A stretch of 64,000 bases of DNA from Candidatus Micrarchaeota archaeon (lineage in GTDB: Archaea; Micrarchaeota; Micrarchaeia; Anstonellales; Bilamarchaeaceae): assembly GCA_964490215.1 (NCBI GenBank), contig CAZBAM010000003.1, positions 1,489 to 65,488 on the forward strand, given 5' to 3'. The first letter of the stretch is position 1. Each line of letters begins with the position of its first letter. Positions 1-64,000 of this stretch are shown in pieces. The notes under the pieces were generated by a model that saw only the letters and a list, made by a program, of their open reading frames with translations, was not told the DNA's origin and searched no databases. Position numbers and translations under genes: made by a program.

Positions 1-1343
1 GCGGAAGGGCATGGCCAACCAGCTACCTGCACTACCGGGGTGACGTGATACACTGGATCAACCCTCTTGATGAGCTGGAGGACTACGGACGCTACCTGCT
101 TGACGCATACCTGAAGCCTGAAAAGAGGAAAGGGCTGGAACAGGACATAGAAAGGATGGCACGCAAGCTGGACCGCACCATTGAAATATCCGAACTGGCC
201 AATCTCGTCCAGCTAACCGAACGTGAGCTGATTGACCATTATCTTCTCATCAAAAACGCTTTCGTAGACTGGTTCGTTCCCGGTGCGCTCGTGGAGCCGG
301 TGGGCCTGGACGGCGAGCGGAGGGTGCGCGAGCTGCTCAGCGGGCAGGGGGTAGCCGCCAAAGAGATTGACGCGCAACTGTCCCTCCTGACGACCTCCCC
401 AAGGAAATCATTCTCCAAAAGGGAATTGGAGGACCTCCTTGCCATAGGCATCAGTGCGCAATCCGGCGCCAATGTAGACGGCGCGTTACGTGGGCATGCG
501 CAGAAGTATCACTGGCTGCACAACAATTATTTCTCCACTGAGGTTCTGGGCCCTGATTTTTTCAGGTCCCAGATCACCATCCTGCTTTCTAAAAATGGCG
601 ACCCTGCCGCCTATCTGGAAAAGCTCAGGAACGAGTTCGGGGCCGTGCTGCAGAAAAAGCGGCAGCTCATGGGGCGCATGCGGCTCACGCCGGAGCAGCA
701 CGAACTCATACAACTGCTGGAACTGTTCGCATGGTACCAGGATTACCGCAAGGAATACGCCATGAAGATGCTCCATTGCCTGGATGCGGCCCTGGCTGAA
801 ATCGGGCGGAGGAAAGGGCTTTCCCTGAAGCACATGAAATACAGCATGGCCGAGGAAGTGCCAAAAATCCTGGGCGGTACATTTGACGTTTCATTGCTTG
901 AAAAGCGGATGGTCTGCTTTCTCGCGGTCTGGCGCCCGGATAAGGGCACATTGGAATGTTTTACCGAAGACGCAGCCGAGGCCTGGAAGCGCCTTGACCC
1001 GCACATCGTGCACAACCAGGAGCAGATGGAGCTGAGCGGTGCGCCTGCAAGCGGCGGCATTGCCCGGGGAAGGGCGAAGGTCACCATGTCTGCATCCGAA
1101 GCCTCCAAAATCAGCCAGGGCGAGATCCTTGTCACTTCCATGACGACCCCTGACTTCGTCACCGCGATGAAAAAGGCGGCGGCCATTGTCACCAACGAGG
1201 GCGGCATCCTCTGCCATGCTGCCGTGCTGTCAAGGGAGTTTCGCATCCCGTGCGTCGTAGGCACAAAAATCGCGACAAAAGCCATCAAAACCGGCGACCT
1301 CATAGAGGTGGATGGCGACAAGGGAATCGTTAAGAAGCTCTAG
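1..1343 (+). CDS. PEP-utilising enzyme mobile (phospho-His swivel) domain protein, 5'-truncated at window edge
   Basis: C-terminal GEILVT..TTPDFV..MKKAAAIVTNEGGILCHAAVLSREFRIPCVVGT motif; frame stays open upstream of the GTG at 45 to the window edge. Confidence 0.8.
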   Translation, partial: GRAWPTSYLHYRGDVIHWINPLDELEDYGRYLLDAYLKPEKRKGLEQDIERMARKLDRTIEISELANLVQLTERELIDHYLLIKNAFVDWFVPGALVEPVGLDGERRVRELLSGQGVAAKEIDAQLSLLTTSPRKSFSKRELEDLLAIGISAQSGANVDGALRGHAQKYHWLHNNYFSTEVLGPDFFRSQITILLSKNGDPAAYLEKLRNEFGAVLQKKRQLMGRMRLTPEQHELIQLLELFAWYQDYRKEYAMKMLHCLDAALAEIGRRKGLSLKHMKYSMAEEVPKILGGTFDVSLLEKRMVCFLAVWRPDKGTLECFTEDAAEAWKRLDPHIVHNQEQMELSGAPASGGIARGRAKVTMSASEASKISQGEILVTSMTTPDFVTAMKKAAAIVTNEGGILCHAAVLSREFRIPCVVGTKIATKAIKTGDLIEVDGDKGIVKKL

Positions 1344-1358
1344 CCATCTAACCGAATT

Positions 1359-2093
1359 ATGGAGCGGAAGAAATCCCTCGGCCAGTGCTTCCTGAAGGAC
1401 AGGAACATCCTGCGCCTTGAGGCCGGGCTCGTGAAGCCCGAAGGCAAGGTGGTGCTGGAAATCGGCGCAGGCGACGGCCGCCTCACCGAGGCGCTGCTCC
1501 AGCTGAAGCCGAAAAAAATCATCGCCGTGGAACTTGACGCCGGCTTCGCCTCCCTGCTCCGCGAAAAGTTCGCAGGGAAGCCTGTGGAGGTGCTGGAGGC
1601 AGACGTCATGGAGGCCGAGCTCCCGCCCGCGGACGTGGTCGCAGGCAACATCCCATATTACATATCGTCCGGCATCGTGTTCAGGCTCGCGTCCCTCAGG
1701 TTTGAGCGTGCCGTCCTCATGGTGCAGAAGGAATTCGCAGAAAAGATGGTGGCGAAGCCCGGAGACGGCAACTACGGCAGGCTCAGCGTAACAGCCCAGC
1801 TGAACTACGACGTCGCATTGGAGCGGAAGGTGCTGCGCCACCTGTTCCGTCCCGTCCCGAAGGTGGATTCTGCCATCGTCATCCTCAGGCCGAAGGGCAT
1901 AACGCTCACGGCGTTGCAGGAGAACGTCATCCGCTCGCTTTTCCAGCACAGGAACAAGACCGCGAGGAACGCGCTGCTGGATTCAAAGCTGTTCGGCGAC
2001 GAGGAGACCGGGAAGCTCGGCCGGTTCGCGAAGCGCCGCGTGCGCACGCTCACGAAAGAGGACTGCCTTGAGATAGCCGGACTTCTGGCGTAG
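1359..2093 (+). CDS. rsmA: 16S rRNA adenine dimethyltransferase (KsgA/Dim1 family)
   Basis: KKSLGQCFL, VLEIGAGDG, GNIPYYISS, YGRLSV and PVPKVDSA motifs. Confidence 0.95.
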   Translation: MERKKSLGQCFLKDRNILRLEAGLVKPEGKVVLEIGAGDGRLTEALLQLKPKKIIAVELDAGFASLLREKFAGKPVEVLEADVMEAELPPADVVAGNIPYYISSGIVFRLASLRFERAVLMVQKEFAEKMVAKPGDGNYGRLSVTAQLNYDVALERKVLRHLFRPVPKVDSAIVILRPKGITLTALQENVIRSLFQHRNKTARNALLDSKLFGDEETGKLGRFAKRRVRTLTKEDCLEIAGLLA

Positions 2094-2190
2094 TAGCGCC
2101 GGAGCCCCCGCCTGGCCGCGCCAAGTGCCGCCTGGGCACCGCTCAGAACTCTTATAAGATTACCCCCATTATCCACCTAAGGGTGATGAT

Positions 2191-2502
2191 ATGGCTGAAA
2201 CGATAAAGGAATTCAAGGACGAGCTGCGCGCGCTGCGCGAGGAGATGTTCGTCAACGCTGACGCCGCGGACATAAAGCTCGTGGCCAGCTACGTGGACCG
2301 GCTGGTGCTGTCACTGGACAAGCTCTCTGACGCGCTGGAGACGATGTCCGTGGAGCTTGAAACCCTGTCGGAGAACGAGGCTGTTCCGTCTGGCGGAAAG
2401 AAAGCGGCCGTGAAAAAGCCAAAAAAGGCCAGGCCTGCGAAGAAAGCCACAGGGAAGAAGTCCGCAGGTAAAAAGCCGTCAGGGAAGAAAAAGAGGCGCT
2501 GA
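2191..2502 (+). CDS. Small protein with acidic coiled-coil N-terminus and Lys/Ala/Pro-rich histone H1-like tail
   Basis: Upstream TATA-like CTTATAAG (~2150) and GGGTG RBS; tail KKAAVKKPKKARPAKKATGKKSAGKKPSGKKKRR. Confidence 0.65.
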   Translation: MAETIKEFKDELRALREEMFVNADAADIKLVASYVDRLVLSLDKLSDALETMSVELETLSENEAVPSGGKKAAVKKPKKARPAKKATGKKSAGKKPSGKKKRR

Positions 2503-2504
2503 AC

Positions 2505-3398
2505 ATGCGCATCCTGGCAATTTTTGCGTTCCTGTTGCTCCTGTCAGTACTGCTGCTTGCAGGATGCGCGATGCCTGGCGGAAGCACAGGCGTTTCCCAA
2601 CCGGGAACCGGAGGCGGTGCGCAGCAGGGGCCAGGCACAGGCGGAACGCAACCACCGGAGCCGGCCGCACCACAAAACCAGAGCAGCCAGCCCCAGCCAC
2701 CTCCACCGCCGGCCCAGCAGCAGCCTGCCGTGCCATCTGAACAGGTGACGTTCAAGTCGTTCAGCTGGACCATCCACGGCACCTACTACGAGAGCACCGC
2801 CACTGAGCCGACAAAAGGCATAATACTCTTGCCCATGCTCAACAAGAGCAGGGACACGTATCCACAGTCCTTGATAGGCAGGATGCACAACGAGATAAGC
2901 AACGCGCCGGTGCTTGCCGTGGACTTGCGCGGCAACGGGGACACCACCAACCTCGGCATGTGGCAGAATTTCCAGCTGGAAGACTACAAGGCCATGCAGG
3001 GCGACGTCGTGAATGCAATGGCGTACATGAAGGTGAAGCACCCGACCATAAAGGAGTTCTACGTGGTCGGCGCCAGCATGGGCTCCACGGCGGCCATAAC
3101 CGCGGCAGCCAGGAGCCCCACTATCATAAAGCTGGCGCTGCTTTCGCCTGGCATGGATTACCACGGGGTTGGCATAAGCGATGCCGCAGGTGCGTACATC
3201 CACCCTCTGTTCATAGCCGCCTCAAGGGAGGACCTGGCATCCGCGGACGCAGCCAACGAGGTCTACGGCCTCTCGCCCACGACGGCCAAGACGCTGAAAA
3301 TCTACGAGGGCAGCGCCCATGGCACGGACATGTTCAGCGCGACCAGCAGCGATGCCGAGCCGCTTGAAAGCCTGCTCATGGTGTTCCTGAAAAACTAG
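2505..3398 (+). CDS. Lipoprotein alpha/beta hydrolase with Pro/Gln-rich linker
   Basis: Lipobox-like LLLAGC; nucleophile elbow GASMGS; VDLRGNG; C-terminal AHGTD. Confidence 0.8.
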
Positions 3399-4552
3399 AA
3401 CGCGCCAAGAAATCCTTTCTTTTCCTGTTTTCCTGCTTCGCTCCCTTCCTTTTCCAGTTCCTCAAGAAGCTTTTTCTGCTGCGGGGTGAGCCTTTTCGGC
3501 ACGTCTATCACCACCCGCACCATCTCGTCCCCCCTCCCTCCCCTTCCGCCCAGCCGCGGCATGCCCTCGCCATTGAGCCTGAACACGGTGTGCGACAGGG
3601 TGCCTGGAGGCACGTGCAGCTTCGCCCTGCCCGTGAGCGTGGGCACGTCAAGCGCGCCTCCCAGCGCCGCGCGCGGGAAGCTCAGGGGAGCGTCCACCCA
3701 CAGGTCGTCATCCCTGCGCTCAAACAGCTCGTGGGGCTTCACATAAACGCGGACGAAAAGGTCTCCGGGCCCGTCCCGGCCGTATTCGCCCAGCCCCTCA
3801 AGATGCAGCCTCATGCCGTTCTGCACGCCTGGCGGGATGGCTGCCTTTATGTGCTCGTTGGAACTCGCCTTGCCAGAACCGCCGCAGCTCCTGCAGGGCT
3901 TCTCCACGACGCTCCCTTCGCCCCTGCACCTGCCGCACGTCGTTATAGTATAAAACGCCATCGGGCCTGCCCGCCTCGCCTGCTGCACCTGGCCCCTTCC
4001 GTTGCACGCCGGGCACGTGCTCCTGGAACTCCCGGGCTCGCTTCCGCTCCCGCTGCACCGCGAGCACGCCTTGCTGCGATGGTAATTGATATCCTTCTTG
4101 AGGCCTTTTGCCGCCTCTTCAAGCGTTATCTCCACTGCGGTTTCCAGGTCTGCGCCGTATTCGCGCATCCGCCCTCCCCGCCCGCCACGGCCGCCCCTGA
4201 ACCCGAATATGTCGCCGAATATCCCGCCGCCGAAACCTCCGAACGGGTCCATGCCGAAGCTGCGGAACACGTCCTCAAAGTCGCTGAAGTCCGCGCTGCG
4301 GAATATGTCCTCCTGGCTGTACATCCGGTCAAAGCCAGCGTGGCCGTACTGGTCGTATTGCGCCCTTTTCTTCTCGTCGCTGAGGACCGCGTAGGCCTCT
4401 GAAATCTCCTTGAACTTCTCGGTGGACTCTGGCGCCTTGTTGCGGTCAGGGTGGTGTTGGAGCGCGAGCTTGCGGTAGGCCTGCTTTATCTGGTCTGCGC
4501 TGGCGCCTTTCGGAACCCCGAGAATCTCGTAATAATCGCGTTTCGCAGTCAT
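3395..4552 (-). CDS. dnaJ: Chaperone DnaJ
   Basis: J domain with HPD, G/F-rich region, four CxxCxGxG repeats, C-terminal domain. Confidence 0.97.
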
Positions 4553-4565
4553 GTGGCACGGCCCG

Positions 4566-4925
4566 TCAGCGGTACATGTTGTCGCTTTCCCTTTCCATTA
4601 TGCCCTGCCATATATTAATCACGCGATATTCCCATGCGGCATCCATGTCGTCGTCGGTGCGTTTCCGGCTTCCGGTCCATCGCTGCCTGTGCCCGCCGGT
4701 TTCCTGTTTCGGGTTTCGCGTTTGGGATTCAGGCATTTGCTGCTGCGCCTTCTCCTTGCCGGACAGCACCGCGTAGGCCTCGCTTATCTCCCTGAACTTC
4801 CCTGCCGCGTCCGGCTCCTTGTTGCGGTCCGGATGATAGAGCATGGCGAGCTTCCTGTACGCCTTCTTTATCTCGGCGCTGGTGGCGTCCCTGCTGACGC
4901 GCAGGATGCCGTGGTAGTCCTTCAT
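4566..4925 (-). CDS. Small stand-alone J-domain protein
   Basis: [40 protein letters not shown] followed by a short unrelated tail. Confidence 0.85.
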
Positions 4926-4944
4926 AGGTTCACGTATCTACAGT

Positions 4945-6900
4945 TCACTTGTCAACCTTCTCGTATTCGCCTTCCACGACGTCCTCGCCGCCGGAGCCGC
5001 CCTTCTTTTTCCCTTTCTTCATGCGCTCGTAGCCCTTGCCCGGGTCTGGGTGTTCGGTTCCGGGCCCGCCCTTTCCGTAGGCGTTGCCAGGGCCTTCGCT
5101 TCCCTGGTTCCCGCTTCCAGGCCCGCCGGGCGGGACTTCACCTCCGCCCTGCTGCCGGTACATGGAGCCGCCGACATCCTCCAGCGCCTTCTTGAGCGCT
5201 TCTGTCTCGGCGCGTATCCTCGCCGGGTCCTCGCCGGTCATCGCGTCCTCCACCTTCTTGCGCGCCGCGTCTATCCTGTCAAACTGCTCCTTGGACATCT
5301 TCTCCTTGAGCTCTTCCACGGTCTTCTTCGCCACGTACACCATGGACTCGGCCTCGTTCTTCGCAGTCGCCAGCTCAAACACCTTCCGGTCCTGCTCAGC
5401 GAACCTGTCGGCATCGGCCATCTTCTGCTTTATCTCCTCGTCGCGCATCTTCAGCGGCGCTGTGACGCGCATGCTCTGCTCCTTGCCTGTGGCGCGGTCC
5501 TTCGCACCCACGTGGAGGATGCCGTTTGCGTCTATGTCAAACGTGACCTCCACCTGGGGCACGCCGCGTGGCGCAGGCGGTATGCCCATGAGGGTGAACT
5601 TGCCCAGCTCCACGTTGTCCTTGGCCATGGGCCTCTCGCCCTGCAGGATGTGTATGTCCACCGCGGTCTGCATGTCCGCGGCCGTGGAGAACACCTGGCT
5701 CTTCTTCGTCGGTATGGTGGTGTTCCTGTCTATGAGCCGCGTCATGACGCCGCCCAGCGTCTCAAGCCCGAGCGACAACGGGGTTACGTCCAGGAGCAGT
5801 ATGTCCTTGACCTCGCCTGAAAGCACCCCTGCCTGCACCGCGGCGCCCATGGCGACGCATTCCATGGGGTCCACGCCGCGCTCCACCTTCTTGCCGAGCA
5901 TGTCCTCCACGAATTTCTGCACCATGGGCATCCTTGTCGGCCCGCCCACCATTATTATCCTGTCCACCTGCGACGGATTCAGTTTCGCGTCGCGCAACGC
6001 CTGCTCCACAGGAGTCCTGCACCTTTCTATGACCGGCCTCACCAGGTCCTCCAGCTTGGCCCTCGTGAGCTTGTGCACGAAGTGCTTGGGCTGGTTGCCG
6101 GCCGATGCGAGGAACGGCAGGTTGACCTCGGAATCCAGCGCCGTGGAAAGCTCTATCTTCGCCTTCTCAGCAGCCTCCAGAAGCCTCTGGTGGGCCTGCC
6201 TGTCCTTTGAAATGTCCACGCCGCTCTCCTTGCGGAACTGGTCGGTGAGGTATTCTGCGATTATCCTGTCCATGTCGGTCCCGCCGAGCTGCGTGTCGCC
6301 GCTCGTGGACTTGACCTCGAACACACCGCCGCCGAAGTCCATTATCGTCACGTCCAGCGTCCCTCCGCCGAAGTCGTAGACGAGTATCTTCATCTCCTTG
6401 CCTGCCTTGTCCAGCCCGTAGGCGAGGCACGCGGCAGTGGGCTCGTTCACCAGCCTCACCACTTCCAGCCCCGCGATCTCGCCAGCGTCCTTGGTCGCCT
6501 GCCTCTGGTTGTCGTTGAAATACGCCGGCACGGTGATGACCGCCTTGTCCACCTTCTCGCCCAGGAACTCCTCGGCGTCCTTCTTTATCTTCTGGAGGAG
6601 GAACGCGGACAATTCCTGCGGCCTGTACTGCTTGCCGTGGATTTCGTATTTGTAGTCCGTGCCCATCTTCCTCTTGAACGCGGTGACAGTCCCCTCCGGG
6701 TTGGTGACTGCCTGCCTCCTGGCCGGCTCGCCTATTATCCTCTGCCCGTCGCGCGTGAGCGCGACGTAGCTCGGGAACGCCTTGCCGTATTGCGTTATGC
6801 CCTCGGCGCTCGGTATGATTTTCGGCCTGCCCCCTTCCAGGAACGCGGCAGCAGAATTACTGGTTCCCAAATCCACCCCTATTATCCTAGCCATATCCAT
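4945..6900 (-). CDS. dnaK: Chaperone DnaK (Hsp70)
   Basis: [40 protein letters not shown]; acidic C-terminus. Confidence 0.98.
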
Positions 6901-6909
6901 TCCACCTCG

Positions 6910-7540
6910 TCAATCCTTCTTTGCTTCCTCTTTCTTCGCTTCTTTTCCCTTTCCCACGACCACTTTCGCGTGCCGCAGGACCTTCCATTTGAGCGTGTAT
7001 CCCTTCTGGACCACTTCAACTACCTTCCCTTCGTCGCCTTCGCCGTGCCGCAATGCGTCGTGCCTGTACGGGTCAAACTGCTCGCCAAGCGCCTTCATCT
7101 CCTCCACGCCCTCCTTTTTCAGCGCGTCCAGCAGCTTGGCGTATATGAGTTCCATTCCGCGTACGAATTCCCTGGCAGGGCTGCCCTTGTGCTCGTCCAT
7201 GTGCGCCACGGCCATGTCAAAATCATCAACGACCGGCAGCAGCTTCAGCAGGACGTCCGCGCAAGCGTTCTCGCGCACAGCTGCGTTCTCCTTCGCTGCC
7301 CGCTTCTTGTAGTTTTCAAACTCTGCCTGAAGCCTCAGGAGGCGGTCCTCAAGCTCCTTCCCGCCGGCATTTGCCTGGGCGTGCGCCTTGACGTCTGGCG
7401 CTGCGGCTGCGGGTTGGACGGCTGCGGATTGGGTGGCTTCTGATTTTGTTTGCGCGGGCTGCGGAGCGCGTGGCGCTGCCTGCTCAGGTTTTTTCCCAGC
7501 GTCTTTAGCCTTGTGCCCGTCCGTGTCATCACCCTGCCAA
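6910..7540 (-). CDS. grpE: Nucleotide exchange factor GrpE; start codon uncertain (no in-frame ATG/GTG/TTG upstream of 7278)
   Basis: RLLRLQAEFENYKKR coiled coil lies upstream of the track ORF in the same frame; LLPVVDDF, FDPYRHDA, QKGY..VLRHAKVVV motifs. Confidence 0.9.
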
Positions 7541-7607
7541 GTTCTTATTTTTAACAGATTGTTTAATATTACGAAAGATTTTTAAATTTTCATGCGAAAT
7601 CATAAAC

Positions 7608-8018
7608 ATGCAGCCACGGCGTTACTACCGTCAGATAGTCATACGCTACATATCCGTCCCTGCCAACGAGGACGATACGAACAGCGAGATAGATTATATA
7701 TACCAGTGCCTTGGCCTGGGTGACGAGCGTGACGACGTGGGGCTCTCGGTCTTCCGCGCGCTCGTGAAGGCGAGCATGCACGGCACAGGGATATCCTCAA
7801 GGGACATAATGGCACTGGGCGAGGTCAGCCAGGCCGCCGTGATATACCACCTCAACCTTTTCCAGCGCTCGGGCCTCGTAGTCAAGGACGGCCGGATGTA
7901 CTACCTGCGCGGCCATTCCCTGGAGCAGACGCTCGAGGAGATGGAGAACGACATGCACCGCAGGTTCGGCTACCTGCTGGGAATAGCGAGAAAAATAGAA
8001 GAAAAAAAAGGATTTTGA
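7608..8018 (+). CDS. Winged-helix (ArsR-like) transcriptional regulator divergent from grpE-dnaK
   Basis: ISSRDIMALGEVSQAAVIYHLNLFQRSGLVVKDGRMYYLR helix-turn-helix plus wing pattern. Confidence 0.75.
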   Translation: MQPRRYYRQIVIRYISVPANEDDTNSEIDYIYQCLGLGDERDDVGLSVFRALVKASMHGTGISSRDIMALGEVSQAAVIYHLNLFQRSGLVVKDGRMYYLRGHSLEQTLEEMENDMHRRFGYLLGIARKIEEKKGF

Positions 8019-8032
8019 GCGCTTCCTGCCCG

Positions 8033-8968
8033 TCAGCCCGCACCATGGATGGTTACGGCATACGTCCTGTCATACGCCAGGGGCGTCCAGGCTGTTTCGC
8101 TTGCCACGCCAGTCCTGCTCTCCACGGACAGCAGCATCTGCCTCGTGTAGGCGTTTCCGGGGGCTTGCTTGTCCACGGTAACGTAGTGCAGGTAGACCGC
8201 ATCGCTGACCAGGCTCACGTCCTCGGTCTGCTCAACCTTCAGCACAGCCCAGTACGTTCCAGGCGCGAGGACCGGCTTCTCAGCGAATTCAAACGGAATC
8301 CAGTTGTCGCTGAGCGTCGTGACGTTTACTGGCCTTTTCACCGAGGCGATGACTGCGCCAGGGTTGCCGGCACTGTCTGTCCTCAGCTCAAGGACCAGGT
8401 TGGTGCCCGGCTGCGTGGTTGACGCGAGCCGCTTCAGGAACATCCTCACCTTGTCCACGGTCATCTGGTTCTCAACCGCGAATGCCACGCCCCTCCATTC
8501 CTTGAAGGATATGGCATCGGTTTCCAGGCCCCTGGTGTCGCTGCTCCCGAGCGGGGCCACTTCCCAGTCCCTGGAAAGCACGGTCGTGCCGTCGCTCTCA
8601 ACCGTGAGCTTCACTGTGCCGTCCTTTTTCGGCGCTATGGCGAAGTCCAGCGGCGACGTGTCGTTGCCGGCAGGCGAGGCTGCCGCGGCCTCTGTGCCGT
8701 CAAGCTTCACGACCATCCGCTTGCCTGCGGCGCAGGTGGCCGTTGCCGCGAGGTGGCTCGTCTTTGAGAGCACCCCGGCGGCCAGGTCCGAGAAAGAATA
8801 CGCAGGCGTGCAGGCCGCTGCCTGCTGGCCGCCTGTGCCAGCGCCCTGTGTTCCGCCAGTTCCCTTGGCCGAGCCGTTGCCTGCCGGGTGTGAAGCCGGC
8901 GTGCCTCCTATGCCCAGGCATCCGAACACGAGCAGGGATGCCAGTATCAGTACTATAATCGCTTTCAT
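8033..8968 (-). CDS. Surface lipoprotein of unknown function with Gly/Thr linker and beta-rich domains
   Basis: MKAIIVLILASLLVFGC lipobox-like signal; C-terminal LELRTDSAGNPGAVIAS..W..F....L.PGTYWAVL pattern. Confidence 0.7.
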   Translation of the reverse strand: MKAIIVLILASLLVFGCLGIGGTPASHPAGNGSAKGTGGTQGAGTGGQQAAACTPAYSFSDLAAGVLSKTSHLAATATCAAGKRMVVKLDGTEAAAASPAGNDTSPLDFAIAPKKDGTVKLTVESDGTTVLSRDWEVAPLGSSDTRGLETDAISFKEWRGVAFAVENQMTVDKVRMFLKRLASTTQPGTNLVLELRTDSAGNPGAVIASVKRPVNVTTLSDNWIPFEFAEKPVLAPGTYWAVLKVEQTEDVSLVSDAVYLHYVTVDKQAPGNAYTRQMLLSVESRTGVASETAWTPLAYDRTYAVTIHGAG

Positions 8969-9130
8969 GTGCTCATCCTCCCGTTCCTCACTATCTGCTG
9001 CCAGCCTATCGGATGGAAAATTTAAAAAATAGCCGATGGGTGCAGAGTATCTGCCTCATCCTAGGCGATATGATGTAACCCCTTAAGGACTTATGAGAAC
9101 CGCCTGGAAGCATGGAAAGTTCCTGACGCA

Positions 9131-10102
9131 CTACGAGGTTTGCCGTTCCCTTCCCTTCTGGCGGGCAAGCTCATCCGGTGAAACCTTCATCTGCTCAAAT
9201 GCAAGGTCCTTCCCGTCTACCCTCGCCCCCTTCACTGCTATGGGAAAGTCTGCAGGTGGAGCAAGCTTCTCCACGACCGCATACGGAGCGCCGAAAAAGC
9301 CCTTTTTTATCTGATATCTGGCCACGGGATTGTGTCGGTTGTCCTCCATCAGGATTTCGTCCTTGTCACACCTGAGCGTGCAGGCCTTGCCGTCTTTCAT
9401 CAGCATCTCCTGCGAGCCTTCTGCATTCGTCTTTATGCTCCTGATGGCCCCCTTCCTGTCGTAGACGTCAACATCTATCCTCTTGTCATTATGGTAGCTG
9501 ACGCCCACCTCCCAGGTGGTACCGCGCGGTGCTGGTTCAGGCGCTGCAGCTGGCCTCTCCACCCTGCGAGTGACTACTTTGGGCCGCACGGCCTCTGTGT
9601 CCGGTTCTGCGGGCTGCGATTCCAGTGGAATCTCAGGTTCAGCCAGCTCCTTTTCTTCCGGCATGTCCCTGACGATTTTCACCTCAGGTTTCCGTGCAGA
9701 ATAGGACGGATACGCAACCTCTACACCGGACTTCTGCCGGGCGATTGCAAGCACCTTGTCCGTATTCGCCAGGAAGTCCCCGGCGCTCTCAGTCCCGCCC
9801 AGTGCCTTGGCCAGGCGGGTATAACCTACCCTGCCAAGCCCATAGACGTAGAGAATGTCGTAGAGCGCTCTCTCGAACTCTTCGCGCCGGCCGTTAGCTG
9901 CCGCTTCAGCGTAAAAATCCTGCAGCTTCCCGGTGCTAATTGGCGACAACATCCTGGAATATTCACGTATGGCGTCATAGGCGATTCCAGCCTTTCTCGT
10001 TGCAAGCACCCCGTCTTCAGGTTCGCCAAGCAGCGTATAGACGTGCGCCCTAACCAGCTCCTTGTCGTCCACTTTGCTTTTGCCATCGGCCATGTAATGC
10101 AC
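9131..10102 (-). CDS. Hypothetical protein (two domains joined by a Pro/Glu-rich linker)
   Basis: 323-aa ORF with host-like codon style and upstream TATA-like sequence (~10125); no recognised motif. Confidence 0.55.
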   Translation of the reverse strand: MHYMADGKSKVDDKELVRAHVYTLLGEPEDGVLATRKAGIAYDAIREYSRMLSPISTGKLQDFYAEAAANGRREEFERALYDILYVYGLGRVGYTRLAKALGGTESAGDFLANTDKVLAIARQKSGVEVAYPSYSARKPEVKIVRDMPEEKELAEPEIPLESQPAEPDTEAVRPKVVTRRVERPAAAPEPAPRGTTWEVGVSYHNDKRIDVDVYDRKGAIRSIKTNAEGSQEMLMKDGKACTLRCDKDEILMEDNRHNPVARYQIKKGFFGAPYAVVEKLAPPADFPIAVKGARVDGKDLAFEQMKVSPDELARQKGRERQTS

Positions 10103-10219
10103 CGGTGAGCCTTTTGCACGCTATTTTTATAAGCAGTTATGCCTCCCATCCGGCAAGCCCCGGACACCTGCCGGCACGAAACGTCCGGCGAGGCCAGTGA
10201 AAAAAACCAAAGCGCGGAA

Positions 10220-11275
10220 TCAGACCAGCTTCCTGGCAGCGAACAACTCAGCCTGCAGCATGCCGTTGCCAGCCGCGCCGCGGACCAGGTTGTGGGAGAG
10301 GCAGGTGTATTTTACCCCGAGGACCGGGTCCTGGCGGATTCTTCCGATGACGACGCTCATGCCATTGCCCTCAAACACGTCCATCCTCGGCTGTGGCCTG
10401 TTGTTCTCTTCCCTGACCACGATAGGCCTGACTGCGGACGGGAGCCCGAGCTTTTGCGTCTCTGCGGTGAACGAGCCCAGCGTTTTCTTCACTTCCTCCA
10501 CAGAAGGCCGTTTTTCAAGCTCTACGACTACCGTTTCCGTGTGCCCGTCCGCGACCGGAACGCGGTTGCACGAAGCGCTGATTACGACCGGGTCTTCCTT
10601 CACTGCGCCGTTTTGCAGGGAACCAAGGATTTTTTTCGGCTCGCGCTCCAGTTTCTCCTCTTCCCCGCCGATGAACGGTATGACGTTGCCAATCGCGTCC
10701 AGCGAGGCTACGCCTGGGTAGCCGGCTCCGCTGAGCGCCTGCATCGTAGACACGACGACCCTCTTCAAGCCGTATTTTTTGAGCGGGAAGAGGCTGAGGA
10801 CCAGCTGGGTGGTTGAACAATTCGGGTCCGTGGTGATGAAGCCGCTCCAGCCACGCCTTTCCTTTTGTATCCTGATGAGTTCCGCGTGCTCCGGGTTCAC
10901 CTCCGGGACGATGAGCGGGACGTCCGGCTCCATGCGGTTGTCGCTCGCTTTTGAGAACACGCCCAGCCCCTCGCGCGCAAGGTCCTGCTCCACTGTTTTC
11001 GCGAGGCCGCCGGGGAGGCAGGAGAAAACGAAGTCCGCGTCGCACCCAGAAACGATTCCCTTCGCGCTGCCTTCCAGGAGCGTCATCCGCGCCGCTTCAG
11101 CGCCAAGCGGGGTTTCCACGTGCCAGTTCACGGCTTCGCCGTATTTCCTGCCAGCGTTCTTTTCGCTGGCGGCGACTGCCACCAGTTCGAACCAAGGGTG
11201 CTTTTCAAGCATTGACACTATCCGTTGGCCGACCAGGCCGGTGGCTCCCAGCACTACGACTCCCTTTTTGTTCAT
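10220..11275 (-). CDS. asd: Aspartate-semialdehyde dehydrogenase
   Basis: VLGATGLVGQ, PLIVPEVN, DPNCST catalytic Cys, QALSGAG, SHNLVRGAAG. Confidence 0.96.
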   Translation of the reverse strand: MNKKGVVVLGATGLVGQRIVSMLEKHPWFELVAVAASEKNAGRKYGEAVNWHVETPLGAEAARMTLLEGSAKGIVSGCDADFVFSCLPGGLAKTVEQDLAREGLGVFSKASDNRMEPDVPLIVPEVNPEHAELIRIQKERRGWSGFITTDPNCSTTQLVLSLFPLKKYGLKRVVVSTMQALSGAGYPGVASLDAIGNVIPFIGGEEEKLEREPKKILGSLQNGAVKEDPVVISASCNRVPVADGHTETVVVELEKRPSVEEVKKTLGSFTAETQKLGLPSAVRPIVVREENNRPQPRMDVFEGNGMSVVIGRIRQDPVLGVKYTCLSHNLVRGAAGNGMLQAELFAARKLV

Positions 11276-11286
11276 GCAATCACTTT

Positions 11287-12621
11287 TCAATCAGTTTTCT
11301 CAATCAGTTTTCGGTGCAACTCATTTAAACATTCTTTCATCTTCCCTGCCGGCATGACGAAGGATATGCTCGCGTTTCCTGCGTCCTGGGAAACGAGCCT
11401 GACGTCGCTGCTGTTCCCGGCCAGGTACGAGAACAATTCCGGCGCGCCGTTCTGGCGCAGCCCCTCTCCGACCACGCCTATCCTGCAAACGTCCCTCTCC
11501 ACAGTGACTTCCTCTATGTCCTTGACCCCCTTCATGGCTTCCACAGCTTTCCCTGTTTCATCCGGGCTGGTAGTGAAGGATATGTCCACCTCGCTGGTGG
11601 AAATCAGGTCTACGCTCACGTTGGCTTTCGCGAGGGCGCTGAATACGCTGGCTGCCATTCCTGGAGCGGCAGCGAACGCAGCTTCGCGCACGGTTATTAT
11701 TGAAGCCGGTTTTCCGGCAACTGCTTTCGCGCCCCTGGCCGCTGCCTTTTCCGTGACCACGGTGCCTCTTTCCAGCGGCTTGAGGACGTTCTTGATGAAA
11801 ACCAGCGTGGACGTGCCCCTGAGCGGCAGGACCGCCCTCGGATGCATGACCTTGGCGCCCAGATAGCCGAGTTCCTCGACTTCGTTGAAGCTGAGGGAAT
11901 CGATAAACCTCGCTTTTGCAACCATCTTCGGGTCGGCGGTCAGGAAGCCAGACACGTCCTTCCAGAACTCCACGGCATCGGCCTGAAGGCACGCCGCAAC
12001 CACTCCGGCCGAATAATCGCTGCCGCCGCGTCCGAACAGGACCACCCCGCCTTTTTTTGAAACCCCGTAATAGCCGGTCAGCACTACGACGCCGGTTTCC
12101 AGCAGCGGCCTGAGCCTGACCTGCAGGTTTTCCCGCGTTTCACGGATGTCGGCCACGCCCTTGTCGCCGCTGCCGTTCGCGACGATGCCGGCGCCTTCCG
12201 AGTCCAGCGCGACCGCCCTGACCCCGGCTTTCGCCAGGAACCCTTCCAGGAGGATTGCGCTGAGCCTCTCGCCGAAGCTCTGCACGAAGGGTGAGGCGCC
12301 GATGCCAGCGCTCTCGCCGCGCATCTGCATCTTTTCCAGCGACGCGCGAAGCGAGTTTCGGAGCGAGTCTCTGAGCGAGTTGATTTTGTCTCGCGTGCCT
12401 GAACCGAGCTGTCCGGCAATGCGCGCGTGTTTTTCAAATATCGCGTCAAAGTCTTTTCCGCCGCGCGCGGCTATCAATTCGTTCGTGGTGCCGAACGTGG
12501 CGGACACGACCGCGGCTATCCGCTCGCCCTTCGCGGCCTTGTCGCGTATTATCCCAGCGACCCTGGCGTAGTCATCAGCGTTGCTGAGGGTACTGCCACC
12601 GAATTTCGCCACGACGAGCAT
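11287..12621 (-). CDS. lysC: Aspartate kinase with C-terminal ACT domains
   Basis: VAKFGGST, SFGERLS, GRGGSDYSA, WKDVSGFLTADP, ELGYLGAKVMHPRA. Confidence 0.93.
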   Translation of the reverse strand: MLVVAKFGGSTLSNADDYARVAGIIRDKAAKGERIAAVVSATFGTTNELIAARGGKDFDAIFEKHARIAGQLGSGTRDKINSLRDSLRNSLRASLEKMQMRGESAGIGASPFVQSFGERLSAILLEGFLAKAGVRAVALDSEGAGIVANGSGDKGVADIRETRENLQVRLRPLLETGVVVLTGYYGVSKKGGVVLFGRGGSDYSAGVVAACLQADAVEFWKDVSGFLTADPKMVAKARFIDSLSFNEVEELGYLGAKVMHPRAVLPLRGTSTLVFIKNVLKPLERGTVVTEKAAARGAKAVAGKPASIITVREAAFAAAPGMAASVFSALAKANVSVDLISTSEVDISFTTSPDETGKAVEAMKGVKDIEEVTVERDVCRIGVVGEGLRQNGAPELFSYLAGNSSDVRLVSQDAGNASISFVMPAGKMKECLNELHRKLIEKTD

Positions 12622-12792
12622 TAACGATATTATTTGGACGACGATTTAAAGAACTTGCGATAGGGATAACTGGCAAAACGCCTTGTCTTTTGCCTGCTGG
12701 CAAAAACAGGCGATTTCCCATGAGATTTATCGTAGCCGAACCGCAGGGAGGCCGTGAATCGGTTTTTTGGTTCTTTTTTCCTAAAAAAGAAC

Positions 12793-12805
12793 ACGCCTTG
12801 GCCGG
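12793..12805 (-). repeat. att-like duplicate of the tRNA-Asp 3' terminus
   Basis: Exact match to 15897-15909, same orientation, downstream of the tRNA. Confidence 0.7.
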
Positions 12806-13091
12806 TGAATAAAGCTGCCTTTGTTTTCCTACCTCGGAGAAACAACATCAAGCAGGTATATACAGGATATTGCAGGAAGAATTTTTATTCGTTTTGGAGA
12901 CCCCCCGTCTCAAAGTAAGAGATAAAAAGACAAGCAGGCCAGATATATCCTTGATCCAAATGGAAGCGGGGGTAGTGAAAGAATGAAATCGGCCAGATCG
13001 GGAAGTAATGACCGGATCAAGGCCTCGGAGTTAAAGACGATGATTTCAGGATTAGGAGAATGCGAATCGCGAGGATTTCCTGCCCCTCCTT

Positions 13092-13394
13092 ATGGTCATG
13101 GAATCCGCCATAATGCAGTTCTACCGCAGCCACAGGGAAATCAGGGACGAGGAGGTGCTGGCCTCCCTGAAAGATATCCGGGATGCTCCCGGCCATCCTT
13201 CCGATGATGAGCTTTCCGAAGAAATCCGCGATGAGATACGGAAGATTCTTGTCAAAACGCACAAATATGACGAACGGGACGTTTCCCTTGCCGCCTCATA
13301 TGTCCTCAACTCGGTCAAGCGGCATCATTCATCCGGCGGGAGCCGCGGGTACCTGGAGTTCATGGACGGGATTTTCGGGAAGTCCCTGGAATGA
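13092..13394 (+). CDS. Hypothetical protein in islet, possibly 5'-frameshifted
   Basis: 100-aa ORF; protein-like reading ENANREDFLPLL continues upstream to a TAG at 13053. Confidence 0.5.
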   Translation: MVMESAIMQFYRSHREIRDEEVLASLKDIRDAPGHPSDDELSEEIRDEIRKILVKTHKYDERDVSLAASYVLNSVKRHHSSGGSRGYLEFMDGIFGKSLE

Positions 13395-13424
13395 CGATGC
13401 GAAAGAGTATTTTGAGGAAATGTT

Positions 13425-14993
13425 ATGCTTGTTACCACTGGAGATATAGAGCTCAATCCGGAGTTTCAGAAAGCATTCGACCTGATGGAGAACAGTTCCC
13501 ATAGTGTTTTTGTAACCGGCAGGGCAGGGACGGGGAAATCGACGCTGCTGCAATACTTCCGGGGTAGCAGCAGGAAAAACCTGGTGGTCCTTGCGCCTAC
13601 GGGCGTTGCGGCGCTGAACGTGCTGGGCCAGACCATTCATTCATTTTTCCATTTCAAGCCGGACATACTGCCTGATTCGGTGCGGAAATTCAAAAATAAT
13701 GGAACCTACAAGATGATTGATGCCATCGTCATCGATGAAATCTCGATGACGCGCGCGGACCTCCTCGACTGCGTGGACAGGTTCATGCGCCTCAATGGCA
13801 GGGACAGGCAAAAGCCGTTCGGCGGATGCCAGATGATCTTCATCGGGGACCTGTACCAGCTGCCGCCGGTGGTCGGCGGCAGGGAAAAAGAGCTGTTCAG
13901 TACGCATTATGCCGGGCCTTATTTTTTCAATTCCGAGGCGATGAAAACTTTTGAGATGGAGTTCGTGGAGCTTGAGAAAAATTACCGGCAGAAGGACGAG
14001 AAGTTCATCAGCATCCTGAACAGCATCAGGAACAACACTCCGACACCAGATGATCTTGAAATGCTGAATACCCGGTTAAACCCTAATTTCACTCCGCCCG
14101 AAAACGAGTTTTACGTTACTCTTACAACCACAAACGCTGATGCGGATGCCGTCAATGAGCATAAGCTCTCGCTGCTCCCGCACAAGGCATTTGTATACCG
14201 GGCTGAGATAAGAGGATCGATAAGTCCGGCCCACTATCCGACAAGCGAGAAGCTTTCCCTGAAAAAGGGCGCCCAGGTGATGCTGCTGAATAACGACTCC
14301 GGCAAAAGATGGGTTAACGGAAGCATGGGGAAAATCACAGATATACGGCATTCTGAAGATGAGGATATAATCGTCGTCCAGTTGACTTCCGGTGAAAAAG
14401 TGCAGGTCGCGCCGCACAAGTGGGAGGTTTTCGATTTTTTCTTTGATAGGAAGGCAAACAGGATTGAAGCTGACGTTATCGGTTCCTTTACCCAATATCC
14501 GCTCAGGCTTGCATGGGCAGTGACAATACACAAGGCCCAGGGCAAGACCTTCGATCGGGTGGTACTCGATATCGGGAAAGGCACATTTGTGCATGGCCAG
14601 GCGTATGTCGCTTTAAGCCGGTGCAGGACCCTGGACGGGATCGTGCTGAAAAAGCCGCTTGAGAAAAAACACGTTTACATGGACTGGCGCGTGGTGAAAT
14701 TCCAGACTAATTTCCAGTACCGGAAATCTGAGGAGGCGCTGCCCCTCGCAGAAAAGATAGCGCTGATAGAGGAGGCAATCGCAGGCAGGTTTCCCCTCGA
14801 AATCACCTACCTCAAGGCGAACGACATCAAGAGCAGGAGGATAGTTCTCCCGAAGAAAGTCGGGGAGTTTGAATACATGGGAAAAAGCTTCCTCGGGCTT
14901 GCGGCCTATTGCATGAAAAGGAAGGAGGATCGGAACTTCAGGATAGACCGGATGCTGGAAATAAAGCAGGTACGGAAAGAAAAGGAAAGATAA
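13425..14993 (+). CDS. Pif1-family (SF1B) helicase fused to a C-terminal WYL domain
   Basis: GRAGTGKST, APTGVAA, DEISM, GDLYQLPPV, NYRQ, QYPLRLAWAVTIHKAQG, GQAYVALSR; C-terminal LEITY..SRRIVLP..L.AYC..RKEDRNFRIDRM. Confidence 0.9.
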   Translation: MLVTTGDIELNPEFQKAFDLMENSSHSVFVTGRAGTGKSTLLQYFRGSSRKNLVVLAPTGVAALNVLGQTIHSFFHFKPDILPDSVRKFKNNGTYKMIDAIVIDEISMTRADLLDCVDRFMRLNGRDRQKPFGGCQMIFIGDLYQLPPVVGGREKELFSTHYAGPYFFNSEAMKTFEMEFVELEKNYRQKDEKFISILNSIRNNTPTPDDLEMLNTRLNPNFTPPENEFYVTLTTTNADADAVNEHKLSLLPHKAFVYRAEIRGSISPAHYPTSEKLSLKKGAQVMLLNNDSGKRWVNGSMGKITDIRHSEDEDIIVVQLTSGEKVQVAPHKWEVFDFFFDRKANRIEADVIGSFTQYPLRLAWAVTIHKAQGKTFDRVVLDIGKGTFVHGQAYVALSRCRTLDGIVLKKPLEKKHVYMDWRVVKFQTNFQYRKSEEALPLAEKIALIEEAIAGRFPLEITYLKANDIKSRRIVLPKKVGEFEYMGKSFLGLAAYCMKRKEDRNFRIDRMLEIKQVRKEKER

Positions 14994-15049
14994 TCTTGCC
15001 GTCGGATGGCTTAAAAATCATTACCAGCTTAATTTCAATCGGTGTTAAG

Positions 15050-15343
15050 ATGAAAGATATAGATTCTATAACGCGTATCCTGGCCGGCCACAGGAAGGAC
15101 ATCGCCGAAAGGTTCAAAGTTAAGGAGATTGGCGTATTCGGTTCCTATGTGCGGGGCGAGCAGGACCGGAAAAGCGACATCGACGTGCTGGTTTCGTTCA
15201 CGGAACCTATCGGTCTCTTCCAGTTCATGGAGCTTGAGGAATACCTTGGTAGCATCCTTGGGACGAAGGTAGACCTCGTTTCGAAAAAGGCGCTTAAGCC
15301 ATACATCGGCGCACGCATACTGAAGGAGGCCGTTTTCGTATGA
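15050..15343 (+). CDS. mntA: Minimal nucleotidyltransferase (MNT) antitoxin
   Basis: IGVFGSYVRGEQ..SDIDVLV..VDLV motif; ATG at 15050. Confidence 0.9.
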   Translation: MKDIDSITRILAGHRKDIAERFKVKEIGVFGSYVRGEQDRKSDIDVLVSFTEPIGLFQFMELEEYLGSILGTKVDLVSKKALKPYIGARILKEAVFV

Positions 15344-15693
15344 AAGGAGAGCGGGATTTCCGTGATTATCTCGCGGACATCCTCCGCTCGGTAAACGAGA
15401 TCGAGAGCTTCATCGATGGGGTGGATCGCAAGAGTTTTTCTGCAGATCGGAAAACGGTAAACGCGGTCGTGCGGAGCCTGGAAGTCATCGGAGAAGCAGC
15501 TAAGAAAATTCCAGAAACGGTGAAGGAAAAGCACCCGGAGATCCCATGGAAAGAGATGTCCGGGATGCGGGACAAGCTTATCCACGAATACTTCGGGGTG
15601 GATGAGGATATCGTCTGGACGGTCGCTACTCAAGAGCTTCTGCCTTTGAAACCCGCGCTTGAGTTGCTTTTGAAAGAGCACGGAGTGAAATAA
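15340..15693 (+). CDS. hepT: HEPN (DUF86) RNase toxin
   Basis: LEVIGEAAKKIP, HPEIPWKEMSGMRDKLIHEYFGVD (Rx4H motif); ATGA overlap with MNT. Confidence 0.9.
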   Translation: MKGERDFRDYLADILRSVNEIESFIDGVDRKSFSADRKTVNAVVRSLEVIGEAAKKIPETVKEKHPEIPWKEMSGMRDKLIHEYFGVDEDIVWTVATQELLPLKPALELLLKEHGVK

Positions 15694-15897
15694 CCCAAAT
15701 GCATACTGGATACGGACTGGAAACTGGCGCTGGTGAAGGACTGACTGATTTTGAGGCCACATACCAGAGAGCTGTCAATCCGCTACCGGAAAGGTGGATT
15801 TAATGGCCATACAGAGCCTACAATTTCGCTCCGTACTTCTTCTCAAACTGTTTCGCGCCCTGCTTTCCGAACCCCCTCTTCCGACGTGGGATAAAAA

Positions 15898-16121
15898 CGC
15901 CTTGGCCGGGATTCGAACCCGGGTCGCAAGAGTTCCGTTCCGCCTTACAGCCCGTTTTGGGCCGCCTTTTCCTAAACGCACAAGAACGATGTTTCGTTCT
16001 TGGCGCAGCGGGAACGTATCGACGTTCCCGCACGAGGCGGGATGACAGTCTTGTATGCTAACCATTGAGCGCCGAAGGCGTTCAAATCCCGAACGCATTC
16101 AAGGCTCTACACTACCAAGGC
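15898..16121 (-). tRNA. tRNA-Asp(GUC) with two introns (exons 16121-16107, 16064-16043, 15932-15898)
   Basis: Spliced 72-nt cloverleaf: GCCTTGG/CCAAGGC acceptor, CAAGA-CTGTCAC-TCTTG anticodon arm, GGTTCGAATCC T arm; 42-nt intron at 15/16 and 110-nt intron at 37/38 with relaxed BHB junctions. Confidence 0.93.
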
Positions 16122-16240
16122 ATGATACGCGAAACATGTCACACGCGGAACTCCGCAGCTTCCGCGCCTGAAGAGTTATGTCTTTCTGCTGACTTACTTT
16201 TAAAAAACAATCGCCGGCTCCTGAGGATTCCGACGGGTGG

Positions 16241-16257
16241 AAGAAAACCTTTATAAT
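16241..16257 (+). promoter_or_regulatory. BRE/TATA-like promoter for purH
   Basis: AAGAAAAC-CTTTATAAT about 35 nt upstream of the ATG. Confidence 0.5.
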
Positions 16258-16290
16258 GAGGAAATCTCATAGTATTTAACTGGTTCTTCT

Positions 16291-17841
16291 ATGCGGGTAA
16301 AAAGGGCACTCATCAGTGTTTACAATAAGGATGGCGTGACCGGGCTGGCCAGGGCCCTGGCAGAGCTCGGCATAGAAATCGTCTCCAGCGGCGGCACCGC
16401 GAAACTGCTTTCCGAGAGCGGCATAAAGGTCATTGACGTTTCCGACTTCACCGGCTCTCCTGAGATAATGGACGGCCGGGTGAAGACGCTGCACCCGAAG
16501 ATACACGGAGCCATACTCGCCGACCGCAACAACCTCCAGCACCTGGAGGAGGCGAAGAAGCTCGGCATAAGGTTCATAGACCTGGTGGTGGTAAACCTCT
16601 ACCCGTTTGAGGAAACGGTGCTGAAAGGCGGCGGGCTCAGGGACGCGATGGAGAAGATAGACATCGGCGGCCCCACGCTCATCCGGGCCGCAGCGAAAAA
16701 CTGCGCGGCCGTGGCCGTGGTCTGCAACCCTGCCAGGTACGCTGAAATCGCCGAAGAGCTCAGGAAGGCGAAGGGCGAGCTGTCCGACCGGACGCTGGAG
16801 CGGCTGGCCGTGGAGGCCTGGGAGCACGTGGCGCACTACGACGTCGTGATAGAGCAGTTCTTCAGGCGCACGTTCGGCTACCAGGACGAGTTCCCTGAAT
16901 ACCTGAACCTCACGTTCCACAAGAAGCAGGACCTGCGCTACGGCGAGAACCCGCACCAGCGCGCCGCATTATACCGCGACGAGCACTACCGCAACCCGTC
17001 CGTGCTTGACGCGCCGCAGCTCCAGGGCAAGGTGCTGTCCTACAACAACGTGCTGGACTGCAACTCCGCGTTCAAGATAATCCGCGAGTTCGACGAGCCG
17101 ACCGCGGTCATAGTCAAGCACAACAACCCCTGCGGCGTCGCGTCGGCAGCTGACATACTCACGGCCTACAAGATGGCAAAGGCAGTGGACCCCGAGGCCG
17201 CGTTCGGGGGCATAGTCGCGCTCAACCGGCCCGTCGGCGAGGAGCTGGCGAAGGAGATAACCGGAAGGTTCGTGGAAATCGTCATGGCGCCGGAATTCTC
17301 AGCAGGCGCGCTCGAGGTGTTCAAGGGAAAGAAGAACATCCGCGTCTTTGAGAACAAGGGCACGACCGTTAAGCGCATGCCATACCGGAAATACCGCTCG
17401 GTCCTCGGCGGCCTGCTCGTCCAGGACGCGAACGTGAAGCTCCTGGACGAGGTGCAGGTCGTCACCAAGCGCAAGCCGAGCGAGAGCGAGACGAAGGCGC
17501 TGCGCTACGCCTGGAAAATCGTGAAATACGTCCGGTCCAATGCCATCGTGTACGCGCGCGAGAACCGCGCTGTCGGCATAGGCGCAGGGCAGATGAAGCG
17601 CATAGATGCGGCCAGGCTCGCGGCCATGATAGCCAAGGACAACAAGGAAACGCTCAAAGGCTGCGTCATGGCGAGCGACGCGTTCTTCCCGTTCCGCGAC
17701 GGCATTGATTACGCCGCGTCGCTGGGCATAACCGCTGTCATCCAGCCGGGCGGGTCCATAAACGACAAGGAGGTCATAGCAGCTGCCGACGGGCACGGCA
17801 TGGCCATGGTCTTCACCGGGATACGGCATTTCAGGCATTAG
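16291..17841 (+). CDS. purH: Bifunctional AICAR formyltransferase/IMP cyclohydrolase
   Basis: [57 protein letters not shown]. Confidence 0.97.
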
Positions 17842-17889
17842 CGCTCTTTTTTTAAATCGTTATGCACACTATAAATATGTGTAATCATT

Positions 17890-18096
17890 ATGAATGCCGT
17901 CCCAAGTCGTCCTGTCCCCCCGCCCATCAGGCCCAGCTGCTTAGCCGTCAGGGACGTGTATAAAAACGACCCCCGGCTGCTTGGCGACCCTGTTCCTTTC
18001 CCGTGCAACCGCCCAATCCACCCCTGGCGCCAGCCCCTGCCCTTCATTGACCGGCTCAAGAAAGCCGCCGCGAGGCTCGTGGGCGCAGACTACTGA
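17890..18096 (+). CDS. Possible small hypothetical protein
   Basis: TATAAATA just upstream; Pro-rich 68 aa; no motif. Confidence 0.3.
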   Translation: MNAVPSRPVPPPIRPSCLAVRDVYKNDPRLLGDPVPFPCNRPIHPWRQPLPFIDRLKKAAARLVGADY

Positions 18097-18992
18097 GCGT
18101 GTTTCCTCTTCCTGTGCTCCAGCGCATGGCACGCCTTCCGGCTCCGGCACGAGCACCCTGACGGCTCCAGCTGCACGGTCACGTGCGAGATGCCGAATTC
18201 GTGGCGCATCTTCTCCTCTATTTCCAGCGAGAGCGCCCGCGCCCTGACTAGTTCCATGTTGTCCGTCTCCACGTGCATCATGGCGAACACGAACTCCGAG
18301 CACGTGCGCCAGACGTGGACGTCGTGCACGCCCTTCACCCCCCTGACCGAGCGGACCGCCCGGCCTATCTTCTCAACTTCGCTCCCGTGCGGCGCTGATT
18401 CCAGCAGTATGGAAAGCGAGCCGCGCAGGATGTTGTAGGCGCTGAACATTATCAGGCCGGATACGAGCAGGCTGACCGCGATGTCTATGACGTACTGCCC
18501 GGTCAGCAGTATGGCCACCGCGCCGATTATCACGCCCACGGAAGAGAGCGCGTCGCCTGCCGCATGCACGAACGCGCTGCGCATGTTCAGGTTCTCCTCG
18601 TGCTGGAGATGGTAGGCCACATAGAGGTTGCCCGCAAGGCCGATGAGCGACGTCAGCAGCATCGGCAGGCCGTTTATGGTGTAGCCTGTGCCGAAGCGGC
18701 CGAACGCCTCGTAGGCGATGAGCAGCGCCATGGCCACGAGCAGCAGGCCGTTGAACGCGGCCGCGAAGACCTCAAGCCGGTGGAAGCCGAACGTCCTGCG
18801 CGACGTGGGCGTGCGCGTCGCGAGCCAGAGCGCGGTGAGCGATGCGCCGATGGCTATCACGTCCGAGAATACGTGGGCGCTGTCGCCCAGGAGCGCAAGG
18901 CTGTTGGAATAGTGCCAGCCCGCGAGCTGCACGACCAGCACCACGGTCGTAACCAGAAACGCCCTTCCGAGTTCCTTTACGCCGTCATCCAT
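18090..18992 (-). CDS. Cation diffusion facilitator (Zn/Co/Cd exporter)
   Basis: SLALLGDSAHVFSD, TFGFHRLE, NMRSAFVHAAGD, HDVHVW, HVTVQLE; real start ATG 18992. Confidence 0.92.
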   Translation of the reverse strand: MDDGVKELGRAFLVTTVVLVVQLAGWHYSNSLALLGDSAHVFSDVIAIGASLTALWLATRTPTSRRTFGFHRLEVFAAAFNGLLLVAMALLIAYEAFGRFGTGYTINGLPMLLTSLIGLAGNLYVAYHLQHEENLNMRSAFVHAAGDALSSVGVIIGAVAILLTGQYVIDIAVSLLVSGLIMFSAYNILRGSLSILLESAPHGSEVEKIGRAVRSVRGVKGVHDVHVWRTCSEFVFAMMHVETDNMELVRARALSLEIEEKMRHEFGISHVTVQLEPSGCSCRSRKACHALEHRKRKHAQ

Positions 18993-19000
18993 GCCGCCAC

Positions 19001-20026
19001 CTACAAGCCGTCGCCGTACCTGCGGGCCAGCGCGGTGTATTTCTCCATCCTCTCCCTGCTCTCCCTGTTCTTCGCCTGCAACCATTCTATGGCAGCTATC
19101 TTCGCCCGCACGTTCGCCCTGTAGCATTTGTAAAGGCCCAGCAGCCTCAGGAGCCCATTGTCGCCGGTCCGTGCCACGTATTCGCTGACGAAAACGTCCG
19201 CCAGGTCCTCCCTGCCGTGCGCGTCCAGGTCCATGGCCATGAACGCGATTTCGCTGGCCACGTCCACGCAGCGGAACTCCCTGCTGAACTCTATGCAGTC
19301 TATTATCACGATGTCCCTGCCCGACACGAAGATATTGCCAGAATGGAGGTCGCCGTGGCAGTCCCTGACTTTCCCCTCTTTGATGCGCTCCATCAGAAGG
19401 TCCCTGTTCCTGCTTATGAACGCCGCCGACTTCGCCAGCACCACGTCCACCTCGTTCCCCATCCCGCACGCCTCCTCTATGGCGCCCCTGAATTCTGCAA
19501 GGTCGTTTATCTGCCTGCCTGCCATCTCAGGGGTGTTGTAGCCCTGGACTGCCTCAATGCGGCCGTGGAACGCGGCAATAATCGCGGCCAGCTTCCTGAC
19601 GTGCGATTCGTCTATCTTCCCTTCGTTCAGCAGGCGGCTCATCATCCGCGCCTGGTCAAGCCGCTTCATCCTGACTGCGTAATCGACAAGGTCGCCGGCA
19701 ACCGCGCCGCCTCCCCCTCCGCGCCGGCCTCCGGCCGCTCCGCTTTCGGTGATTGACAGCCCGCCGCCTTCCTTGCCTTTTCTGCCTTCCCTGCATACGT
19801 TCACCACGCCCAGGTAGACGTCCGGCGCCAGCCTGCGGTTGAGCCGCACCTCCTCCCCGCAGAAGAACTTCCTTTTTTCCAGCGTGGAGAAGTCCAGGAA
19901 TGAGAATTTCACGGGCTTCTTTATCTTGTAAGCGTATGCGCCGGCCAGCAGTATCCAGGAGATGTGCGTCTCCATCAGCTCCGCATGCATGCCATGCGCC
20001 AGCGCCCTGACCTCCTCGCCGTTCAT
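19001..20026 (-). CDS. Aminoglycoside-phosphotransferase-like kinase (COG2187 type)
   Basis: ETHISW, KIKKPVKFSFLDFSTLEKR, E.RLNRRLAP, DCHGDLH.GNI, IIDCIEF. Confidence 0.85.
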   Translation of the reverse strand: MNGEEVRALAHGMHAELMETHISWILLAGAYAYKIKKPVKFSFLDFSTLEKRKFFCGEEVRLNRRLAPDVYLGVVNVCREGRKGKEGGGLSITESGAAGGRRGGGGGAVAGDLVDYAVRMKRLDQARMMSRLLNEGKIDESHVRKLAAIIAAFHGRIEAVQGYNTPEMAGRQINDLAEFRGAIEEACGMGNEVDVVLAKSAAFISRNRDLLMERIKEGKVRDCHGDLHSGNIFVSGRDIVIIDCIEFSREFRCVDVASEIAFMAMDLDAHGREDLADVFVSEYVARTGDNGLLRLLGLYKCYRANVRAKIAAIEWLQAKNRESRERMEKYTALARRYGDGL

Positions 20027-20524
20027 TTAGTCGCCGCCTATGAACTTTTCCACTATGGCAACCTGCTCTTCCAGCGGCAGGCCGCAATCCACTACCGCGT
20101 GCCTGGCCTTCAGGGGCTCAAATTCGTCCTTTATCCTGAGATAGACCGAGAAATCCGCGTCGCTTCCGCCGCGCTCCTCGCCGGCAGCCATGCGGTCCAT
20201 GACCTCCACCTCGTCCAGCGTGCACAGGACGAAATGCACCTTCGTCCCTGCGTTCGCCGCAGCCTCCACCAGCCTGCTGCGCAGGGACCTGCGGTAGAAT
20301 GTCGCGTCAGCCACGACGCTCTTTCCCTCTGCGAGCAGCGAGCCCACCCGCTCCACGAGTTCCTCGTATACCCTGGCTTTCTCGTCAGGATTGTAGGTCG
20401 GCCTGGCCATCATCTCCTTGCGTATAAGGTCGCTGCTGACGTGCACCGCTGAAAAGCGCTTGGCGAGCGCCCTGGCCAGCGTGGTCTTGCCGGTGCCCGG
20501 CAGCCCGCAGACTATTATGAGCAT
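20027..20524 (-). CDS. P-loop kinase (AAA_33/COG0645 type)
   Basis: GLPGTGKTT, SSDLIRK, DATF, SDADFSVY; start ATG 20524. Confidence 0.85.
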   Translation of the reverse strand: MLIIVCGLPGTGKTTLARALAKRFSAVHVSSDLIRKEMMARPTYNPDEKARVYEELVERVGSLLAEGKSVVADATFYRRSLRSRLVEAAANAGTKVHFVLCTLDEVEVMDRMAAGEERGGSDADFSVYLRIKDEFEPLKARHAVVDCGLPLEEQVAIVEKFIGGD

Positions 20525-20617
20525 GATTCCTAATATGCCGGATGGCTTTATATGCGCAACTCTTGTCCCTGCCGGCCTACACCCATCATTTATATTTTTC
20601 CCCTCCCTATGCCCTGC

Positions 20618-21961
20618 ATGATGAAATTCGACCTCATAGTCATAGGGGCCGGCTCTGGCCTGGACGTCGCGAGCGCCGCGGCAGCCAACGGCATGAACGT
20701 CGCGCTCGTGGAGGAGGGGCCCATGGGGGGCACGTGCCTCAACCGTGGCTGCATCCCGACCAAGATACTCATTCATTCCGCCGACGTCGTGCAGACTATA
20801 CGGAAAGCTGGCACATTCGGCGTAAAGGCCGGCGTGGTGTCAGTGGATTTCAGGAAGGTCATGGCCCGCGCGCACGTCGTGGACAAGGAGGCGCAGGAGA
20901 TAGAGCAGAACATAAGGAAGGCGAAAAACATCACGCTTTTCAAAACGCGCGGCGTGTTCACCGGCCAAAAAACCCTGAAAGCCGGCAACGAGACGCTCAC
21001 GGCGGAGAAAATCGTCATCGCCGCAGGCACCAGGCCTGCAATCCCGCCCATCGCAGGGTTGGACAAGGTCCAGTACATGACCAGCGACCAGGCGCTGAGG
21101 CTGGAGAAGCTGCCTAAAAAGCTCGTCGTCATCGGCGGCGGCTACATCGCCTGCGAGCTGGCGCATTTCTTCGGCTCCATGGGCTCGGAAATCGTGATAG
21201 TCCAGCGCAACGTCAGGCTGCTTCCGGACGAGGACGAGGAAATATCGCAGAAATTCACTGAATTGTTCTCAAGGCAATACGAGGTGAGGCTGAAGTCCGG
21301 CGTGAAGGCCGTGGAGAAGAAGGCCGGCGGGATTGTCGTTTACGGCGCTGACGGCTCCTCGGTGGAGGGCACTGACCTGCTCGTCGCAACCGGCCGCGTG
21401 CCGAATACTGACATCCTCCAGGCCGCCAGGACAGGCGTTAAAATCAACAAGGACGGCTACATAGAAACGAACGAGTTCATGGAAACGAACGTGCCCGGCA
21501 TCTGGGCGTTCGGGGACATCGCAGGAAAATACCTGTTCAAGCATTCGGCCAACCTTGAGGCGGAATACGTCACGCTTTCGGTCGTGTCAGGGCACAGGCA
21601 CCCTGTGGATTACACTGCCATGCCGCACGCGGTGTTCTCCAGCCCGCAGGTGGCAGGCGTCGGAGCCACAGAGCAGGAGCTGAAGGAGAAGAAAACCGAC
21701 TACCTTGCAGGCCGCTACAGATACGCCGATACAGGCATGGGCGAGGCCATGGCCGAAGAGGACGGCTTCGTGAAGTTCCTGGCTGATTACGACGGCAAGA
21801 TCCTGGGCTGCCACATCATCGGCCCTGACGCCTCGGTGCTCATCCACGAGGTGCTGGTCGCCATGAAGGCAGGCCACGGCACCATAGACGACATCGTCAA
21901 TACGATACACATCCATCCCGCTCTCAGTGAAGTCGTCCAGCGCGGGGCAGGTTCCGTATGA
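20618..21961 (+). CDS. Class I pyridine nucleotide-disulfide oxidoreductase (dihydrolipoyl dehydrogenase/mycothione reductase-like)
   Basis: IGAGSG, GGTCLNRGCIPTK redox disulfide, IGGGYIACE, ATGRVPN, HIHPALSE. Confidence 0.9.
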   Translation: MMKFDLIVIGAGSGLDVASAAAANGMNVALVEEGPMGGTCLNRGCIPTKILIHSADVVQTIRKAGTFGVKAGVVSVDFRKVMARAHVVDKEAQEIEQNIRKAKNITLFKTRGVFTGQKTLKAGNETLTAEKIVIAAGTRPAIPPIAGLDKVQYMTSDQALRLEKLPKKLVVIGGGYIACELAHFFGSMGSEIVIVQRNVRLLPDEDEEISQKFTELFSRQYEVRLKSGVKAVEKKAGGIVVYGADGSSVEGTDLLVATGRVPNTDILQAARTGVKINKDGYIETNEFMETNVPGIWAFGDIAGKYLFKHSANLEAEYVTLSVVSGHRHPVDYTAMPHAVFSSPQVAGVGATEQELKEKKTDYLAGRYRYADTGMGEAMAEEDGFVKFLADYDGKILGCHIIGPDASVLIHEVLVAMKAGHGTIDDIVNTIHIHPALSEVVQRGAGSV

Positions 21962-22854
21962 AAAAACTGGCGCTCCTCGTCCTGCTCGCCTGCGTGGCCG
22001 GATGCATTTTTACGCCTCCACAGCCCCCTCCGGATGGGCCTCCGCCCGCGCCCTCGCTCCAGTCCTCCAACATCACCATAGCCTCGTTCAATATCCAGGT
22101 ATTCGGCGAGTCCAAGCGCTCAAAGCCCGAAGTCATGGCAGTCCTCGCGCCCATCGCCCGCGGGTTTGACGTCATGGCAGTGGAGGAACTCCGGGACGAC
22201 ACCGAAACGACGCTGCCGTCCTATCTCGCGCAAATCAACTCGCTCCCGGGCCCGGCCTACGACGCAACCATGAGCCCGCGCCTCGGCCGCACCTCAAGCA
22301 AGGAGAATTATGCCTTCATATACGACACGGCCACGGTCAGCCTCGTTTCCGGCAGCAATTACACCTTCGCAGACCCGCCCGCAGGCACTGTCAGGGACCT
22401 TTTCCAGCGCGAGCCGTTCGTGGCGAGGTTCAACACCACAGGCGGATTTGACTTCGTGCTCATAGTGCTTCACACCGAGCCTGACGGCACGCCCCAGGAG
22501 CTTGCTGACCTCGTGCTGGTGCTGGACGACGCGCGGCAGCACTTCCCGGACGAGGCTGACTTCGTGATGCTCGGGGACATGAACGCGGACTGCACCTACC
22601 TCTCGCAGGCAGAGGAGTCTGCGCTCGCGTTACGCAACGCGTCATTCACGTGGGTGGTGCCGGACAGCGCGGACACCACGACGAAAAGCACTGACTGCGC
22701 ATACGACCGCATAATCCTGACGCAGGGCGCGGCAGGCCATTTCACAGGGAGGTGGGGCATCCTGAGGTTTGACCAGCTCTACGGGCTGAACCAGAGCGCC
22801 ACGGAGGACGTGTCCGACCACTATCCGGTGTGGGCGGAATTCAGGAGCGGCTGA
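21958..22854 (+). CDS. DNase I-family endonuclease lipoprotein
   Basis: Lipobox CVAGC; ASFNIQVFG, LGRTSSKENYAFIY, FQREPFVARF, LHTEP, GDMNADC, CAYDRI, SDHYPV. Confidence 0.9.
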   Translation: MKKLALLVLLACVAGCIFTPPQPPPDGPPPAPSLQSSNITIASFNIQVFGESKRSKPEVMAVLAPIARGFDVMAVEELRDDTETTLPSYLAQINSLPGPAYDATMSPRLGRTSSKENYAFIYDTATVSLVSGSNYTFADPPAGTVRDLFQREPFVARFNTTGGFDFVLIVLHTEPDGTPQELADLVLVLDDARQHFPDEADFVMLGDMNADCTYLSQAEESALALRNASFTWVVPDSADTTTKSTDCAYDRIILTQGAAGHFTGRWGILRFDQLYGLNQSATEDVSDHYPVWAEFRSG

Positions 22855-22894
22855 CCCCAAGCGCTATTAAAATCATCGTCTCATTATCCATTCC

Positions 22895-23752
22895 GTGGAC
22901 TCCGTAACGCTGCAGATGAGCTGCAAGGACAAGAAGGGCATAATCGCAGGCGTCACCAGCTTCATCCACGGGAACTCGGGCAACGTCATAGTGCTTGACG
23001 AGTTCGTGGACCCTGGCACCAGGCGGTTCTTCATGCGCGTGGAATGGAGCACAGGCGGCTTCCGCATCAGGCGCAACGCCCTGCAGCGCGAAATCGGCGC
23101 GCTCATAAGCCGGCTGGGGCTGGATGCGGACTGGGAACTGTTCTTCTCGGGCAACCGGCCGCGCATGGCGATATTCGTATCCAAATACGACCACTGCCTC
23201 TACGAGCTCCTGCTCAAGCACAGGATGGGGGAGCTGAAGTGCGACATCCCGCTGATAATAAGCAACCACACGGACCTCGCCCCCATCGGCAGGGCGTTCG
23301 GCATCCCCTTCAAACACGTCGCCGTGACCAGGGAGAACCGGGCCAGGAAGGAGCCTGAGGAGCTTGCGTTACTGAAGAAGCACGGCATAGACTTCATCGT
23401 GCTCGCCAGGTACATGCAGGTCCTGAGCCCGGATTTCATCTCGAAATACGAGAACAAAATAATAAACATCCACCATTCCTTCCTGCCTGCGTTTGAAGGG
23501 GCGGACCCGTACCGGCGCGCGTTCGAGCGCGGCGTGAAGATAATCGGCGCGACCGCGCATTTCGCCACCGGCGGCCTTGACAAGGGACCGATAATCCAGC
23601 AGGGCGTTTCTGAAGTATCGCACAAGGAAACGGCAGACGACCTGATGGTGAAGGGCAGGGAGATAGAAAGGAAGGTCCTGGCCGACGCGGTCAAATTGTT
23701 CATAGAGCACCGCATCTTCGTGTGCGGGAACAGGACGATAATACTGGCATGA
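22895..23752 (+). CDS. purU: Formyltetrahydrofolate deformylase
   Basis: N-terminal ACT domain, VSKYDHCL, LARYMQVL, INIHHSFLPAFEGA, GVKIIGATAHF, GREIE..VL. Confidence 0.95.
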   Translation: MDSVTLQMSCKDKKGIIAGVTSFIHGNSGNVIVLDEFVDPGTRRFFMRVEWSTGGFRIRRNALQREIGALISRLGLDADWELFFSGNRPRMAIFVSKYDHCLYELLLKHRMGELKCDIPLIISNHTDLAPIGRAFGIPFKHVAVTRENRARKEPEELALLKKHGIDFIVLARYMQVLSPDFISKYENKIINIHHSFLPAFEGADPYRRAFERGVKIIGATAHFATGGLDKGPIIQQGVSEVSHKETADDLMVKGREIERKVLADAVKLFIEHRIFVCGNRTIILA

Positions 23753-23765
23753 GCTGAGTTCCTTG

Positions 23766-25358
23766 ATGAATCCGCAAGCGCGCAACTCCATAAACCGCGC
23801 ATGGAAAAAGACCTACTCCCTCCTTTTCGGGGAAGAGCCAGGCGATTTTGAGGGATACTCGGGCTGGCTGAAGGAGCTCATACTGCCGAGCACGCACCTC
23901 AAGTCGAGCATCTCTGGCAAGGATGTGGCTTTCTCCACCTTCGAATACGAAAAGGTCTCGAAAATCGCGAGTTTCGACGAGCTGGACTATTCGAAGAAAT
24001 TCGAGCCGCTCAGCATAAACGATATCAAGGACATAGATTCCGTCGTCCAGGCGGTATCGGAGAGGGCCTGCTATGCCGGGAACATCATGCTCGGCAACTG
24101 CAGCAACGCGGAAAGATGCACGAACGTCACAGACGTGCACTACGCGACGGACGTCGCGCATTTCGTCACGGGTGAATACCTCGCGTACGTCACGTTCGGC
24201 AGGGAATCCAACTACTGCTTCGGGGTGCACGGCCCCGGAGCCTCGGAGTTCTGCGTGCGCTGCTCCCAGACAGTGAACGTGAAGCGCTCCTTCGAGCTCC
24301 TTGTGAGCCAGAACTGCTCCGACTGCTACTACGTCTACGACCTGGACGGCTGCTCGGAGTGCCTCTTCTCTTTCCATCTGCGGGGAAAAAGATTCGCCAT
24401 AGGCAACCTCGAATTGCCGAAGGACAAGTACGCCAAGATAAGGAAAAAGCTGCTCTCCGAGATACACGGCCAGCTGGAGAAGGACAAGAAGGCGACGTCG
24501 CTGCTGGACATAATGAAAAAGTGCAGGGACAAGCCGCCAAGGGTGGCCTCTGCAGACGAGCCCCCTGAGAAGCTGGACCGGGGGATAATAGAATCCAGAT
24601 TCTCGGGCACCAGCAGGCTCGTCCTCGGCCGCGCCCTTGAGAACATAGACGATTACTCCGCCTGGCTCTACAGGCACGCGCACAAGCTCTACGAGGGAAA
24701 GTCAGCAATCAGCGGAAAGAAGCTGCTGTTCGTGCCCGAGGTGCTCGTTCTGGGCGGCCTCTCTATCTTTCCCGCAGACAGGCTCGTCACGGCGGCAGAG
24801 GCGCTCGCGATAGGGGAGCAGGCGAAGATAAGCGCCGCGGATGCGGAAAGAATATCCCTGGTCAACGCCCACGAAACCATCGGAAACATAGCTTTTTTCA
24901 ACGTAGATTTCAGGGAAGGGAAGAATTCCAACCTCATCGAATGCAGCCTCGGCGTCGGCTCCAGCGACTGCTATCTGGCTTCCGCGCTGGTGCATTCCAG
25001 ATACTGCTCCTGCGGCATGTGGCCCAAGGATTCGAGCAACTGCTTCGGCTTCGACACGCTTTTCGAGTCTAATTTCTGCATCGACTGCTACTGCTCCACG
25101 AAGCTCAGCCGCTGCTTCGAAATCGACAACTCCAGGAACTGCACCGACTCGGCCTTCTGCCACAATTGCGAGAACGTCCAGAACTCGATGTTCTGCTTCA
25201 ACGCGAGGAGCCTCAAGTACGCGATAGGGAACAGCCCGCTTCCGCAGGCCGATTACAAAAAGGCGCGCTCGGCCATTTTCGGGCAGGTCGCCGATGAGCT
25301 GGAGAAGAAAAAGGACCTCAGGTGGAGCATCTTCAACATAGGTGCAAGACGCGGATGA
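23766..25358 (+). CDS. Cys-rich repeat protein with internal duplication
   Basis: Two homologous halves, each with S.NCSDC/S.FC..C repeats ending FAIGN..LP...Y...R. Confidence 0.75.
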   Translation: MNPQARNSINRAWKKTYSLLFGEEPGDFEGYSGWLKELILPSTHLKSSISGKDVAFSTFEYEKVSKIASFDELDYSKKFEPLSINDIKDIDSVVQAVSERACYAGNIMLGNCSNAERCTNVTDVHYATDVAHFVTGEYLAYVTFGRESNYCFGVHGPGASEFCVRCSQTVNVKRSFELLVSQNCSDCYYVYDLDGCSECLFSFHLRGKRFAIGNLELPKDKYAKIRKKLLSEIHGQLEKDKKATSLLDIMKKCRDKPPRVASADEPPEKLDRGIIESRFSGTSRLVLGRALENIDDYSAWLYRHAHKLYEGKSAISGKKLLFVPEVLVLGGLSIFPADRLVTAAEALAIGEQAKISAADAERISLVNAHETIGNIAFFNVDFREGKNSNLIECSLGVGSSDCYLASALVHSRYCSCGMWPKDSSNCFGFDTLFESNFCIDCYCSTKLSRCFEIDNSRNCTDSAFCHNCENVQNSMFCFNARSLKYAIGNSPLPQADYKKARSAIFGQVADELEKKKDLRWSIFNIGARRG

Positions 25359-25367
25359 AGTGAGAAA

Positions 25368-25497
25368 TCCCGTCGGCCTGATTTGAACAAGCAACCGCCC
25401 CGTATCCACTCGTTAAAAGCGAGCAAACCAAACTACAGCGGGGCGCTCTACCGTTACCCGTGTTCCGGCCTGCCGGACCACTTTGAGCTACGACGGG
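25368..25497 (-). tRNA. tRNA-Tyr(GUA) with two introns (exons 25497-25483, 25453-25433, 25403-25368)
   Basis: Spliced 72 nt: CCCGTCG/CGACGGG acceptor plus discriminator A, CCCCG-CTGTAGA-CGGGG, GCTTG-TTCAAAT-CAGGC; two 29-nt introns at 15/16 and 37/38; TATA-like TTATAAAG ~30 nt upstream. Confidence 0.92.
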
Positions 25498-25708
25498 ATG
25501 AGCAGCATGAAACCTGCTGAGAAGTTCTTATAAAGTTAGGCGTTGCGGGGCTGTTAAGCGAATCGTTCCCCTAGGCATGCCGGAAATCACGCGGAACTCA
25601 AACTAATCGCAGTTGCCGCACAAGCCAGAACGGCCGCCCTGCGGCGGCTCTCAATGCTGGATTAACCAAACATATACTTTTATATAACTTTGGTTACTTA
25701 GTATCGCC

Positions 25709-26353
25709 ATGATAATCCCGCTTGAGAAGCGCCTTAGGAAAAGGATGCACGTTGAAATCGCGCTGCTGCAGGATGAGGCAACCGAAATCCTTTATGGCAT
25801 TGAGAACGGCCTCGTCTTTCACGGCGGCACGGCGCTTTGGCGCTGTTATGGCGGAAACAGGTTTTCCGAAGACCTGGACTTCTACTGCAGGGACGTCGGA
25901 AAAATAGAGCGCGAATTCAGGAAAAAGGCCGCCGAGCGCGGCCTGGCCGTCCTGAAGTTCAAAAAGACCGCCAACCTGATTTTCTGCAAGGTCTCCAACG
26001 GCCAGGCTGAGATACGGGTGGAGATAAACCATTCCGCCAAAAAAGCGGCCATAGTCCGGCCATATGAGAAGACCGACGGCTCTTTCATGGACGTGCTTAC
26101 GCTTGCGCCCGAGGACCTTCTTCTTGAGAAAATAGAAGCATACCGGAACCGGAGGTTTATCCGCGACATTTATGACGTGTATCACCTGTCAAATTACGTG
26201 AAGGACGAAAAAACGGCCAGAAAGGGCGTCCTGGGGCTGCTCGCGTCGCTCAAACCCCCTGTTGACGAGGAAAACCTCAAGGCGATTGTTTATGCCGGAA
26301 ACATCCCGTCGTTTGGCCAGATTGTGGAAGCGCTGAAAAGGCGGTTTTCATGA
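25709..26353 (+). CDS. AbiEii/AbiGii-type nucleotidyltransferase toxin (type IV TA)
   Basis: LVFHGGTALWRCYG.NRFSEDLDF, EKIEAY.NR..IRDIYD. Confidence 0.85.
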   Translation: MIIPLEKRLRKRMHVEIALLQDEATEILYGIENGLVFHGGTALWRCYGGNRFSEDLDFYCRDVGKIEREFRKKAAERGLAVLKFKKTANLIFCKVSNGQAEIRVEINHSAKKAAIVRPYEKTDGSFMDVLTLAPEDLLLEKIEAYRNRRFIRDIYDVYHLSNYVKDEKTARKGVLGLLASLKPPVDEENLKAIVYAGNIPSFGQIVEALKRRFS

Positions 26354-26925
26354 AATACCTGCGGGAAATGCGCGAACATTTCAGGGCAGCGCCGGCCTTC
26401 ACGATGTCAGACCTGAAGGTGTTCCTGGGCAGGAAGGGCATCGGGCGCGGCTACCTCCGCCTCCTAATCCACAACCTCCTGGCGAAAGGGGAGATGCGGA
26501 GGATTGCGCGTGGAGTTTACACGTTCAGCAGCGACGCGCAGCTCGTGGGATTCGGTTTCCGCCCCTTTTACTACGGCCTGCAGGACGCCCTCTCACTGAG
26601 GGGCTTGTGGGAACAGGAAAGCAACCCGGTGGTCATAACCCCCCGCAGGGTGAGGGCCGGCGTGAGGAGTTTCGGAGGCGCGAACTACCTCGTGAAGAGG
26701 ATGCGGCGCAGCATGTTTTTCGGCTTTGAAACGCTTAAATACGCGGGCTTCTGGATTCCGGTTTCGGACGTGGAGAAAACGCTCATTGATTTCATTTACT
26801 TCAGGCAGCCGCTGGGCAGTGAAACTGTCAATGAGATGAAGAAGCGCATCAAAAAGAAAAAGCTGGGCGGGTACCTCAGGCGCTGCCCGGCCTGGGTAAA
26901 ACGGAAAGTGCGCGAACTCGTTTAG
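26350..26925 (+). CDS. AbiEi-type antitoxin
   Basis: N-terminal wHTH ending RIARGVY, YYGLQDALSLRGL, VSDVEKTLID; ATGA overlap with toxin. Confidence 0.75.
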   Translation: MKYLREMREHFRAAPAFTMSDLKVFLGRKGIGRGYLRLLIHNLLAKGEMRRIARGVYTFSSDAQLVGFGFRPFYYGLQDALSLRGLWEQESNPVVITPRRVRAGVRSFGGANYLVKRMRRSMFFGFETLKYAGFWIPVSDVEKTLIDFIYFRQPLGSETVNEMKKRIKKKKLGGYLRRCPAWVKRKVRELV

Positions 26926-27023
26926 GCCGGACTATTGAAATGTCCGGTCCAGTAGCCCGCGCATGGCTAAGCCTGCACATGCAGCCAATCCCACCACCTC
27001 AGCCGATTCCGGTCCCGAAGGAC

Positions 27024-28586
27024 TCAGCCCACGCTGCCCAGGAGCATCTTCCTCATCTCTATGGGCTCCAGGTCCTTGAGCGCCTTTATGGCGAAGTCCA
27101 GCTTGGCCTCGCTCTCGGCGTAGATGGTGAACAGCTTGTCGCCCACCTCCACCCTGTCACCCCGGCACCTGTGGAGGAGCACGCCTGCGCCCTTGTCGCG
27201 CGGGGCGCCGGCGATGCGCGCTATCTTCGCCATGGTCTTGTTGTCCACGTGGAATATGCCGCCGGCCACGTCGGACACCACCGTGTGGGTGCAGGAGCCG
27301 ATGGGGACGTCGCCTGCCTTGACCCTGGCGTTGCCGCCCTGCAGCTCTATTATCTCCCGGAACTTGGCCATCGCCTTCCCGCTGCTGACCATGCTTTCGG
27401 CGACCGCGTATCCCTTGTCCCTTTCCACCTTGCCGCACAGCTCCAGCAGCTTGCCTGCCATGAGCAGGCTCTTGTGGCGCAGGTCGTCTGGCCCGCGGCC
27501 TTCCAGCACTTCCAGCACGTCCAGGCATTCCAGCCCAGGCCCGATGCCGTTGCCCACGGGCTCAGCGCCGTCCGTTATCAGCGCCTCCACCTTCATGCCG
27601 AGCTTCTCGCTGACCTTGAGGAAGTGCCTTGCGAGCTCGTTGCCGCGCTCCATGTAGGGCACCTTCACGCCGCGGCCCACCGGTATGTCTATGAGCACGT
27701 ATTCCGCGCCCACGCTCTTCTTCTTGCCGAGGATGCTGGCCAGCAGCATGCCCTCGGGGTCCAGGCTCAGCGGGTGGCGCACCCGTATGAGCTTGTCATC
27801 CACCGGCGCGAGCTTCATGCCGCCGCCCCAGACTATGGCGCCCTTGGCCTTGAGGACGATGGAGCGGAGCTCGTCCATGTTGAACGTGACGTTGGCGAGC
27901 ACCTCCATGGTGTCCGCAGTGCCCGTTGCAGAGGTTATTGAGCGCGAGGACGTCTTGGGTATGTAGAGGCTGGCGGCGGCTATTATGGGGACGACCACCA
28001 TGGTAGTCCTGTTGCCTGCGACCCCGCCTATACAGTGCTTGTCCAGGATCGGCTTCTTGCCGAGGTTGAGCGATTCGCCCGACTCTACGGTGGCGTATGC
28101 GAGCGATATTATCTCGTCGTCAGACAGCCCGTTTATGTACGCGGCCGTTATCCATGCTGACGTCTCGATCTCGCTGAGCCTGTCCTGCATTATCTCCTTC
28201 ACTATGGTCCTTATCTCGGCGTTGTTGAGCGTGCCCTTGTCAAGCTTCTTCTTTATGTACCCTATGGACTCCGGCCGGTCCATGTGCACTACCTCCACGC
28301 TCTCCCCCTTCTTGAGGTGGTGGACTGACGCCAGGTCCCTGAAGATCCCTACCTCGCCGGATTCCACTATCTCGTTGCTGACGTCCACTATGGCTATTAT
28401 GCTCTTGCCTTCGTGGCGTATCTCCGTGCGGTAGCCTGAGTAGATGTCGTGCTCCTGGGCCTCGGCCTGGTTGAGAACTATGATGTTCTTGCCCGTGTAT
28501 ATGTCTATGGGCTTTATCCTGCAGACGTATTTCTTGAGCTTCCAGACGTCAACCTTCTCAACCTGCTTCTCTACATATTCTGGCAT
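27024..28586 (-). CDS. deoA: AMP phosphorylase (thymidine phosphorylase family, archaeal)
   Basis: N-terminal beta-barrel extension, DKHCIGGVAGN, PKTSSRSITSATGTAD, KFREIIELQGG, AGAPRDKGAG. Confidence 0.95.
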   Translation of the reverse strand: MPEYVEKQVEKVDVWKLKKYVCRIKPIDIYTGKNIIVLNQAEAQEHDIYSGYRTEIRHEGKSIIAIVDVSNEIVESGEVGIFRDLASVHHLKKGESVEVVHMDRPESIGYIKKKLDKGTLNNAEIRTIVKEIMQDRLSEIETSAWITAAYINGLSDDEIISLAYATVESGESLNLGKKPILDKHCIGGVAGNRTTMVVVPIIAAASLYIPKTSSRSITSATGTADTMEVLANVTFNMDELRSIVLKAKGAIVWGGGMKLAPVDDKLIRVRHPLSLDPEGMLLASILGKKKSVGAEYVLIDIPVGRGVKVPYMERGNELARHFLKVSEKLGMKVEALITDGAEPVGNGIGPGLECLDVLEVLEGRGPDDLRHKSLLMAGKLLELCGKVERDKGYAVAESMVSSGKAMAKFREIIELQGGNARVKAGDVPIGSCTHTVVSDVAGGIFHVDNKTMAKIARIAGAPRDKGAGVLLHRCRGDRVEVGDKLFTIYAESEAKLDFAIKALKDLEPIEMRKMLLGSVG

Positions 28587-28642
28587 GGTGCACCTCTCCG
28601 AATTTCATGGTCCTGTCAATCAAAAGTTCATCCGTGGATTCT

Positions 28643-29572
28643 TCATTCGTATATCTTTATCCCAAGCTTCTCAGTGGCCATGGTGAAGAAAGACTGCGGG
28701 GGAATGACTCCGGCCTCGGTTATGTAGCCGTTTATGTACTTGGCCGCGGTGGCCTCAAAGGCCGGGTTCCTGATCTTCACGCCCCTCGGCGGCTTCTCCC
28801 ACACCTCGGCGTGGTCCCGCTCCTCTATCTTTTCCAGGGTGCCGAAAATGGTCATGGGGCTGTACTTGTAAAGCTCTGCCGCGCTGTAGAACGACACGTC
28901 GTTAATCCTCGCCAGGTGCGCTAGCGCGGACGTGCCTATCTTGTTTATCAGGTCCCCGCGGGACGTGACCGAGTCAGCGCCGACTATGATAATGTCGGCC
29001 TTCTTCATGAACAGGTTCATGGCGCCGTCCACCGCGAGGGTGACGTCTATGCCGGCGCCGGCCAGCTCGCCGGCGGTGGTCCTCCCCTGGAAGCGCGGCC
29101 TGGTCTCAAAGCAGACGACCGAGAACTTCTTGCGCATCTTTTTCGCTTCAATCATGACGTGCGTGGAACTTGAGGAATGGCAGTGCGTCAGGACGAGCGC
29201 GCCGTCCGGTATGAGCTTCGCACCGTAGGTCGCGAGCCTTTTCGCGTCCTCGTCCATCTTCGCGAGCACCTCTGCCTCGTGGTAGCTGAGGCATTTCGCC
29301 AGCGCCTTCACGTCGCGCTGCCTTCTCTCGCTCTCGACGACGCTGCGGACCGCCTCGTCAAGCAGGTTGCGCATCATGGGCTCGGTGGGCCTGCTGAGGG
29401 AAAGCGTTTCGGCCACCGAAGCCATCTCCTTACGGAACGCCATCGCGTTCCGTGCCCTGGAGTTCTTCGCTGCGATTATGAGCGCATTCAGGGCCTCCTT
29501 CGCGACGTTGCGGGCGCCCTGTATCTTCAGGGATTTTATGTCCCTGACTATGCGCTCCACGTCCTTGTGCAT
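28643..29572 (-). CDS. Ribose-1,5-bisphosphate isomerase (eIF2B-like fold)
   Basis: IQGARNVA, SRPTEPM, LTHCHSS, ETRP, GADSV, NKIGT, NPAFEAT; co-directional with AMP phosphorylase. Confidence 0.88.
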   Translation of the reverse strand: MHKDVERIVRDIKSLKIQGARNVAKEALNALIIAAKNSRARNAMAFRKEMASVAETLSLSRPTEPMMRNLLDEAVRSVVESERRQRDVKALAKCLSYHEAEVLAKMDEDAKRLATYGAKLIPDGALVLTHCHSSSSTHVMIEAKKMRKKFSVVCFETRPRFQGRTTAGELAGAGIDVTLAVDGAMNLFMKKADIIIVGADSVTSRGDLINKIGTSALAHLARINDVSFYSAAELYKYSPMTIFGTLEKIEERDHAEVWEKPPRGVKIRNPAFEATAAKYINGYITEAGVIPPQSFFTMATEKLGIKIYE

Positions 29573-29637
29573 GCCCAGCTACACCCAGCCATATTTTAAA
29601 AATGCTGGCGTGCAATAGTAACGATTGGTGGAGAGTC

Positions 29638-29904
29638 ATGAAACTAGCTTATGCAAATGCAGACCATGAAATGAAATCGCGCGTTCCGTTCCGCAACGCG
29701 CTCCTGGCCGCAGGCGCGCTCGCCGTCCTGTCCTCGCCGTTCGCGTTAAACCCTGTTTTCGCGGCCAAGGCACCGGCGCTGGAAAAAACCGTCAATAAGG
29801 CGGCTCCTGCCGAAAACAAACCTGACACTGCGGAGAAAGCGATATGCTACACGATTTTCGCCTTGGGTATGGCGGTGTTTATTTACAAGTATCGCCTGAA
29901 ATAG
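29638..29904 (+). CDS. Small secreted/membrane-anchored hypothetical protein
   Basis: Signal-peptide-like segment ending VFA and a C-terminal hydrophobic helix followed by KYRLK. Confidence 0.4.
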   Translation: MKLAYANADHEMKSRVPFRNALLAAGALAVLSSPFALNPVFAAKAPALEKTVNKAAPAENKPDTAEKAICYTIFALGMAVFIYKYRLK

Positions 29905-29922
29905 ACTGCGAACTGCCGCTGG

Positions 29923-30183
29923 CTACCAGTCGCCAAGGGTCCTGACGGTTCTGTGCCGGAGGTGCCTCGGGGTCTTCACACTGCAACCGTATGGGAGTGC
30001 CTCGCCGATGAGGCGCGGGTCCTCCATGAAATGCTTTGACATGAGCTGCGCAGTGACGCTCCCGCTCTGCTCCAGGCGTCTCCCAAGGGCGTAATGATGG
30101 GGACTGTCAGTGGGATGATGACTTATGCTACTGACGTTGAAAATGACCGTTCTGATCTCCCTTCCGTTTCTATTTCCTGTCAT
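29923..30183 (-). CDS. Hypothetical protein
   Basis: 86-aa ORF downstream of rpl12; no motif. Confidence 0.3.
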   Translation of the reverse strand: MTGNRNGREIRTVIFNVSSISHHPTDSPHHYALGRRLEQSGSVTAQLMSKHFMEDPRLIGEALPYGCSVKTPRHLRHRTVRTLGDW

Positions 30184-30274
30184 GCTATCGCCATCTTACT
30201 CCCGCGTTGCTTCTGCGTGAAAAATGGAAATATGAAGATAAAAAAGGGAAATAAAAGAAAAAAGAATGGAAACT

Positions 30275-30583
30275 TCAGCCGAACAGAGACGCCAAGCCTT
30301 CAGCGGCCTGCTCCTCCTTCTTGCCCTCGTCTTCCTTCTTCTCCTCCTTCTTGGGCGCAGCAACAGGTGCAGCAGCCGCAGGGGCCGCAGCCACCATCAT
30401 GGACTGCTTGAGGATGTCCTCAAAGTTCACGCCCTTGACCGCCTCGGCAAGCACCTTCGCCTTGGCCTCGTCAGCCTCGGCGCCGCTCGCCTTTATAACG
30501 GCCAGTATGCCTTCCTTGCTGACTGCCTTTCCCGCACCGTGCAGAAGGAGCACGGCATGCAAATATGGGTCTATTTTCGTCAT
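30275..30583 (-). CDS. rpl12: 50S ribosomal stalk protein P1/L12
   Basis: Y.HAVLLLH.AGK, Ala-rich hinge, C-terminal EEQAAEGLASLFG. Confidence 0.96.
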   Translation of the reverse strand: MTKIDPYLHAVLLLHGAGKAVSKEGILAVIKASGAEADEAKAKVLAEAVKGVNFEDILKQSMMVAAAPAAAAPVAAPKKEEKKEDEGKKEEQAAEGLASLFG

Positions 30584-30595
30584 TTCAACACCTCT

Positions 30596-31462
30596 TCATT
30601 TCTTCTCCGCGCTTTCAAGAGCCATCCCCTGCCTCATGGCAGAGGTGAGAAGCTGCTCTATAGAGCTGGATGAGTATACGTTGGCGTTCAGTGCGAGGCT
30701 GACCGACTGCTTGAATGCGCTGCCCAGCAGCATCCCTATGTTCTGGGACGTCGGGTAGCCCGTGTTTAACGAAAAATTCACTGCCTGCGAAAGGCTCGCC
30801 GACAGGTCCGGCACGATGGTGTCGCCCATGTCCAGCAGTTCCCTGGAGTAGCTGTACTCCCCGTCCGAGGCCGTTATCATGTTCGCCATTATCTCAAACG
30901 GCATCACGCCGAGCGTCTGGAGCGCCTTGACTTTAGGCGTGGTGAGCTTCTCGCCTGCCTTCGCCACGGTGCTCTCCTTGGTGATTGCTATCTTGCCGGC
31001 CTTTATCTGGACGTTCAGCCCTCCTGCCTTGAGTTCCGAGAGCGCCGGTCCGGGCGGGAGGTCTGTTTCGCCCTCAGGGACAATTATGTCCGTGACGGCG
31101 ACGTCCCCCACCTTCGCAGCCCTTCTCTTCCTGTTCTGCTTGAAGAACGAGTTTATCTCGTAGGGCGAGTGGTTCGTGTAGATGAGCGCCACGGGCTTGT
31201 CGCAGTCGGCTACGTGCGTCTTCAGCTTCGGGTTGGCCGCGAGCACGCGGCTGATTACCGGCTTCTTGAGCACCAGCACCCTTCCGCCGTCCTCCCTTAT
31301 CCTCTTCCTCAGGGACTGGAACAGCGAGGTGGGCAGCCTGCGCAGGTCCAGGAGCGCCACGGTCCTGTATTTCTTCATGTCGCTTATCGCGTCGCGCACC
31401 TGCTCTATCTTCTCCTTCACCGCCTTCCTGTTGGCGTCAACCTTGTATGCCATGAACATCAC
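30596..31462 (-). CDS. rpl10: 50S ribosomal protein uL10 (P0)
   Basis: AKVGDVA..DI.VP.G.T.LPPGP.LSEL..GL...I..GKI.I motif. Confidence 0.95.
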   Translation of the reverse strand: MMFMAYKVDANRKAVKEKIEQVRDAISDMKKYRTVALLDLRRLPTSLFQSLRKRIREDGGRVLVLKKPVISRVLAANPKLKTHVADCDKPVALIYTNHSPYEINSFFKQNRKRRAAKVGDVAVTDIIVPEGETDLPPGPALSELKAGGLNVQIKAGKIAITKESTVAKAGEKLTTPKVKALQTLGVMPFEIMANMITASDGEYSYSRELLDMGDTIVPDLSASLSQAVNFSLNTGYPTSQNIGMLLGSAFKQSVSLALNANVYSSSSIEQLLTSAMRQGMALESAEKK

Positions 31463-31463
31463 C

Positions 31464-32096
31464 TTACAACGCCTTCGCGGGCTTGCCCATAGTCAGCTTC
31501 ACATAGACCGACTTGATGTTGCCCTCGGTTACCTTGGCCTTTACCGCGTCATACACGGTTTCGGCGTTCTCCAGCAGCTCGTCCGGGCTCATGCTCTCGC
31601 TGCCGATGAGCGCCTGCACTGTGGGCAGGCACCTTCCCCTGGACACTATCCTGACCGACTTCTTGGAGCGTTCTATGAGTTCCCGGATGTTGCCGACGAT
31701 GGGCTTGGGCAGCTTACCCCTCTTGCCGAGGTATTGGCCGAGCGCCTTTGCCACCTGGCCCATCAGGTTGGGCTGGGCCAGCAGGAAATAATGGTCGGCA
31801 AGGTCGGTTATCCTTTCCTTGGCCGCGTATGCCGTCAGTTCCGGAGGCGTTATTATCAGTTCCGCGCCAGCCCTCCTGGCCTCGTCTGCCATGGAGCCGT
31901 CGGCTATGACCGCCGACCTGAGCTCCCTGCCACCCTTGCCCTTCGGCAGGACGACGTCCAGGTTGAGCCTGTTGGAACTCTTGGTGAAGTCAATGCCGCG
32001 CATGTTGATTATTATCTCCACGCTCTGCTTGAACTTCCTCTTTTCCCTGTCTTCCAGTGCCTTCCGCACGGCTTCTATCAGTTTCTTCCTGTCCAT
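31464..32096 (-). CDS. rpl1: 50S ribosomal protein uL1
   Basis: RKFKQSVEIIIN, LGKRGKLPKP, N.KSVYVKLTMGKP; start ATG 32096. Confidence 0.96.
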   Translation of the reverse strand: MDRKKLIEAVRKALEDREKRKFKQSVEIIINMRGIDFTKSSNRLNLDVVLPKGKGGRELRSAVIADGSMADEARRAGAELIITPPELTAYAAKERITDLADHYFLLAQPNLMGQVAKALGQYLGKRGKLPKPIVGNIRELIERSKKSVRIVSRGRCLPTVQALIGSESMSPDELLENAETVYDAVKAKVTEGNIKSVYVKLTMGKPAKAL

Positions 32097-32183
32097 GATA
32101 AGCAACCCTCCTACTCGCATGAGTAGTGCTTTCGGGTAAGACGTTTATTCCGGCGATGATTTTATAAAGATAGCGGGACGCGC

Positions 32184-32432
32184 TCATCCGTATACTGTTT
32201 CCCGGTTGCCGATTTTCAGGACTTCCAGGGTTTGCGCCTTCTCGTTTATGTCAATTATTATCCGGAGCTTCCCCACCCTGAGCCGGTAGGCATTGAGTCC
32301 CGTCAGCCGCCTCGCATACCTGTGGGGCTGGACGGATATCCTTTCAAGAACCCCCAGGACCCGTTCCTGCATCTCGCCCGGCAGGCCGAGAAATTCCTTC
32401 TCTGCGGATTTGGCGAAGACGGCCCTATACAT
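32184..32432 (-). CDS. relE: RelE/ParE-family toxin
   Basis: Y...F.KSAEKEF..L, YRLRVGKLRII, IGNRETVY. Confidence 0.88.
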   Translation of the reverse strand: MYRAVFAKSAEKEFLGLPGEMQERVLGVLERISVQPHRYARRLTGLNAYRLRVGKLRIIIDINEKAQTLEVLKIGNRETVYG

Positions 32433-32646
32433 GCTTCATCCTCGCCTTCAGTTCAGCCAGTGTCACGACTTTGCCTTCCCTGACCTCGGCCCGCGCTTTT
32501 TCTATGGCCTTTACGAACTCCGGGTTCAGGGCGAGATGGTCCTCTACCAGGTCTTCTATGACCTCCTCGTAGCTCTCGCCGTCGCTTATCTTGATGGTAT
32601 CCAGCTTCTTCTTGAGGACGTCGGATATCTTAATAGTGGTATACAT
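32425..32646 (-). CDS. Antitoxin partner of RelE
   Basis: TTIKIS..K..L, ESYEEVI.DL, EVREGKVVTL; overlaps toxin start. Confidence 0.8.
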   Translation of the reverse strand: MYTTIKISDVLKKKLDTIKISDGESYEEVIEDLVEDHLALNPEFVKAIEKARAEVREGKVVTLAELKARMKHV

Positions 32647-32678
32647 AAGTATACCTTTGGTATAATTAGGTTTATAAA

Positions 32679-33647
32679 TTATTGCACGAGGCTGATGGCG
32701 TTGAACATGAGCCCGATTACCACGAACGAAAAGGCCAGTATCGCTATGAAGATTCCGATCAGCTTCGGTTTCAGCACCTTCCGCAGTATTATCATCTCCG
32801 GGAGCGACAGCCCGGTCACGCTCATCATGAACGCCAGCGCGGTCCCCAGCGCCATGCCCTTTCCCATCAGCGCCTGGACGACCGGTATGGTTCCAACTGC
32901 GTTGGAATAGAGCGGGATGCCGACGAGCACCGCGACTGGCACCGCGAGCGGATTATCCGCGCCTGCGACCGAAGCGAGGAAATCCTCCGGCGCGTACCCG
33001 TGGATGAGCGCACCGATGGCTATGGCAAGGACGATGTAAGGCCCGACATTCCAGACGATGTTCCCGGTCTGCCCTTTGGCGAATGCGAGCCGCTCGTCCC
33101 ACGTCCATTTCTTCTCCTTCACTCTGCCGGCCCTGCCCTTGTAGACGAAGTCCTCCACCTCGCCCTCCAGCTTCAGCCGCCCGATTATGACGCCGCCAAC
33201 TACCGCGATGGCGAGGCCTGCGCCCACGTAAAGCGCGGCCACCTTCCAGCCGAATAGCGCGAGCAGCAGCGCAATCGCCGTTTCGTTGATGAGCGGCGCG
33301 GAAATGAGGAACGAGAACGTTATGCCGAGCGGGATGCCTGACTCCACGAAAGCTATGAAAAGCGGCGCCGCCGAGCAGGAACAGAACGGCGTCGGCACGC
33401 CCAACAGCGCGGCAAGGACGTTTCCCGCGCCCTCCTTCCTGCCGCCCAGCAGCTTCCTTATCCTCTGCGGCGTGACGAACGTGCGCACGACGCCGATGAG
33501 AAAGACCATCACGGCAAGGAGCAGCACGACCTTTATGGTGTCGTATATGAAGAACGCCAGCGCCTCGGTTCCGGCTTCGCCTGCCTTCATGCCGAAGCTG
33601 CCGAGCAGCCAGTATGCGAAATCCTCAAGAACTCCCATTCCAATCAT
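32679..33647 (-). CDS. Permease (DUF318/ArsP-like)
   Basis: TPFCSCSAAP, FLISAPLINE, GIPLYSN, FMMSVTGLSLPEMIIL. Confidence 0.88.
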   Translation of the reverse strand: MIGMGVLEDFAYWLLGSFGMKAGEAGTEALAFFIYDTIKVVLLLAVMVFLIGVVRTFVTPQRIRKLLGGRKEGAGNVLAALLGVPTPFCSCSAAPLFIAFVESGIPLGITFSFLISAPLINETAIALLLALFGWKVAALYVGAGLAIAVVGGVIIGRLKLEGEVEDFVYKGRAGRVKEKKWTWDERLAFAKGQTGNIVWNVGPYIVLAIAIGALIHGYAPEDFLASVAGADNPLAVPVAVLVGIPLYSNAVGTIPVVQALMGKGMALGTALAFMMSVTGLSLPEMIILRKVLKPKLIGIFIAILAFSFVVIGLMFNAISLVQ

Positions 33648-33715
33648 TCCATGCCAGCGATGGGCAGGACTGACAGTGTCGTTTGTCCATTAAAAAGATT
33701 GGTGAAGGCCTGCGC

Positions 33716-33829
33716 TCAAAGCTCGCCTACGCGCCGCTTCATCTTCCTCTTGAGCCGCTTGCGCTTCTTCTTCACCCATTTCCAGCGCATGCGGTTCTTC
33801 TTTTTCCATTTCCGCGGTTTGGAACCCAT
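33716..33829 (-). CDS. rpl41e: 50S ribosomal protein eL41 (missed by ORF track)
   Basis: MGSKPRKWKKKNRMRWKWVKKKRKRLKRKMKRRVGEL, 37 aa, GAGGT RBS. Confidence 0.9.
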   Translation of the reverse strand: MGSKPRKWKKKNRMRWKWVKKKRKRLKRKMKRRVGEL

Positions 33830-33831
33830 AA

Positions 33832-33930
33832 TCATGACCTCCTGACGACCTCACCGGAAATGGAAAGACACGGCCCAGCGGGCCGGGCAGATTTCCATTT
33901 CCGCGGCTTGCTACCCATAATCATGACCTC
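33832..33930 (-). promoter_or_regulatory. Leader/uORF duplicating the rpl41e RBS and first 9 codons, with hairpin
   Basis: 39-nt direct repeat 33803-33841 vs 33892-33930 (36/39 identical); 28-aa uORF 33918-33832; 12-nt inverted arm 33855-33866. Confidence 0.7.
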
Positions 33931-34025
33931 TGCAAATCTCAGCATGAGCAATTGACGACATACGATTCGCGGATTTGATAATTAATGCTTCGGCTTAAAT
34001 AGCTTTCGCCTTCCGGCCGGTTTTT

Positions 34026-34505
34026 TCAGGCCGCCGGCTGCTCCAGTAGCGCCTTTACGCGCTCGTACACGCGCGTTATGTTCTTCCAGTGGCTGCCCTC
34101 CCAGTAGATTTTCCCGCACGAGGCGCATTTCCAGAACTTATGCTGCGCATTCGCCACGCTTTCCGGCACGTCGTTCCTGACGCCCTCCGCGTCCACGACG
34201 CCGAGTTCGCCGTTGCATTTCGGGCAGCGCGTCTTTTCAGGGAACGTCATTTGCACGCCCGCATCCCTGATTATCCTGGCTATCTGCTCCTCGCGGTCGT
34301 CGCTTTTCAGGAATATGCACCGGACGTGCTGTTTCTGGCATCGGCCGAACAGCTCACTGTCGCGCGTGACGAAAACCAGGTTCCCCTTTTTCGCGTATTC
34401 AAGAAGCCAGCTGTCGCTTTTGCCGGTTATGAACTGCGCGTCAATGCCCAGCACCCTGCACCACGATGCGGTGCGCCTGAGCATCTCATCAAGAAGGACT
34501 GCCAT
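34026..34505 (-). CDS. Mut7-C RNase (PIN-like) domain protein
   Basis: LLDEMLRR.ASWCRVLG.D, TRDSEL, RCPKCNG, FWKC..CGKIYWEGSHW; start ATG 34505. Confidence 0.9.
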   Translation of the reverse strand: MAVLLDEMLRRTASWCRVLGIDAQFITGKSDSWLLEYAKKGNLVFVTRDSELFGRCQKQHVRCIFLKSDDREEQIARIIRDAGVQMTFPEKTRCPKCNGELGVVDAEGVRNDVPESVANAQHKFWKCASCGKIYWEGSHWKNITRVYERVKALLEQPAA

Positions 34506-34810
34506 CAGCTGAGTGAGACCTTGACGAACACGTTGGTCGGGACCTTTATCCTGAGAATCTGCTTTATGTACTTCTCGTCGCCTTCCACGTCGCAGAGGCG
34601 CTTTGAAACCCGTTTTTCCCAGTGCTCGTAGGTGTCGGTCCCGTCCCCGCATGGCGTGCGCCTGCAGGAAATCTCAAGCTTCCTCCTCGGGAGCCTGACC
34701 GGGCCGGTGAACCTCATGCTGAGCATCCTGGAAAGCTCCTTTATCTGCGATACCACGTTGTCAAGGGCCGAAGGGTCCACTCCGCTGAGCCTGATCCTGA
34801 TTTTTGTCAT
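34505..34810 (-). CDS. rps10: 30S ribosomal protein uS10
   Basis: KIRIRLSG, GPVRLP, RRTPCGDGTDTYEHWEKRVSKRL. Confidence 0.93.
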   Translation of the reverse strand: MTKIRIRLSGVDPSALDNVVSQIKELSRMLSMRFTGPVRLPRRKLEISCRRTPCGDGTDTYEHWEKRVSKRLCDVEGDEKYIKQILRIKVPTNVFVKVSLS

Positions 34811-34986
34811 ATTGTGCCTCTGTAAATGCAAAATTTGCGGATTTTATATTATTTACAAACCTATTTAAAGTTGCCAGCGCCGGACGCAGGTTCCTGCCCC
34901 CAGCCTCATATGCCTATTTTTCTACTTTCCATAACATTTAAAATAACGTTGGTGGCCGTATTACACAGATATGGCAGCATCACCGA

Positions 34987-35355
34987 GTGATTCACATGCA
35001 TGAGCACGAAGGCAACGACATCGCGGTTTTCCATTCACGGACGCCGATGAGCGATTTCATCAATACCACCTCCAGGCTTTCCACCATCACCAACGTGGGG
35101 TATGGCGAGCCAGGCATGACTCCCCTGGACCAGCCAGGCGAGGCGGCGGCCCGCATGCAGCTTAACCGCATCTCTTCGGTATCCCTTGTCCACGACGTGG
35201 AGTGGGGCGGTCCATCACGCAAGGGACCGACCGTCCGGGATGCCGCCATGACGCAGAAGTACCTTGAAGCGACAAGTATCCGGAACCGCACCATGAAATT
35301 ATCTGCCGTCAATCCACAGGCAGCCGCGCCACGCGTCCTGCCGCTCCGCAGGTGA
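34987..35355 (+). CDS. Hypothetical protein
   Basis: 122-aa ORF after an AT-rich promoter region; no motif. Confidence 0.4.
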   Translation: MIHMHEHEGNDIAVFHSRTPMSDFINTTSRLSTITNVGYGEPGMTPLDQPGEAAARMQLNRISSVSLVHDVEWGGPSRKGPTVRDAAMTQKYLEATSIRNRTMKLSAVNPQAAAPRVLPLRR

Positions 35356-35428
35356 AGCAACGTTTATAAAATCCCGCTGGGATAATGATTCCTGATTCTT
35401 GGATAATACGATAGCCAGAGGCGGTAAC

Positions 35429-36397
35429 ATGCAGAAGAACGTAAGGCATTTAGTGACACTGAAGGACTACGACGGGAAGTGGATGAATGGCATAGTCAGG
35501 AACGCGATGGCCATAAAGTCCAGGCCGCAAAAGTTTTCCGGTATCCTCGAGGGAAAGACGCTCGCGATGCTTTTTGAAAAGAAATCCACGCGCACCCGCC
35601 TCTCGTTCGAAGCCGGGACCGCCATGATGGGCGGCCATGCGGTGTACCTCGACCAGAATACCACGCACATCAAATTCGATTCCATTCCCACGGAGGCGAT
35701 CTGCATCTCCCGGTACGCATTCGCCATCCTCGTGCGGCCGCTCAAGCACGTGACGCTGGAGGAATTCACGCGCTGGAGCACGGTGCCTGTCATAAACGGC
35801 TGCTCGGAATCCGACCACCCCTGCCAGGCGCTCGCTGACATCATGACCATACGCGAGAAGTTCGGAGGTAGGAAAGGCATAAAAGTCGTCTACCTGGGAG
35901 TCGCGAACAACGTCAGCAACTCGCTCTCGCTCGCATGCGCGGAAACCGGGGCGCAGTTCGTCCTGTGCACTCCAGCCGGGAAAAAAGGGAAGGATCCTGA
36001 TGCGAACGACCCTGAACTGATGAGGCGGCTCGCCGCAACCGGGCGCTACAGCGAGGAGCCGGACGTCACGAAGGCGGTGAAGGGCGCCAACATACTATAT
36101 ACCGACACCTGGGTGAACATGGAGTTCCAGGGCGACAAGCGTCTGATGACCACACGCGAGCGCCTTCTCCGGAACTACCAGCTCAACGAGCGTATCCTGG
36201 AACTGGCAGGCCCGCAGGCGTTCGTCATGCACGACCTGCCCGCTTATGAAGGCAAGGAGATAAGCACGGGCGCGCTGCTCGGGCCGCGCACCGGCTACGA
36301 GAACATCCCCCAAAATTGCCTCTGGCCGTACCAGGCGGAAAACCGCATGTGGGCGCAGATGGCCGTGATGCTGGACCTGCTGGGTGTAAAGCGATGA
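35429..36397 (+). CDS. argF: Ornithine carbamoyltransferase
   Basis: FEKKSTRTRLSFE, HPCQALAD, YTDTW, HDLP (variant of HCLP), AENR; clustered with carAB. Confidence 0.88.
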   Translation: MQKNVRHLVTLKDYDGKWMNGIVRNAMAIKSRPQKFSGILEGKTLAMLFEKKSTRTRLSFEAGTAMMGGHAVYLDQNTTHIKFDSIPTEAICISRYAFAILVRPLKHVTLEEFTRWSTVPVINGCSESDHPCQALADIMTIREKFGGRKGIKVVYLGVANNVSNSLSLACAETGAQFVLCTPAGKKGKDPDANDPELMRRLAATGRYSEEPDVTKAVKGANILYTDTWVNMEFQGDKRLMTTRERLLRNYQLNERILELAGPQAFVMHDLPAYEGKEISTGALLGPRTGYENIPQNCLWPYQAENRMWAQMAVMLDLLGVKR

Positions 36398-36410
36398 AGG
36401 CGGTGTTCGG

Positions 36411-37472
36411 ATGAAGGCAGTGCTCGCGCTCAAGGATGGCACGATAATCCATGGAACAGGATTCGGAGCCATGGCAGAGAACGTGGGCGAGCTCGTCTTC
36501 AACACCTCCATGACAGGATACGAGGAGGCGCTCACGGACGCGAGCTACGCCGGCCAGATCCTGCTCATGACCTACCCGCTCATGGGCAACTACGGGATAA
36601 ACGGCAGGGACCGGGAAAGCGGCAGGGTGCAGCCGGCCGGCTTCGCAGTCCGCGAACTCAGCCCTGACCACGAGCACAGGCAGGCGAACCAGTCCCTTGA
36701 CGCGTTCCTGAAGCAGCACGGCGTGCCTGGCATGACCGGCATAGACACCCGCTCCCTGGTGAGGCACATCCGCGACAAGGGCGTGATGCCAGCCATAATC
36801 GCAACGTCGGAAAAGGACCTGGACGTGAAGAAGCTCGTGGAGCGGATGAACCGGTTTGACTACTCGTCGGTGGATTTCGTCAGGGAGGTCAGCACGAAGA
36901 AGGCGCAGGTGTTCGGGAAGGGCGGGAAGAAGAAGGTCGCGCTCATGGATTACGGCGTGAAGATGGGCATCGTGCGGGAGCTGGTGAAGCGCGGCTGCGA
37001 GGTGCACCTCCTGCCGTGCGACGCGACCGCAGCTGACGTGAAGGCCCTGGAGCCGGACGGTGTCATGCTTTCCAACGGCCCGGGCGACCCGGCGATACTG
37101 AAATACGCGCACGAGGCGATACGCGGGCTGGAGGGATACCGGCCGATGTTCGGCGTGTGCCTGGGCAACCAGCTCATCGCACACGCGTTCGGCGGCGACA
37201 CGTTCAAGCTGAAGTTCGGCCACCGCGGCTGCAACCACGCGGTCCTTGACGTGAAGGCCGGGAAGACCGCAATCACGACGCAGAACCACGGCTTCGCGGT
37301 CGGGAAGGTGCCCAAAGGCTTTGAAGTTTCCCACGTAAACGTGAACGACAAGAGCGTGGAGGGCATGCGCAGCGAGAACAAGGCGATTTTCTCTGTCCAG
37401 TACCACCCGGAGGCGTCGCCGGGGCCGCACGACTCGCGGCACCTGTTTGACGATTTCATAAAGATGATATGA
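36411..37472 (+). CDS. carA: Carbamoyl-phosphate synthase small subunit
   Basis: GELVFNTSMTGY, GIDTR, LSNGPGDP, GVCLGNQ, QNHGF, QYHPEASPGPHD. Confidence 0.97.
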   Translation: MKAVLALKDGTIIHGTGFGAMAENVGELVFNTSMTGYEEALTDASYAGQILLMTYPLMGNYGINGRDRESGRVQPAGFAVRELSPDHEHRQANQSLDAFLKQHGVPGMTGIDTRSLVRHIRDKGVMPAIIATSEKDLDVKKLVERMNRFDYSSVDFVREVSTKKAQVFGKGGKKKVALMDYGVKMGIVRELVKRGCEVHLLPCDATAADVKALEPDGVMLSNGPGDPAILKYAHEAIRGLEGYRPMFGVCLGNQLIAHAFGGDTFKLKFGHRGCNHAVLDVKAGKTAITTQNHGFAVGKVPKGFEVSHVNVNDKSVEGMRSENKAIFSVQYHPEASPGPHDSRHLFDDFIKMI

Positions 37473-37479
37473 CGCTGAT

Positions 37480-37962
37480 GTGATGACAATGGCTGAAAAG
37501 GAAACAGGAAACCCGGCGCAGAAGGCCGGTCCAGACACCGAGAACAACGTGAAATGCAGCTTCTGCGGCAACGACGCGTCGTGCGACGAGTGCCGGAAGT
37601 CCCCGGACCAGTCGGCAGAGCACGTGTGCTACGAATGCTACCAGCAGATGGCCGGCCAGATGCCAGAGGGCAGGAAAATCCACGTGTGCATCCCGCCTGA
37701 CAAGATGGCCGAGATGTACAGCCGCTTCATTGACGACGTCACCAGCCATGCATTTGACGAGCTGTGGAACGCGGAAAAGAAGCGCATAAAGGAGCTGTCC
37801 AGGCAGGAAATCGCCCAGGCGTGCTTCTTTGAGGGCGCGCGGTTCATGCAGTCGTTCCTGCAGAAGATGCAGGCTGAAAACCAGGAGAAGGACGAAGAGA
37901 AAGGCGGGAGCGGGGAAAAGAAGGCGCAGGCTGTCCGGCAGGAGAAGGAAGAGAAAAAATGA
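37480..37962 (+). CDS. Cys-rich (putative Zn-binding) hypothetical protein between carA and carB
   Basis: CSFC..SCDEC..HVCYEC..HVC; charged C-terminus. Confidence 0.65.
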   Translation: MMTMAEKETGNPAQKAGPDTENNVKCSFCGNDASCDECRKSPDQSAEHVCYECYQQMAGQMPEGRKIHVCIPPDKMAEMYSRFIDDVTSHAFDELWNAEKKRIKELSRQEIAQACFFEGARFMQSFLQKMQAENQEKDEEKGGSGEKKAQAVRQEKEEKK

Positions 37963-38038
37963 GGAAAAATTGAGAAAAAACAGGAGAAAACAGTAAAAAA
38001 TAATAAAAAAAAGAAAAACGGGCGGAGTGGCATAGCCG

Positions 38039-41000
38039 ATGGAAAAACCGAAAAAAGTCCTCGTCATAGGCTCAGGGCCGATAGTCATAGGCCAGTCCGC
38101 TGAATTTGATTATTCCGGCGCACAGGCGTGCCGTGCGCTGCGCGAGGAGGGCGTGCAGGTGGTGCTGGTCAATTCCAACCCCGCGACCATCCAGACCGAC
38201 AAGGACACCGCGGACATCGTGTACATAGAGCCGCTCACGGCGCCTGTCATTGAGACGATAATAGCTAAGGAGAAGCCCGAAGGCATAATCGCGACCATGG
38301 GCGGGCAGACCGGCCTCAACCTCGCCATGGAACTCCACCGCGGCGGCGTGCTGAAGAAGCACGGCGTGCGGTTCCTCGGCACCGACGCCGGGGCCATAGA
38401 CGCTGCCGAGTCAAGGGAGAAGTTCAACCGCCTGATGGAAAAGCTGGGCATGCCAATCCTGCCCGGCAGGGTGGTGAAAGACGCCGCAGGCGCGGTGAAG
38501 TCCGCAGCCTCAATGGGATATCCGGTGATGGTCCGGCCGTCATTCACGCTCGGCGGCACAGGCGGCGGCACTGCCTACGACGAGAATGAACTGCTGAAGG
38601 TGATGGACCTCGCCCTGCGCCTGAGCGCCACCGGCGAGGCGCTGGTGGAGAAGAGCGTCATCGGCTGGGGCGAGTTTGAATACGAGGTCGTCAGGGACTC
38701 GCAGGGCAACGCGCAAATCATCTGCAACATGGAGAACGTGGACCCGATGGGCGTGCACACAGGCGAGAGCATAGTGGTCGCGCCGTCCCAGACGCTCAGC
38801 GACGCCGACCACCAGATGCTCCGCGACGCTGCCCTGAAAATCGCCCACGGCATAGGAATCCAGGGCGGCTGCAACGTCCAGTTCGCCATGAACCAGGAGA
38901 CCGGCGAATTCACGGTGATAGAGGTCAATCCCAGGCTGTCGCGCTCCTCTGCTCTGGCGTCCAAGGCCACCGGATACCCAATCGCCAGGGTGGCTACCAA
39001 GATAGCGCTCGGCCACAGCCTGCACGAGATACGAAACGCCATAACAGGCACCTCGGCAGCGTTTGAGCCTGCCCTTGACTACGTGGTCGTGAAAATCCCG
39101 CGCTGGCCATTTGACAAGTTCCCGAAAATCCCGCGCACCATAGGCACCCAGATGAAAAGCACAGGCGAGGTGATGGCCATAGGCCGCACCTTCCAGGAGG
39201 CGCTCAACAAGGCCATCCGCAGCCTTGAGGTCAAGATTCCTGCGAAGATAAACCCGGACGAGCACCTGTTCCCGCCGACAGACCAGCGGCTGTTCGCCCT
39301 GCTGGAGGCGCTCCGCACCGGAAGGAGCGTGGACGCGCTGCATGAAAAGACCTGGATAAACAGGTGGTTCCTCCACCGCATGGCCGGCATGGTCGCCATG
39401 GAGCGGAAAATCGCAGGCGGGAAGATGTCGCGGGAGCTCATGCTGGAGGCCAAGCGCAACGGATTCTCGGACGCGCAGGTCGCGGCGCTCACCGGCAGCG
39501 GAGAACTGGAGGTCAGGAAGCAGCGCAAGGGCTGGGGCATACTTCCCACCTACAAGATAGTTGACTCGTGCGCTGGCGAGTTCGCGGCCCTCACGCCCTA
39601 TTACTATTCAGTTTACGAGGGCGAGAACGAGGCAGGCCCGCTGGAAGGGAAGAAAATCGCGGTCATAGGCGCAGGGCCCATACGCATCGGCCAGGGCATA
39701 GAGTTTGACTACTGCTGCTCCCACGCTGCGTTCGCGCTGCGCGAGCTCGGCTGCAGGAGCATCATGATAAACAACAATCCCGAGACCGTGAGCACTGACT
39801 TTGACTCCAGCGACCGGCTCTACTTTGAGCCGCTCACGTTTGAGGACGTGATGAACGTGCTGGAGAACGAAAGCGCGGACGGCGTCATCGTCCAGCTCGG
39901 CGGGCAGACCAGCATAAACCTGGCTGAGAGGCTGCACGCGCAGGGCGCGAAGCTGCTTGGCACGCCGCTGGACGGCATAGACATAGCAGAGGACAGGGAG
40001 AGGTTCAGGGCGCTCGCCCACAAGCTCGGCATCCTCCAGCCTGAGAACGGCGTTGCAACAAGCGAGGCCCAGGCGCTTGAGGCAGCCTCGCGCATCGGCT
40101 ATCCGGTGGTGGTGAGGCCGAGCTACGTCATCGCCGGCAGGGCGATGGAGATAGTCTACAACGAGGAAGACCTGCGGGCCTACATCCACGACGCAGTGGA
40201 CGTCAGCATGAACCGGCCGGTGCTCATAGACAAGTACCTTGACAACGGCATAGAATGCGAGGTGGACGCGGTAAGCGACGGCAGCCGCGTCTTCATAGGC
40301 GGCATAATGGAGCACATAGAGCCTGCCGGCGTGCATTCCGGCGACGCTAACATCGTCCTCCCCTCGCTGCGGCTGACGCCGAAGGAGCTCGCGACCATAA
40401 CCGATTACACTGAAAAGATATCGCGGGCGCTCGGCATCGTCGGCCTCGTCAACATACAGTTCGTTGCCAGGAAGGGCCTGATATACGTCCTTGAGGCCAA
40501 CCCCCGCGCGAGCCGCACGGTGCCGTTCGTCAGCAAGGCGATTGGCATACCACTCACGAAACTCGCGGTCCGCGCGATGCTCGGCGGCAAGCTTCCCGAG
40601 GACTTAAGGGGAATCGGCGCGGGAACACGAACCGGCGCAGGGTCAGGAAGCGGCGCGGGAAGCAGTGCAAGCGAGACGAAGGCGAAACCCGGCCACTACG
40701 CCGTAAAGAGCGTGGTCTTCCCGTTCCTGAAGCTGCTGGGCGCTGACCTGCGGCTCGGCCCTGAGATGCGGAGCACCGGCGAGACGATGGGCATAGGAAG
40801 GACGTTTGAGATGGCCTACTACAAGGCGCTGCTGGCCGCCGGCATCAGGCTTGAGGAAGGCAGGAAGCACAGCGCGTTCCTGAGCGTGCGCGACGAGGAC
40901 AAGAAGGACGTGCCGAAGCTGGCAGCCATTCTCAAGAAACTGGGCTTCTCCATATACGGCACGCTGGGCACGGTGGGGGCAATAGCCGGAGCCATCACAG

Positions 41001-41251
41001 TGCCGAAAATCGGCAAGGGCCACCCTGACGCGCTGGAGCTGATAGAGTCCGGCACGGTGACTCTGGTGGTCAACACGCCGACGCGCGGGGGCAGGTCGCA
41101 CACGGACGGCTTCAGGATGCGCAGGGCGAGCCTCCAGAGCGGCATCCCGTGCATAACCAACCTCAGCACTGCCTACGAGCTGCTCAAGGCCATGGACATC
41201 CTCAGCAAGAAGGAGCTGGAGATAGAGCGCGTGGACAAATACTGGCGATGA
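38039..41251 (+). CDS. carB: Carbamoyl-phosphate synthase large subunit
   Basis: IGSGPIVIGQSAEFDYSG, duplicated ATP-grasp domains, IEVNPRLSRSSALASKATG, MGS-like C-terminal domain. Confidence 0.98.
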   Translation: MEKPKKVLVIGSGPIVIGQSAEFDYSGAQACRALREEGVQVVLVNSNPATIQTDKDTADIVYIEPLTAPVIETIIAKEKPEGIIATMGGQTGLNLAMELHRGGVLKKHGVRFLGTDAGAIDAAESREKFNRLMEKLGMPILPGRVVKDAAGAVKSAASMGYPVMVRPSFTLGGTGGGTAYDENELLKVMDLALRLSATGEALVEKSVIGWGEFEYEVVRDSQGNAQIICNMENVDPMGVHTGESIVVAPSQTLSDADHQMLRDAALKIAHGIGIQGGCNVQFAMNQETGEFTVIEVNPRLSRSSALASKATGYPIARVATKIALGHSLHEIRNAITGTSAAFEPALDYVVVKIPRWPFDKFPKIPRTIGTQMKSTGEVMAIGRTFQEALNKAIRSLEVKIPAKINPDEHLFPPTDQRLFALLEALRTGRSVDALHEKTWINRWFLHRMAGMVAMERKIAGGKMSRELMLEAKRNGFSDAQVAALTGSGELEVRKQRKGWGILPTYKIVDSCAGEFAALTPYYYSVYEGENEAGPLEGKKIAVIGAGPIRIGQGIEFDYCCSHAAFALRELGCRSIMINNNPETVSTDFDSSDRLYFEPLTFEDVMNVLENESADGVIVQLGGQTSINLAERLHAQGAKLLGTPLDGIDIAEDRERFRALAHKLGILQPENGVATSEAQALEAASRIGYPVVVRPSYVIAGRAMEIVYNEEDLRAYIHDAVDVSMNRPVLIDKYLDNGIECEVDAVSDGSRVFIGGIMEHIEPAGVHSGDANIVLPSLRLTPKELATITDYTEKISRALGIVGLVNIQFVARKGLIYVLEANPRASRTVPFVSKAIGIPLTKLAVRAMLGGKLPEDLRGIGAGTRTGAGSGSGAGSSASETKAKPGHYAVKSVVFPFLKLLGADLRLGPEMRSTGETMGIGRTFEMAYYKALLAAGIRLEEGRKHSAFLSVRDEDKKDVPKLAAILKKLGFSIYGTLGTVGAIAGAITVPKIGKGHPDALELIESGTVTLVVNTPTRGGRSHTDGFRMRRASLQSGIPCITNLSTAYELLKAMDILSKKELEIERVDKYWR

Positions 41252-41416
41252 CGACGGTTAGGGATGAGTCTCTATTGAGGCGAGGATACCGAGATAAGAT
41301 AAAGCGTTTTCTTGTGACTGGGTATCAATAGTGTGGCTGGGGACGAAAGAAACAAGGATTAAATAAGGATTTGGGAAAGCTGGTTGATGGCAAGACAGAA
41401 GTAAGGAGATGGGAAA

Positions 41417-42067
41417 ATGGCAAATAAGAAAACAGAAAAAGAGGCTTTGAAGTTTATACTTACTGAACAAAAAAACCAGACGCAAATTCTGTCTGATATT
41501 AAAGAGAAAATCAAAAAATCTAGTGCGACACAAATAGCTATGCTTGCATTGGGTATTTTAGAGATTATTGTTGGACTAGCATATCTGGGTTTTGTAAATC
41601 TAACTAAAAAGGAAGCTGAGTTAGTGAAGCATAATGAAATATCTACTTCTGAAAAATCGTCTTACCATATGCGTAAATCTACTACTCTCCTCACTGTCGG
41701 AAGCCTTTTTTTCTTATTGCTTATCACATCTTTGGGGTTTAACGTTAATGATTATCCAAATCTCAAGTTTGTGCAGTATTTTCTTATGGGTTTGTCACTG
41801 CTGGGTTTGGCTGCCATCTATGTCGGAATTATAGAACTATTTAGAAGCATGAAAGCAAGCGAAGAGTTTAACCCCGGAGTATTGTCGATTATTCCCCACC
41901 CACGTGTGTTAGGTTATTTTGTATTGGTTGGGATTTGGTTATGGGTAAGTTATACGCTTTTACCTAACTATCAGGATAATATAGTCCCATTAATAGTAGG
42001 AATTATCTTTGCTATTTTATTAATAGTATTGCCCCGGTCAGAAGTTGAAAAAACATTTAATAAATGA
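41417..42067 (+). CDS. Hypothetical multi-pass membrane protein
   Basis: 216 aa with about five hydrophobic segments; AT-rich codons. Confidence 0.65.
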   Translation: MANKKTEKEALKFILTEQKNQTQILSDIKEKIKKSSATQIAMLALGILEIIVGLAYLGFVNLTKKEAELVKHNEISTSEKSSYHMRKSTTLLTVGSLFFLLLITSLGFNVNDYPNLKFVQYFLMGLSLLGLAAIYVGIIELFRSMKASEEFNPGVLSIIPHPRVLGYFVLVGIWLWVSYTLLPNYQDNIVPLIVGIIFAILLIVLPRSEVEKTFNK

Positions 42068-42226
42068 TCAAGGTCGCTCGCCAGACCGTGATGACTTTTG
42101 TTGAAACTTCAACTCAGTGAATACATCCTGGTCGAAACTGTTTCAGTTAGCTTTCTGTGGGGGGTTCCCAAACCCGGGTCAACTAACGCCGCTTAATTAT
42201 CCGGGCTTGAATGCAAAATTCCATAC

Positions 42227-42967
42227 TTATCTGTCCCAAATATGAACTATTCTGTCAGGTTGGGATGAATCAGGTGGTGCTCGTAGAATTACAACTAAGA
42301 AAATGATTAAGATAATTAAAAACACTGCTCCGTAAAAGAAGTCACTAATGCTCTTACCAAAGTCTTTTGGTATTAGCGCTTTTTGATCTTCTAAAGACAT
42401 ACAAATTCCTTTTGAATCTCGTTTACCAGAGCCACATAGATAATCTGCATTGGCAGAGTCCCCATCGTTTAAGCATGCTTGCCCACTACCTTCTGGACAT
42501 TCTTTGCAAATACGAACTTCCAAAGTCCTATCTTCAGGAACTTGAGTAATTAAATTACCTGAATATGAAATTGAGATTCTTGAGGGATCAATTTGCATGG
42601 GCATATCTAAATTATTATTATATTTATCTGATGTAATTGTTTGTTTACCTAATGGAGCCAAATTTAAGGTGGTACTCGCGAGATTGCCTGCAAAATAGTA
42701 TGAAACAACGACGCTAATCGGGTGATTTATTTTATTTACTACATCAAATGAGTCTTGCCACACCCAATTATTGTTAAGTCCAACACGCGTTATTGTATTC
42801 TGTTTTGCATTTTCGATGACTACCGGCTGGTCTGGGATTTTCTCAGTACCCTGGTAATAATTAACGTAAACCACTTCAGTTTTATTCTCCGTGCTTCCAT
42901 ATTGACATGTAGTCGCAGCAAAAGTGAGTCCTACCAGAATTAGAAGAACTATGATAGAGAACTTCAT
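42227..42967 (-). CDS. Secreted, C-terminally membrane-anchored protein with Cys-rich segment
   Basis: Signal MKFSIIVLLILVGLTFAA; CKECPEG..CL..C..C; C-terminal TM FFYGAVFLIILIIFLVVILR. Confidence 0.65.
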   Translation of the reverse strand: MKFSIIVLLILVGLTFAATTCQYGSTENKTEVVYVNYYQGTEKIPDQPVVIENAKQNTITRVGLNNNWVWQDSFDVVNKINHPISVVVSYYFAGNLASTTLNLAPLGKQTITSDKYNNNLDMPMQIDPSRISISYSGNLITQVPEDRTLEVRICKECPEGSGQACLNDGDSANADYLCGSGKRDSKGICMSLEDQKALIPKDFGKSISDFFYGAVFLIILIIFLVVILRAPPDSSQPDRIVHIWDR

Positions 42968-43123
42968 ACTTTCTTTTCCCAATGCAATCTTAAATTCCTT
43001 TCGTTTTAGATAGCGTTGCATACTCCTTCTCCCCAGCCTTACTGGCGCTGATGCCGCGGCCGCCCCCCAACGTCATAACCCGGCATGCCATCGTTTTAAT
43101 ATTTTGCCCACACAATATGCTAC

Positions 43124-43696
43124 ATGGCCTTCAATCGCGCGTGGTGCGACGCCCGCCGCGGAAAACGCGGCTGCCTCATGCACCGCGAACTGAACAATCC
43201 ACTCCCACGCCTTCCGCGTGGCGTCATATCTACCGCGCGGCATGCCGGGCTGGCAGGCACGGCGCAGGAACTGGCGAAGCTCAGGCGCATGCTGAACAGG
43301 TACAAAAAAAGCCCCTGCGACGTATGCAGCTACCTCGGCGACAGGAATATGGAGCCCATGCAGAATCTTATAAATGCCGTGAAGCAGGCAAGCTGCAAGG
43401 CCGGATTTGAGCAGAAGAATATCCATGCCGCTGCGACGTCCAGTAGTAGCGGCGCGTCAGGCATCCACGGCTTTGTCCTGGCAGAGCCGGGCAAGGAGCC
43501 GGTGGCCATGGATTTCACGTTCACCAATGTCCGGAAGTTCCTGGCGGTCCGGTTTAAAGGGCTGTTCGGCGGCGAGCCCCTTGCCGTGCCGTGCAGGAGC
43601 GTCATCGCGCGCATTCACCCTTCCAGAGTGGAAATAGAGCGGGTGCTGAGGGACGTTGAAATAGATGTGGCTGCCGTACCAGCTCAAACTGATTAG
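43124..43696 (+). CDS. Hypothetical protein
   Basis: 190-aa ORF; no recognised motif. Confidence 0.4.
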   Translation: MAFNRAWCDARRGKRGCLMHRELNNPLPRLPRGVISTARHAGLAGTAQELAKLRRMLNRYKKSPCDVCSYLGDRNMEPMQNLINAVKQASCKAGFEQKNIHAAATSSSSGASGIHGFVLAEPGKEPVAMDFTFTNVRKFLAVRFKGLFGGEPLAVPCRSVIARIHPSRVEIERVLRDVEIDVAAVPAQTD

Positions 43697-43697
43697 C

Positions 43698-44855
43698 TCA
43701 GATGAAAATCCCGCACAGCAGCAACAGCGTCGGCACGATTATCGCGCCCATTAGCACTGTCCTTTCCACCCCCAGCCTTATCGTCAGCCAGCCGAGCGCA
43801 GTGGAAATCGCCAGCACGAGGATGCCTGTGCCGCCGTCAAGGAACAGCGTTATGGCTGCAAGGTAGGCCGCGAGTATTATGTTCGCCCTTGAGAAATCCA
43901 GGGACGCCAGCGCAGCCAGCTTCCTGCGCAACGCATAGACCGCAAATGACGAGAGCGCGATGCTCAGCAGGAAAAGCGCGAGCAGCAGCGGGAGGTTGTC
44001 CCCTATTTCCATGGCCTGCGAAAGCCATGCAGTGGCGCCCACCCTGGACTTGTCTATGGACGTGCTGGTGGAAAGCGAGAAGAGCGCCTGGCTCACGGAT
44101 ATGGAGCTCAGGGTTGCGAGATATCCGGCTGTGCTCACAGGCATGGCTATGGTTGCGAATGCAGCCACCTGTGCCGGCGAGCCTATGCCAGGCACGAGGT
44201 CTGCCAGCATGCCCAGAAGGACGCCTATCACGACGAACGGCACAAAGCCGAATCCAACTGGCTTGTCCGCCTGCGGCGGCACAGGCGTTTTCCTGTATGT
44301 AGCGATGGCTGCCATTGCGAACAGCCCTGAGAAAAGCGGCAGGAACGGGTCATAGACGCCGGTGTGCAGGGCGAACGTGCCGAGCATGCCGGCGGCGATG
44401 AACACCGCGCAGGCCGCTGCAGGAAGCTTGCTCCTCGCCACGAGCACGACTGACAGGGCGAGCAGGACGTATTTCATGTGCGGCCTTGCGAGCGCGTAGG
44501 CGGCAGGGAAAAAGCCGAGCGACGGCACGAACAGCGCGACCGAAAGCAGCGCGGCAAGCAGGCAGGAGATGAGCACGACCTTCAGCGCTGTTATGCCCTC
44601 GCCGTCCAGCAGCATCCTCTGGCCAGGCAGCACGGCGACCACCGTGGCGCGGTCAGGCACCCCGAAGAATATGGACGGGATGAAGGACGATACGAGGCTG
44701 GAGGGATAGAGCGAGATTATCATCACTGCCAGTGCCCGCCGGTCAGGCACGAGCGACGAGAGCACAGCGATGGCTGTGTTGGGATGAAGTCCCGGAAGCA
44801 GCCCGCTGACAAACCCGCATGCGACTCCTGCTACGAATGAAAGCGCATCATCCAT
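43698..44855 (-). CDS. TctA-like tripartite tricarboxylate transporter permease (archaeal DUF112 type)
   Basis: GFVSGLLPGLHPNT, FIPSIFFGVPD, VLPGQRML..GEG; many TM helices. Confidence 0.85.
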   Translation of the reverse strand: MDDALSFVAGVACGFVSGLLPGLHPNTAIAVLSSLVPDRRALAVMIISLYPSSLVSSFIPSIFFGVPDRATVVAVLPGQRMLLDGEGITALKVVLISCLLAALLSVALFVPSLGFFPAAYALARPHMKYVLLALSVVLVARSKLPAAACAVFIAAGMLGTFALHTGVYDPFLPLFSGLFAMAAIATYRKTPVPPQADKPVGFGFVPFVVIGVLLGMLADLVPGIGSPAQVAAFATIAMPVSTAGYLATLSSISVSQALFSLSTSTSIDKSRVGATAWLSQAMEIGDNLPLLLALFLLSIALSSFAVYALRRKLAALASLDFSRANIILAAYLAAITLFLDGGTGILVLAISTALGWLTIRLGVERTVLMGAIIVPTLLLLCGIFI

Positions 44856-44856
44856 C

Positions 44857-45062
44857 CTATCCCCCTGTTCTCCCTTTACTGTTTCCTGTTCCCCATTCCC
44901 GCTGGTTTCCGGCCCGGCGTTCGCGCCCCTCTTCCCCTTTCCCGCCCGCGTTTCGCGTTCCGTCGCAGTTCCCGCGCCCCGATTTCCCCTTTACTTCACG
45001 TGCGCTCTGCCCCGCGTTCCCTGGTTCCCCCTTTACTGTTTTCCATTCCCGCTTCCCGCCGT
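44857..45062. repeat. Pyrimidine-rich low-complexity spacer with degenerate internal repeats
   Basis: CCCTTTACTGTT and CCATTCCCGC each occur twice; strong strand asymmetry. Confidence 0.6.
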
Positions 45063-45068
45063 TTTGTG

Positions 45069-46373
45069 TCAGCCCAGCGCGACGTTCTTCACTCTTATAT
45101 GCGGCCCGCCGTCGCTCACAGGCACGCTCTGCCCGTTCTTGCCGCACATGCCAGGGCTGCCCCCGAAATCCTTTCCAACGCATTCAACGTCAAGGAGCGT
45201 CTGGAGTATGTTCCCGCTTATGGTGGTGTCCCGCACCAGCGCGGTTTTCTCGCCGCGCTTTATCAGCCAGGCCTGCTCGGCCCTGAACATGAAGCCGCCG
45301 GAGAAGGTGTCCACGCTGCCGCCTTTCATGCCCTTGAGATAGACGCCGTCCCGCACGCCGAAGACGTCGTCCGGCGACGCGTCGCCAGGCTGGAAATAGG
45401 TGTTGCTCATGCGGACTATGGGGACGGACCCGTATCCCTCTGCCCTGGCGTGGCCGTTGGGCTCGTGGCAGAGCGCCTTTGCCGTCTCCCTGGAATTGAT
45501 GAAGCCCCTGAGCACCCCGTGCTCCACGAGCACGGTCTTCCGCGCCCTTACGCCCTCGTCGTCATAGGCGTAGTTCCCGAAATCGTCCGCAGACGGGTCG
45601 TCTGCTATGCTGACCATGTCGTTTCCTATGGCCTTTCCAAGCCTGCCTGCAAGGATGGACTCCTTGTCCAGCACAGCGTCAGCCTCGCACGCGTGCCCGA
45701 CCGCCTCGTGGGAGAACACGCCTGTCATTTCAGGGTCCATGACCACCGTGAACCTGCCCCTGGGCGGCGGCGCAGCCTTGAGCAGGCCGAGCGCCTTGTC
45801 CCTTGCCTCGCCGGCCACGTCCATGTTGAGCCTGCCGAAGCCCTTGCGCGACCACGAACGCGACATCCCGCGCTGGATGAGGCTTCCGGAGCGCGCGGTG
45901 CACGCGCACGAAAGGTACGTGAATCCGGTTTCCTGGATTATCTCAGCGCCTTCCGAGCTGTAAAACTCCTGCACCGTGCGGCTGTCCGTGCACGAGAGCG
46001 TGCGCGCTGCGACGTTTTTCGCCTTCATACCCCTGCCGGCGTCCAGCAGCGCCTTCACCTGCGCCTCGCTGTCGCCCTGGGGCGGCCTGTCAGTTATGTG
46101 TTTCTTCTCCGGTGCTGGAACCGCCAGCGCTATCCCGCCCTTTCCCAGCAGCGCAAGCCGTTTCGCCCGCTGGAGCAGGATTTCCGGCGCCTCGCCGCGG
46201 TTGCTGGACGCGAAGCCCCAGGAGCCGTTCTCCAGCACGCGCACGCCCATCCCCACCTGCGAGCCTGAGGCGTGCCTGACCTCGTCGTTGGTTATCTGCA
46301 CCCAGGACTCCGTGCCCCGCTCTATGCGTACGTCAGCGTATCCGTATCCGGACAGGATCCTGTGGAATTCCAT
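45069..46373 (-). CDS. tldD: TldD/PmbA-family metalloprotease (TldD type)
   Basis: GMGVRVL.NGSWGFAS, FSHEAVGHACEAD (HExxxH), YDDEGV, PIVRMSNTYF, SDGGPH. Confidence 0.9.
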   Translation of the reverse strand: MEFHRILSGYGYADVRIERGTESWVQITNDEVRHASGSQVGMGVRVLENGSWGFASSNRGEAPEILLQRAKRLALLGKGGIALAVPAPEKKHITDRPPQGDSEAQVKALLDAGRGMKAKNVAARTLSCTDSRTVQEFYSSEGAEIIQETGFTYLSCACTARSGSLIQRGMSRSWSRKGFGRLNMDVAGEARDKALGLLKAAPPPRGRFTVVMDPEMTGVFSHEAVGHACEADAVLDKESILAGRLGKAIGNDMVSIADDPSADDFGNYAYDDEGVRARKTVLVEHGVLRGFINSRETAKALCHEPNGHARAEGYGSVPIVRMSNTYFQPGDASPDDVFGVRDGVYLKGMKGGSVDTFSGGFMFRAEQAWLIKRGEKTALVRDTTISGNILQTLLDVECVGKDFGGSPGMCGKNGQSVPVSDGGPHIRVKNVALG

Positions 46374-46697
46374 CTAAAGCAGCCGCCTGGCCTTCTCGGC
46401 ATATTCCAGGACGAGCCTCTTCTCCTCCTTCGTCCTTACCATGCCGCAGAATACGTGGCTGCCTACCGGTACCATGACGAGGACCGCGCTCTCAAACGCG
46501 AGTTCAATCTGCTTCTGCCTGTCCTCCATCTTCTTCATGAGGGCGTCGGACACGTTGCAGACCGAGGCGATGAGGCCCGGGCTCACCTCGTTGAGCGCCA
46601 GGGTGGAATGCACCGGAACGCCGTCCACCCGGACCAGCGCCCCTCCTATCCCCCTGCCCTTCATGTCGTTCAGGAGCGCTTCTATTTCAGTATGCAT
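46374..46697 (-). CDS. Roadblock/LC7 (MglB-like) domain protein
   Basis: GGALVRVDGVPVHST, helix, then beta-hairpin LVMVPVGSHVFCGMV; start ATG 46697. Confidence 0.65.
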   Translation of the reverse strand: MHTEIEALLNDMKGRGIGGALVRVDGVPVHSTLALNEVSPGLIASVCNVSDALMKKMEDRQKQIELAFESAVLVMVPVGSHVFCGMVRTKEEKRLVLEYAEKARRLL

Positions 46698-46779
46698 GCC
46701 ATCACATCCCGTTCCCTTATCCACGGCACCATAAAAATACTTTCGCTTTCCGGCGCCTGCGATGGTTTTATAATCTGAT

Positions 46780-47019
46780 ATGGGCACACATATGAGTATG
46801 AGCAGTGTCAACATATCCATAACCGAGGACGTCTACGGCCTCCTGAAGGCCCTCAGGAGGGAAGGCCAGAGCTTCTCTGACGTGATACGGAGCATGGTAG
46901 AGGAAAAGGACATAAGCAAGTGCTACGGCCTGCTCAGTGGCTACAAGGCAGAGCTGGCCACGGTGGAAACGGAGGCCCTCAAAGCCAGAAAGCAGAAATG
47001 GAAAGAGGCGGTTTTCTGA
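46780..47019 (+). CDS. vapB: VapB-type antitoxin
   Basis: NISITEDVY..LK...REGQSFSDVI pattern; overlaps PIN toxin. Confidence 0.85.
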   Translation: MGTHMSMSSVNISITEDVYGLLKALRREGQSFSDVIRSMVEEKDISKCYGLLSGYKAELATVETEALKARKQKWKEAVF

Positions 47020-47420
47020 AGGTCCTTCTGGATACGGCCGCCCTCATTGACCTCCTGAAAGGCGAGAAGAACGCAATGGCAAGGGCCGAGGAGCTGAAGA
47101 AGGAAGCCGCCCTCTACACGACCACAATCAACATCTACGAGATTCTGAGGGGCATCAACCTCCTTCCGCCAAAAAGCAAAGAGCGGCATATCCAGGCATT
47201 ACGGGTCCTCATCAGCAACCTCAACCTCCTGGGCATAGACGCGGACGCTGCCGCCGCTGCGGCTTCCGTGTATGCGGAGTTGCGAAAAAAAGGGACTGAA
47301 ATAGACCCTCCGGACTACCTGATTGCCGGCGCCTGCATTGCAAACGGCATCGGCCTCATCCTCACAAGAAACGAAAAGCACTTCGGGAGGATAAGCGGGC
47401 TGAAGGCGGTCACGTACTAG
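46998..47420 (+). CDS. vapC: VapC PIN-domain toxin (start ATG 46998 or CTG 47016)
   Basis: VLLDTAALID, INIYEI, DYLIAG, TRNEKHF. Confidence 0.9.
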   Translation: MERGGFLKVLLDTAALIDLLKGEKNAMARAEELKKEAALYTTTINIYEILRGINLLPPKSKERHIQALRVLISNLNLLGIDADAAAAAASVYAELRKKGTEIDPPDYLIAGACIANGIGLILTRNEKHFGRISGLKAVTY

Positions 47421-48124
47421 ATTATGGCCAGCCCGGCCGGGCCGACCTTCAGTGGTATCAGGATGTCCACATCCGGCACCCTCAGGAAGAACTTCCCGCC
47501 AGCGTCCGATATGGTGCATATCCCGTCCGCGCCCTGCTCCAGTGTGCTCAGCAGCTGCTTGTCGTGGACGCCTTCGTCTATGAGGTAGATGGTCGTCCCG
47601 TTGGCGGTCCTGAGCCTCCCCTCTATGACGCTTAGGAATTTCCTTATGGACTCCTTGGGATTATAGAGCACGAACGTGGAGAGGGTGTCAAAGACCACCC
47701 GCATCCGCTTGCCTGCGCTCACCTTCATGGCCTCGTTGAGCATGAGCGAGATGTCGTTGAGCGCGCCCGGGCCTGAGACCATCATGACCTTCGGGCTGCT
47801 CTCCACCGGCCTTCCCAGCGTGGCGCTGTAGCAGTCTATGAAAAAGACGTTCGGCTTTTCCAGGCTTATGCCCAGCGTTGCCGCCTTTTTTATTACGTCC
47901 GCGGGCGAGGAGTTGCCACAGAGTATGTACGCGTTCTCGCCGGTTCCCGCCGCACCGGCGAAATGGTACGCGAGCGCAGCCTTCTCCATCCCGCTGGGCC
48001 CGACTATGATGATGTTGCCTGGATTGACGAACCCGCCCTCCAGTATCAGGTCCAGGTCCGCGATGCCGGTGCAAAGCCTGTTCTTCCTGAGAATAGGCGT
48101 CTGCTCGTTCACTCCCAGGTCCAT
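47417..48124 (-). CDS. KaiC/RAD55-like RecA-superfamily ATPase with degenerate Walker A
   Basis: TGIADLD..LEGG, GPSGMEKA, FIDCYS, VVFDTLST; start ATG 48124. Confidence 0.85.
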   Translation of the reverse strand: MDLGVNEQTPILRKNRLCTGIADLDLILEGGFVNPGNIIIVGPSGMEKAALAYHFAGAAGTGENAYILCGNSSPADVIKKAATLGISLEKPNVFFIDCYSATLGRPVESSPKVMMVSGPGALNDISLMLNEAMKVSAGKRMRVVFDTLSTFVLYNPKESIRKFLSVIEGRLRTANGTTIYLIDEGVHDKQLLSTLEQGADGICTISDAGGKFFLRVPDVDILIPLKVGPAGLAII

Positions 48125-48222
48125 GGCAGTAATGGCGTTGGAAGTTTTATAAAGGTCTGCGTTCCCCCAGGCTGCCGCCCAAGGGTAAAACTGGCAGGAA
48201 AAAGAAGGGCGCTGTAAACAAG

Positions 48223-48334
48223 CCCAAGCGCCTTGCCGGGCTATTCTTATTCTTGCCTTCGGGACGCCCTTTGGGCACAGGACCCACCATCCCTTCGGGA
48301 TGGTTCCCCCGTGCCAGTTCCTGGAGGCATTTCT
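48223..48334 (+). repeat. Dispersed structured repeat, copy A
   Basis: Blocks GCGCCTTGCCGGGCTA.TCTTAT / GACGCCCTTTGGGCACAGGACC / CACC-ATCCCTTCGGGAT-GGTTCCCCCGTGCC / TGGAGG shared with copies B-D. Confidence 0.9.
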
Positions 48335-48390
48335 TGTGGAAAAAGAGCATGGAAAAAAGAAGAGGAAAAAAGAAGAAAACCGAGGGGAAC

Positions 48391-48774
48391 TCAGCAGAAT
48401 GTGGTTGCCGATATGCTTGATGCACCGCCGCCTGCCATGAGCGCGTTTATGATTATCGGCGTCAGCACGTATATGAGCGCGCCGATTATCGCGCCGGTCA
48501 TCATGGCAGTCGCCCACACAGTCGCCCTTGCCCTGGTTTCTGCACCAAGCACCTGGCCGATCGCGTAAGTCGCACCAGCAAGCAGTATCATTATCATGAT
48601 TGCGCCGCCGAGGAACACCCTGGACGCGTCACAGAGCCCCCTGAGGGCCGAAGATATGCCCGTGGCTGCATCAGCTGTAGCAAACGACACTGAGAGCAGG
48701 TTGACGGCAAATACCGCCACTATCAGGTATTTCCCCCAGGTGTTCGCCTTTCGCATAAAATCAACGATATCCAT
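48391..48774 (-). CDS. TrbC/VirB2-like pilin, copy 1
   Basis: Signal ending VSFA, two hydrophobic helices separated by GAETRARA, paired Cys. Confidence 0.7.
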   Translation of the reverse strand: MDIVDFMRKANTWGKYLIVAVFAVNLLSVSFATADAATGISSALRGLCDASRVFLGGAIMIMILLAGATYAIGQVLGAETRARATVWATAMMTGAIIGALIYVLTPIIINALMAGGGASSISATTFC

Positions 48775-48929
48775 CCGTTCACCTTTGATTGGTTTTGAGG
48801 GCTATATGAAAGTGAATATTTAAAAAGGATAATCCGGCCGCGAAAAATGGGTGAAACGGGGAAAAAGAAGATGAAAAAAGGGCACGGAAAAAAAGAAGAG
48901 GAAAAAAGAAGAAGGGCGCTGTAAAACCA

Positions 48930-49168
48930 CTCAGGCGCCTTGCCTGGTTAGTCTTATTTTTAACTTCTAGACGCCCTTTGGGCGCAGGACCGGATGATGT
49001 CAGGACCGACGCTTCGATCTTGAGCATGTTCATGAACGTTGCGACGTTCATGACAACGACGCTTCGTTCGCTGGTCCACAGAACGGTGCGCCGTTCTGCC
49101 GGACCCACCGTCTGCGGACGGTTCCCCCGTGCCGATTCTTGGAGGTATCTCCTATGGGATTCTACAAA
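48930..49168 (+). repeat. Dispersed structured repeat, copy B (with 114-nt hairpin insert)
   Basis: Same conserved blocks; insert 48992-49105 flanked by GGACC. Confidence 0.9.
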
Positions 49169-49197
49169 TCCAAAAAAAGAAGAAAACGGAGGGGAAA

Positions 49198-49578
49198 TCA
49201 GCAGAAGTTGGTCGCCTGTATGCTCCCGGCGCCTCCTCCTCCAAGGAGCGCGTTTATGACTATCGGCGTCAGCATGTATATGAGCGCGCCGATTATCGCG
49301 CCGGTCAGCATCGCCGTGGCCCACACGGTCGCCCTTGCCCTGGTCTCCGCCCCGAGAATCTGGCCGATGGCGTAAGTCGCACCAGCAAGCAGTATCATTA
49401 TCATGATTGAGCCGCCGAGGAACACCCTGGACGCATCACAGAGCCCCCTGAGGGCCGACGATATGCCAGTAGCTGCCGTGCCTGCAAACGACACTGCGAG
49501 CAGATTGACGGCAAACACCGCAACTATCAGGTATTTCCCCCAGGTGTTCGCCTTTCGCATCAAATCAACAATATCCAT
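49198..49578 (-). CDS. TrbC/VirB2-like pilin, copy 2
   Basis: Near-identical paralog of 48391-48774; same upstream TTTTTAAATA box. Confidence 0.7.
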   Translation of the reverse strand: MDIVDLMRKANTWGKYLIVAVFAVNLLAVSFAGTAATGISSALRGLCDASRVFLGGSIMIMILLAGATYAIGQILGAETRARATVWATAMLTGAIIGALIYMLTPIVINALLGGGGAGSIQATNFC

Positions 49579-49651
49579 CTGTTCACCTTCGGCTGGTTGT
49601 GGGGATTAAGTGGGAGTCAATATTTAAAAACATTCAGCCGAGAGTAAGCGC

Positions 49652-51151
49652 ATGGATTTTCTCCAGCGGCTGCTGAAAAGTGACCGCAGGGTCCTGTTCA
49701 TCCTGATATGCGCCTACCTCGTCACACACCTTGCGGTGCTCCAGTTCCTGCCATTCGTGCGCGACGAGGCCATATACGCGGTGATGGTGACGGAGCAGGC
49801 CGATTCCCCGTCGCTCATCCCGACGTTTTTCGGCTATCCGGTGAGTTGGAAGCCAGCCCCTTTCTTCTGGCTCTACGTGCCGTTCTCAAAGCTGCTTTCC
49901 GGCTTCCTTCCGCTTGAGGTCGTTTATCGCCTCCCATCGCTTCTTTTCGGGCTTGCGACGGTCCCGCCGCTCTACCTGCTGCTGCGTAACGCGGGCGTCA
50001 GCCGCGCCCTGGCGTTCTGCTCCCTGCTCATATTCACCTTTTCCTACGTTTCGCTCTACCCACAGACGGCCATGCTTGCCGATTCCCCGGCGTTCTTCTT
50101 CATATGCGCGTCGCTCTGGCTCTACACCGAAAAGCGCCTCCCGGCGTGGCGCTTCCTTGCCGCAGGCGTGCTTGCGTTCGCTGCTTTCTTCATAAAGATA
50201 GTGCTCGCGTTCATGGTCCCGGTGCTCGCCGTTGCGTGGTTCTGTGCCGGCCGGAAGGAAACGCTCCGCAACCCGCTCTTCCTCGCCTCGCTGGCTGCCG
50301 TTCCGGTCGCGCTGGCGCTGCACGCCGCGCTGCTGCAGGGCGCAGGCCTGCTCGGCGAGTCCTATGCCAGCAACGTAGTAAACCACTTCATGAGTCCGGC
50401 TGGCGTTGAGGGCCAGTTCGGGGTGGTCCTGGGCTCCCTCATGATGTTCATCTCGTCCTGCGGCATCTGGTTCCTGCTATCGCTTTTCGGCTTCTGGAAA
50501 AACTGGCGGAGCCAGCCGTTCATGGCTGCGTGGTACGCACTGCTCGTGTTCCCTGTCCTCACAGGCTTCTTCATGCCGTGGTACTACCTGCCGGTGATGC
50601 CAGCGGTGGCTTATTTCGCCGCGCTGGCCGTGCTGAAATGGGAAGGCGTGGAGAAGGCGGACCTGTTCTTCGTCATCTTCCTGTCGCTCGCCCTGGCTGC
50701 CACCGTGGTCCTGCTCTGCGCCGGCTATGTATTCACGCGGAACGACTTCCTCCCTGAAAAGGAGGCCGGCCTGATGCTTGCCGGGAAGGAGAACGTGCTC
50801 ATCGCCGGCGACTACGCGCCGGGCGTGTTCGCCTACAAGATGCTGACCGAGCGCCGGGAGCTCGGCCGCAGCCTGGATTTCGGCCTCGTGGTTTTCCCGC
50901 GGAACACGTCCAACGGGACCGTGGCCCAGTTCCTCAGCGACTACTATTCGGCATCCGCGCCGGTCGTCCAGGGGTCGTTCAGCCCGCTTTTCTCGCTCAA
51001 TGCCATTTTCAGGAAGGACACCAGCATAGCGGGATTCGGCTGCGTGGCGCTCGTCGGCCGCTACAGCGTGGTCCCGCCCGGCGCAGAAATACTCTATAAC
51101 CGCTCCTACGTAGTAATATACCGTCCCACCCCCGGGCTGTTGACGAAGTGA
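49652..51151 (+). CDS. GT-C fold membrane glycosyltransferase (ArnT/PMT-like)
   Basis: RDEAIYA, KPAPFFW, YRLPSLLFG; many TM helices. Confidence 0.85.
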   Translation: MDFLQRLLKSDRRVLFILICAYLVTHLAVLQFLPFVRDEAIYAVMVTEQADSPSLIPTFFGYPVSWKPAPFFWLYVPFSKLLSGFLPLEVVYRLPSLLFGLATVPPLYLLLRNAGVSRALAFCSLLIFTFSYVSLYPQTAMLADSPAFFFICASLWLYTEKRLPAWRFLAAGVLAFAAFFIKIVLAFMVPVLAVAWFCAGRKETLRNPLFLASLAAVPVALALHAALLQGAGLLGESYASNVVNHFMSPAGVEGQFGVVLGSLMMFISSCGIWFLLSLFGFWKNWRSQPFMAAWYALLVFPVLTGFFMPWYYLPVMPAVAYFAALAVLKWEGVEKADLFFVIFLSLALAATVVLLCAGYVFTRNDFLPEKEAGLMLAGKENVLIAGDYAPGVFAYKMLTERRELGRSLDFGLVVFPRNTSNGTVAQFLSDYYSASAPVVQGSFSPLFSLNAIFRKDTSIAGFGCVALVGRYSVVPPGAEILYNRSYVVIYRPTPGLLTK

Positions 51152-51155
51152 CCGC

Positions 51156-51827
51156 ATGATTTCCGTGATAATCCCAACCTACAACGAGCGCGGCAACGTG
51201 GAACTGCTGGTTCCCAGGCTGGCTGCGCTCCTGCCGCAGGGCAGCGAGATAGTAGTGGTGGACGACAATTCGCCCGACGGCACGGCCGCAGTGGTGGAGG
51301 CGATGTCAGCGAAATTTCCAACGGTCCGGCTCGTCAGGCGCGAAAGGAAGGCTGGCCTTACATCCGCGGTCGTCGCAGGCGTTTCCGCAGCTAAGGGCGA
51401 CTTGATAATCGTGATGGACGGGGACCTTTCCCATCCGCCCGGGGCTGTGCCGCTGCTGGCTTCCGCGCTGAAGGGCTGCGACCTTGCGGTGGGCAGCAGG
51501 CTGGCCGAAGGCGGCAGGGTGGAGAGCTGGCCGCTTCACAGGAAGCTGATATCACGTGGTGCAGAACTGCTCGCCCGCGTCCTCCTGGGCGTGAAGCTGT
51601 CGGATCCGATGAGCGGATTTTTCGCGATCCGCAAGGGCGTCTTCATGAAAACAAGGTTCAGGGCCAGGGGCTACAAGATTCTCCTGAACATACTCGCTGA
51701 CAATCCGCGCATCAGGGTGAGGGAAATCCCGTACGTCTTCAGCGACCGGCATTCAGGCAGGACCAAGCTGGGCGCTGCTGAGATGGCGACCTACGTATCC
51801 GACCTCATACGCCTGCGGTTCTCCTGA
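51156..51827 (+). CDS. GT2 polyprenol-phosphate glycosyltransferase (DPM1-like)
   Basis: ISVIIPTYNE, VVDDNSPDGT, MDGDLSHPP, DPMSGFF, GYKILL, DRHSGRTKL. Confidence 0.93.
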   Translation: MISVIIPTYNERGNVELLVPRLAALLPQGSEIVVVDDNSPDGTAAVVEAMSAKFPTVRLVRRERKAGLTSAVVAGVSAAKGDLIIVMDGDLSHPPGAVPLLASALKGCDLAVGSRLAEGGRVESWPLHRKLISRGAELLARVLLGVKLSDPMSGFFAIRKGVFMKTRFRARGYKILLNILADNPRIRVREIPYVFSDRHSGRTKLGAAEMATYVSDLIRLRFS

Positions 51828-51958
51828 CCGGAAGCGGGAAACCCTAAACCGGAAACGGGTGGAAACGAGCGGAGAGGCGTGGAAAGGAGCGGAAACGGGC
51901 AGAAACCGGCGGGAACTGGAAACCTGAAACGGAAAACGGGAAACCGGAAGCGGCATAC
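51828..51958. repeat. Purine-rich degenerate tandem spacer (GGAAAC(G/C)GG-like units)
   Basis: Roughly a dozen imperfect GGAAAC units between two glycosylation genes. Confidence 0.65.
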
Positions 51959-52082
51959 CCGCGAATCGCGTTCCGGCAATGGCTTTCGTGAACTACACAC
52001 AGCTGAAGCCGTCTTCTTGTGCTCCGCTCAGGATGGATTTCCCGGGCCTACCTCATTTAAAGTTACGCCCTCCATCCTTTCC

Positions 52083-53951
52083 ATGGAAGTTCTCGGTGTG
52101 CCCGGCCGGCCGTTCCTGCTGAACGCGGCCATTACCCTCCTCCTGACCGTGGCCATATTCTACCCTGCGCTGGCCTCGTTCGGCCAGGTGCTTCTGGGGG
52201 CCGAGGACATCCGGCTTTTCCTGTGGCTCTTCTGGCATTTCAGCAACAGCCTAAACAACGGCACCAACCCGTTTTATGCAGGCGAGATATTCCATCCCTA
52301 CGGGATTTCCCTTTCCATGACCACCCTGTCCCCGCTCCAGGCCATCGCCTACTGGCTGCTTCCTGCGTCGTTCGGCCCTTTCGGGAAGATAACGCTCCTG
52401 CAGGCGCTTTCATTCGTCCTCGGCGGAATCTTCGCCTTCTGCCTCGCGTACAGGTTCGCGAAATCCTTCCTGCCTTCCTTTTTGGGCTCGGCGCTGTTCA
52501 ACTTCTCGGTGTATCATTCGGAAAAAGCCCTCCACCACCTCAACTACAGCATGGCGTTCCCGTTCCTCGCGCTCTTCTTCCTGTGCTATTTCGCCGCCGC
52601 GGAGCGCAGGAAGCACGGCATCCTGCTCCTGTCCGCCTCGCTCCTGCTGCTCGCACTCAACGAGATGACCGTCGCAGTGATGGCCGGCTTCGTGGTTTTC
52701 CTGGACGTGTTCCGGCACTATCTCGCCCGCTCGCGCGTGAAGCTCCTCACAACACGCAATGCCGCCATCCTGGGCGGGGCCGTGGTGCTGTCAATGGCAG
52801 CCAACGAAGCCCTCGCCACCCTGGCAGCCCCCCAGCTCCTGCTTTACACGCTCCCCCCGCTCCCGTTTCTTGCCGCATGCCTGGCCGTGCTCGGGCCGGC
52901 GAATGCGGTCGCGGCAGAGAAAGCCGAAGGCAGGCTGCGGTCGCTCGTCCTCGCATCGCTGCCGGTCGCCGCCTACACAGTCCTGCTGGCCCTCCAGCCC
53001 TCCTATGCCATAAGCCATGACAACGCGATATCCAACTCGCTGTTCTACGCAGTGCCGGTGGAATACCTCGTAATCCCTTCTGATTTCCAGGCAGTGGCCC
53101 ACGCAGGGGTTTTCAGCGGCCTCCAGGCCGGCAGCGAGGCCGGCGTCTATGCTGCCGCAGGCCTGCTCCTTCTGGTGCTTTCCCTGGTCATTCCCGGCGC
53201 ATCGCGGGACGAGGAATATTTCAGGAACCTTTCCCTGCTCTGCCTGCTCTTTTCGTTCCCCATAATCTCAGAAGGCGGGCTCACGCTTCTGACGGTCCTT
53301 CCCCAGCCCCTTTTTCCCCTTCTCGGCGTGCTGCGGGTGCCGGTCCGCTTCATGGTGTTTTCACTGCTTTTCCTTTCGCTCGCCTCGGCCCTGCTCGCGG
53401 TGCGCCTGCTCAGCTTCAGGCACGGCAGGGCGCTGGTGGCCGGGCTGTCAGTCCTCGTGCTGGCGGTCCAGTGGCCTGCCATGGGCGGCTTCACCTTTGA
53501 CGGAAGCGTGCCTGCGTTCTATTCCGGCCTGGCAGGCACGACAGGCCTGACCGGCATGACAGGTATGACAGGCATGACCGGCATAGAAAAGAAGGTCTTC
53601 CTATACCCGGACATGGACTACTATTCGCTGCTCAACGAGGTGTATTACCAGACCGTGCACGGCAACAGCCTGTCCGCAGGCATCGTCTCCCGCCAGCCTT
53701 TGTCAGGCAATCCGCTCTATTCGCTGTATTCGTCCCCGAACGTTTCGCGCAGCGACGCGCTGGCCGTGGCGAAGTCCCTGGGATACGACTACGTGGTGTT
53801 CCACAAGACGGCTTGCTCAAACTCCAGCGGATGCTTCCGCGGAATATTCGTGCAGGACCAGGCGCTCATGGACGCCCTGGCGAGGGAAAAGCCGCCGGGC
53901 GCGAAGGTGTACGAAGACGATTCCATCGTCGTCTATGCGTGCTGCTCATGA
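52083..53951 (+). CDS. Multi-pass membrane protein, probable GT-C glycosyltransferase
   Basis: EDIRLFLWLFW, IFHPYGISL, LRVPVRF; about 12 TM helices; GMT tandem repeat near C-terminus. Confidence 0.7.
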   Translation: MEVLGVPGRPFLLNAAITLLLTVAIFYPALASFGQVLLGAEDIRLFLWLFWHFSNSLNNGTNPFYAGEIFHPYGISLSMTTLSPLQAIAYWLLPASFGPFGKITLLQALSFVLGGIFAFCLAYRFAKSFLPSFLGSALFNFSVYHSEKALHHLNYSMAFPFLALFFLCYFAAAERRKHGILLLSASLLLLALNEMTVAVMAGFVVFLDVFRHYLARSRVKLLTTRNAAILGGAVVLSMAANEALATLAAPQLLLYTLPPLPFLAACLAVLGPANAVAAEKAEGRLRSLVLASLPVAAYTVLLALQPSYAISHDNAISNSLFYAVPVEYLVIPSDFQAVAHAGVFSGLQAGSEAGVYAAAGLLLLVLSLVIPGASRDEEYFRNLSLLCLLFSFPIISEGGLTLLTVLPQPLFPLLGVLRVPVRFMVFSLLFLSLASALLAVRLLSFRHGRALVAGLSVLVLAVQWPAMGGFTFDGSVPAFYSGLAGTTGLTGMTGMTGMTGIEKKVFLYPDMDYYSLLNEVYYQTVHGNSLSAGIVSRQPLSGNPLYSLYSSPNVSRSDALAVAKSLGYDYVVFHKTACSNSSGCFRGIFVQDQALMDALAREKPPGAKVYEDDSIVVYACCS

Positions 53952-54110
53952 TGCGTGCTGCCCCTGGCGCACAACCATGGAGCCCCTGTCCCGGGCCTTC
54001 TGGAGCGCCCGGGCGTTCGGGATGGAGGCGGGGATCATGGCTGTTGCGCGCCCGTCGGACGCCCGCGGGTTCAGGACGTTTTTAAACTGCTTCCACACTT
54101 AAAATCCGCT

Positions 54111-55544
54111 ATGAGAGTCGCGCTTGTCAGCCCTCCACCAATAGCAGGCACCAGGTATACGCGGGAGGGCCGCTGCCAGGAGAAAGAGGCAGTCCTCGGC
54201 GCGGTCAAGCCGCCACTCACCCTGCTTTACCTGGCCAGCATACTGCGCAAGGCCGGCCACGAGGTCCTGTTCCTGGACGCCAACGCGAAGCGGATGGGTG
54301 CGGCAGAAATGCAGGCGCGGCTCGCACGGTTCGGCCCGGCAGTTGTGATGTTCGCCACGTCCACGCCTACAATCGCGGACGACATGGCAGCCATGAAGGA
54401 TTCGCCCGGCATCGTATTCGCATTCGGCCCGCACGTGAAGGTGCTGCACGCGGACGTGCTCAGGGAATACGGCTTCCTGCGCGGCGTCGTCACTGGCGAG
54501 CCGGAAGCTGTCGCCGGGCCGCTCTGCGACGCGCTGGCGAAAGGCAGGGGCCTGGGCCGCGTCCGTGGCATCGCCTACCGGGCCGGCAGGGATGGCGACG
54601 GACGCCTCAGGCTGACGAAACCGTCCGTGGTGTCCGACATAAATTCACTTCCGGCGCCTGCCCTTGACCTGCTGGACTTCGGCGATTACAGGCTGCCGAA
54701 CAACGGCGAGCCGTTCTCCGTGGTGGAGATTTCGCGCGGCTGCCAGTTCAGCTGCGCGTTCTGCATCGTGCCGGTGCTGCGGCCAGGCTTCAGGGTTGCG
54801 GAAAAATCGCCGAAGGCAATCGTGGACGAGATGGAGCGCACGAAAAACTCGTACGGGGTGCGGTATTTCTACCTCCTGCGGGACTCCACGATGAAGTCCG
54901 GCGACCGGCAGATAAGCGGGATTGCCGGCGAGCTCATCCGGCGGAAGCTGGGCGTAAGGTGGATGACGAACACCCGCATTGACGCCGTGTGCGCGAAGGC
55001 GCTGAAAAAGATGAAGCAGTCCGGCTGCTGGCTCCTGGCCGCCGGCATAGAGGCTGAGGACGACGACGCGCTGTCCGCCGTCCGCAAGGGCTTCAGGCAC
55101 GGCATCGTCGCCGGGAACGTGGCGAAAATAAGGAAGAGCGGAATCAGCCTGCTCCTGTTCTTCATATTCGGTTTCGCCGACGACACGCCGGAGCGGATGC
55201 GGCGCAGGGCCGAATACGCCGCAGGCCTTGACGCTGACTTCGCGAACTTCTACCCGCTCGTGCCCTATCCGGGAACCCGCGTCTTCAGCCAATTCGTCCG
55301 GTCGGCCGGCAGGAATCCGGAATGGGAAAAATGCGACTACTCGCACTACGCCCTTTCAGCCCAGACCGGCCTGGCTGAGGCTGCGGTCCTTTCAGCGGTT
55401 TCTGACGCGTACCTGAAATTCTACGCGAAGCCCGGAAGGCTCGCGCGGCTCATGATGAAACTCCGGGAAGGGGATTGGCGCCTGATTCCGCTGCTTTCCA
55501 GCGGCGTGAGGTTCGCGTGGCGCGTCCTTGCCCGCGCCCCCTGA
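54111..55544 (+). CDS. B12-binding radical SAM protein
   Basis: PPLTLLYLAS.L, FGPH, GEPE, SRGCQFSCAFC (CxxxCxxC), GIE, PYPGT; start ATG 54111. Confidence 0.9.
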   Translation: MRVALVSPPPIAGTRYTREGRCQEKEAVLGAVKPPLTLLYLASILRKAGHEVLFLDANAKRMGAAEMQARLARFGPAVVMFATSTPTIADDMAAMKDSPGIVFAFGPHVKVLHADVLREYGFLRGVVTGEPEAVAGPLCDALAKGRGLGRVRGIAYRAGRDGDGRLRLTKPSVVSDINSLPAPALDLLDFGDYRLPNNGEPFSVVEISRGCQFSCAFCIVPVLRPGFRVAEKSPKAIVDEMERTKNSYGVRYFYLLRDSTMKSGDRQISGIAGELIRRKLGVRWMTNTRIDAVCAKALKKMKQSGCWLLAAGIEAEDDDALSAVRKGFRHGIVAGNVAKIRKSGISLLLFFIFGFADDTPERMRRRAEYAAGLDADFANFYPLVPYPGTRVFSQFVRSAGRNPEWEKCDYSHYALSAQTGLAEAAVLSAVSDAYLKFYAKPGRLARLMMKLREGDWRLIPLLSSGVRFAWRVLARAP

Positions 55545-55680
55545 CGACTGTGATGACGAGGCTGCGATTACGAGGCTGTGATGGATGCTGAAGAGGCTGT
55601 AATGCTGAGACTGCGATGACAAGACTGCGATGATGTGATAATAAGGCGTGCCGATGAGGCTGTGATGTCGAGGTTGTGAT
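55545..55680. repeat. Degenerate tandem spacer ((G)AGGCTGTGATG-like units)
   Basis: About ten imperfect 11-13-nt units between radical SAM gene and next gene. Confidence 0.7.
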
Positions 55681-57733
55681 GATGAAGCGCCTGCACCTGA
55701 TGCTGGCCGGGCTGGTCCTGCTGGCTGCATTGTTTTTTGCGCTGGCATCCATGTCCCTCCAGGTCCCCGCTCTCTTCCGCATCTCGTTCGGCACCCCGGA
55801 ATTCACCGAATCCGGCTTTGCGCAGGTCCTCTTCTTCGTGCTCCTGGCCGCCGGCGCATTTTTCACTGGCCGGGCTGCCATCCTGCTCCTGCTTCCAGGA
55901 AAGCACGAGGCAAAGCACGACAACAGCAGAGAATGCGATGCAAAGCACGACGGAAAGCACGACGCAAAGTACGATGCAACGCACGACGGAACGCACGACC
56001 GGATGGTCTTCCCGGCATCGGTCTTCCTGGGGTTCGGCATCGCAGGCTTCATTGCCATGCTGTCCGGCCTCGCCGGCCAATTCACTCTCGCCCTGCCGCT
56101 GTTCGGCGTCATCGCTGCAGCGTCGCTGCTCTTCCTTCTCAGGAAAAACGCGCTGGCCGCTGAGCTGCCTGCCATGCCCCTGGCCCTGGCGGCCGGGATG
56201 CTCGCGCTCTCCGCGTTGCTTGCCGCCGCCTTCCCCATCCTGTCCCCTGACGCGTGGTTCTACCACGCGGAAATGAGCAGGATACTGTTCCAGGAGCACG
56301 CGTTCCCGCAGATTGCCGGCACAGGCCTCGGCCTCGGCATCTCCTCCAACTACCCGCCGCTGTTCCCTTCGCTGGGCGCGCTCGCACTGCCGCCCGCGGG
56401 TGCGTCCAGCGGCGCGTCCAGCGGCCCGCCCGGCGATTCGTTCAACGACTTCGGCCTGCGGCTCGTTTCCCGGTTCATCGCGCTGTTCCTCGCGCTCCCG
56501 CTTTTCATCCTCTCAAAAAAGCTCTTCAGGGAAAACGCCACTGCGCTTTTCTTTTTCTTCTGGGCGCTGGCGAACCTCTTCATCGTAATCAACGCCAGCA
56601 GCTGCTACCCGCTGCTTTTCGCCTTCTTCGTGCTGTCCTTCCATTACTGGCTCGCTTTCCTTGAAAGCAAAAGCCCCGGCGCGCTCGCGCTGTCCTCGCT
56701 GTTTTTCGGCTTCTCCCTCCTGTGCTCCTACCTCGCCCTGGCGTTAGCCCCTGTCTTCCTGGTCTTCTGGCTTTCGGAAAACAAATACCGGCTGGCCGGC
56801 TGGCGCGCCCCCTGCGCCTTCTTCCTCATCGCCTTGCTCCTGTTCAGCCCCTGGGCGGTGCGGACCTTCCTGCTGACCGGCGACCCCATCTACCCTGCCA
56901 TCGCCTCGCTTTTCGCAAAACCCGGGTCGCCGCTCCATGTCACCGTGGAGCACCTGGCCGTTTCCACGCTCGGCAGCGGCATCGTGAGCCGCATGCAGTT
57001 CTTTTTCACGATACTCCCGTTCCCCCTGTTCGGTGCCGCAGCCCTGCTGTTCTCCATCCGTGCCGCCTGGAAGGCGCGGCCGGGCCTGCGGGAAAGCCTC
57101 ACCGGGCTGCTTTCCGGCCCCTACGCCCTGTGGTTCCTCTATCCGCTCCCCCTGCTCCTCATACCCTCGTTCGTTTCCCCCAAGTATGCTGTGCTCCTCC
57201 TGCTGCCAGCAGCCCATCTGACAGCGCGGGCATTCGGCTCGCTTAGGAACAGCCCGCAGCTGTCCTTCGCGTTCAGGTTCATGTGCATGGCAGTCGTTCT
57301 CATAGCAACCCTCGCGTTCTTGCTCCCTGTCCACTGCCTCTTCTGCGGCTACGAGGCCGTGAGGATGGTTCCACACGGCAACGGCATGGCAGACTTTTTC
57401 GTGGCCGCGAATTCCCTGCAGGGCCGCATCGCAGCCTTTGACATGCCGACATACTACCTCTCCGAAGGGCGCCAGAAGATAATCGCGATTGACGAGGGCG
57501 CAATCTTCAGCCGGCTGGCTGCCGCTGATTCCAACCAGGCGCAGGCCTGCATCCTCAAACAGGCCGGTGCGGACTACGTCCTGCTGCCGCTCGGGCTGAT
57601 GCCGCAGGAGCAGTTCGCCATCCAGCTTTTCCAGAACCTCTCCAACCCGAAGCTGGTCCCGGTGATGGGGTTCCACGGCCCCTGGCAGAACGCCAGCCAG
57701 CTGACACTTTACAGGATATCCGGCTGCGGTTAG
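55676..57733 (+). CDS. GT-C-like membrane glycosyltransferase with KHD tandem insertion
   Basis: DAWFYH, NYPPLFP, GDPIYP; many TM helices. Confidence 0.75.
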   Translation: MMMKRLHLMLAGLVLLAALFFALASMSLQVPALFRISFGTPEFTESGFAQVLFFVLLAAGAFFTGRAAILLLLPGKHEAKHDNSRECDAKHDGKHDAKYDATHDGTHDRMVFPASVFLGFGIAGFIAMLSGLAGQFTLALPLFGVIAAASLLFLLRKNALAAELPAMPLALAAGMLALSALLAAAFPILSPDAWFYHAEMSRILFQEHAFPQIAGTGLGLGISSNYPPLFPSLGALALPPAGASSGASSGPPGDSFNDFGLRLVSRFIALFLALPLFILSKKLFRENATALFFFFWALANLFIVINASSCYPLLFAFFVLSFHYWLAFLESKSPGALALSSLFFGFSLLCSYLALALAPVFLVFWLSENKYRLAGWRAPCAFFLIALLLFSPWAVRTFLLTGDPIYPAIASLFAKPGSPLHVTVEHLAVSTLGSGIVSRMQFFFTILPFPLFGAAALLFSIRAAWKARPGLRESLTGLLSGPYALWFLYPLPLLLIPSFVSPKYAVLLLLPAAHLTARAFGSLRNSPQLSFAFRFMCMAVVLIATLAFLLPVHCLFCGYEAVRMVPHGNGMADFFVAANSLQGRIAAFDMPTYYLSEGRQKIIAIDEGAIFSRLAAADSNQAQACILKQAGADYVLLPLGLMPQEQFAIQLFQNLSNPKLVPVMGFHGPWQNASQLTLYRISGCG

Positions 57734-57920
57734 CCGGCTCTGCAGGAAAGCTCAGGCGCCTTGCCGGGCTAGTCTTATTTCTGGCCTTCCGGTGACTGCG
57801 GTCACCAGCTGTCGCGCTGCTGCGCAACATAGGACGCCCTTTGGGCACTGGACCCACCGTCTGCGGACGGTCCCCCCGTGCCGGTTCATGGAGGTATTTA
57901 TCAGGGATTCCTGCAAAGTC
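57731..57920 (+). repeat. Dispersed structured repeat, copy C (with ~45-nt hairpin insert)
   Basis: Begins at the TAG stop of the upstream gene; same blocks; insert GGTGAC-TGCG-GTCACC. Confidence 0.9.
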
Positions 57921-57963
57921 CCGAATCGCAAGCGCTTTTATTTTGTCGGGCATACTGTTTTGC

Positions 57964-59688
57964 ATGAACCCGGACCCTCGCATGCAGCCGGACATAAGTA
58001 TGCCTCCGGAACCCGGCATGCACCTGGACAGCCGTATGCCCCCGGAACCCCGCGTGCGCCCGGAAACCGGCACGCACCCGAACCACCCAGCGCAGGCTTT
58101 CCTTCCGGTCAAACTCCCTTCTTTACCTACCCTCGTTTTTTACGGCGTCGTGCTTCTCCTCCTCATCCAGCTCGTTTCAGGCTACGCCGCCTTTCTCAAT
58201 TACCTCTACTCCAATTCCGGCACCCTCCTCTGGAAGGCTTACGACTGGCCTGATACCGCGGTGATGGTCCAGAGCGTCATGGACGGCCGGTTCTTCTCCG
58301 GATACCCTGAAGCGTTCATCTCAGGCAAATCCATGTTCGGGCTGTTCCCTCCGCTCCTGCCGCTGCTGGCCGGCGTCATAAACCTGGCAACAGGCAACAT
58401 CGCCATCACATTCGTCCTGCTTTCGGCAGTCCTTTCGCTGCTTATCTCATATTTTACAGCGAAAGACTGGCCAGCGTGGCCCCAGAAGCTGATTGTAGTC
58501 CTGTTCCTGTTCTGCTATCCCATCGTCGGCGACGTCCCTCCGTTTATCGTCCGGCTTAGGGAGCTGTTCGCTGTCTTCTTGCTCGTCCTGCTTTTCAAAA
58601 ACCCTTTCCGCATGAAGCCTGAGAAGAACTACCTCGTCCTCGGCCTGTTATTAATCCTCTCGCAGCCGCTGGTGGCTTTGATAGGCCTGCTTTCGTATCC
58701 ATTCCTGAATCCGGAAAACTGGAAGATGAAGGCGGACCTGCGCTCTTTCGCCGTCTTCGCGGCCCTGGCGCTGGCATTCACGGCCACCTACCACCAGCAC
58801 ATCCTCCTGAACCTGCCTGGCGGTGCAGCAAACACCAACTCGCTGGGGCAGTGCCTGCCGAAAGCATATGGAATCCCGCTGGACGCCATGCTCACACTCT
58901 TCAGCGTCCCGGCGCTTTTCTTTTTCGTTTTCTCCAGGAACAACCTCGTAAGGGGCGCATTGCTCCTTTTCACGCTGTGGTGGTTCTCCCTCATCGTCTT
59001 CTCGGAAAATACCGGCCTGCTCTCCCTGCTGGCGTTTCCGGTGAAGGATGATTTCATATTCCAGACGCTCCCGTTCTTCGCGTTTTTCGCCCTGTTCCCG
59101 CCGCCCGGAAAACCGAAGGACGGCAACACGAAGCATCTTTTGGCAATCCTCCTTGTCCTGGCGCTTTTACTGGCCAACATGAAAATAGGGGCCCCGCTCA
59201 ATTCAGCAGGAGCAGAAGAAACGCAGTTCCGGAACATAGCCGGCTCGCTCCAAAACCACTCAAAAATCCTGTCCATGACTTTCTACGCGGTAGAGTCAAA
59301 ACGCGCATTCTTTTTCAGCGGGTCAGACTTCCGGCTGATTTCCGAAATCTTTTTGAAGAAACTGCCCGTCCAGGCTTATTACTCCCCGTTCCAGTCCTTC
59401 TACGATACAGAGGGGCTCTACGCGCCGGTTTCAGGCCTGATCGGTTCAATCAACGAAAAGAACCGTTCCGCATGCGTGTCATTCGCCGGCAACCTCTCCC
59501 GGAAAACCGATTACCTGCACCTTGGCCTGAGCGTCATCCACAACGGCGACCGGGGCTGGTCCGGCCGGGCTTTGGCAAACCTCGCCGACCGTGGTTTCCT
59601 TGAAGAATGCGGCATCAGCCTCGTGGCAGACGAGTCCGGAAACGGCACTGACAAGGTGCAAATCCTCTACCGGTTCAGAACAACCTGA
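57964..59688 (+). CDS. Multi-pass membrane protein, possible GT-C family, with N-terminal 6-aa repeats
   Basis: DWPD, LFPPLLP; TM-rich; MPPEP repeats; ATG 57964 lies after repeat C. Confidence 0.65.
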   Translation: MNPDPRMQPDISMPPEPGMHLDSRMPPEPRVRPETGTHPNHPAQAFLPVKLPSLPTLVFYGVVLLLLIQLVSGYAAFLNYLYSNSGTLLWKAYDWPDTAVMVQSVMDGRFFSGYPEAFISGKSMFGLFPPLLPLLAGVINLATGNIAITFVLLSAVLSLLISYFTAKDWPAWPQKLIVVLFLFCYPIVGDVPPFIVRLRELFAVFLLVLLFKNPFRMKPEKNYLVLGLLLILSQPLVALIGLLSYPFLNPENWKMKADLRSFAVFAALALAFTATYHQHILLNLPGGAANTNSLGQCLPKAYGIPLDAMLTLFSVPALFFFVFSRNNLVRGALLLFTLWWFSLIVFSENTGLLSLLAFPVKDDFIFQTLPFFAFFALFPPPGKPKDGNTKHLLAILLVLALLLANMKIGAPLNSAGAEETQFRNIAGSLQNHSKILSMTFYAVESKRAFFFSGSDFRLISEIFLKKLPVQAYYSPFQSFYDTEGLYAPVSGLIGSINEKNRSACVSFAGNLSRKTDYLHLGLSVIHNGDRGWSGRALANLADRGFLEECGISLVADESGNGTDKVQILYRFRTT

Positions 59689-59733
59689 GGTGCGCGGCAA
59701 TCGCGCCCGTCGCACCGGACGCTGCACCCGTTT

Positions 59734-61170
59734 TTATTTCACCGCGAACAGCTCAATCGGATTCAGTTCGTCAGTCAGCGGGGCCGTCTCAGGCACAGGG
59801 CCGCCGTAGATGGCGTCCGCATGCCTTTCCCTGAACGCGGCCACGTCCTTGTCCGTGGCTATGAGCACGATGTTCTGGGTTTCCATCGGGCCAGTGCCGA
59901 CCGGCAGGATGACCACGTTGGTGAAAACAGATGAGAACGTATTGTAGAGATGGACGAAAGCGCCTGAGTTCTTCCCGTCCAGCGCCGATATAAGGTTGAC
60001 CACCACTACGCCGTCCGGGCCCATCCGGCCCTTGAGTTCTGAGAGGCACTCCCTCGTCGCAAGATTATACGGGATGTTCTTGCCCCTGAACACGTCCATG
60101 AGCACGAGGTCGTATGTCCTGTCCGTCTTCCTGAGGTAGCGCCGGGCGTCGTCTATTATTATCTCCGTCCTGTTGTCATCACTGAGCGAAAAGAACTCCA
60201 CGCCAATCTCCACTGCGCGTGGGTCAATGTCCACGCCGTCCACTGTTACGCCGGGGAAGCTTTTTTTCAGGTCTTCAACCTCGGTGCCGCCCGCAACCCC
60301 GACCACCAGGGCGCGGGCCGGATTTTCCACAAGCTCATAGCCGAGCCTGGTTTTGATCAGATACGGGAATGCCGGCTCCCCCCCGCCGAACTCGCCGCTG
60401 GACGCCGCATTGTCCAGATAAAGCACCCTCGCCGGCTGGCCGCTTACGTTCTGCTCCACTACCGTGAGATGGTAATACCGGGTGTCCTCCGCGTAGATTA
60501 CGCTTCCGTCGAACAGCGGAAAGAACCCGAACTGGGAGACTATTCCTGCCAGGGCGATGAAGGTGACGCCTTCCATGAGCATGAACCCGCCCTTCCTGCC
60601 GGCCAGCCAGCTGGCCCCCAGCATGAGCACTGCTGCCAGTATGAATATGTGCGTCAGGTGCATGTTCGGTATGAGCACGAACCCGGTGCCGAGGGTGCCC
60701 ATGATGCTCCCCACGGTGGAGAGGGCGAATATGCTGCCAGCGCCTTTCCCTTCCTCGCCTGCCTTCGCCGTGAGCTTTATGGCGTATGGCGACACCATCC
60801 CGTAGCAGACGCTCGCCGGGACAAGCACGAAACTGGCGATGACGCTGGCAATCCACAGGTCCAGGAAGGCGGTGAACGGCAGCAGCATCCACCCGATGAA
60901 CGGGACTGCCAGGGTGAACAGGGCCGCGCAGAGCAGGATGGTGGAAAAATGCCTCCTGTCCCCGTAGCGGTCGCCCAGCGAGCCGCCCACGTAATACCCT
61001 GCGCTGAGCGATGCCATGACCAGCCCTATGACTGCCGCCCACGTATATATAGTATTGCCAAGGTAGGGCGCCATCAGCCGGGCGCCTGCCAGCTCTATCA
61101 CCATGGCGCATGCCCCGGATATGAAAACCGCCAGCATGAGGCCGCCTGGCGGCGAAGGTGTTTTTTCCAT
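59734..61170 (-). CDS. Fused membrane domain/spermidine synthase-like SAM-dependent transferase
   Basis: ISGACAMVIEL..RLMAPYLG, FALSTVGSIMG, VDIDP, DDARRYL, LTDELNP. Confidence 0.9.
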   Translation of the reverse strand: MEKTPSPPGGLMLAVFISGACAMVIELAGARLMAPYLGNTIYTWAAVIGLVMASLSAGYYVGGSLGDRYGDRRHFSTILLCAALFTLAVPFIGWMLLPFTAFLDLWIASVIASFVLVPASVCYGMVSPYAIKLTAKAGEEGKGAGSIFALSTVGSIMGTLGTGFVLIPNMHLTHIFILAAVLMLGASWLAGRKGGFMLMEGVTFIALAGIVSQFGFFPLFDGSVIYAEDTRYYHLTVVEQNVSGQPARVLYLDNAASSGEFGGGEPAFPYLIKTRLGYELVENPARALVVGVAGGTEVEDLKKSFPGVTVDGVDIDPRAVEIGVEFFSLSDDNRTEIIIDDARRYLRKTDRTYDLVLMDVFRGKNIPYNLATRECLSELKGRMGPDGVVVVNLISALDGKNSGAFVHLYNTFSSVFTNVVILPVGTGPMETQNIVLIATDKDVAAFRERHADAIYGGPVPETAPLTDELNPIELFAVK

Positions 61171-61267
61171 GACGTCACCTGATGACGAACCCGCCTGGAT
61201 GGACCTGGGACGGACCCAAGACGGTATTCCAGCCAAGTTTTATAAAGTTAATATCCATTCTTCTCCC

Positions 61268-62215
61268 ATGAAGCTCACGCTCTTCTACGACCGCACCGTC
61301 CATGACAACGCCGCCCGCTGCTACGAGCTTGCCAAGGAAGCACGGCAGAAAATCGCCGGCCTGGAGAAGGCGATCGGCGAGACCGGGAAGGAGATAGAAA
61401 AGGCGGAAAAGGGCAGGAAGAAGGAAGCGCGGGTGAAGCGGGAGAGGGAGTGGTACGAAAAATTCCATTTCGCCTTCACCAGCTGCGGGAAGCTGATGCT
61501 CGGCGGCAGGAACGCGCAGCAGAACGACATGCTGTTCGCGAAGCACATGGACGACGCTGACCTTTTCTTCCACGCTGACATCCAGGGCGCCTCGGCGGTG
61601 GTGCTGAAGGGCGGTGCTGAACTGCCCGGCAGCGGGTCCGGGGGCGAAGGAGGTGGCGGGAACGCGGGCGAAGAAGAGCGCAGGGCCACGGGCGAACGAG
61701 GAGGCGACTGGGTCGCTGGCAAAGCAGGGCGCGGGGACGCTGGCGAGGGAGGGCACGGGAACGCGGGTGAAGGAGTTGCCGGGGACGCGGCAAAAAACGA
61801 ACTGGCCGAAGCCGCGCAGTTCGCAGCCAGCTTCTCAAAGGCATGGGTGAACGGCAACGCCAGCGTGGACGTGTATGCGGTCAGGAAAAGCCAGGTCTCC
61901 AAGCACGCCACGGGCGGGTTCATCCCTGTTGGCGCGTTCGCCATCTCCGGCGAGCGGCTGTGGTTCAGGGCGACGAGGCTCGCCCTGCGCATCGGCCTCG
62001 GCGAAAAAGGCATCGCGCTCGTCCCGGAACTCACTGCCATCAACGCAAAACCCGGAACCCCGAAACTCCGGAGCCCGCTCGTGCTCGTGCCGTCGCAGGC
62101 CGGAAAGGACAAGGGCAGCATAGCAAAGTCGCTCGCCAGGCGCTACGGCGTGCATCCGGACGGTCTTCTTGAGCTCCTCCCCAACGGCAGGACGAAAACG
62201 CTGGAAACGCCGTAG
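61268..62215 (+). CDS. NFACT RNA-binding domain protein (DUF814/Rqc2-like C-terminal part) with Gly-rich insertion
   Basis: WYEKFHF, LGGRNAQQND, FFHADIQGAS, EAAQFAASFSKAW, GAFAISGER; start ATG 61268. Confidence 0.88.
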   Translation: MKLTLFYDRTVHDNAARCYELAKEARQKIAGLEKAIGETGKEIEKAEKGRKKEARVKREREWYEKFHFAFTSCGKLMLGGRNAQQNDMLFAKHMDDADLFFHADIQGASAVVLKGGAELPGSGSGGEGGGGNAGEEERRATGERGGDWVAGKAGRGDAGEGGHGNAGEGVAGDAAKNELAEAAQFAASFSKAWVNGNASVDVYAVRKSQVSKHATGGFIPVGAFAISGERLWFRATRLALRIGLGEKGIALVPELTAINAKPGTPKLRSPLVLVPSQAGKDKGSIAKSLARRYGVHPDGLLELLPNGRTKTLETP

Positions 62216-62223
62216 CTGTAGTG

Positions 62224-62372
62224 CTTTGTAGGACTCCCCTGAGAAATACCTCCATGAACCGGCACGGGGGGACCATCCCGAAGGGATGGTGGGTCCTGTG
62301 CCCAAAGGGCGTCTATGGGTCAAATATAAGACTAGCCCGGCACGGCGCCTGGGCTTTCCAGAGAGCCGGCTA
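62224..62372 (-). repeat. Dispersed structured repeat, copy D (inverted)
   Basis: Reverse complement matches copies A and C across all blocks. Confidence 0.9.
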
Positions 62373-62463
62373 GCCGCAGGAGATTTCCGGCAGTTTCATC
62401 GCCGGATGACGGAAAGCTTTATAAATAATGTCTCATTTAGCATGATAACATTGGTGATATCAT

Positions 62464-63165
62464 ATGGGATACAAGAATCTTCTGGCGATTGTAGGCCTGC
62501 TGGTAGTCGCGGCAGGCGTTGTTATGGCGATGTCCGGTGCCACTGTCAGCGGGGGTGGCAGTACGAGATGGTCTGGGAACACCACCGGCAGCAACGTCAC
62601 GCAGGGCGGTAACATCACCGCGCTTAACATAGCCCTCAGTACGCTGACGGGCAAGTGGGCGTCCTACTATGGAAACGTGAGCGGTACCCTCATCCTCGGT
62701 GATGGCACCTCAAGCGTATATAGCTGGACCTGGGCCTCGGGCACAGGCGGCAAGGTATGCCTTTCAACCAACGGCACCCTGGCATTCGCCGGGGCGCATA
62801 ATATGTCGACAAACGGCACGGCTGTTGATACCGCGTGGGGGTTCGCCAGCACCGATGTTGACAGCGCAAACAGCACCTACGGAGGAGCCAAGGGGTGCAA
62901 CCTCACCTTCACTGAGGCTTCCATCATCAACACGACCAACATCAGCCTCAAAGGTTCCAGCACCTTCAACAACTGCCTTATAGGCGCCAATAGCTCGGCC
63001 ATAGCTGCAGGCCAGACAGGCTTGCTGGCATTCTGCACCACTATCCAGCCCCTGACCAGTGGCCTGAATTACAAGGGCCAGGCTGCCAACTACGAGATAA
63101 TGGTGGCCACAAACAATACCGCGCTTGCAACTGAGACGTATTACTTCTACGCCCAACTCAGCTGA
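62464..63165 (+). CDS. Secreted S-layer-like glycoprotein
   Basis: Signal peptide; GGNIT.LN..GKWASYYGNVSG motif; many N-x-S/T sequons; strong CTTTATAAATAA box at ~62417. Confidence 0.7.
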   Translation: MGYKNLLAIVGLLVVAAGVVMAMSGATVSGGGSTRWSGNTTGSNVTQGGNITALNIALSTLTGKWASYYGNVSGTLILGDGTSSVYSWTWASGTGGKVCLSTNGTLAFAGAHNMSTNGTAVDTAWGFASTDVDSANSTYGGAKGCNLTFTEASIINTTNISLKGSSTFNNCLIGANSSAIAAGQTGLLAFCTTIQPLTSGLNYKGQAANYEIMVATNNTALATETYYFYAQLS

Positions 63166-63177
63166 AGCCGAGCGGAT

Positions 63178-63210
63178 TCTTTTTTTATTTTTATATTTTT
63201 ATCTTATTTA
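63178..63210 (+). terminator. U-rich archaeal-type terminator
   Basis: TTCTTTTTTTATTTTTATATTTTT immediately after the stop codon. Confidence 0.55.
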
Positions 63211-63379
63211 TCCGGATAAAACACGGATAAAAACAGAAATATCAAAACAGGAATATCATGTGCGGAAAAACATGGAACCCGGGGATGGCGGAAACGACAC
63301 GGAATGCAGGAATGCAAAGGCAGAACGAAGAGCAACGTAAATAAAAAATGACAGCAAGACTGTGCCGGAGGAAACCTGT

Positions 63380-64000
63380 ATGCGGATTGCCATCCTATTT
63401 ATGCTCCTGCTTTTCACGACTGCGTATGCCGAGGACTACGTGGCAGTAAATTCCATGGACGGCAGGGACGTCCTCTCGGCCATATTCTACGCGAACGTGA
63501 AGGGCGAGCCGGTGAAGTTCATGCCGGTGCCCGGCGGAAGCAGCGACCTGTTCGTGGCCAAGATAGGCGCGGGCCATTCCATCCTCCTCATCCAGTCCGA
63601 GACGCCGGTCAGCGGCTTCGTGGAGAACGCGCTCAGGGCGAACAACAACACGGTCCAGCTGTTCGCGTCCAGCGGCGGCGCAGCCACCAACCTTGAGCTT
63701 GCCGCGCGCTCCGGCGCAGAGAGCTTCATAGTCGTGGATTCAGCCTACTCGGACAGCGCTCTGTCCGTGCTTTCCTACGCCAGGCACACCGGCTCCTACG
63801 TCATACTTGCCGACAAGAACAACATTGACCAGGTCAGGAGCGTCGTCGCAGGGAAGAAGGTGATGATTTTCGGGCTTGTGGACGCCGAGGTCAAGGCCGG
63901 GCTGGCTCCCTACGCCCCGGTGATAGTGGGCAGGGGAGAGGACAAGTTCGAGGACAACCTCATAATGTGCAACATGACCCTGAGCGAGTTTTCCGTCACC
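63380..64000 (+). CDS. Secreted surface protein with cell-wall-binding-repeat-2-like segments, truncated by window end (missed by ORF track)
   Basis: MRIAILFMLLLFTTAYA signal; DVLSAIFYAN, SDSALSVLSYARHTGSYVIL; frame open to 64000. Confidence 0.7.
   Translation, partial: MRIAILFMLLLFTTAYAEDYVAVNSMDGRDVLSAIFYANVKGEPVKFMPVPGGSSDLFVAKIGAGHSILLIQSETPVSGFVENALRANNNTVQLFASSGGAATNLELAARSGAESFIVVDSAYSDSALSVLSYARHTGSYVILADKNNIDQVRSVVAGKKVMIFGLVDAEVKAGLAPYAPVIVGRGEDKFEDNLIMCNMTLSEFSVT

Follow-up and report, generated by a model that had tools for sequence, protein, structure and literature searches.

A conserved, structured intergenic element in Candidatus Micrarchaeota, possibly a MITE-like mobile element carrying an RNA module

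Four copies (A to D) of a modular hairpin element, about 145 bases long without inserts and longer with them, are present in the window analysed here (the whole 64,000-nt stretch of Candidatus Micrarchaeota DNA), and the family extends beyond it, with five further copies found elsewhere. At slightly less than even chances, we tentatively interpret it as a new MITE-like, non-autonomous mobile element that carries a structured RNA module within a clade of Candidatus Micrarchaeota. The family appears to be previously undescribed and to have spread between genomes of these tiny DPANN archaea. Among the three options raised by the first-pass annotation (a multi-copy ncRNA, an mRNA stability or termination element, and a non-autonomous mobile element), the last was best supported, through patchiness at syntenic sites, direct repeats and assembly breaks. 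In the proposed mechanism, a transposase encoded elsewhere would make staggered cuts about 5 bp apart in its target and paste the element in, while segmental duplication would also have multiplied the copies here, A and B along with the 127-aa gene and D out of the C locus. The core would be kept because its transcribed strand acts as a folded RNA module, with transcription supplied by read-through from an upstream gene or started at a nearby bidirectional TATA box. Another possibility is that the core is a folded single strand required for mobility.

Searching the window with three patterns (GACGCCCTTTGGGCNCNGGACC, GGTYCCCCCGTGCCRRTTCNTGGAGG and CAGGCGCCTTGCCGGGCTAGTCTTAT, allowing up to 3 mismatches) yielded exactly four matches each, three on the forward and one on the reverse strand, at the places first reported, against zero expected (no match to any pattern in 100 shuffles of the window). 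Neither nhmmer nor the covariance model detected a fifth copy anywhere in the window. The ordered blocks originally described are present in all four copies but are not identical throughout, as A carries the versions CAAGCGCC, GGCTATTC and GGAGGCATTT, and B carries GCCTGGTTAG, GGGCGCAGG and GTGCCGATTC. Likewise, the copies had been located correctly but drawn too short: the conserved unit has sharp ends, starting at GGCKCT, 17-18 nt upstream of ARGCGCC, and finishing about 38 nt beyond GTGCC (Table 1). Copy C begins 2 nt past the PMT_2 stop codon (gene at 55676-57733). Extra hairpin modules do occupy two variable positions. The 109-nt insertion of B, unique in sequence among all DNA compared, interrupts the 3' hairpin domain at its internal loop, with GGACC on either side (48987-48991 and 49101-49105); the 42-nt insertion of C follows the first variable hairpin on its 3' side and is missing from the orthologous copy in L010 (2719-2822). 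We regard these peripheral hairpins as probably tolerated expansions at two loop positions.

Table 1. Positions of the element copies and associated features in the window
Feature	Position	Strand	Remark
Palindromic TATA-like box TTTATAAA	48146-48153	.	55 nt upstream of A, sense direction
Direct repeat AAAAAGAAG around A	left 48199-48207; right 48354-48362	+	
Copy A, full element	48208-48353	+	GGCGCTG...GTGCC + 38-nt tail; boundary comparison
Copy A, core	48208-48315	+	covariance-model match, 108.9 bits
Copy A, 3' hairpin domain	48274-48315	+	
Copy A, hairpin tip ACCATCCCTTCGGGATGGT	48286-48304	+	
Direct repeat AAAAAAGAAGAA around B	48902-48913 and 49173-49184	+	
Copy B, full element	48915-49172	+	split by 109-nt insertion
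Copy B, covariance-model matches	48915-49013 and 49098-49130	+	
Copy B, insertion	48992-49100	+	109 nt; three hairpins, two with UGCG caps
Upstream flank common to C, D and L010, at C	57706-57735	+	about 30 nt
Copy C, full element	57736-57920	+	
Copy C, covariance-model match	57736-57882	+	87.7 bits
Copy C, insertion	57789-57830	+	42 nt; GGTGAC-TGCG-GTCACC and GCGC-TGCT-GCGC hairpins
Copy C, 3' hairpin domain	57844-57882	+	
Copy D, full element	62223-62367	-	
Copy D, core	62261-62367	-	covariance-model match to D, 105.4 bits
Copy D, 3' hairpin domain	62261-62302	-	
Upstream flank common to C, D and L010, at D	62368-62397	-	about 30 nt
Palindromic TATA-like box TTTATAAA	62418-62425	.	51 nt upstream of D, sense direction

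Homologues were identified in two Candidatus Micrarchaeota MAGs (L001 and L004), on two metagenome contigs (L005 and L007) and in L010, which comes from a relative of the window organism and whose PMT_2 protein is 83% identical. The TctA proteins of the window and L004 share 52% identity; among TctA homologues with a source name, most are labelled Candidatus Micrarchaeota. Elements lie in either orientation in A/T-rich intergenic DNA and, outside the window genome, appear once per genome in an exact-pattern scan. Within the window the neighbourhood is as first described (PMT, GT2, radical SAM and PMT_2 genes plus two tandem genes for 126/127-aa membrane proteins), but the suggested association with genes for surface structures and glycosylation does not hold generally, as copies in other genomes adjoin unrelated genes. 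A and B form one tandem duplication unit together with the 126/127-aa genes. The flank that D shares with C, which at C encodes the last PMT_2 residues and the stop codon, indicates that D was copied from the C locus rather than independently inserted. Such shared flanks (A/B and C/D), and hence an origin of some copies by segmental duplication, are what favours local duplication debris, which had been offered as a deflationary alternative; the related suggestion of a small protein-coding gene draws on insertion lengths that are multiples of three (114, 42 and 3 nt) and on an antisense frame reading HGGTVRRRWVLCPKGV..RLARHGA in most copies. The family's presence in unrelated contexts in at least four further genomes shows that it is not local debris. 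The single conserved frame is interrupted by stops in B, is shifted in L005 and lacks a consistent start codon; its third codon positions do not vary, whereas stems covary; and a six-frame peptide search among 5.8 billion proteins gave no match. Already refuted by the cross-genome copies and broken frames, debris or a coding gene retains a negligible probability.

Conservation is concentrated inside the element. Over six independent lineages, mean pairwise identity was 0.98-0.99 in the invariant blocks, 0.57-0.68 in loops, 0.42-0.46 in tails and 0.27-0.30 in flanks, and two blocks, one of 27 and one of 14 nt, keep 98-99% identity across genomes in which orthologous proteins share about 52%. 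That these blocks held while loops and tails drifted to 42-68% shows that about 105 nt of core is under strong purifying selection. As the first-pass annotation proposed, selection acts on a single-stranded, strand-specific structure: the terminal hairpin covaries between ACCATCC-CTTCG-GGATGGT (A and D) and ACCGTC-TGCG-GACGGT (B and C), L010 holds an A.C intermediate between the G-C and A-U states, and three pairs have changed on both sides. Pairing cells reach 93.0% on the sense strand versus 77.8% on the antisense strand (37 sense G.U cells are C.A on the other strand), all hairpin caps read UNCG on one strand only, and full sense copies score 69-123 bits with the covariance model (the split 3' part of B down to 30 bits) against no more than 14 bits in antisense. 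The 3' hairpin domain is robust (GGCAC-A-GG/ACCC/[ACCRUC-UNCG-GAYGGU]/UYC/CC-C-GUGCC), several GC-rich pairings compete in the 5' domain, and core folds are very stable (-30 to -40 kcal/mol). Consistent with the initial failure to recognise an RNA family, no Rfam family matched, nor was a tRNA detected in the element. The best Rfam match, RF00065 snoR9, whose 5' hairpin with a C-rich internal loop aligns with the element's 3' hairpin domain, was non-significant, scoring 16.5 bits where the gathering score is 90; with no C/D boxes and an ACA after the hairpin only in L001, it was treated as noise.

This strong core selection (0.98-0.99 identity against 0.27-0.46 outside), together with strand-specific pairing, UNCG caps and peripheral stems that expand as in functional RNAs, would also suit a family of genes for small trans-acting ncRNAs of about 110-150 nt, accessory sRNAs or protein-binding RNAs, spread by duplication and horizontal transfer, which we consider a credible though unlikely explanation. 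A U5 run lies 23-30 nt past GUGCC in L001, L004 and L005, other genomes hold a single copy, and sense transcription is possible for every copy, with a co-directional gene preceding C, L004, L005 and L007 and a TATA-like box 51-59 nt upstream of A, D and L001; on this view the direct repeats and inverted ends would be incidental products of T-run terminators and a closing stem. However, the conserved unit contains no promoter, identity upstream of GGCKCU is at random level (0.27), and C and L004 start right after a stop codon, which leaves no room for one. The window copies, moreover, do not conserve the U-run, which pairs with the A-rich 5' segment, and neither variable presence at syntenic sites nor breaks in assemblies would be expected of an ordinary sRNA gene. 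A cis-acting module of neighbouring transcripts, serving as 3'-end stabiliser, processing signal or terminator in the manner of REP/BIME, ERIC or Correia repeats, is less probable again. The stable core folds, the mostly membrane or secreted products of neighbouring genes and a same-strand gene directly upstream in four of seven loci (C/L010, L004, L005 and L007) agree with it, but A and B run antisense to the genes on either side and D and L001 lie in divergent or convergent regions, so there is no orientation bias; nor is the upstream or downstream gene family consistent, and simple stabilisers need no invariant blocks of 27 and 14 nt.

Evidence for mobility comes from the boundaries, from patchy occurrence and from assembly breaks. 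Five of six independent insertions have short flanking direct repeats, the left one abutting the 5' boundary exactly and recurring 38-40 nt after GUGCC; besides those around A and B (Table 1), they read AAAAT in L004, TTTTTC in L005, TTTTCT in L007 and AATC in L001, and C, D and L010 have none. Shuffle p-values range from 0.016 (A) to 0.28, with a Fisher combination of about 0.002, for repeats of 4-12 nt apparent length in low-complexity A- or T-rich DNA, where cross-paired flanks from different copies sometimes match over 4-7 nt; the length of the repeat at A is uncertain given its low-complexity A/G-rich context. Termini are partly inverted-complementary (shuffle p-values: L001, 0.003; C, 0.037; L004, 0.047; L005, 0.05), imperfectly so and not significantly in five of nine copies. 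The element is missing beside TctA in L013 (an 84% ortholog of L004) and from the syntenic pilin/KaiC/PMT regions of L013-L018, and L010 has no equivalent of copy D. The one filled-versus-empty comparison, L004 with L013, is not clean, as L004 has about 115 extra nt containing a duplicated hairpin. Short-read assemblies break within the element: four Logan contigs end inside D and C (L008, L009, L011 and L012), the first two, from the same organism as the window, starting inside D.

The RNA-sense selection, the 4-12-nt repeats in homopolymer-rich A/T targets and the lack of an own promoter could also be expected of a SINE-like RNA-mediated retroelement, or of the ncRNA partner of an RNA-guided enzyme (omega-RNA-like or bridge-RNA-like), whose fold would be conserved because the enzyme must recognise it. 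We consider this very improbable, as no reverse transcriptase, TnpB, IscB or IS110-type gene lies near any copy, and the element has neither a 3' A-tail nor a variable guide-like segment beside a constant scaffold; we know of no SINE-like retroelement of this kind in archaea. Fractionally less probable still is a single-strand-mobilised element moved by an HUH transposase, either a PATE-like IS200/IS605 derivative or a REP/RAYT repeat, the mechanism named in the first-pass annotation. More than 65% of Micrarchaeota genomes are reported to carry IS200/IS605 elements (PMC13343696), which makes the family a common one there. Its derived PATEs and TnpB omega-RNA-bearing right ends depend on single-strand folding and are non-autonomous copies of 100-250 nt; the strand-specific fold, G.T-tolerant pairs and hairpins near both ends of our element fit this pattern. 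Against it, the left flanks (GAAG, AGCC, AATC, AAAT, TTTC and TTCT) share no target tetra- or pentanucleotide, per-copy direct repeats are not made by that family, the two hairpins are unlike each other, and copies are not inverted REP doublets. No tnpA or tnpB adjoins the element, TnpA, RAYT and TnpB genes are absent from the window, and no HEARO-like or omega-RNA-like Rfam match was obtained.

A MITE-like mobile element remains our preferred reading. MITEs have been reported from about 20% of archaeal genomes and reach high density in some from DPANN archaea (PMC11602168). The element resembles them in being small, non-coding, intergenic in either orientation, patchy between related genomes, multi-copy in one genome, bounded by short direct repeats and partly inverted at its termini. 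Unlike MITEs, it has weak inverted termini, conservation that peaks in the interior, strand-specific pairing with many G.U pairs and UNCG caps, a single copy in most genomes and no known parent IS. The internal conservation peak and the low-complexity setting of the repeats count against this reading, as does the failure to find a transposase or other mobilising enzyme in the window or at any locus, or an autonomous element with matching ends. With REP/BIME, ERIC, BOX and Correia/CREE repeats, often co-transcribed with flanking genes, it shares 100-160-nt units, stable folds and modular stems gained or lost between copies, but those are bacterial, number tens to hundreds per genome and show no sequence or Rfam similarity to it. 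The present element has two blocks invariant across genomes of only about 52% protein identity.

The TATA-like boxes upstream of A and D are putative promoters. The box upstream of A would also serve a divergent KaiC-like gene, and the other sits between D and a divergent 233-aa gene.

The four places at which the first-pass annotation had reported copies with the same ordered blocks were all read and aligned cleanly. Searches of the window with three block patterns (up to three mismatches) returned exactly four matches each, three on the forward strand and one on the reverse, compared with none in 100 dinucleotide-preserving shuffles, and no fifth copy was found within the 64 kb by nhmmer with all filters off or by a covariance model. 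The element is approximately 145 bp long (185 bp in copy C and 258 bp in copy B with their inserts), has ends reading GGCTCTGTAGAAAACC ... GGATTTTTAYRRGCC and can be sought with the patterns GACGCCCTTTGGGCNCNGGACC and GGACCCACC-N(6-24)-GGTYCCCCCGTGCC. The two inserts are each unique in the DNA examined, and a reading of them as repeats themselves was rejected. The hairpin variants were likewise as first described, ACCATCC-CTTCG-GGATGGT in A and D versus ACCGTC-TGCG-GACGGT in B and C.

Coordinates of the element copies and neighbouring features (window positions unless a locus is named), with mean pairwise identities of element regions across six independent lineages
Feature	Position	Strand	Basis or remark
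Copy A	48208-48353	+	
Copy B	48915-49172	+	
Insertion in B, 109 nt, three hairpins	48992-49100	+	GGACC at either side
Copy C	57736-57920	+	
Insertion in C, 42 nt, two hairpins	57789-57830	+	alignment of copies
Copy D	62223-62367	-	
10 nt upstream of GGCKCU			identity 0.27
GGCKCU			identity 0.91
A-rich segment			identity 0.68
ARGCGCC..GGGCUAG			identity 0.89
U-rich loop			identity 0.59
RGACGCCCUUUGGGCACAGGACCCACC (27 nt)			identity 0.99
Hairpin tip			identity 0.74
GGUYCCCCCGUGCC (14 nt)			identity 0.98
38-nt tail			identity 0.42-0.46
Beyond tail			identity 0.30
TTTATAAA boxes, examined	48146-48153; 62418-62425		
TTTATAAA boxes, others	32161; 32671; 35363; 61239		
127/126-aa proteins, tandem	48391-48774; 49198-49578	-	
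KaiC-like ATPase	47417-48126	-	
TctA-like permease	43698-44855	-	
PIN-domain (VapC-like) protein	46920-47420	+	
Membrane protein downstream of C	57965-58110	+	
233-aa secreted protein	62464-63165	+	
AbiEii-type nucleotidyltransferase toxin	25709-26353	+	
PIF1-like helicase with WYL domain	13425-14993		
Low-GC stretches	12000-16000; 42000-44000		0.48-0.54 vs about 0.60
AAGCGC(C)..GCGCTT then TTTTATTTT	57925-57945; L005 413-450; L010 2865-2885		
Hairpin CGCCGTTGCGTG..CACGGCCG	L004 4630-4800; L013 8860-9100		duplicated in L004

The window copies are not all separate insertions. Copies A and B represent a single event, duplicated along with the tandem 126/127-aa genes, and approximately 30 nt of the upstream flank of D are common to C and L010 (a contig of a relative of the window organism), so that D is a copy of that locus; reading the C/D flank as a tail remnant, left by a tandem or circle junction, was not significant. 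The nearly identical proteins encoded by the tandem genes, which adjoin the KaiC-like ATPase gene, each begin with a signal-like segment and contain two hydrophobic helices; they matched no Pfam family, were not on record by exact look-up and, by eye only, resemble VirB2/CedA1-type pilins. The membrane protein downstream of C begins with a repeated proline-rich motif (MNPDPRMQPDISMPPEPGMHLDSRMPPEPRVRPE), and the secreted protein adjoining D is rich in N-x-S/T sequons, which fits the glycosylation theme of the region.

Copies were also found outside the window. An exact-pattern scan of 185,579 species-representative genomes recovered two true homologs (L001 and L004), both in Candidatus Micrarchaeota MAGs, together with two chance matches in bacterial coding DNA, and metagenome contigs, scanned with a pattern drawn from the element's other half, yielded two further homologs (L005 and L007) and one chance match. 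The window PMT_2 protein had one non-identical relative (83% identity) among 5.8 billion clusters, and the contig encoding it (L010) has, at the corresponding position, an ortholog of C that lacks the 42-nt insertion. Viral contigs, plasmids and phages yielded no match to the element. The window TctA-like permease is 52% identical to the TctA adjoining the L004 copy, most of its source-named homologs are labelled Candidatus Micrarchaeota, and the host of the window copies is a Micrarchaeota relative. A similar motif, made up of AAGCGC(C)..GCGCTT and then TTTTATTTT, was noted upstream of the L005 copy and also downstream of both C and its L010 orthologue; it includes the element's own word AAGCGCC and could be a terminator or TATA region typical of the lineage.

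Between anchors the nine copies are of equal length once the two insertions, 3 extra nt in the hairpin tip of A and D, and indels of one base in D and L005 are set aside. According to the regional identity profile, the 5' boundary is sharp, the 3' boundary lies approximately 38 nt past GUGCC, and the interior is under purifying selection. Recent spread would leave all parts equally similar, and the family has therefore not merely spread recently. The tail was also considered as a partial second repeat unit, a match that was significant in L004 only.

To assess the fold, the nine sequences were aligned with both insertions removed and scored against four alternative structures, all of which paired approximately 93% of cells, so that the 5' half is not resolvable from nine sequences. 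Within it, the palindromic GGCGCC could pair either with GGCKCU upstream (with a G-C to A-U double change in L010 and a perfect 8-bp stem in L007) or with GG-A-CGCC downstream, and two registers are possible for the variable hairpin. A candidate pseudoknot would join GGGGA of the tail to a UCCCC loop. Robust support is confined to the 3' hairpin domain, GGCAC-A-GG / ACCC / [ACCRUC-UNCG-GAYGGU] / UYC / CC-C-GUGCC. All copies pair the lower stem of this domain, the sole change being A-U to G-U in B, and its upper stem has G-C in five copies, A-U in three and one A.C intermediate. Pairs changed at both sides numbered three, with a covariation score of 0.142 vs 0.115 in shuffles, values drawn from only nine sequences. 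A long-range helix proposed by RNAalifold (GCCGGG/CCCG(U)GC) showed disruptive changes only, and GGCAC/GUGCC was preferred.

This fold belongs to one strand. With 37 of the 243 cells G.U, the reverse complement would pair 77.8% of cells instead of 93.0%, and the covariance model scored full sense copies at 69-123 bits and antisense sequences at no more than 14 bits. The UNCG caps noted on one strand in the first pass read on this strand: nearly all hairpins, inserts included, are capped by UGCG or UUCG (exceptions: UGUU in L007 and UGCU in one hairpin of C). Were the core a palindromic site in duplex DNA, the longer tip of A and D would alter the distance between its half-sites; a hairpin would tolerate it.

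Neither a coding sequence nor a recognized RNA class accounted for the element. All six frames were broken or inconsistent for a small ORF. In most copies an antisense frame translates as HGGTVRRRWVLCPKGV...RLARHGA, and the lengths of the insertions are, by happenstance, multiples of three; this frame was rejected as coding on account of stops in B, a frameshift in L005 and an inconsistent start codon, and the third codon positions are invariant although the stems covary. Concatenated six-frame peptides across the element, an uninformative query, had no match in 5.8 billion proteins. Novelty with respect to Rfam, suggested by the first-pass annotation, held against Rfam 15 at gathering thresholds, and permissive thresholds applied to the window and short stretches returned only noise (Fibro-purF 18.6 bits, snoR9 16.5, SAM-IV 13.9). 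By-eye inspection found the conserved motifs unsupportive of H/ACA, C/D, K-turn, hammerhead, HDV-like, twister or hairpin-ribozyme assignments, and a riboswitch or 5' leader was not indicated, the downstream genes being unrelated or on the opposite strand. ARAGORN called no tRNA or tmRNA in the window, L001, L004, L005 or L007. A hairpin, CGCCGTTGCGTG..CACGGCCG, noted at L004 and L013 (a locus lacking the element), adjoins an apparent tRNA-gene 3' end on the minus strand (TCGCCGAGAGCAGGATTTGAACCTGC), and in L007 (about 990-1040) a tRNA-Glu-like 5' half lies downstream of the copy; none of these tRNA-like pieces was called by ARAGORN, possibly through tRNA introns.

The placement of every copy would permit sense transcription. 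Copy C and its L010 orthologue, L004, L005 and L007 lie behind a gene on the same strand, with C and L004 abutting a stop codon, and for A, D and L001, and no other copy, a TATA-like box common to a divergent gene is present 51-59 nt upstream, palindromic in A and D. The window has six instances of this perfectly palindromic box, TTTATAAA, and the two examined are each in a divergent intergenic region; these promoter-like boxes may be archaeal TATA boxes acting bidirectionally. No promoter at a fixed distance was conserved with the RNA, the 10 nt before GGCKCU having an identity of 0.27, and a unit without its own promoter weighs against an ordinary sRNA gene.

Several observations point to mobility. 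Syntenic loci without a copy, obtained via TctA orthologs (six in all), were used as evidence of absence: the closest ortholog of the L004 TctA (L013, 84%) lacks the element at the same junction, five more syntenic Micrarchaeota loci (L014-L018) have no copy, two of them with the window's pilin/KaiC/PMT arrangement, and L010 has no counterpart of D, so that related genomes are polymorphic for the insertion. Logan contigs assembled independently from the window organism are interrupted within C and D. For five out of six independent insertions, the sequence abutting the 5' boundary recurs 38-40 nt past GUGCC as flanking direct repeats (L004 AAAAT; L005 TTTTTC; L007 TTTTCT; L001 AATC, as AAATC/TAATC; A/B AAAAAGAAG / AAAAAAGAAGAA), and none was detected for C, D or L010. 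Each case is weak singly because the flanks are low-complexity and A- or T-rich (per-copy shuffle p 0.016-0.28), those of A and B being A-rich through T-rich terminators on the coding strand of the 127/126-aa genes, and flanks cross-paired between different copies sometimes match too. Taken together at their constant position (our Fisher combination, p ~0.002), the repeats are unlikely to be due to chance. The 5' segment (GGCUCUGUAGAAAACC) is also complementary to the 3' end (GGAUUUUUAYRRGCC), imperfectly and with G.U-type mismatches included (shuffle p 0.003 in L001 and ~0.04-0.05 in C, L004 and L005; not significant in A, B, D, L010 and L007). A Pfam scan of window ORFs revealed no transposase (TnpA(Y1) included), integrase, reverse transcriptase, TnpB or RAYT, and 220 kb of examined DNA contained no parent IS or second element type with the same ends.

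The leading reading of the family is a MITE-like, non-autonomous transposable element mobilized in trans, for which the flanking repeats would point to a staggered cut of ~5 bp. This explains the boundaries, patchiness, flanking repeats, end complementarity and assembly breaks; it leaves the interior-peaked conservation and strand-specific pairing unexplained, and for these we would add that the transcribed strand may act as a folded RNA module. Membership of the MITEs is only partly established, through small size and insertion polymorphism; the flanking repeats would be candidate target-site duplications and the complementary ends candidate terminal inverted repeats. The HUH/IS200-IS605 route entertained in the first pass is disfavoured because the flanking repeats are copy-specific and no target motif is fixed: the left flanks terminate in GAAG, AGCC, TAGC, AATC, AAAT, TTTC and TTCT, with no constant tetra- or pentanucleotide of the kind expected of IS200/IS605 PATE or REP/RAYT elements. 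IS200/IS605 family members are common in Micrarchaeota (PMC13343696).

A core that stays nearly invariant amid decaying surroundings implies that something reads it, whether an enzyme, a protein or the fold itself. It is conceivable, if improbable, that the conserved 105-nt core is a functional RNA travelling as a mobile unit between DPANN archaeal genomes, either as a new self-processing or catalytic RNA or as the RNA with which an RNA-guided or reverse-transcribing enzyme, encoded elsewhere, would work (making it a SINE-like or guide-RNA-bearing element of archaea); the invariant 27- and 14-nt blocks would then be an active or recognition site rather than a transposase-binding site. Among known elements, its behaviour most resembles that of MITEs and of the structured interspersed repeats of bacteria (REP/BIME, ERIC, BOX and Correia). 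Unusual for that general kind are an interior that does not vary, a marked strand asymmetry, modular stems capped by UNCG, few copies and a DPANN host.

The genomes of Micrarchaeota and other DPANN archaea are small and streamlined, and to our knowledge almost nothing is known of the non-coding RNAs and mobile DNA of these archaea. The element shows a short structured unit exchanged among such genomes and, with a covariance model, exact boundaries and nine copies, provides a well-delimited RNA candidate open to testing in a lineage that has received little study. Since it interrupts assemblies and is located among genes for surface proteins and glycosylation, it may help reshuffle those genes.

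Elsewhere in the window, two stretches of low GC content were observed, either of which could be a foreign island; a PIF1-like helicase bearing a WYL domain is encoded in the first. An AbiEii-type nucleotidyltransferase toxin is also encoded, and a PIN-domain (VapC-like) protein breaks the otherwise conserved KaiC-PmbA-TctA synteny, with PIN and VapB at that same spot in two of the syntenic loci without the element (L016 and L017).
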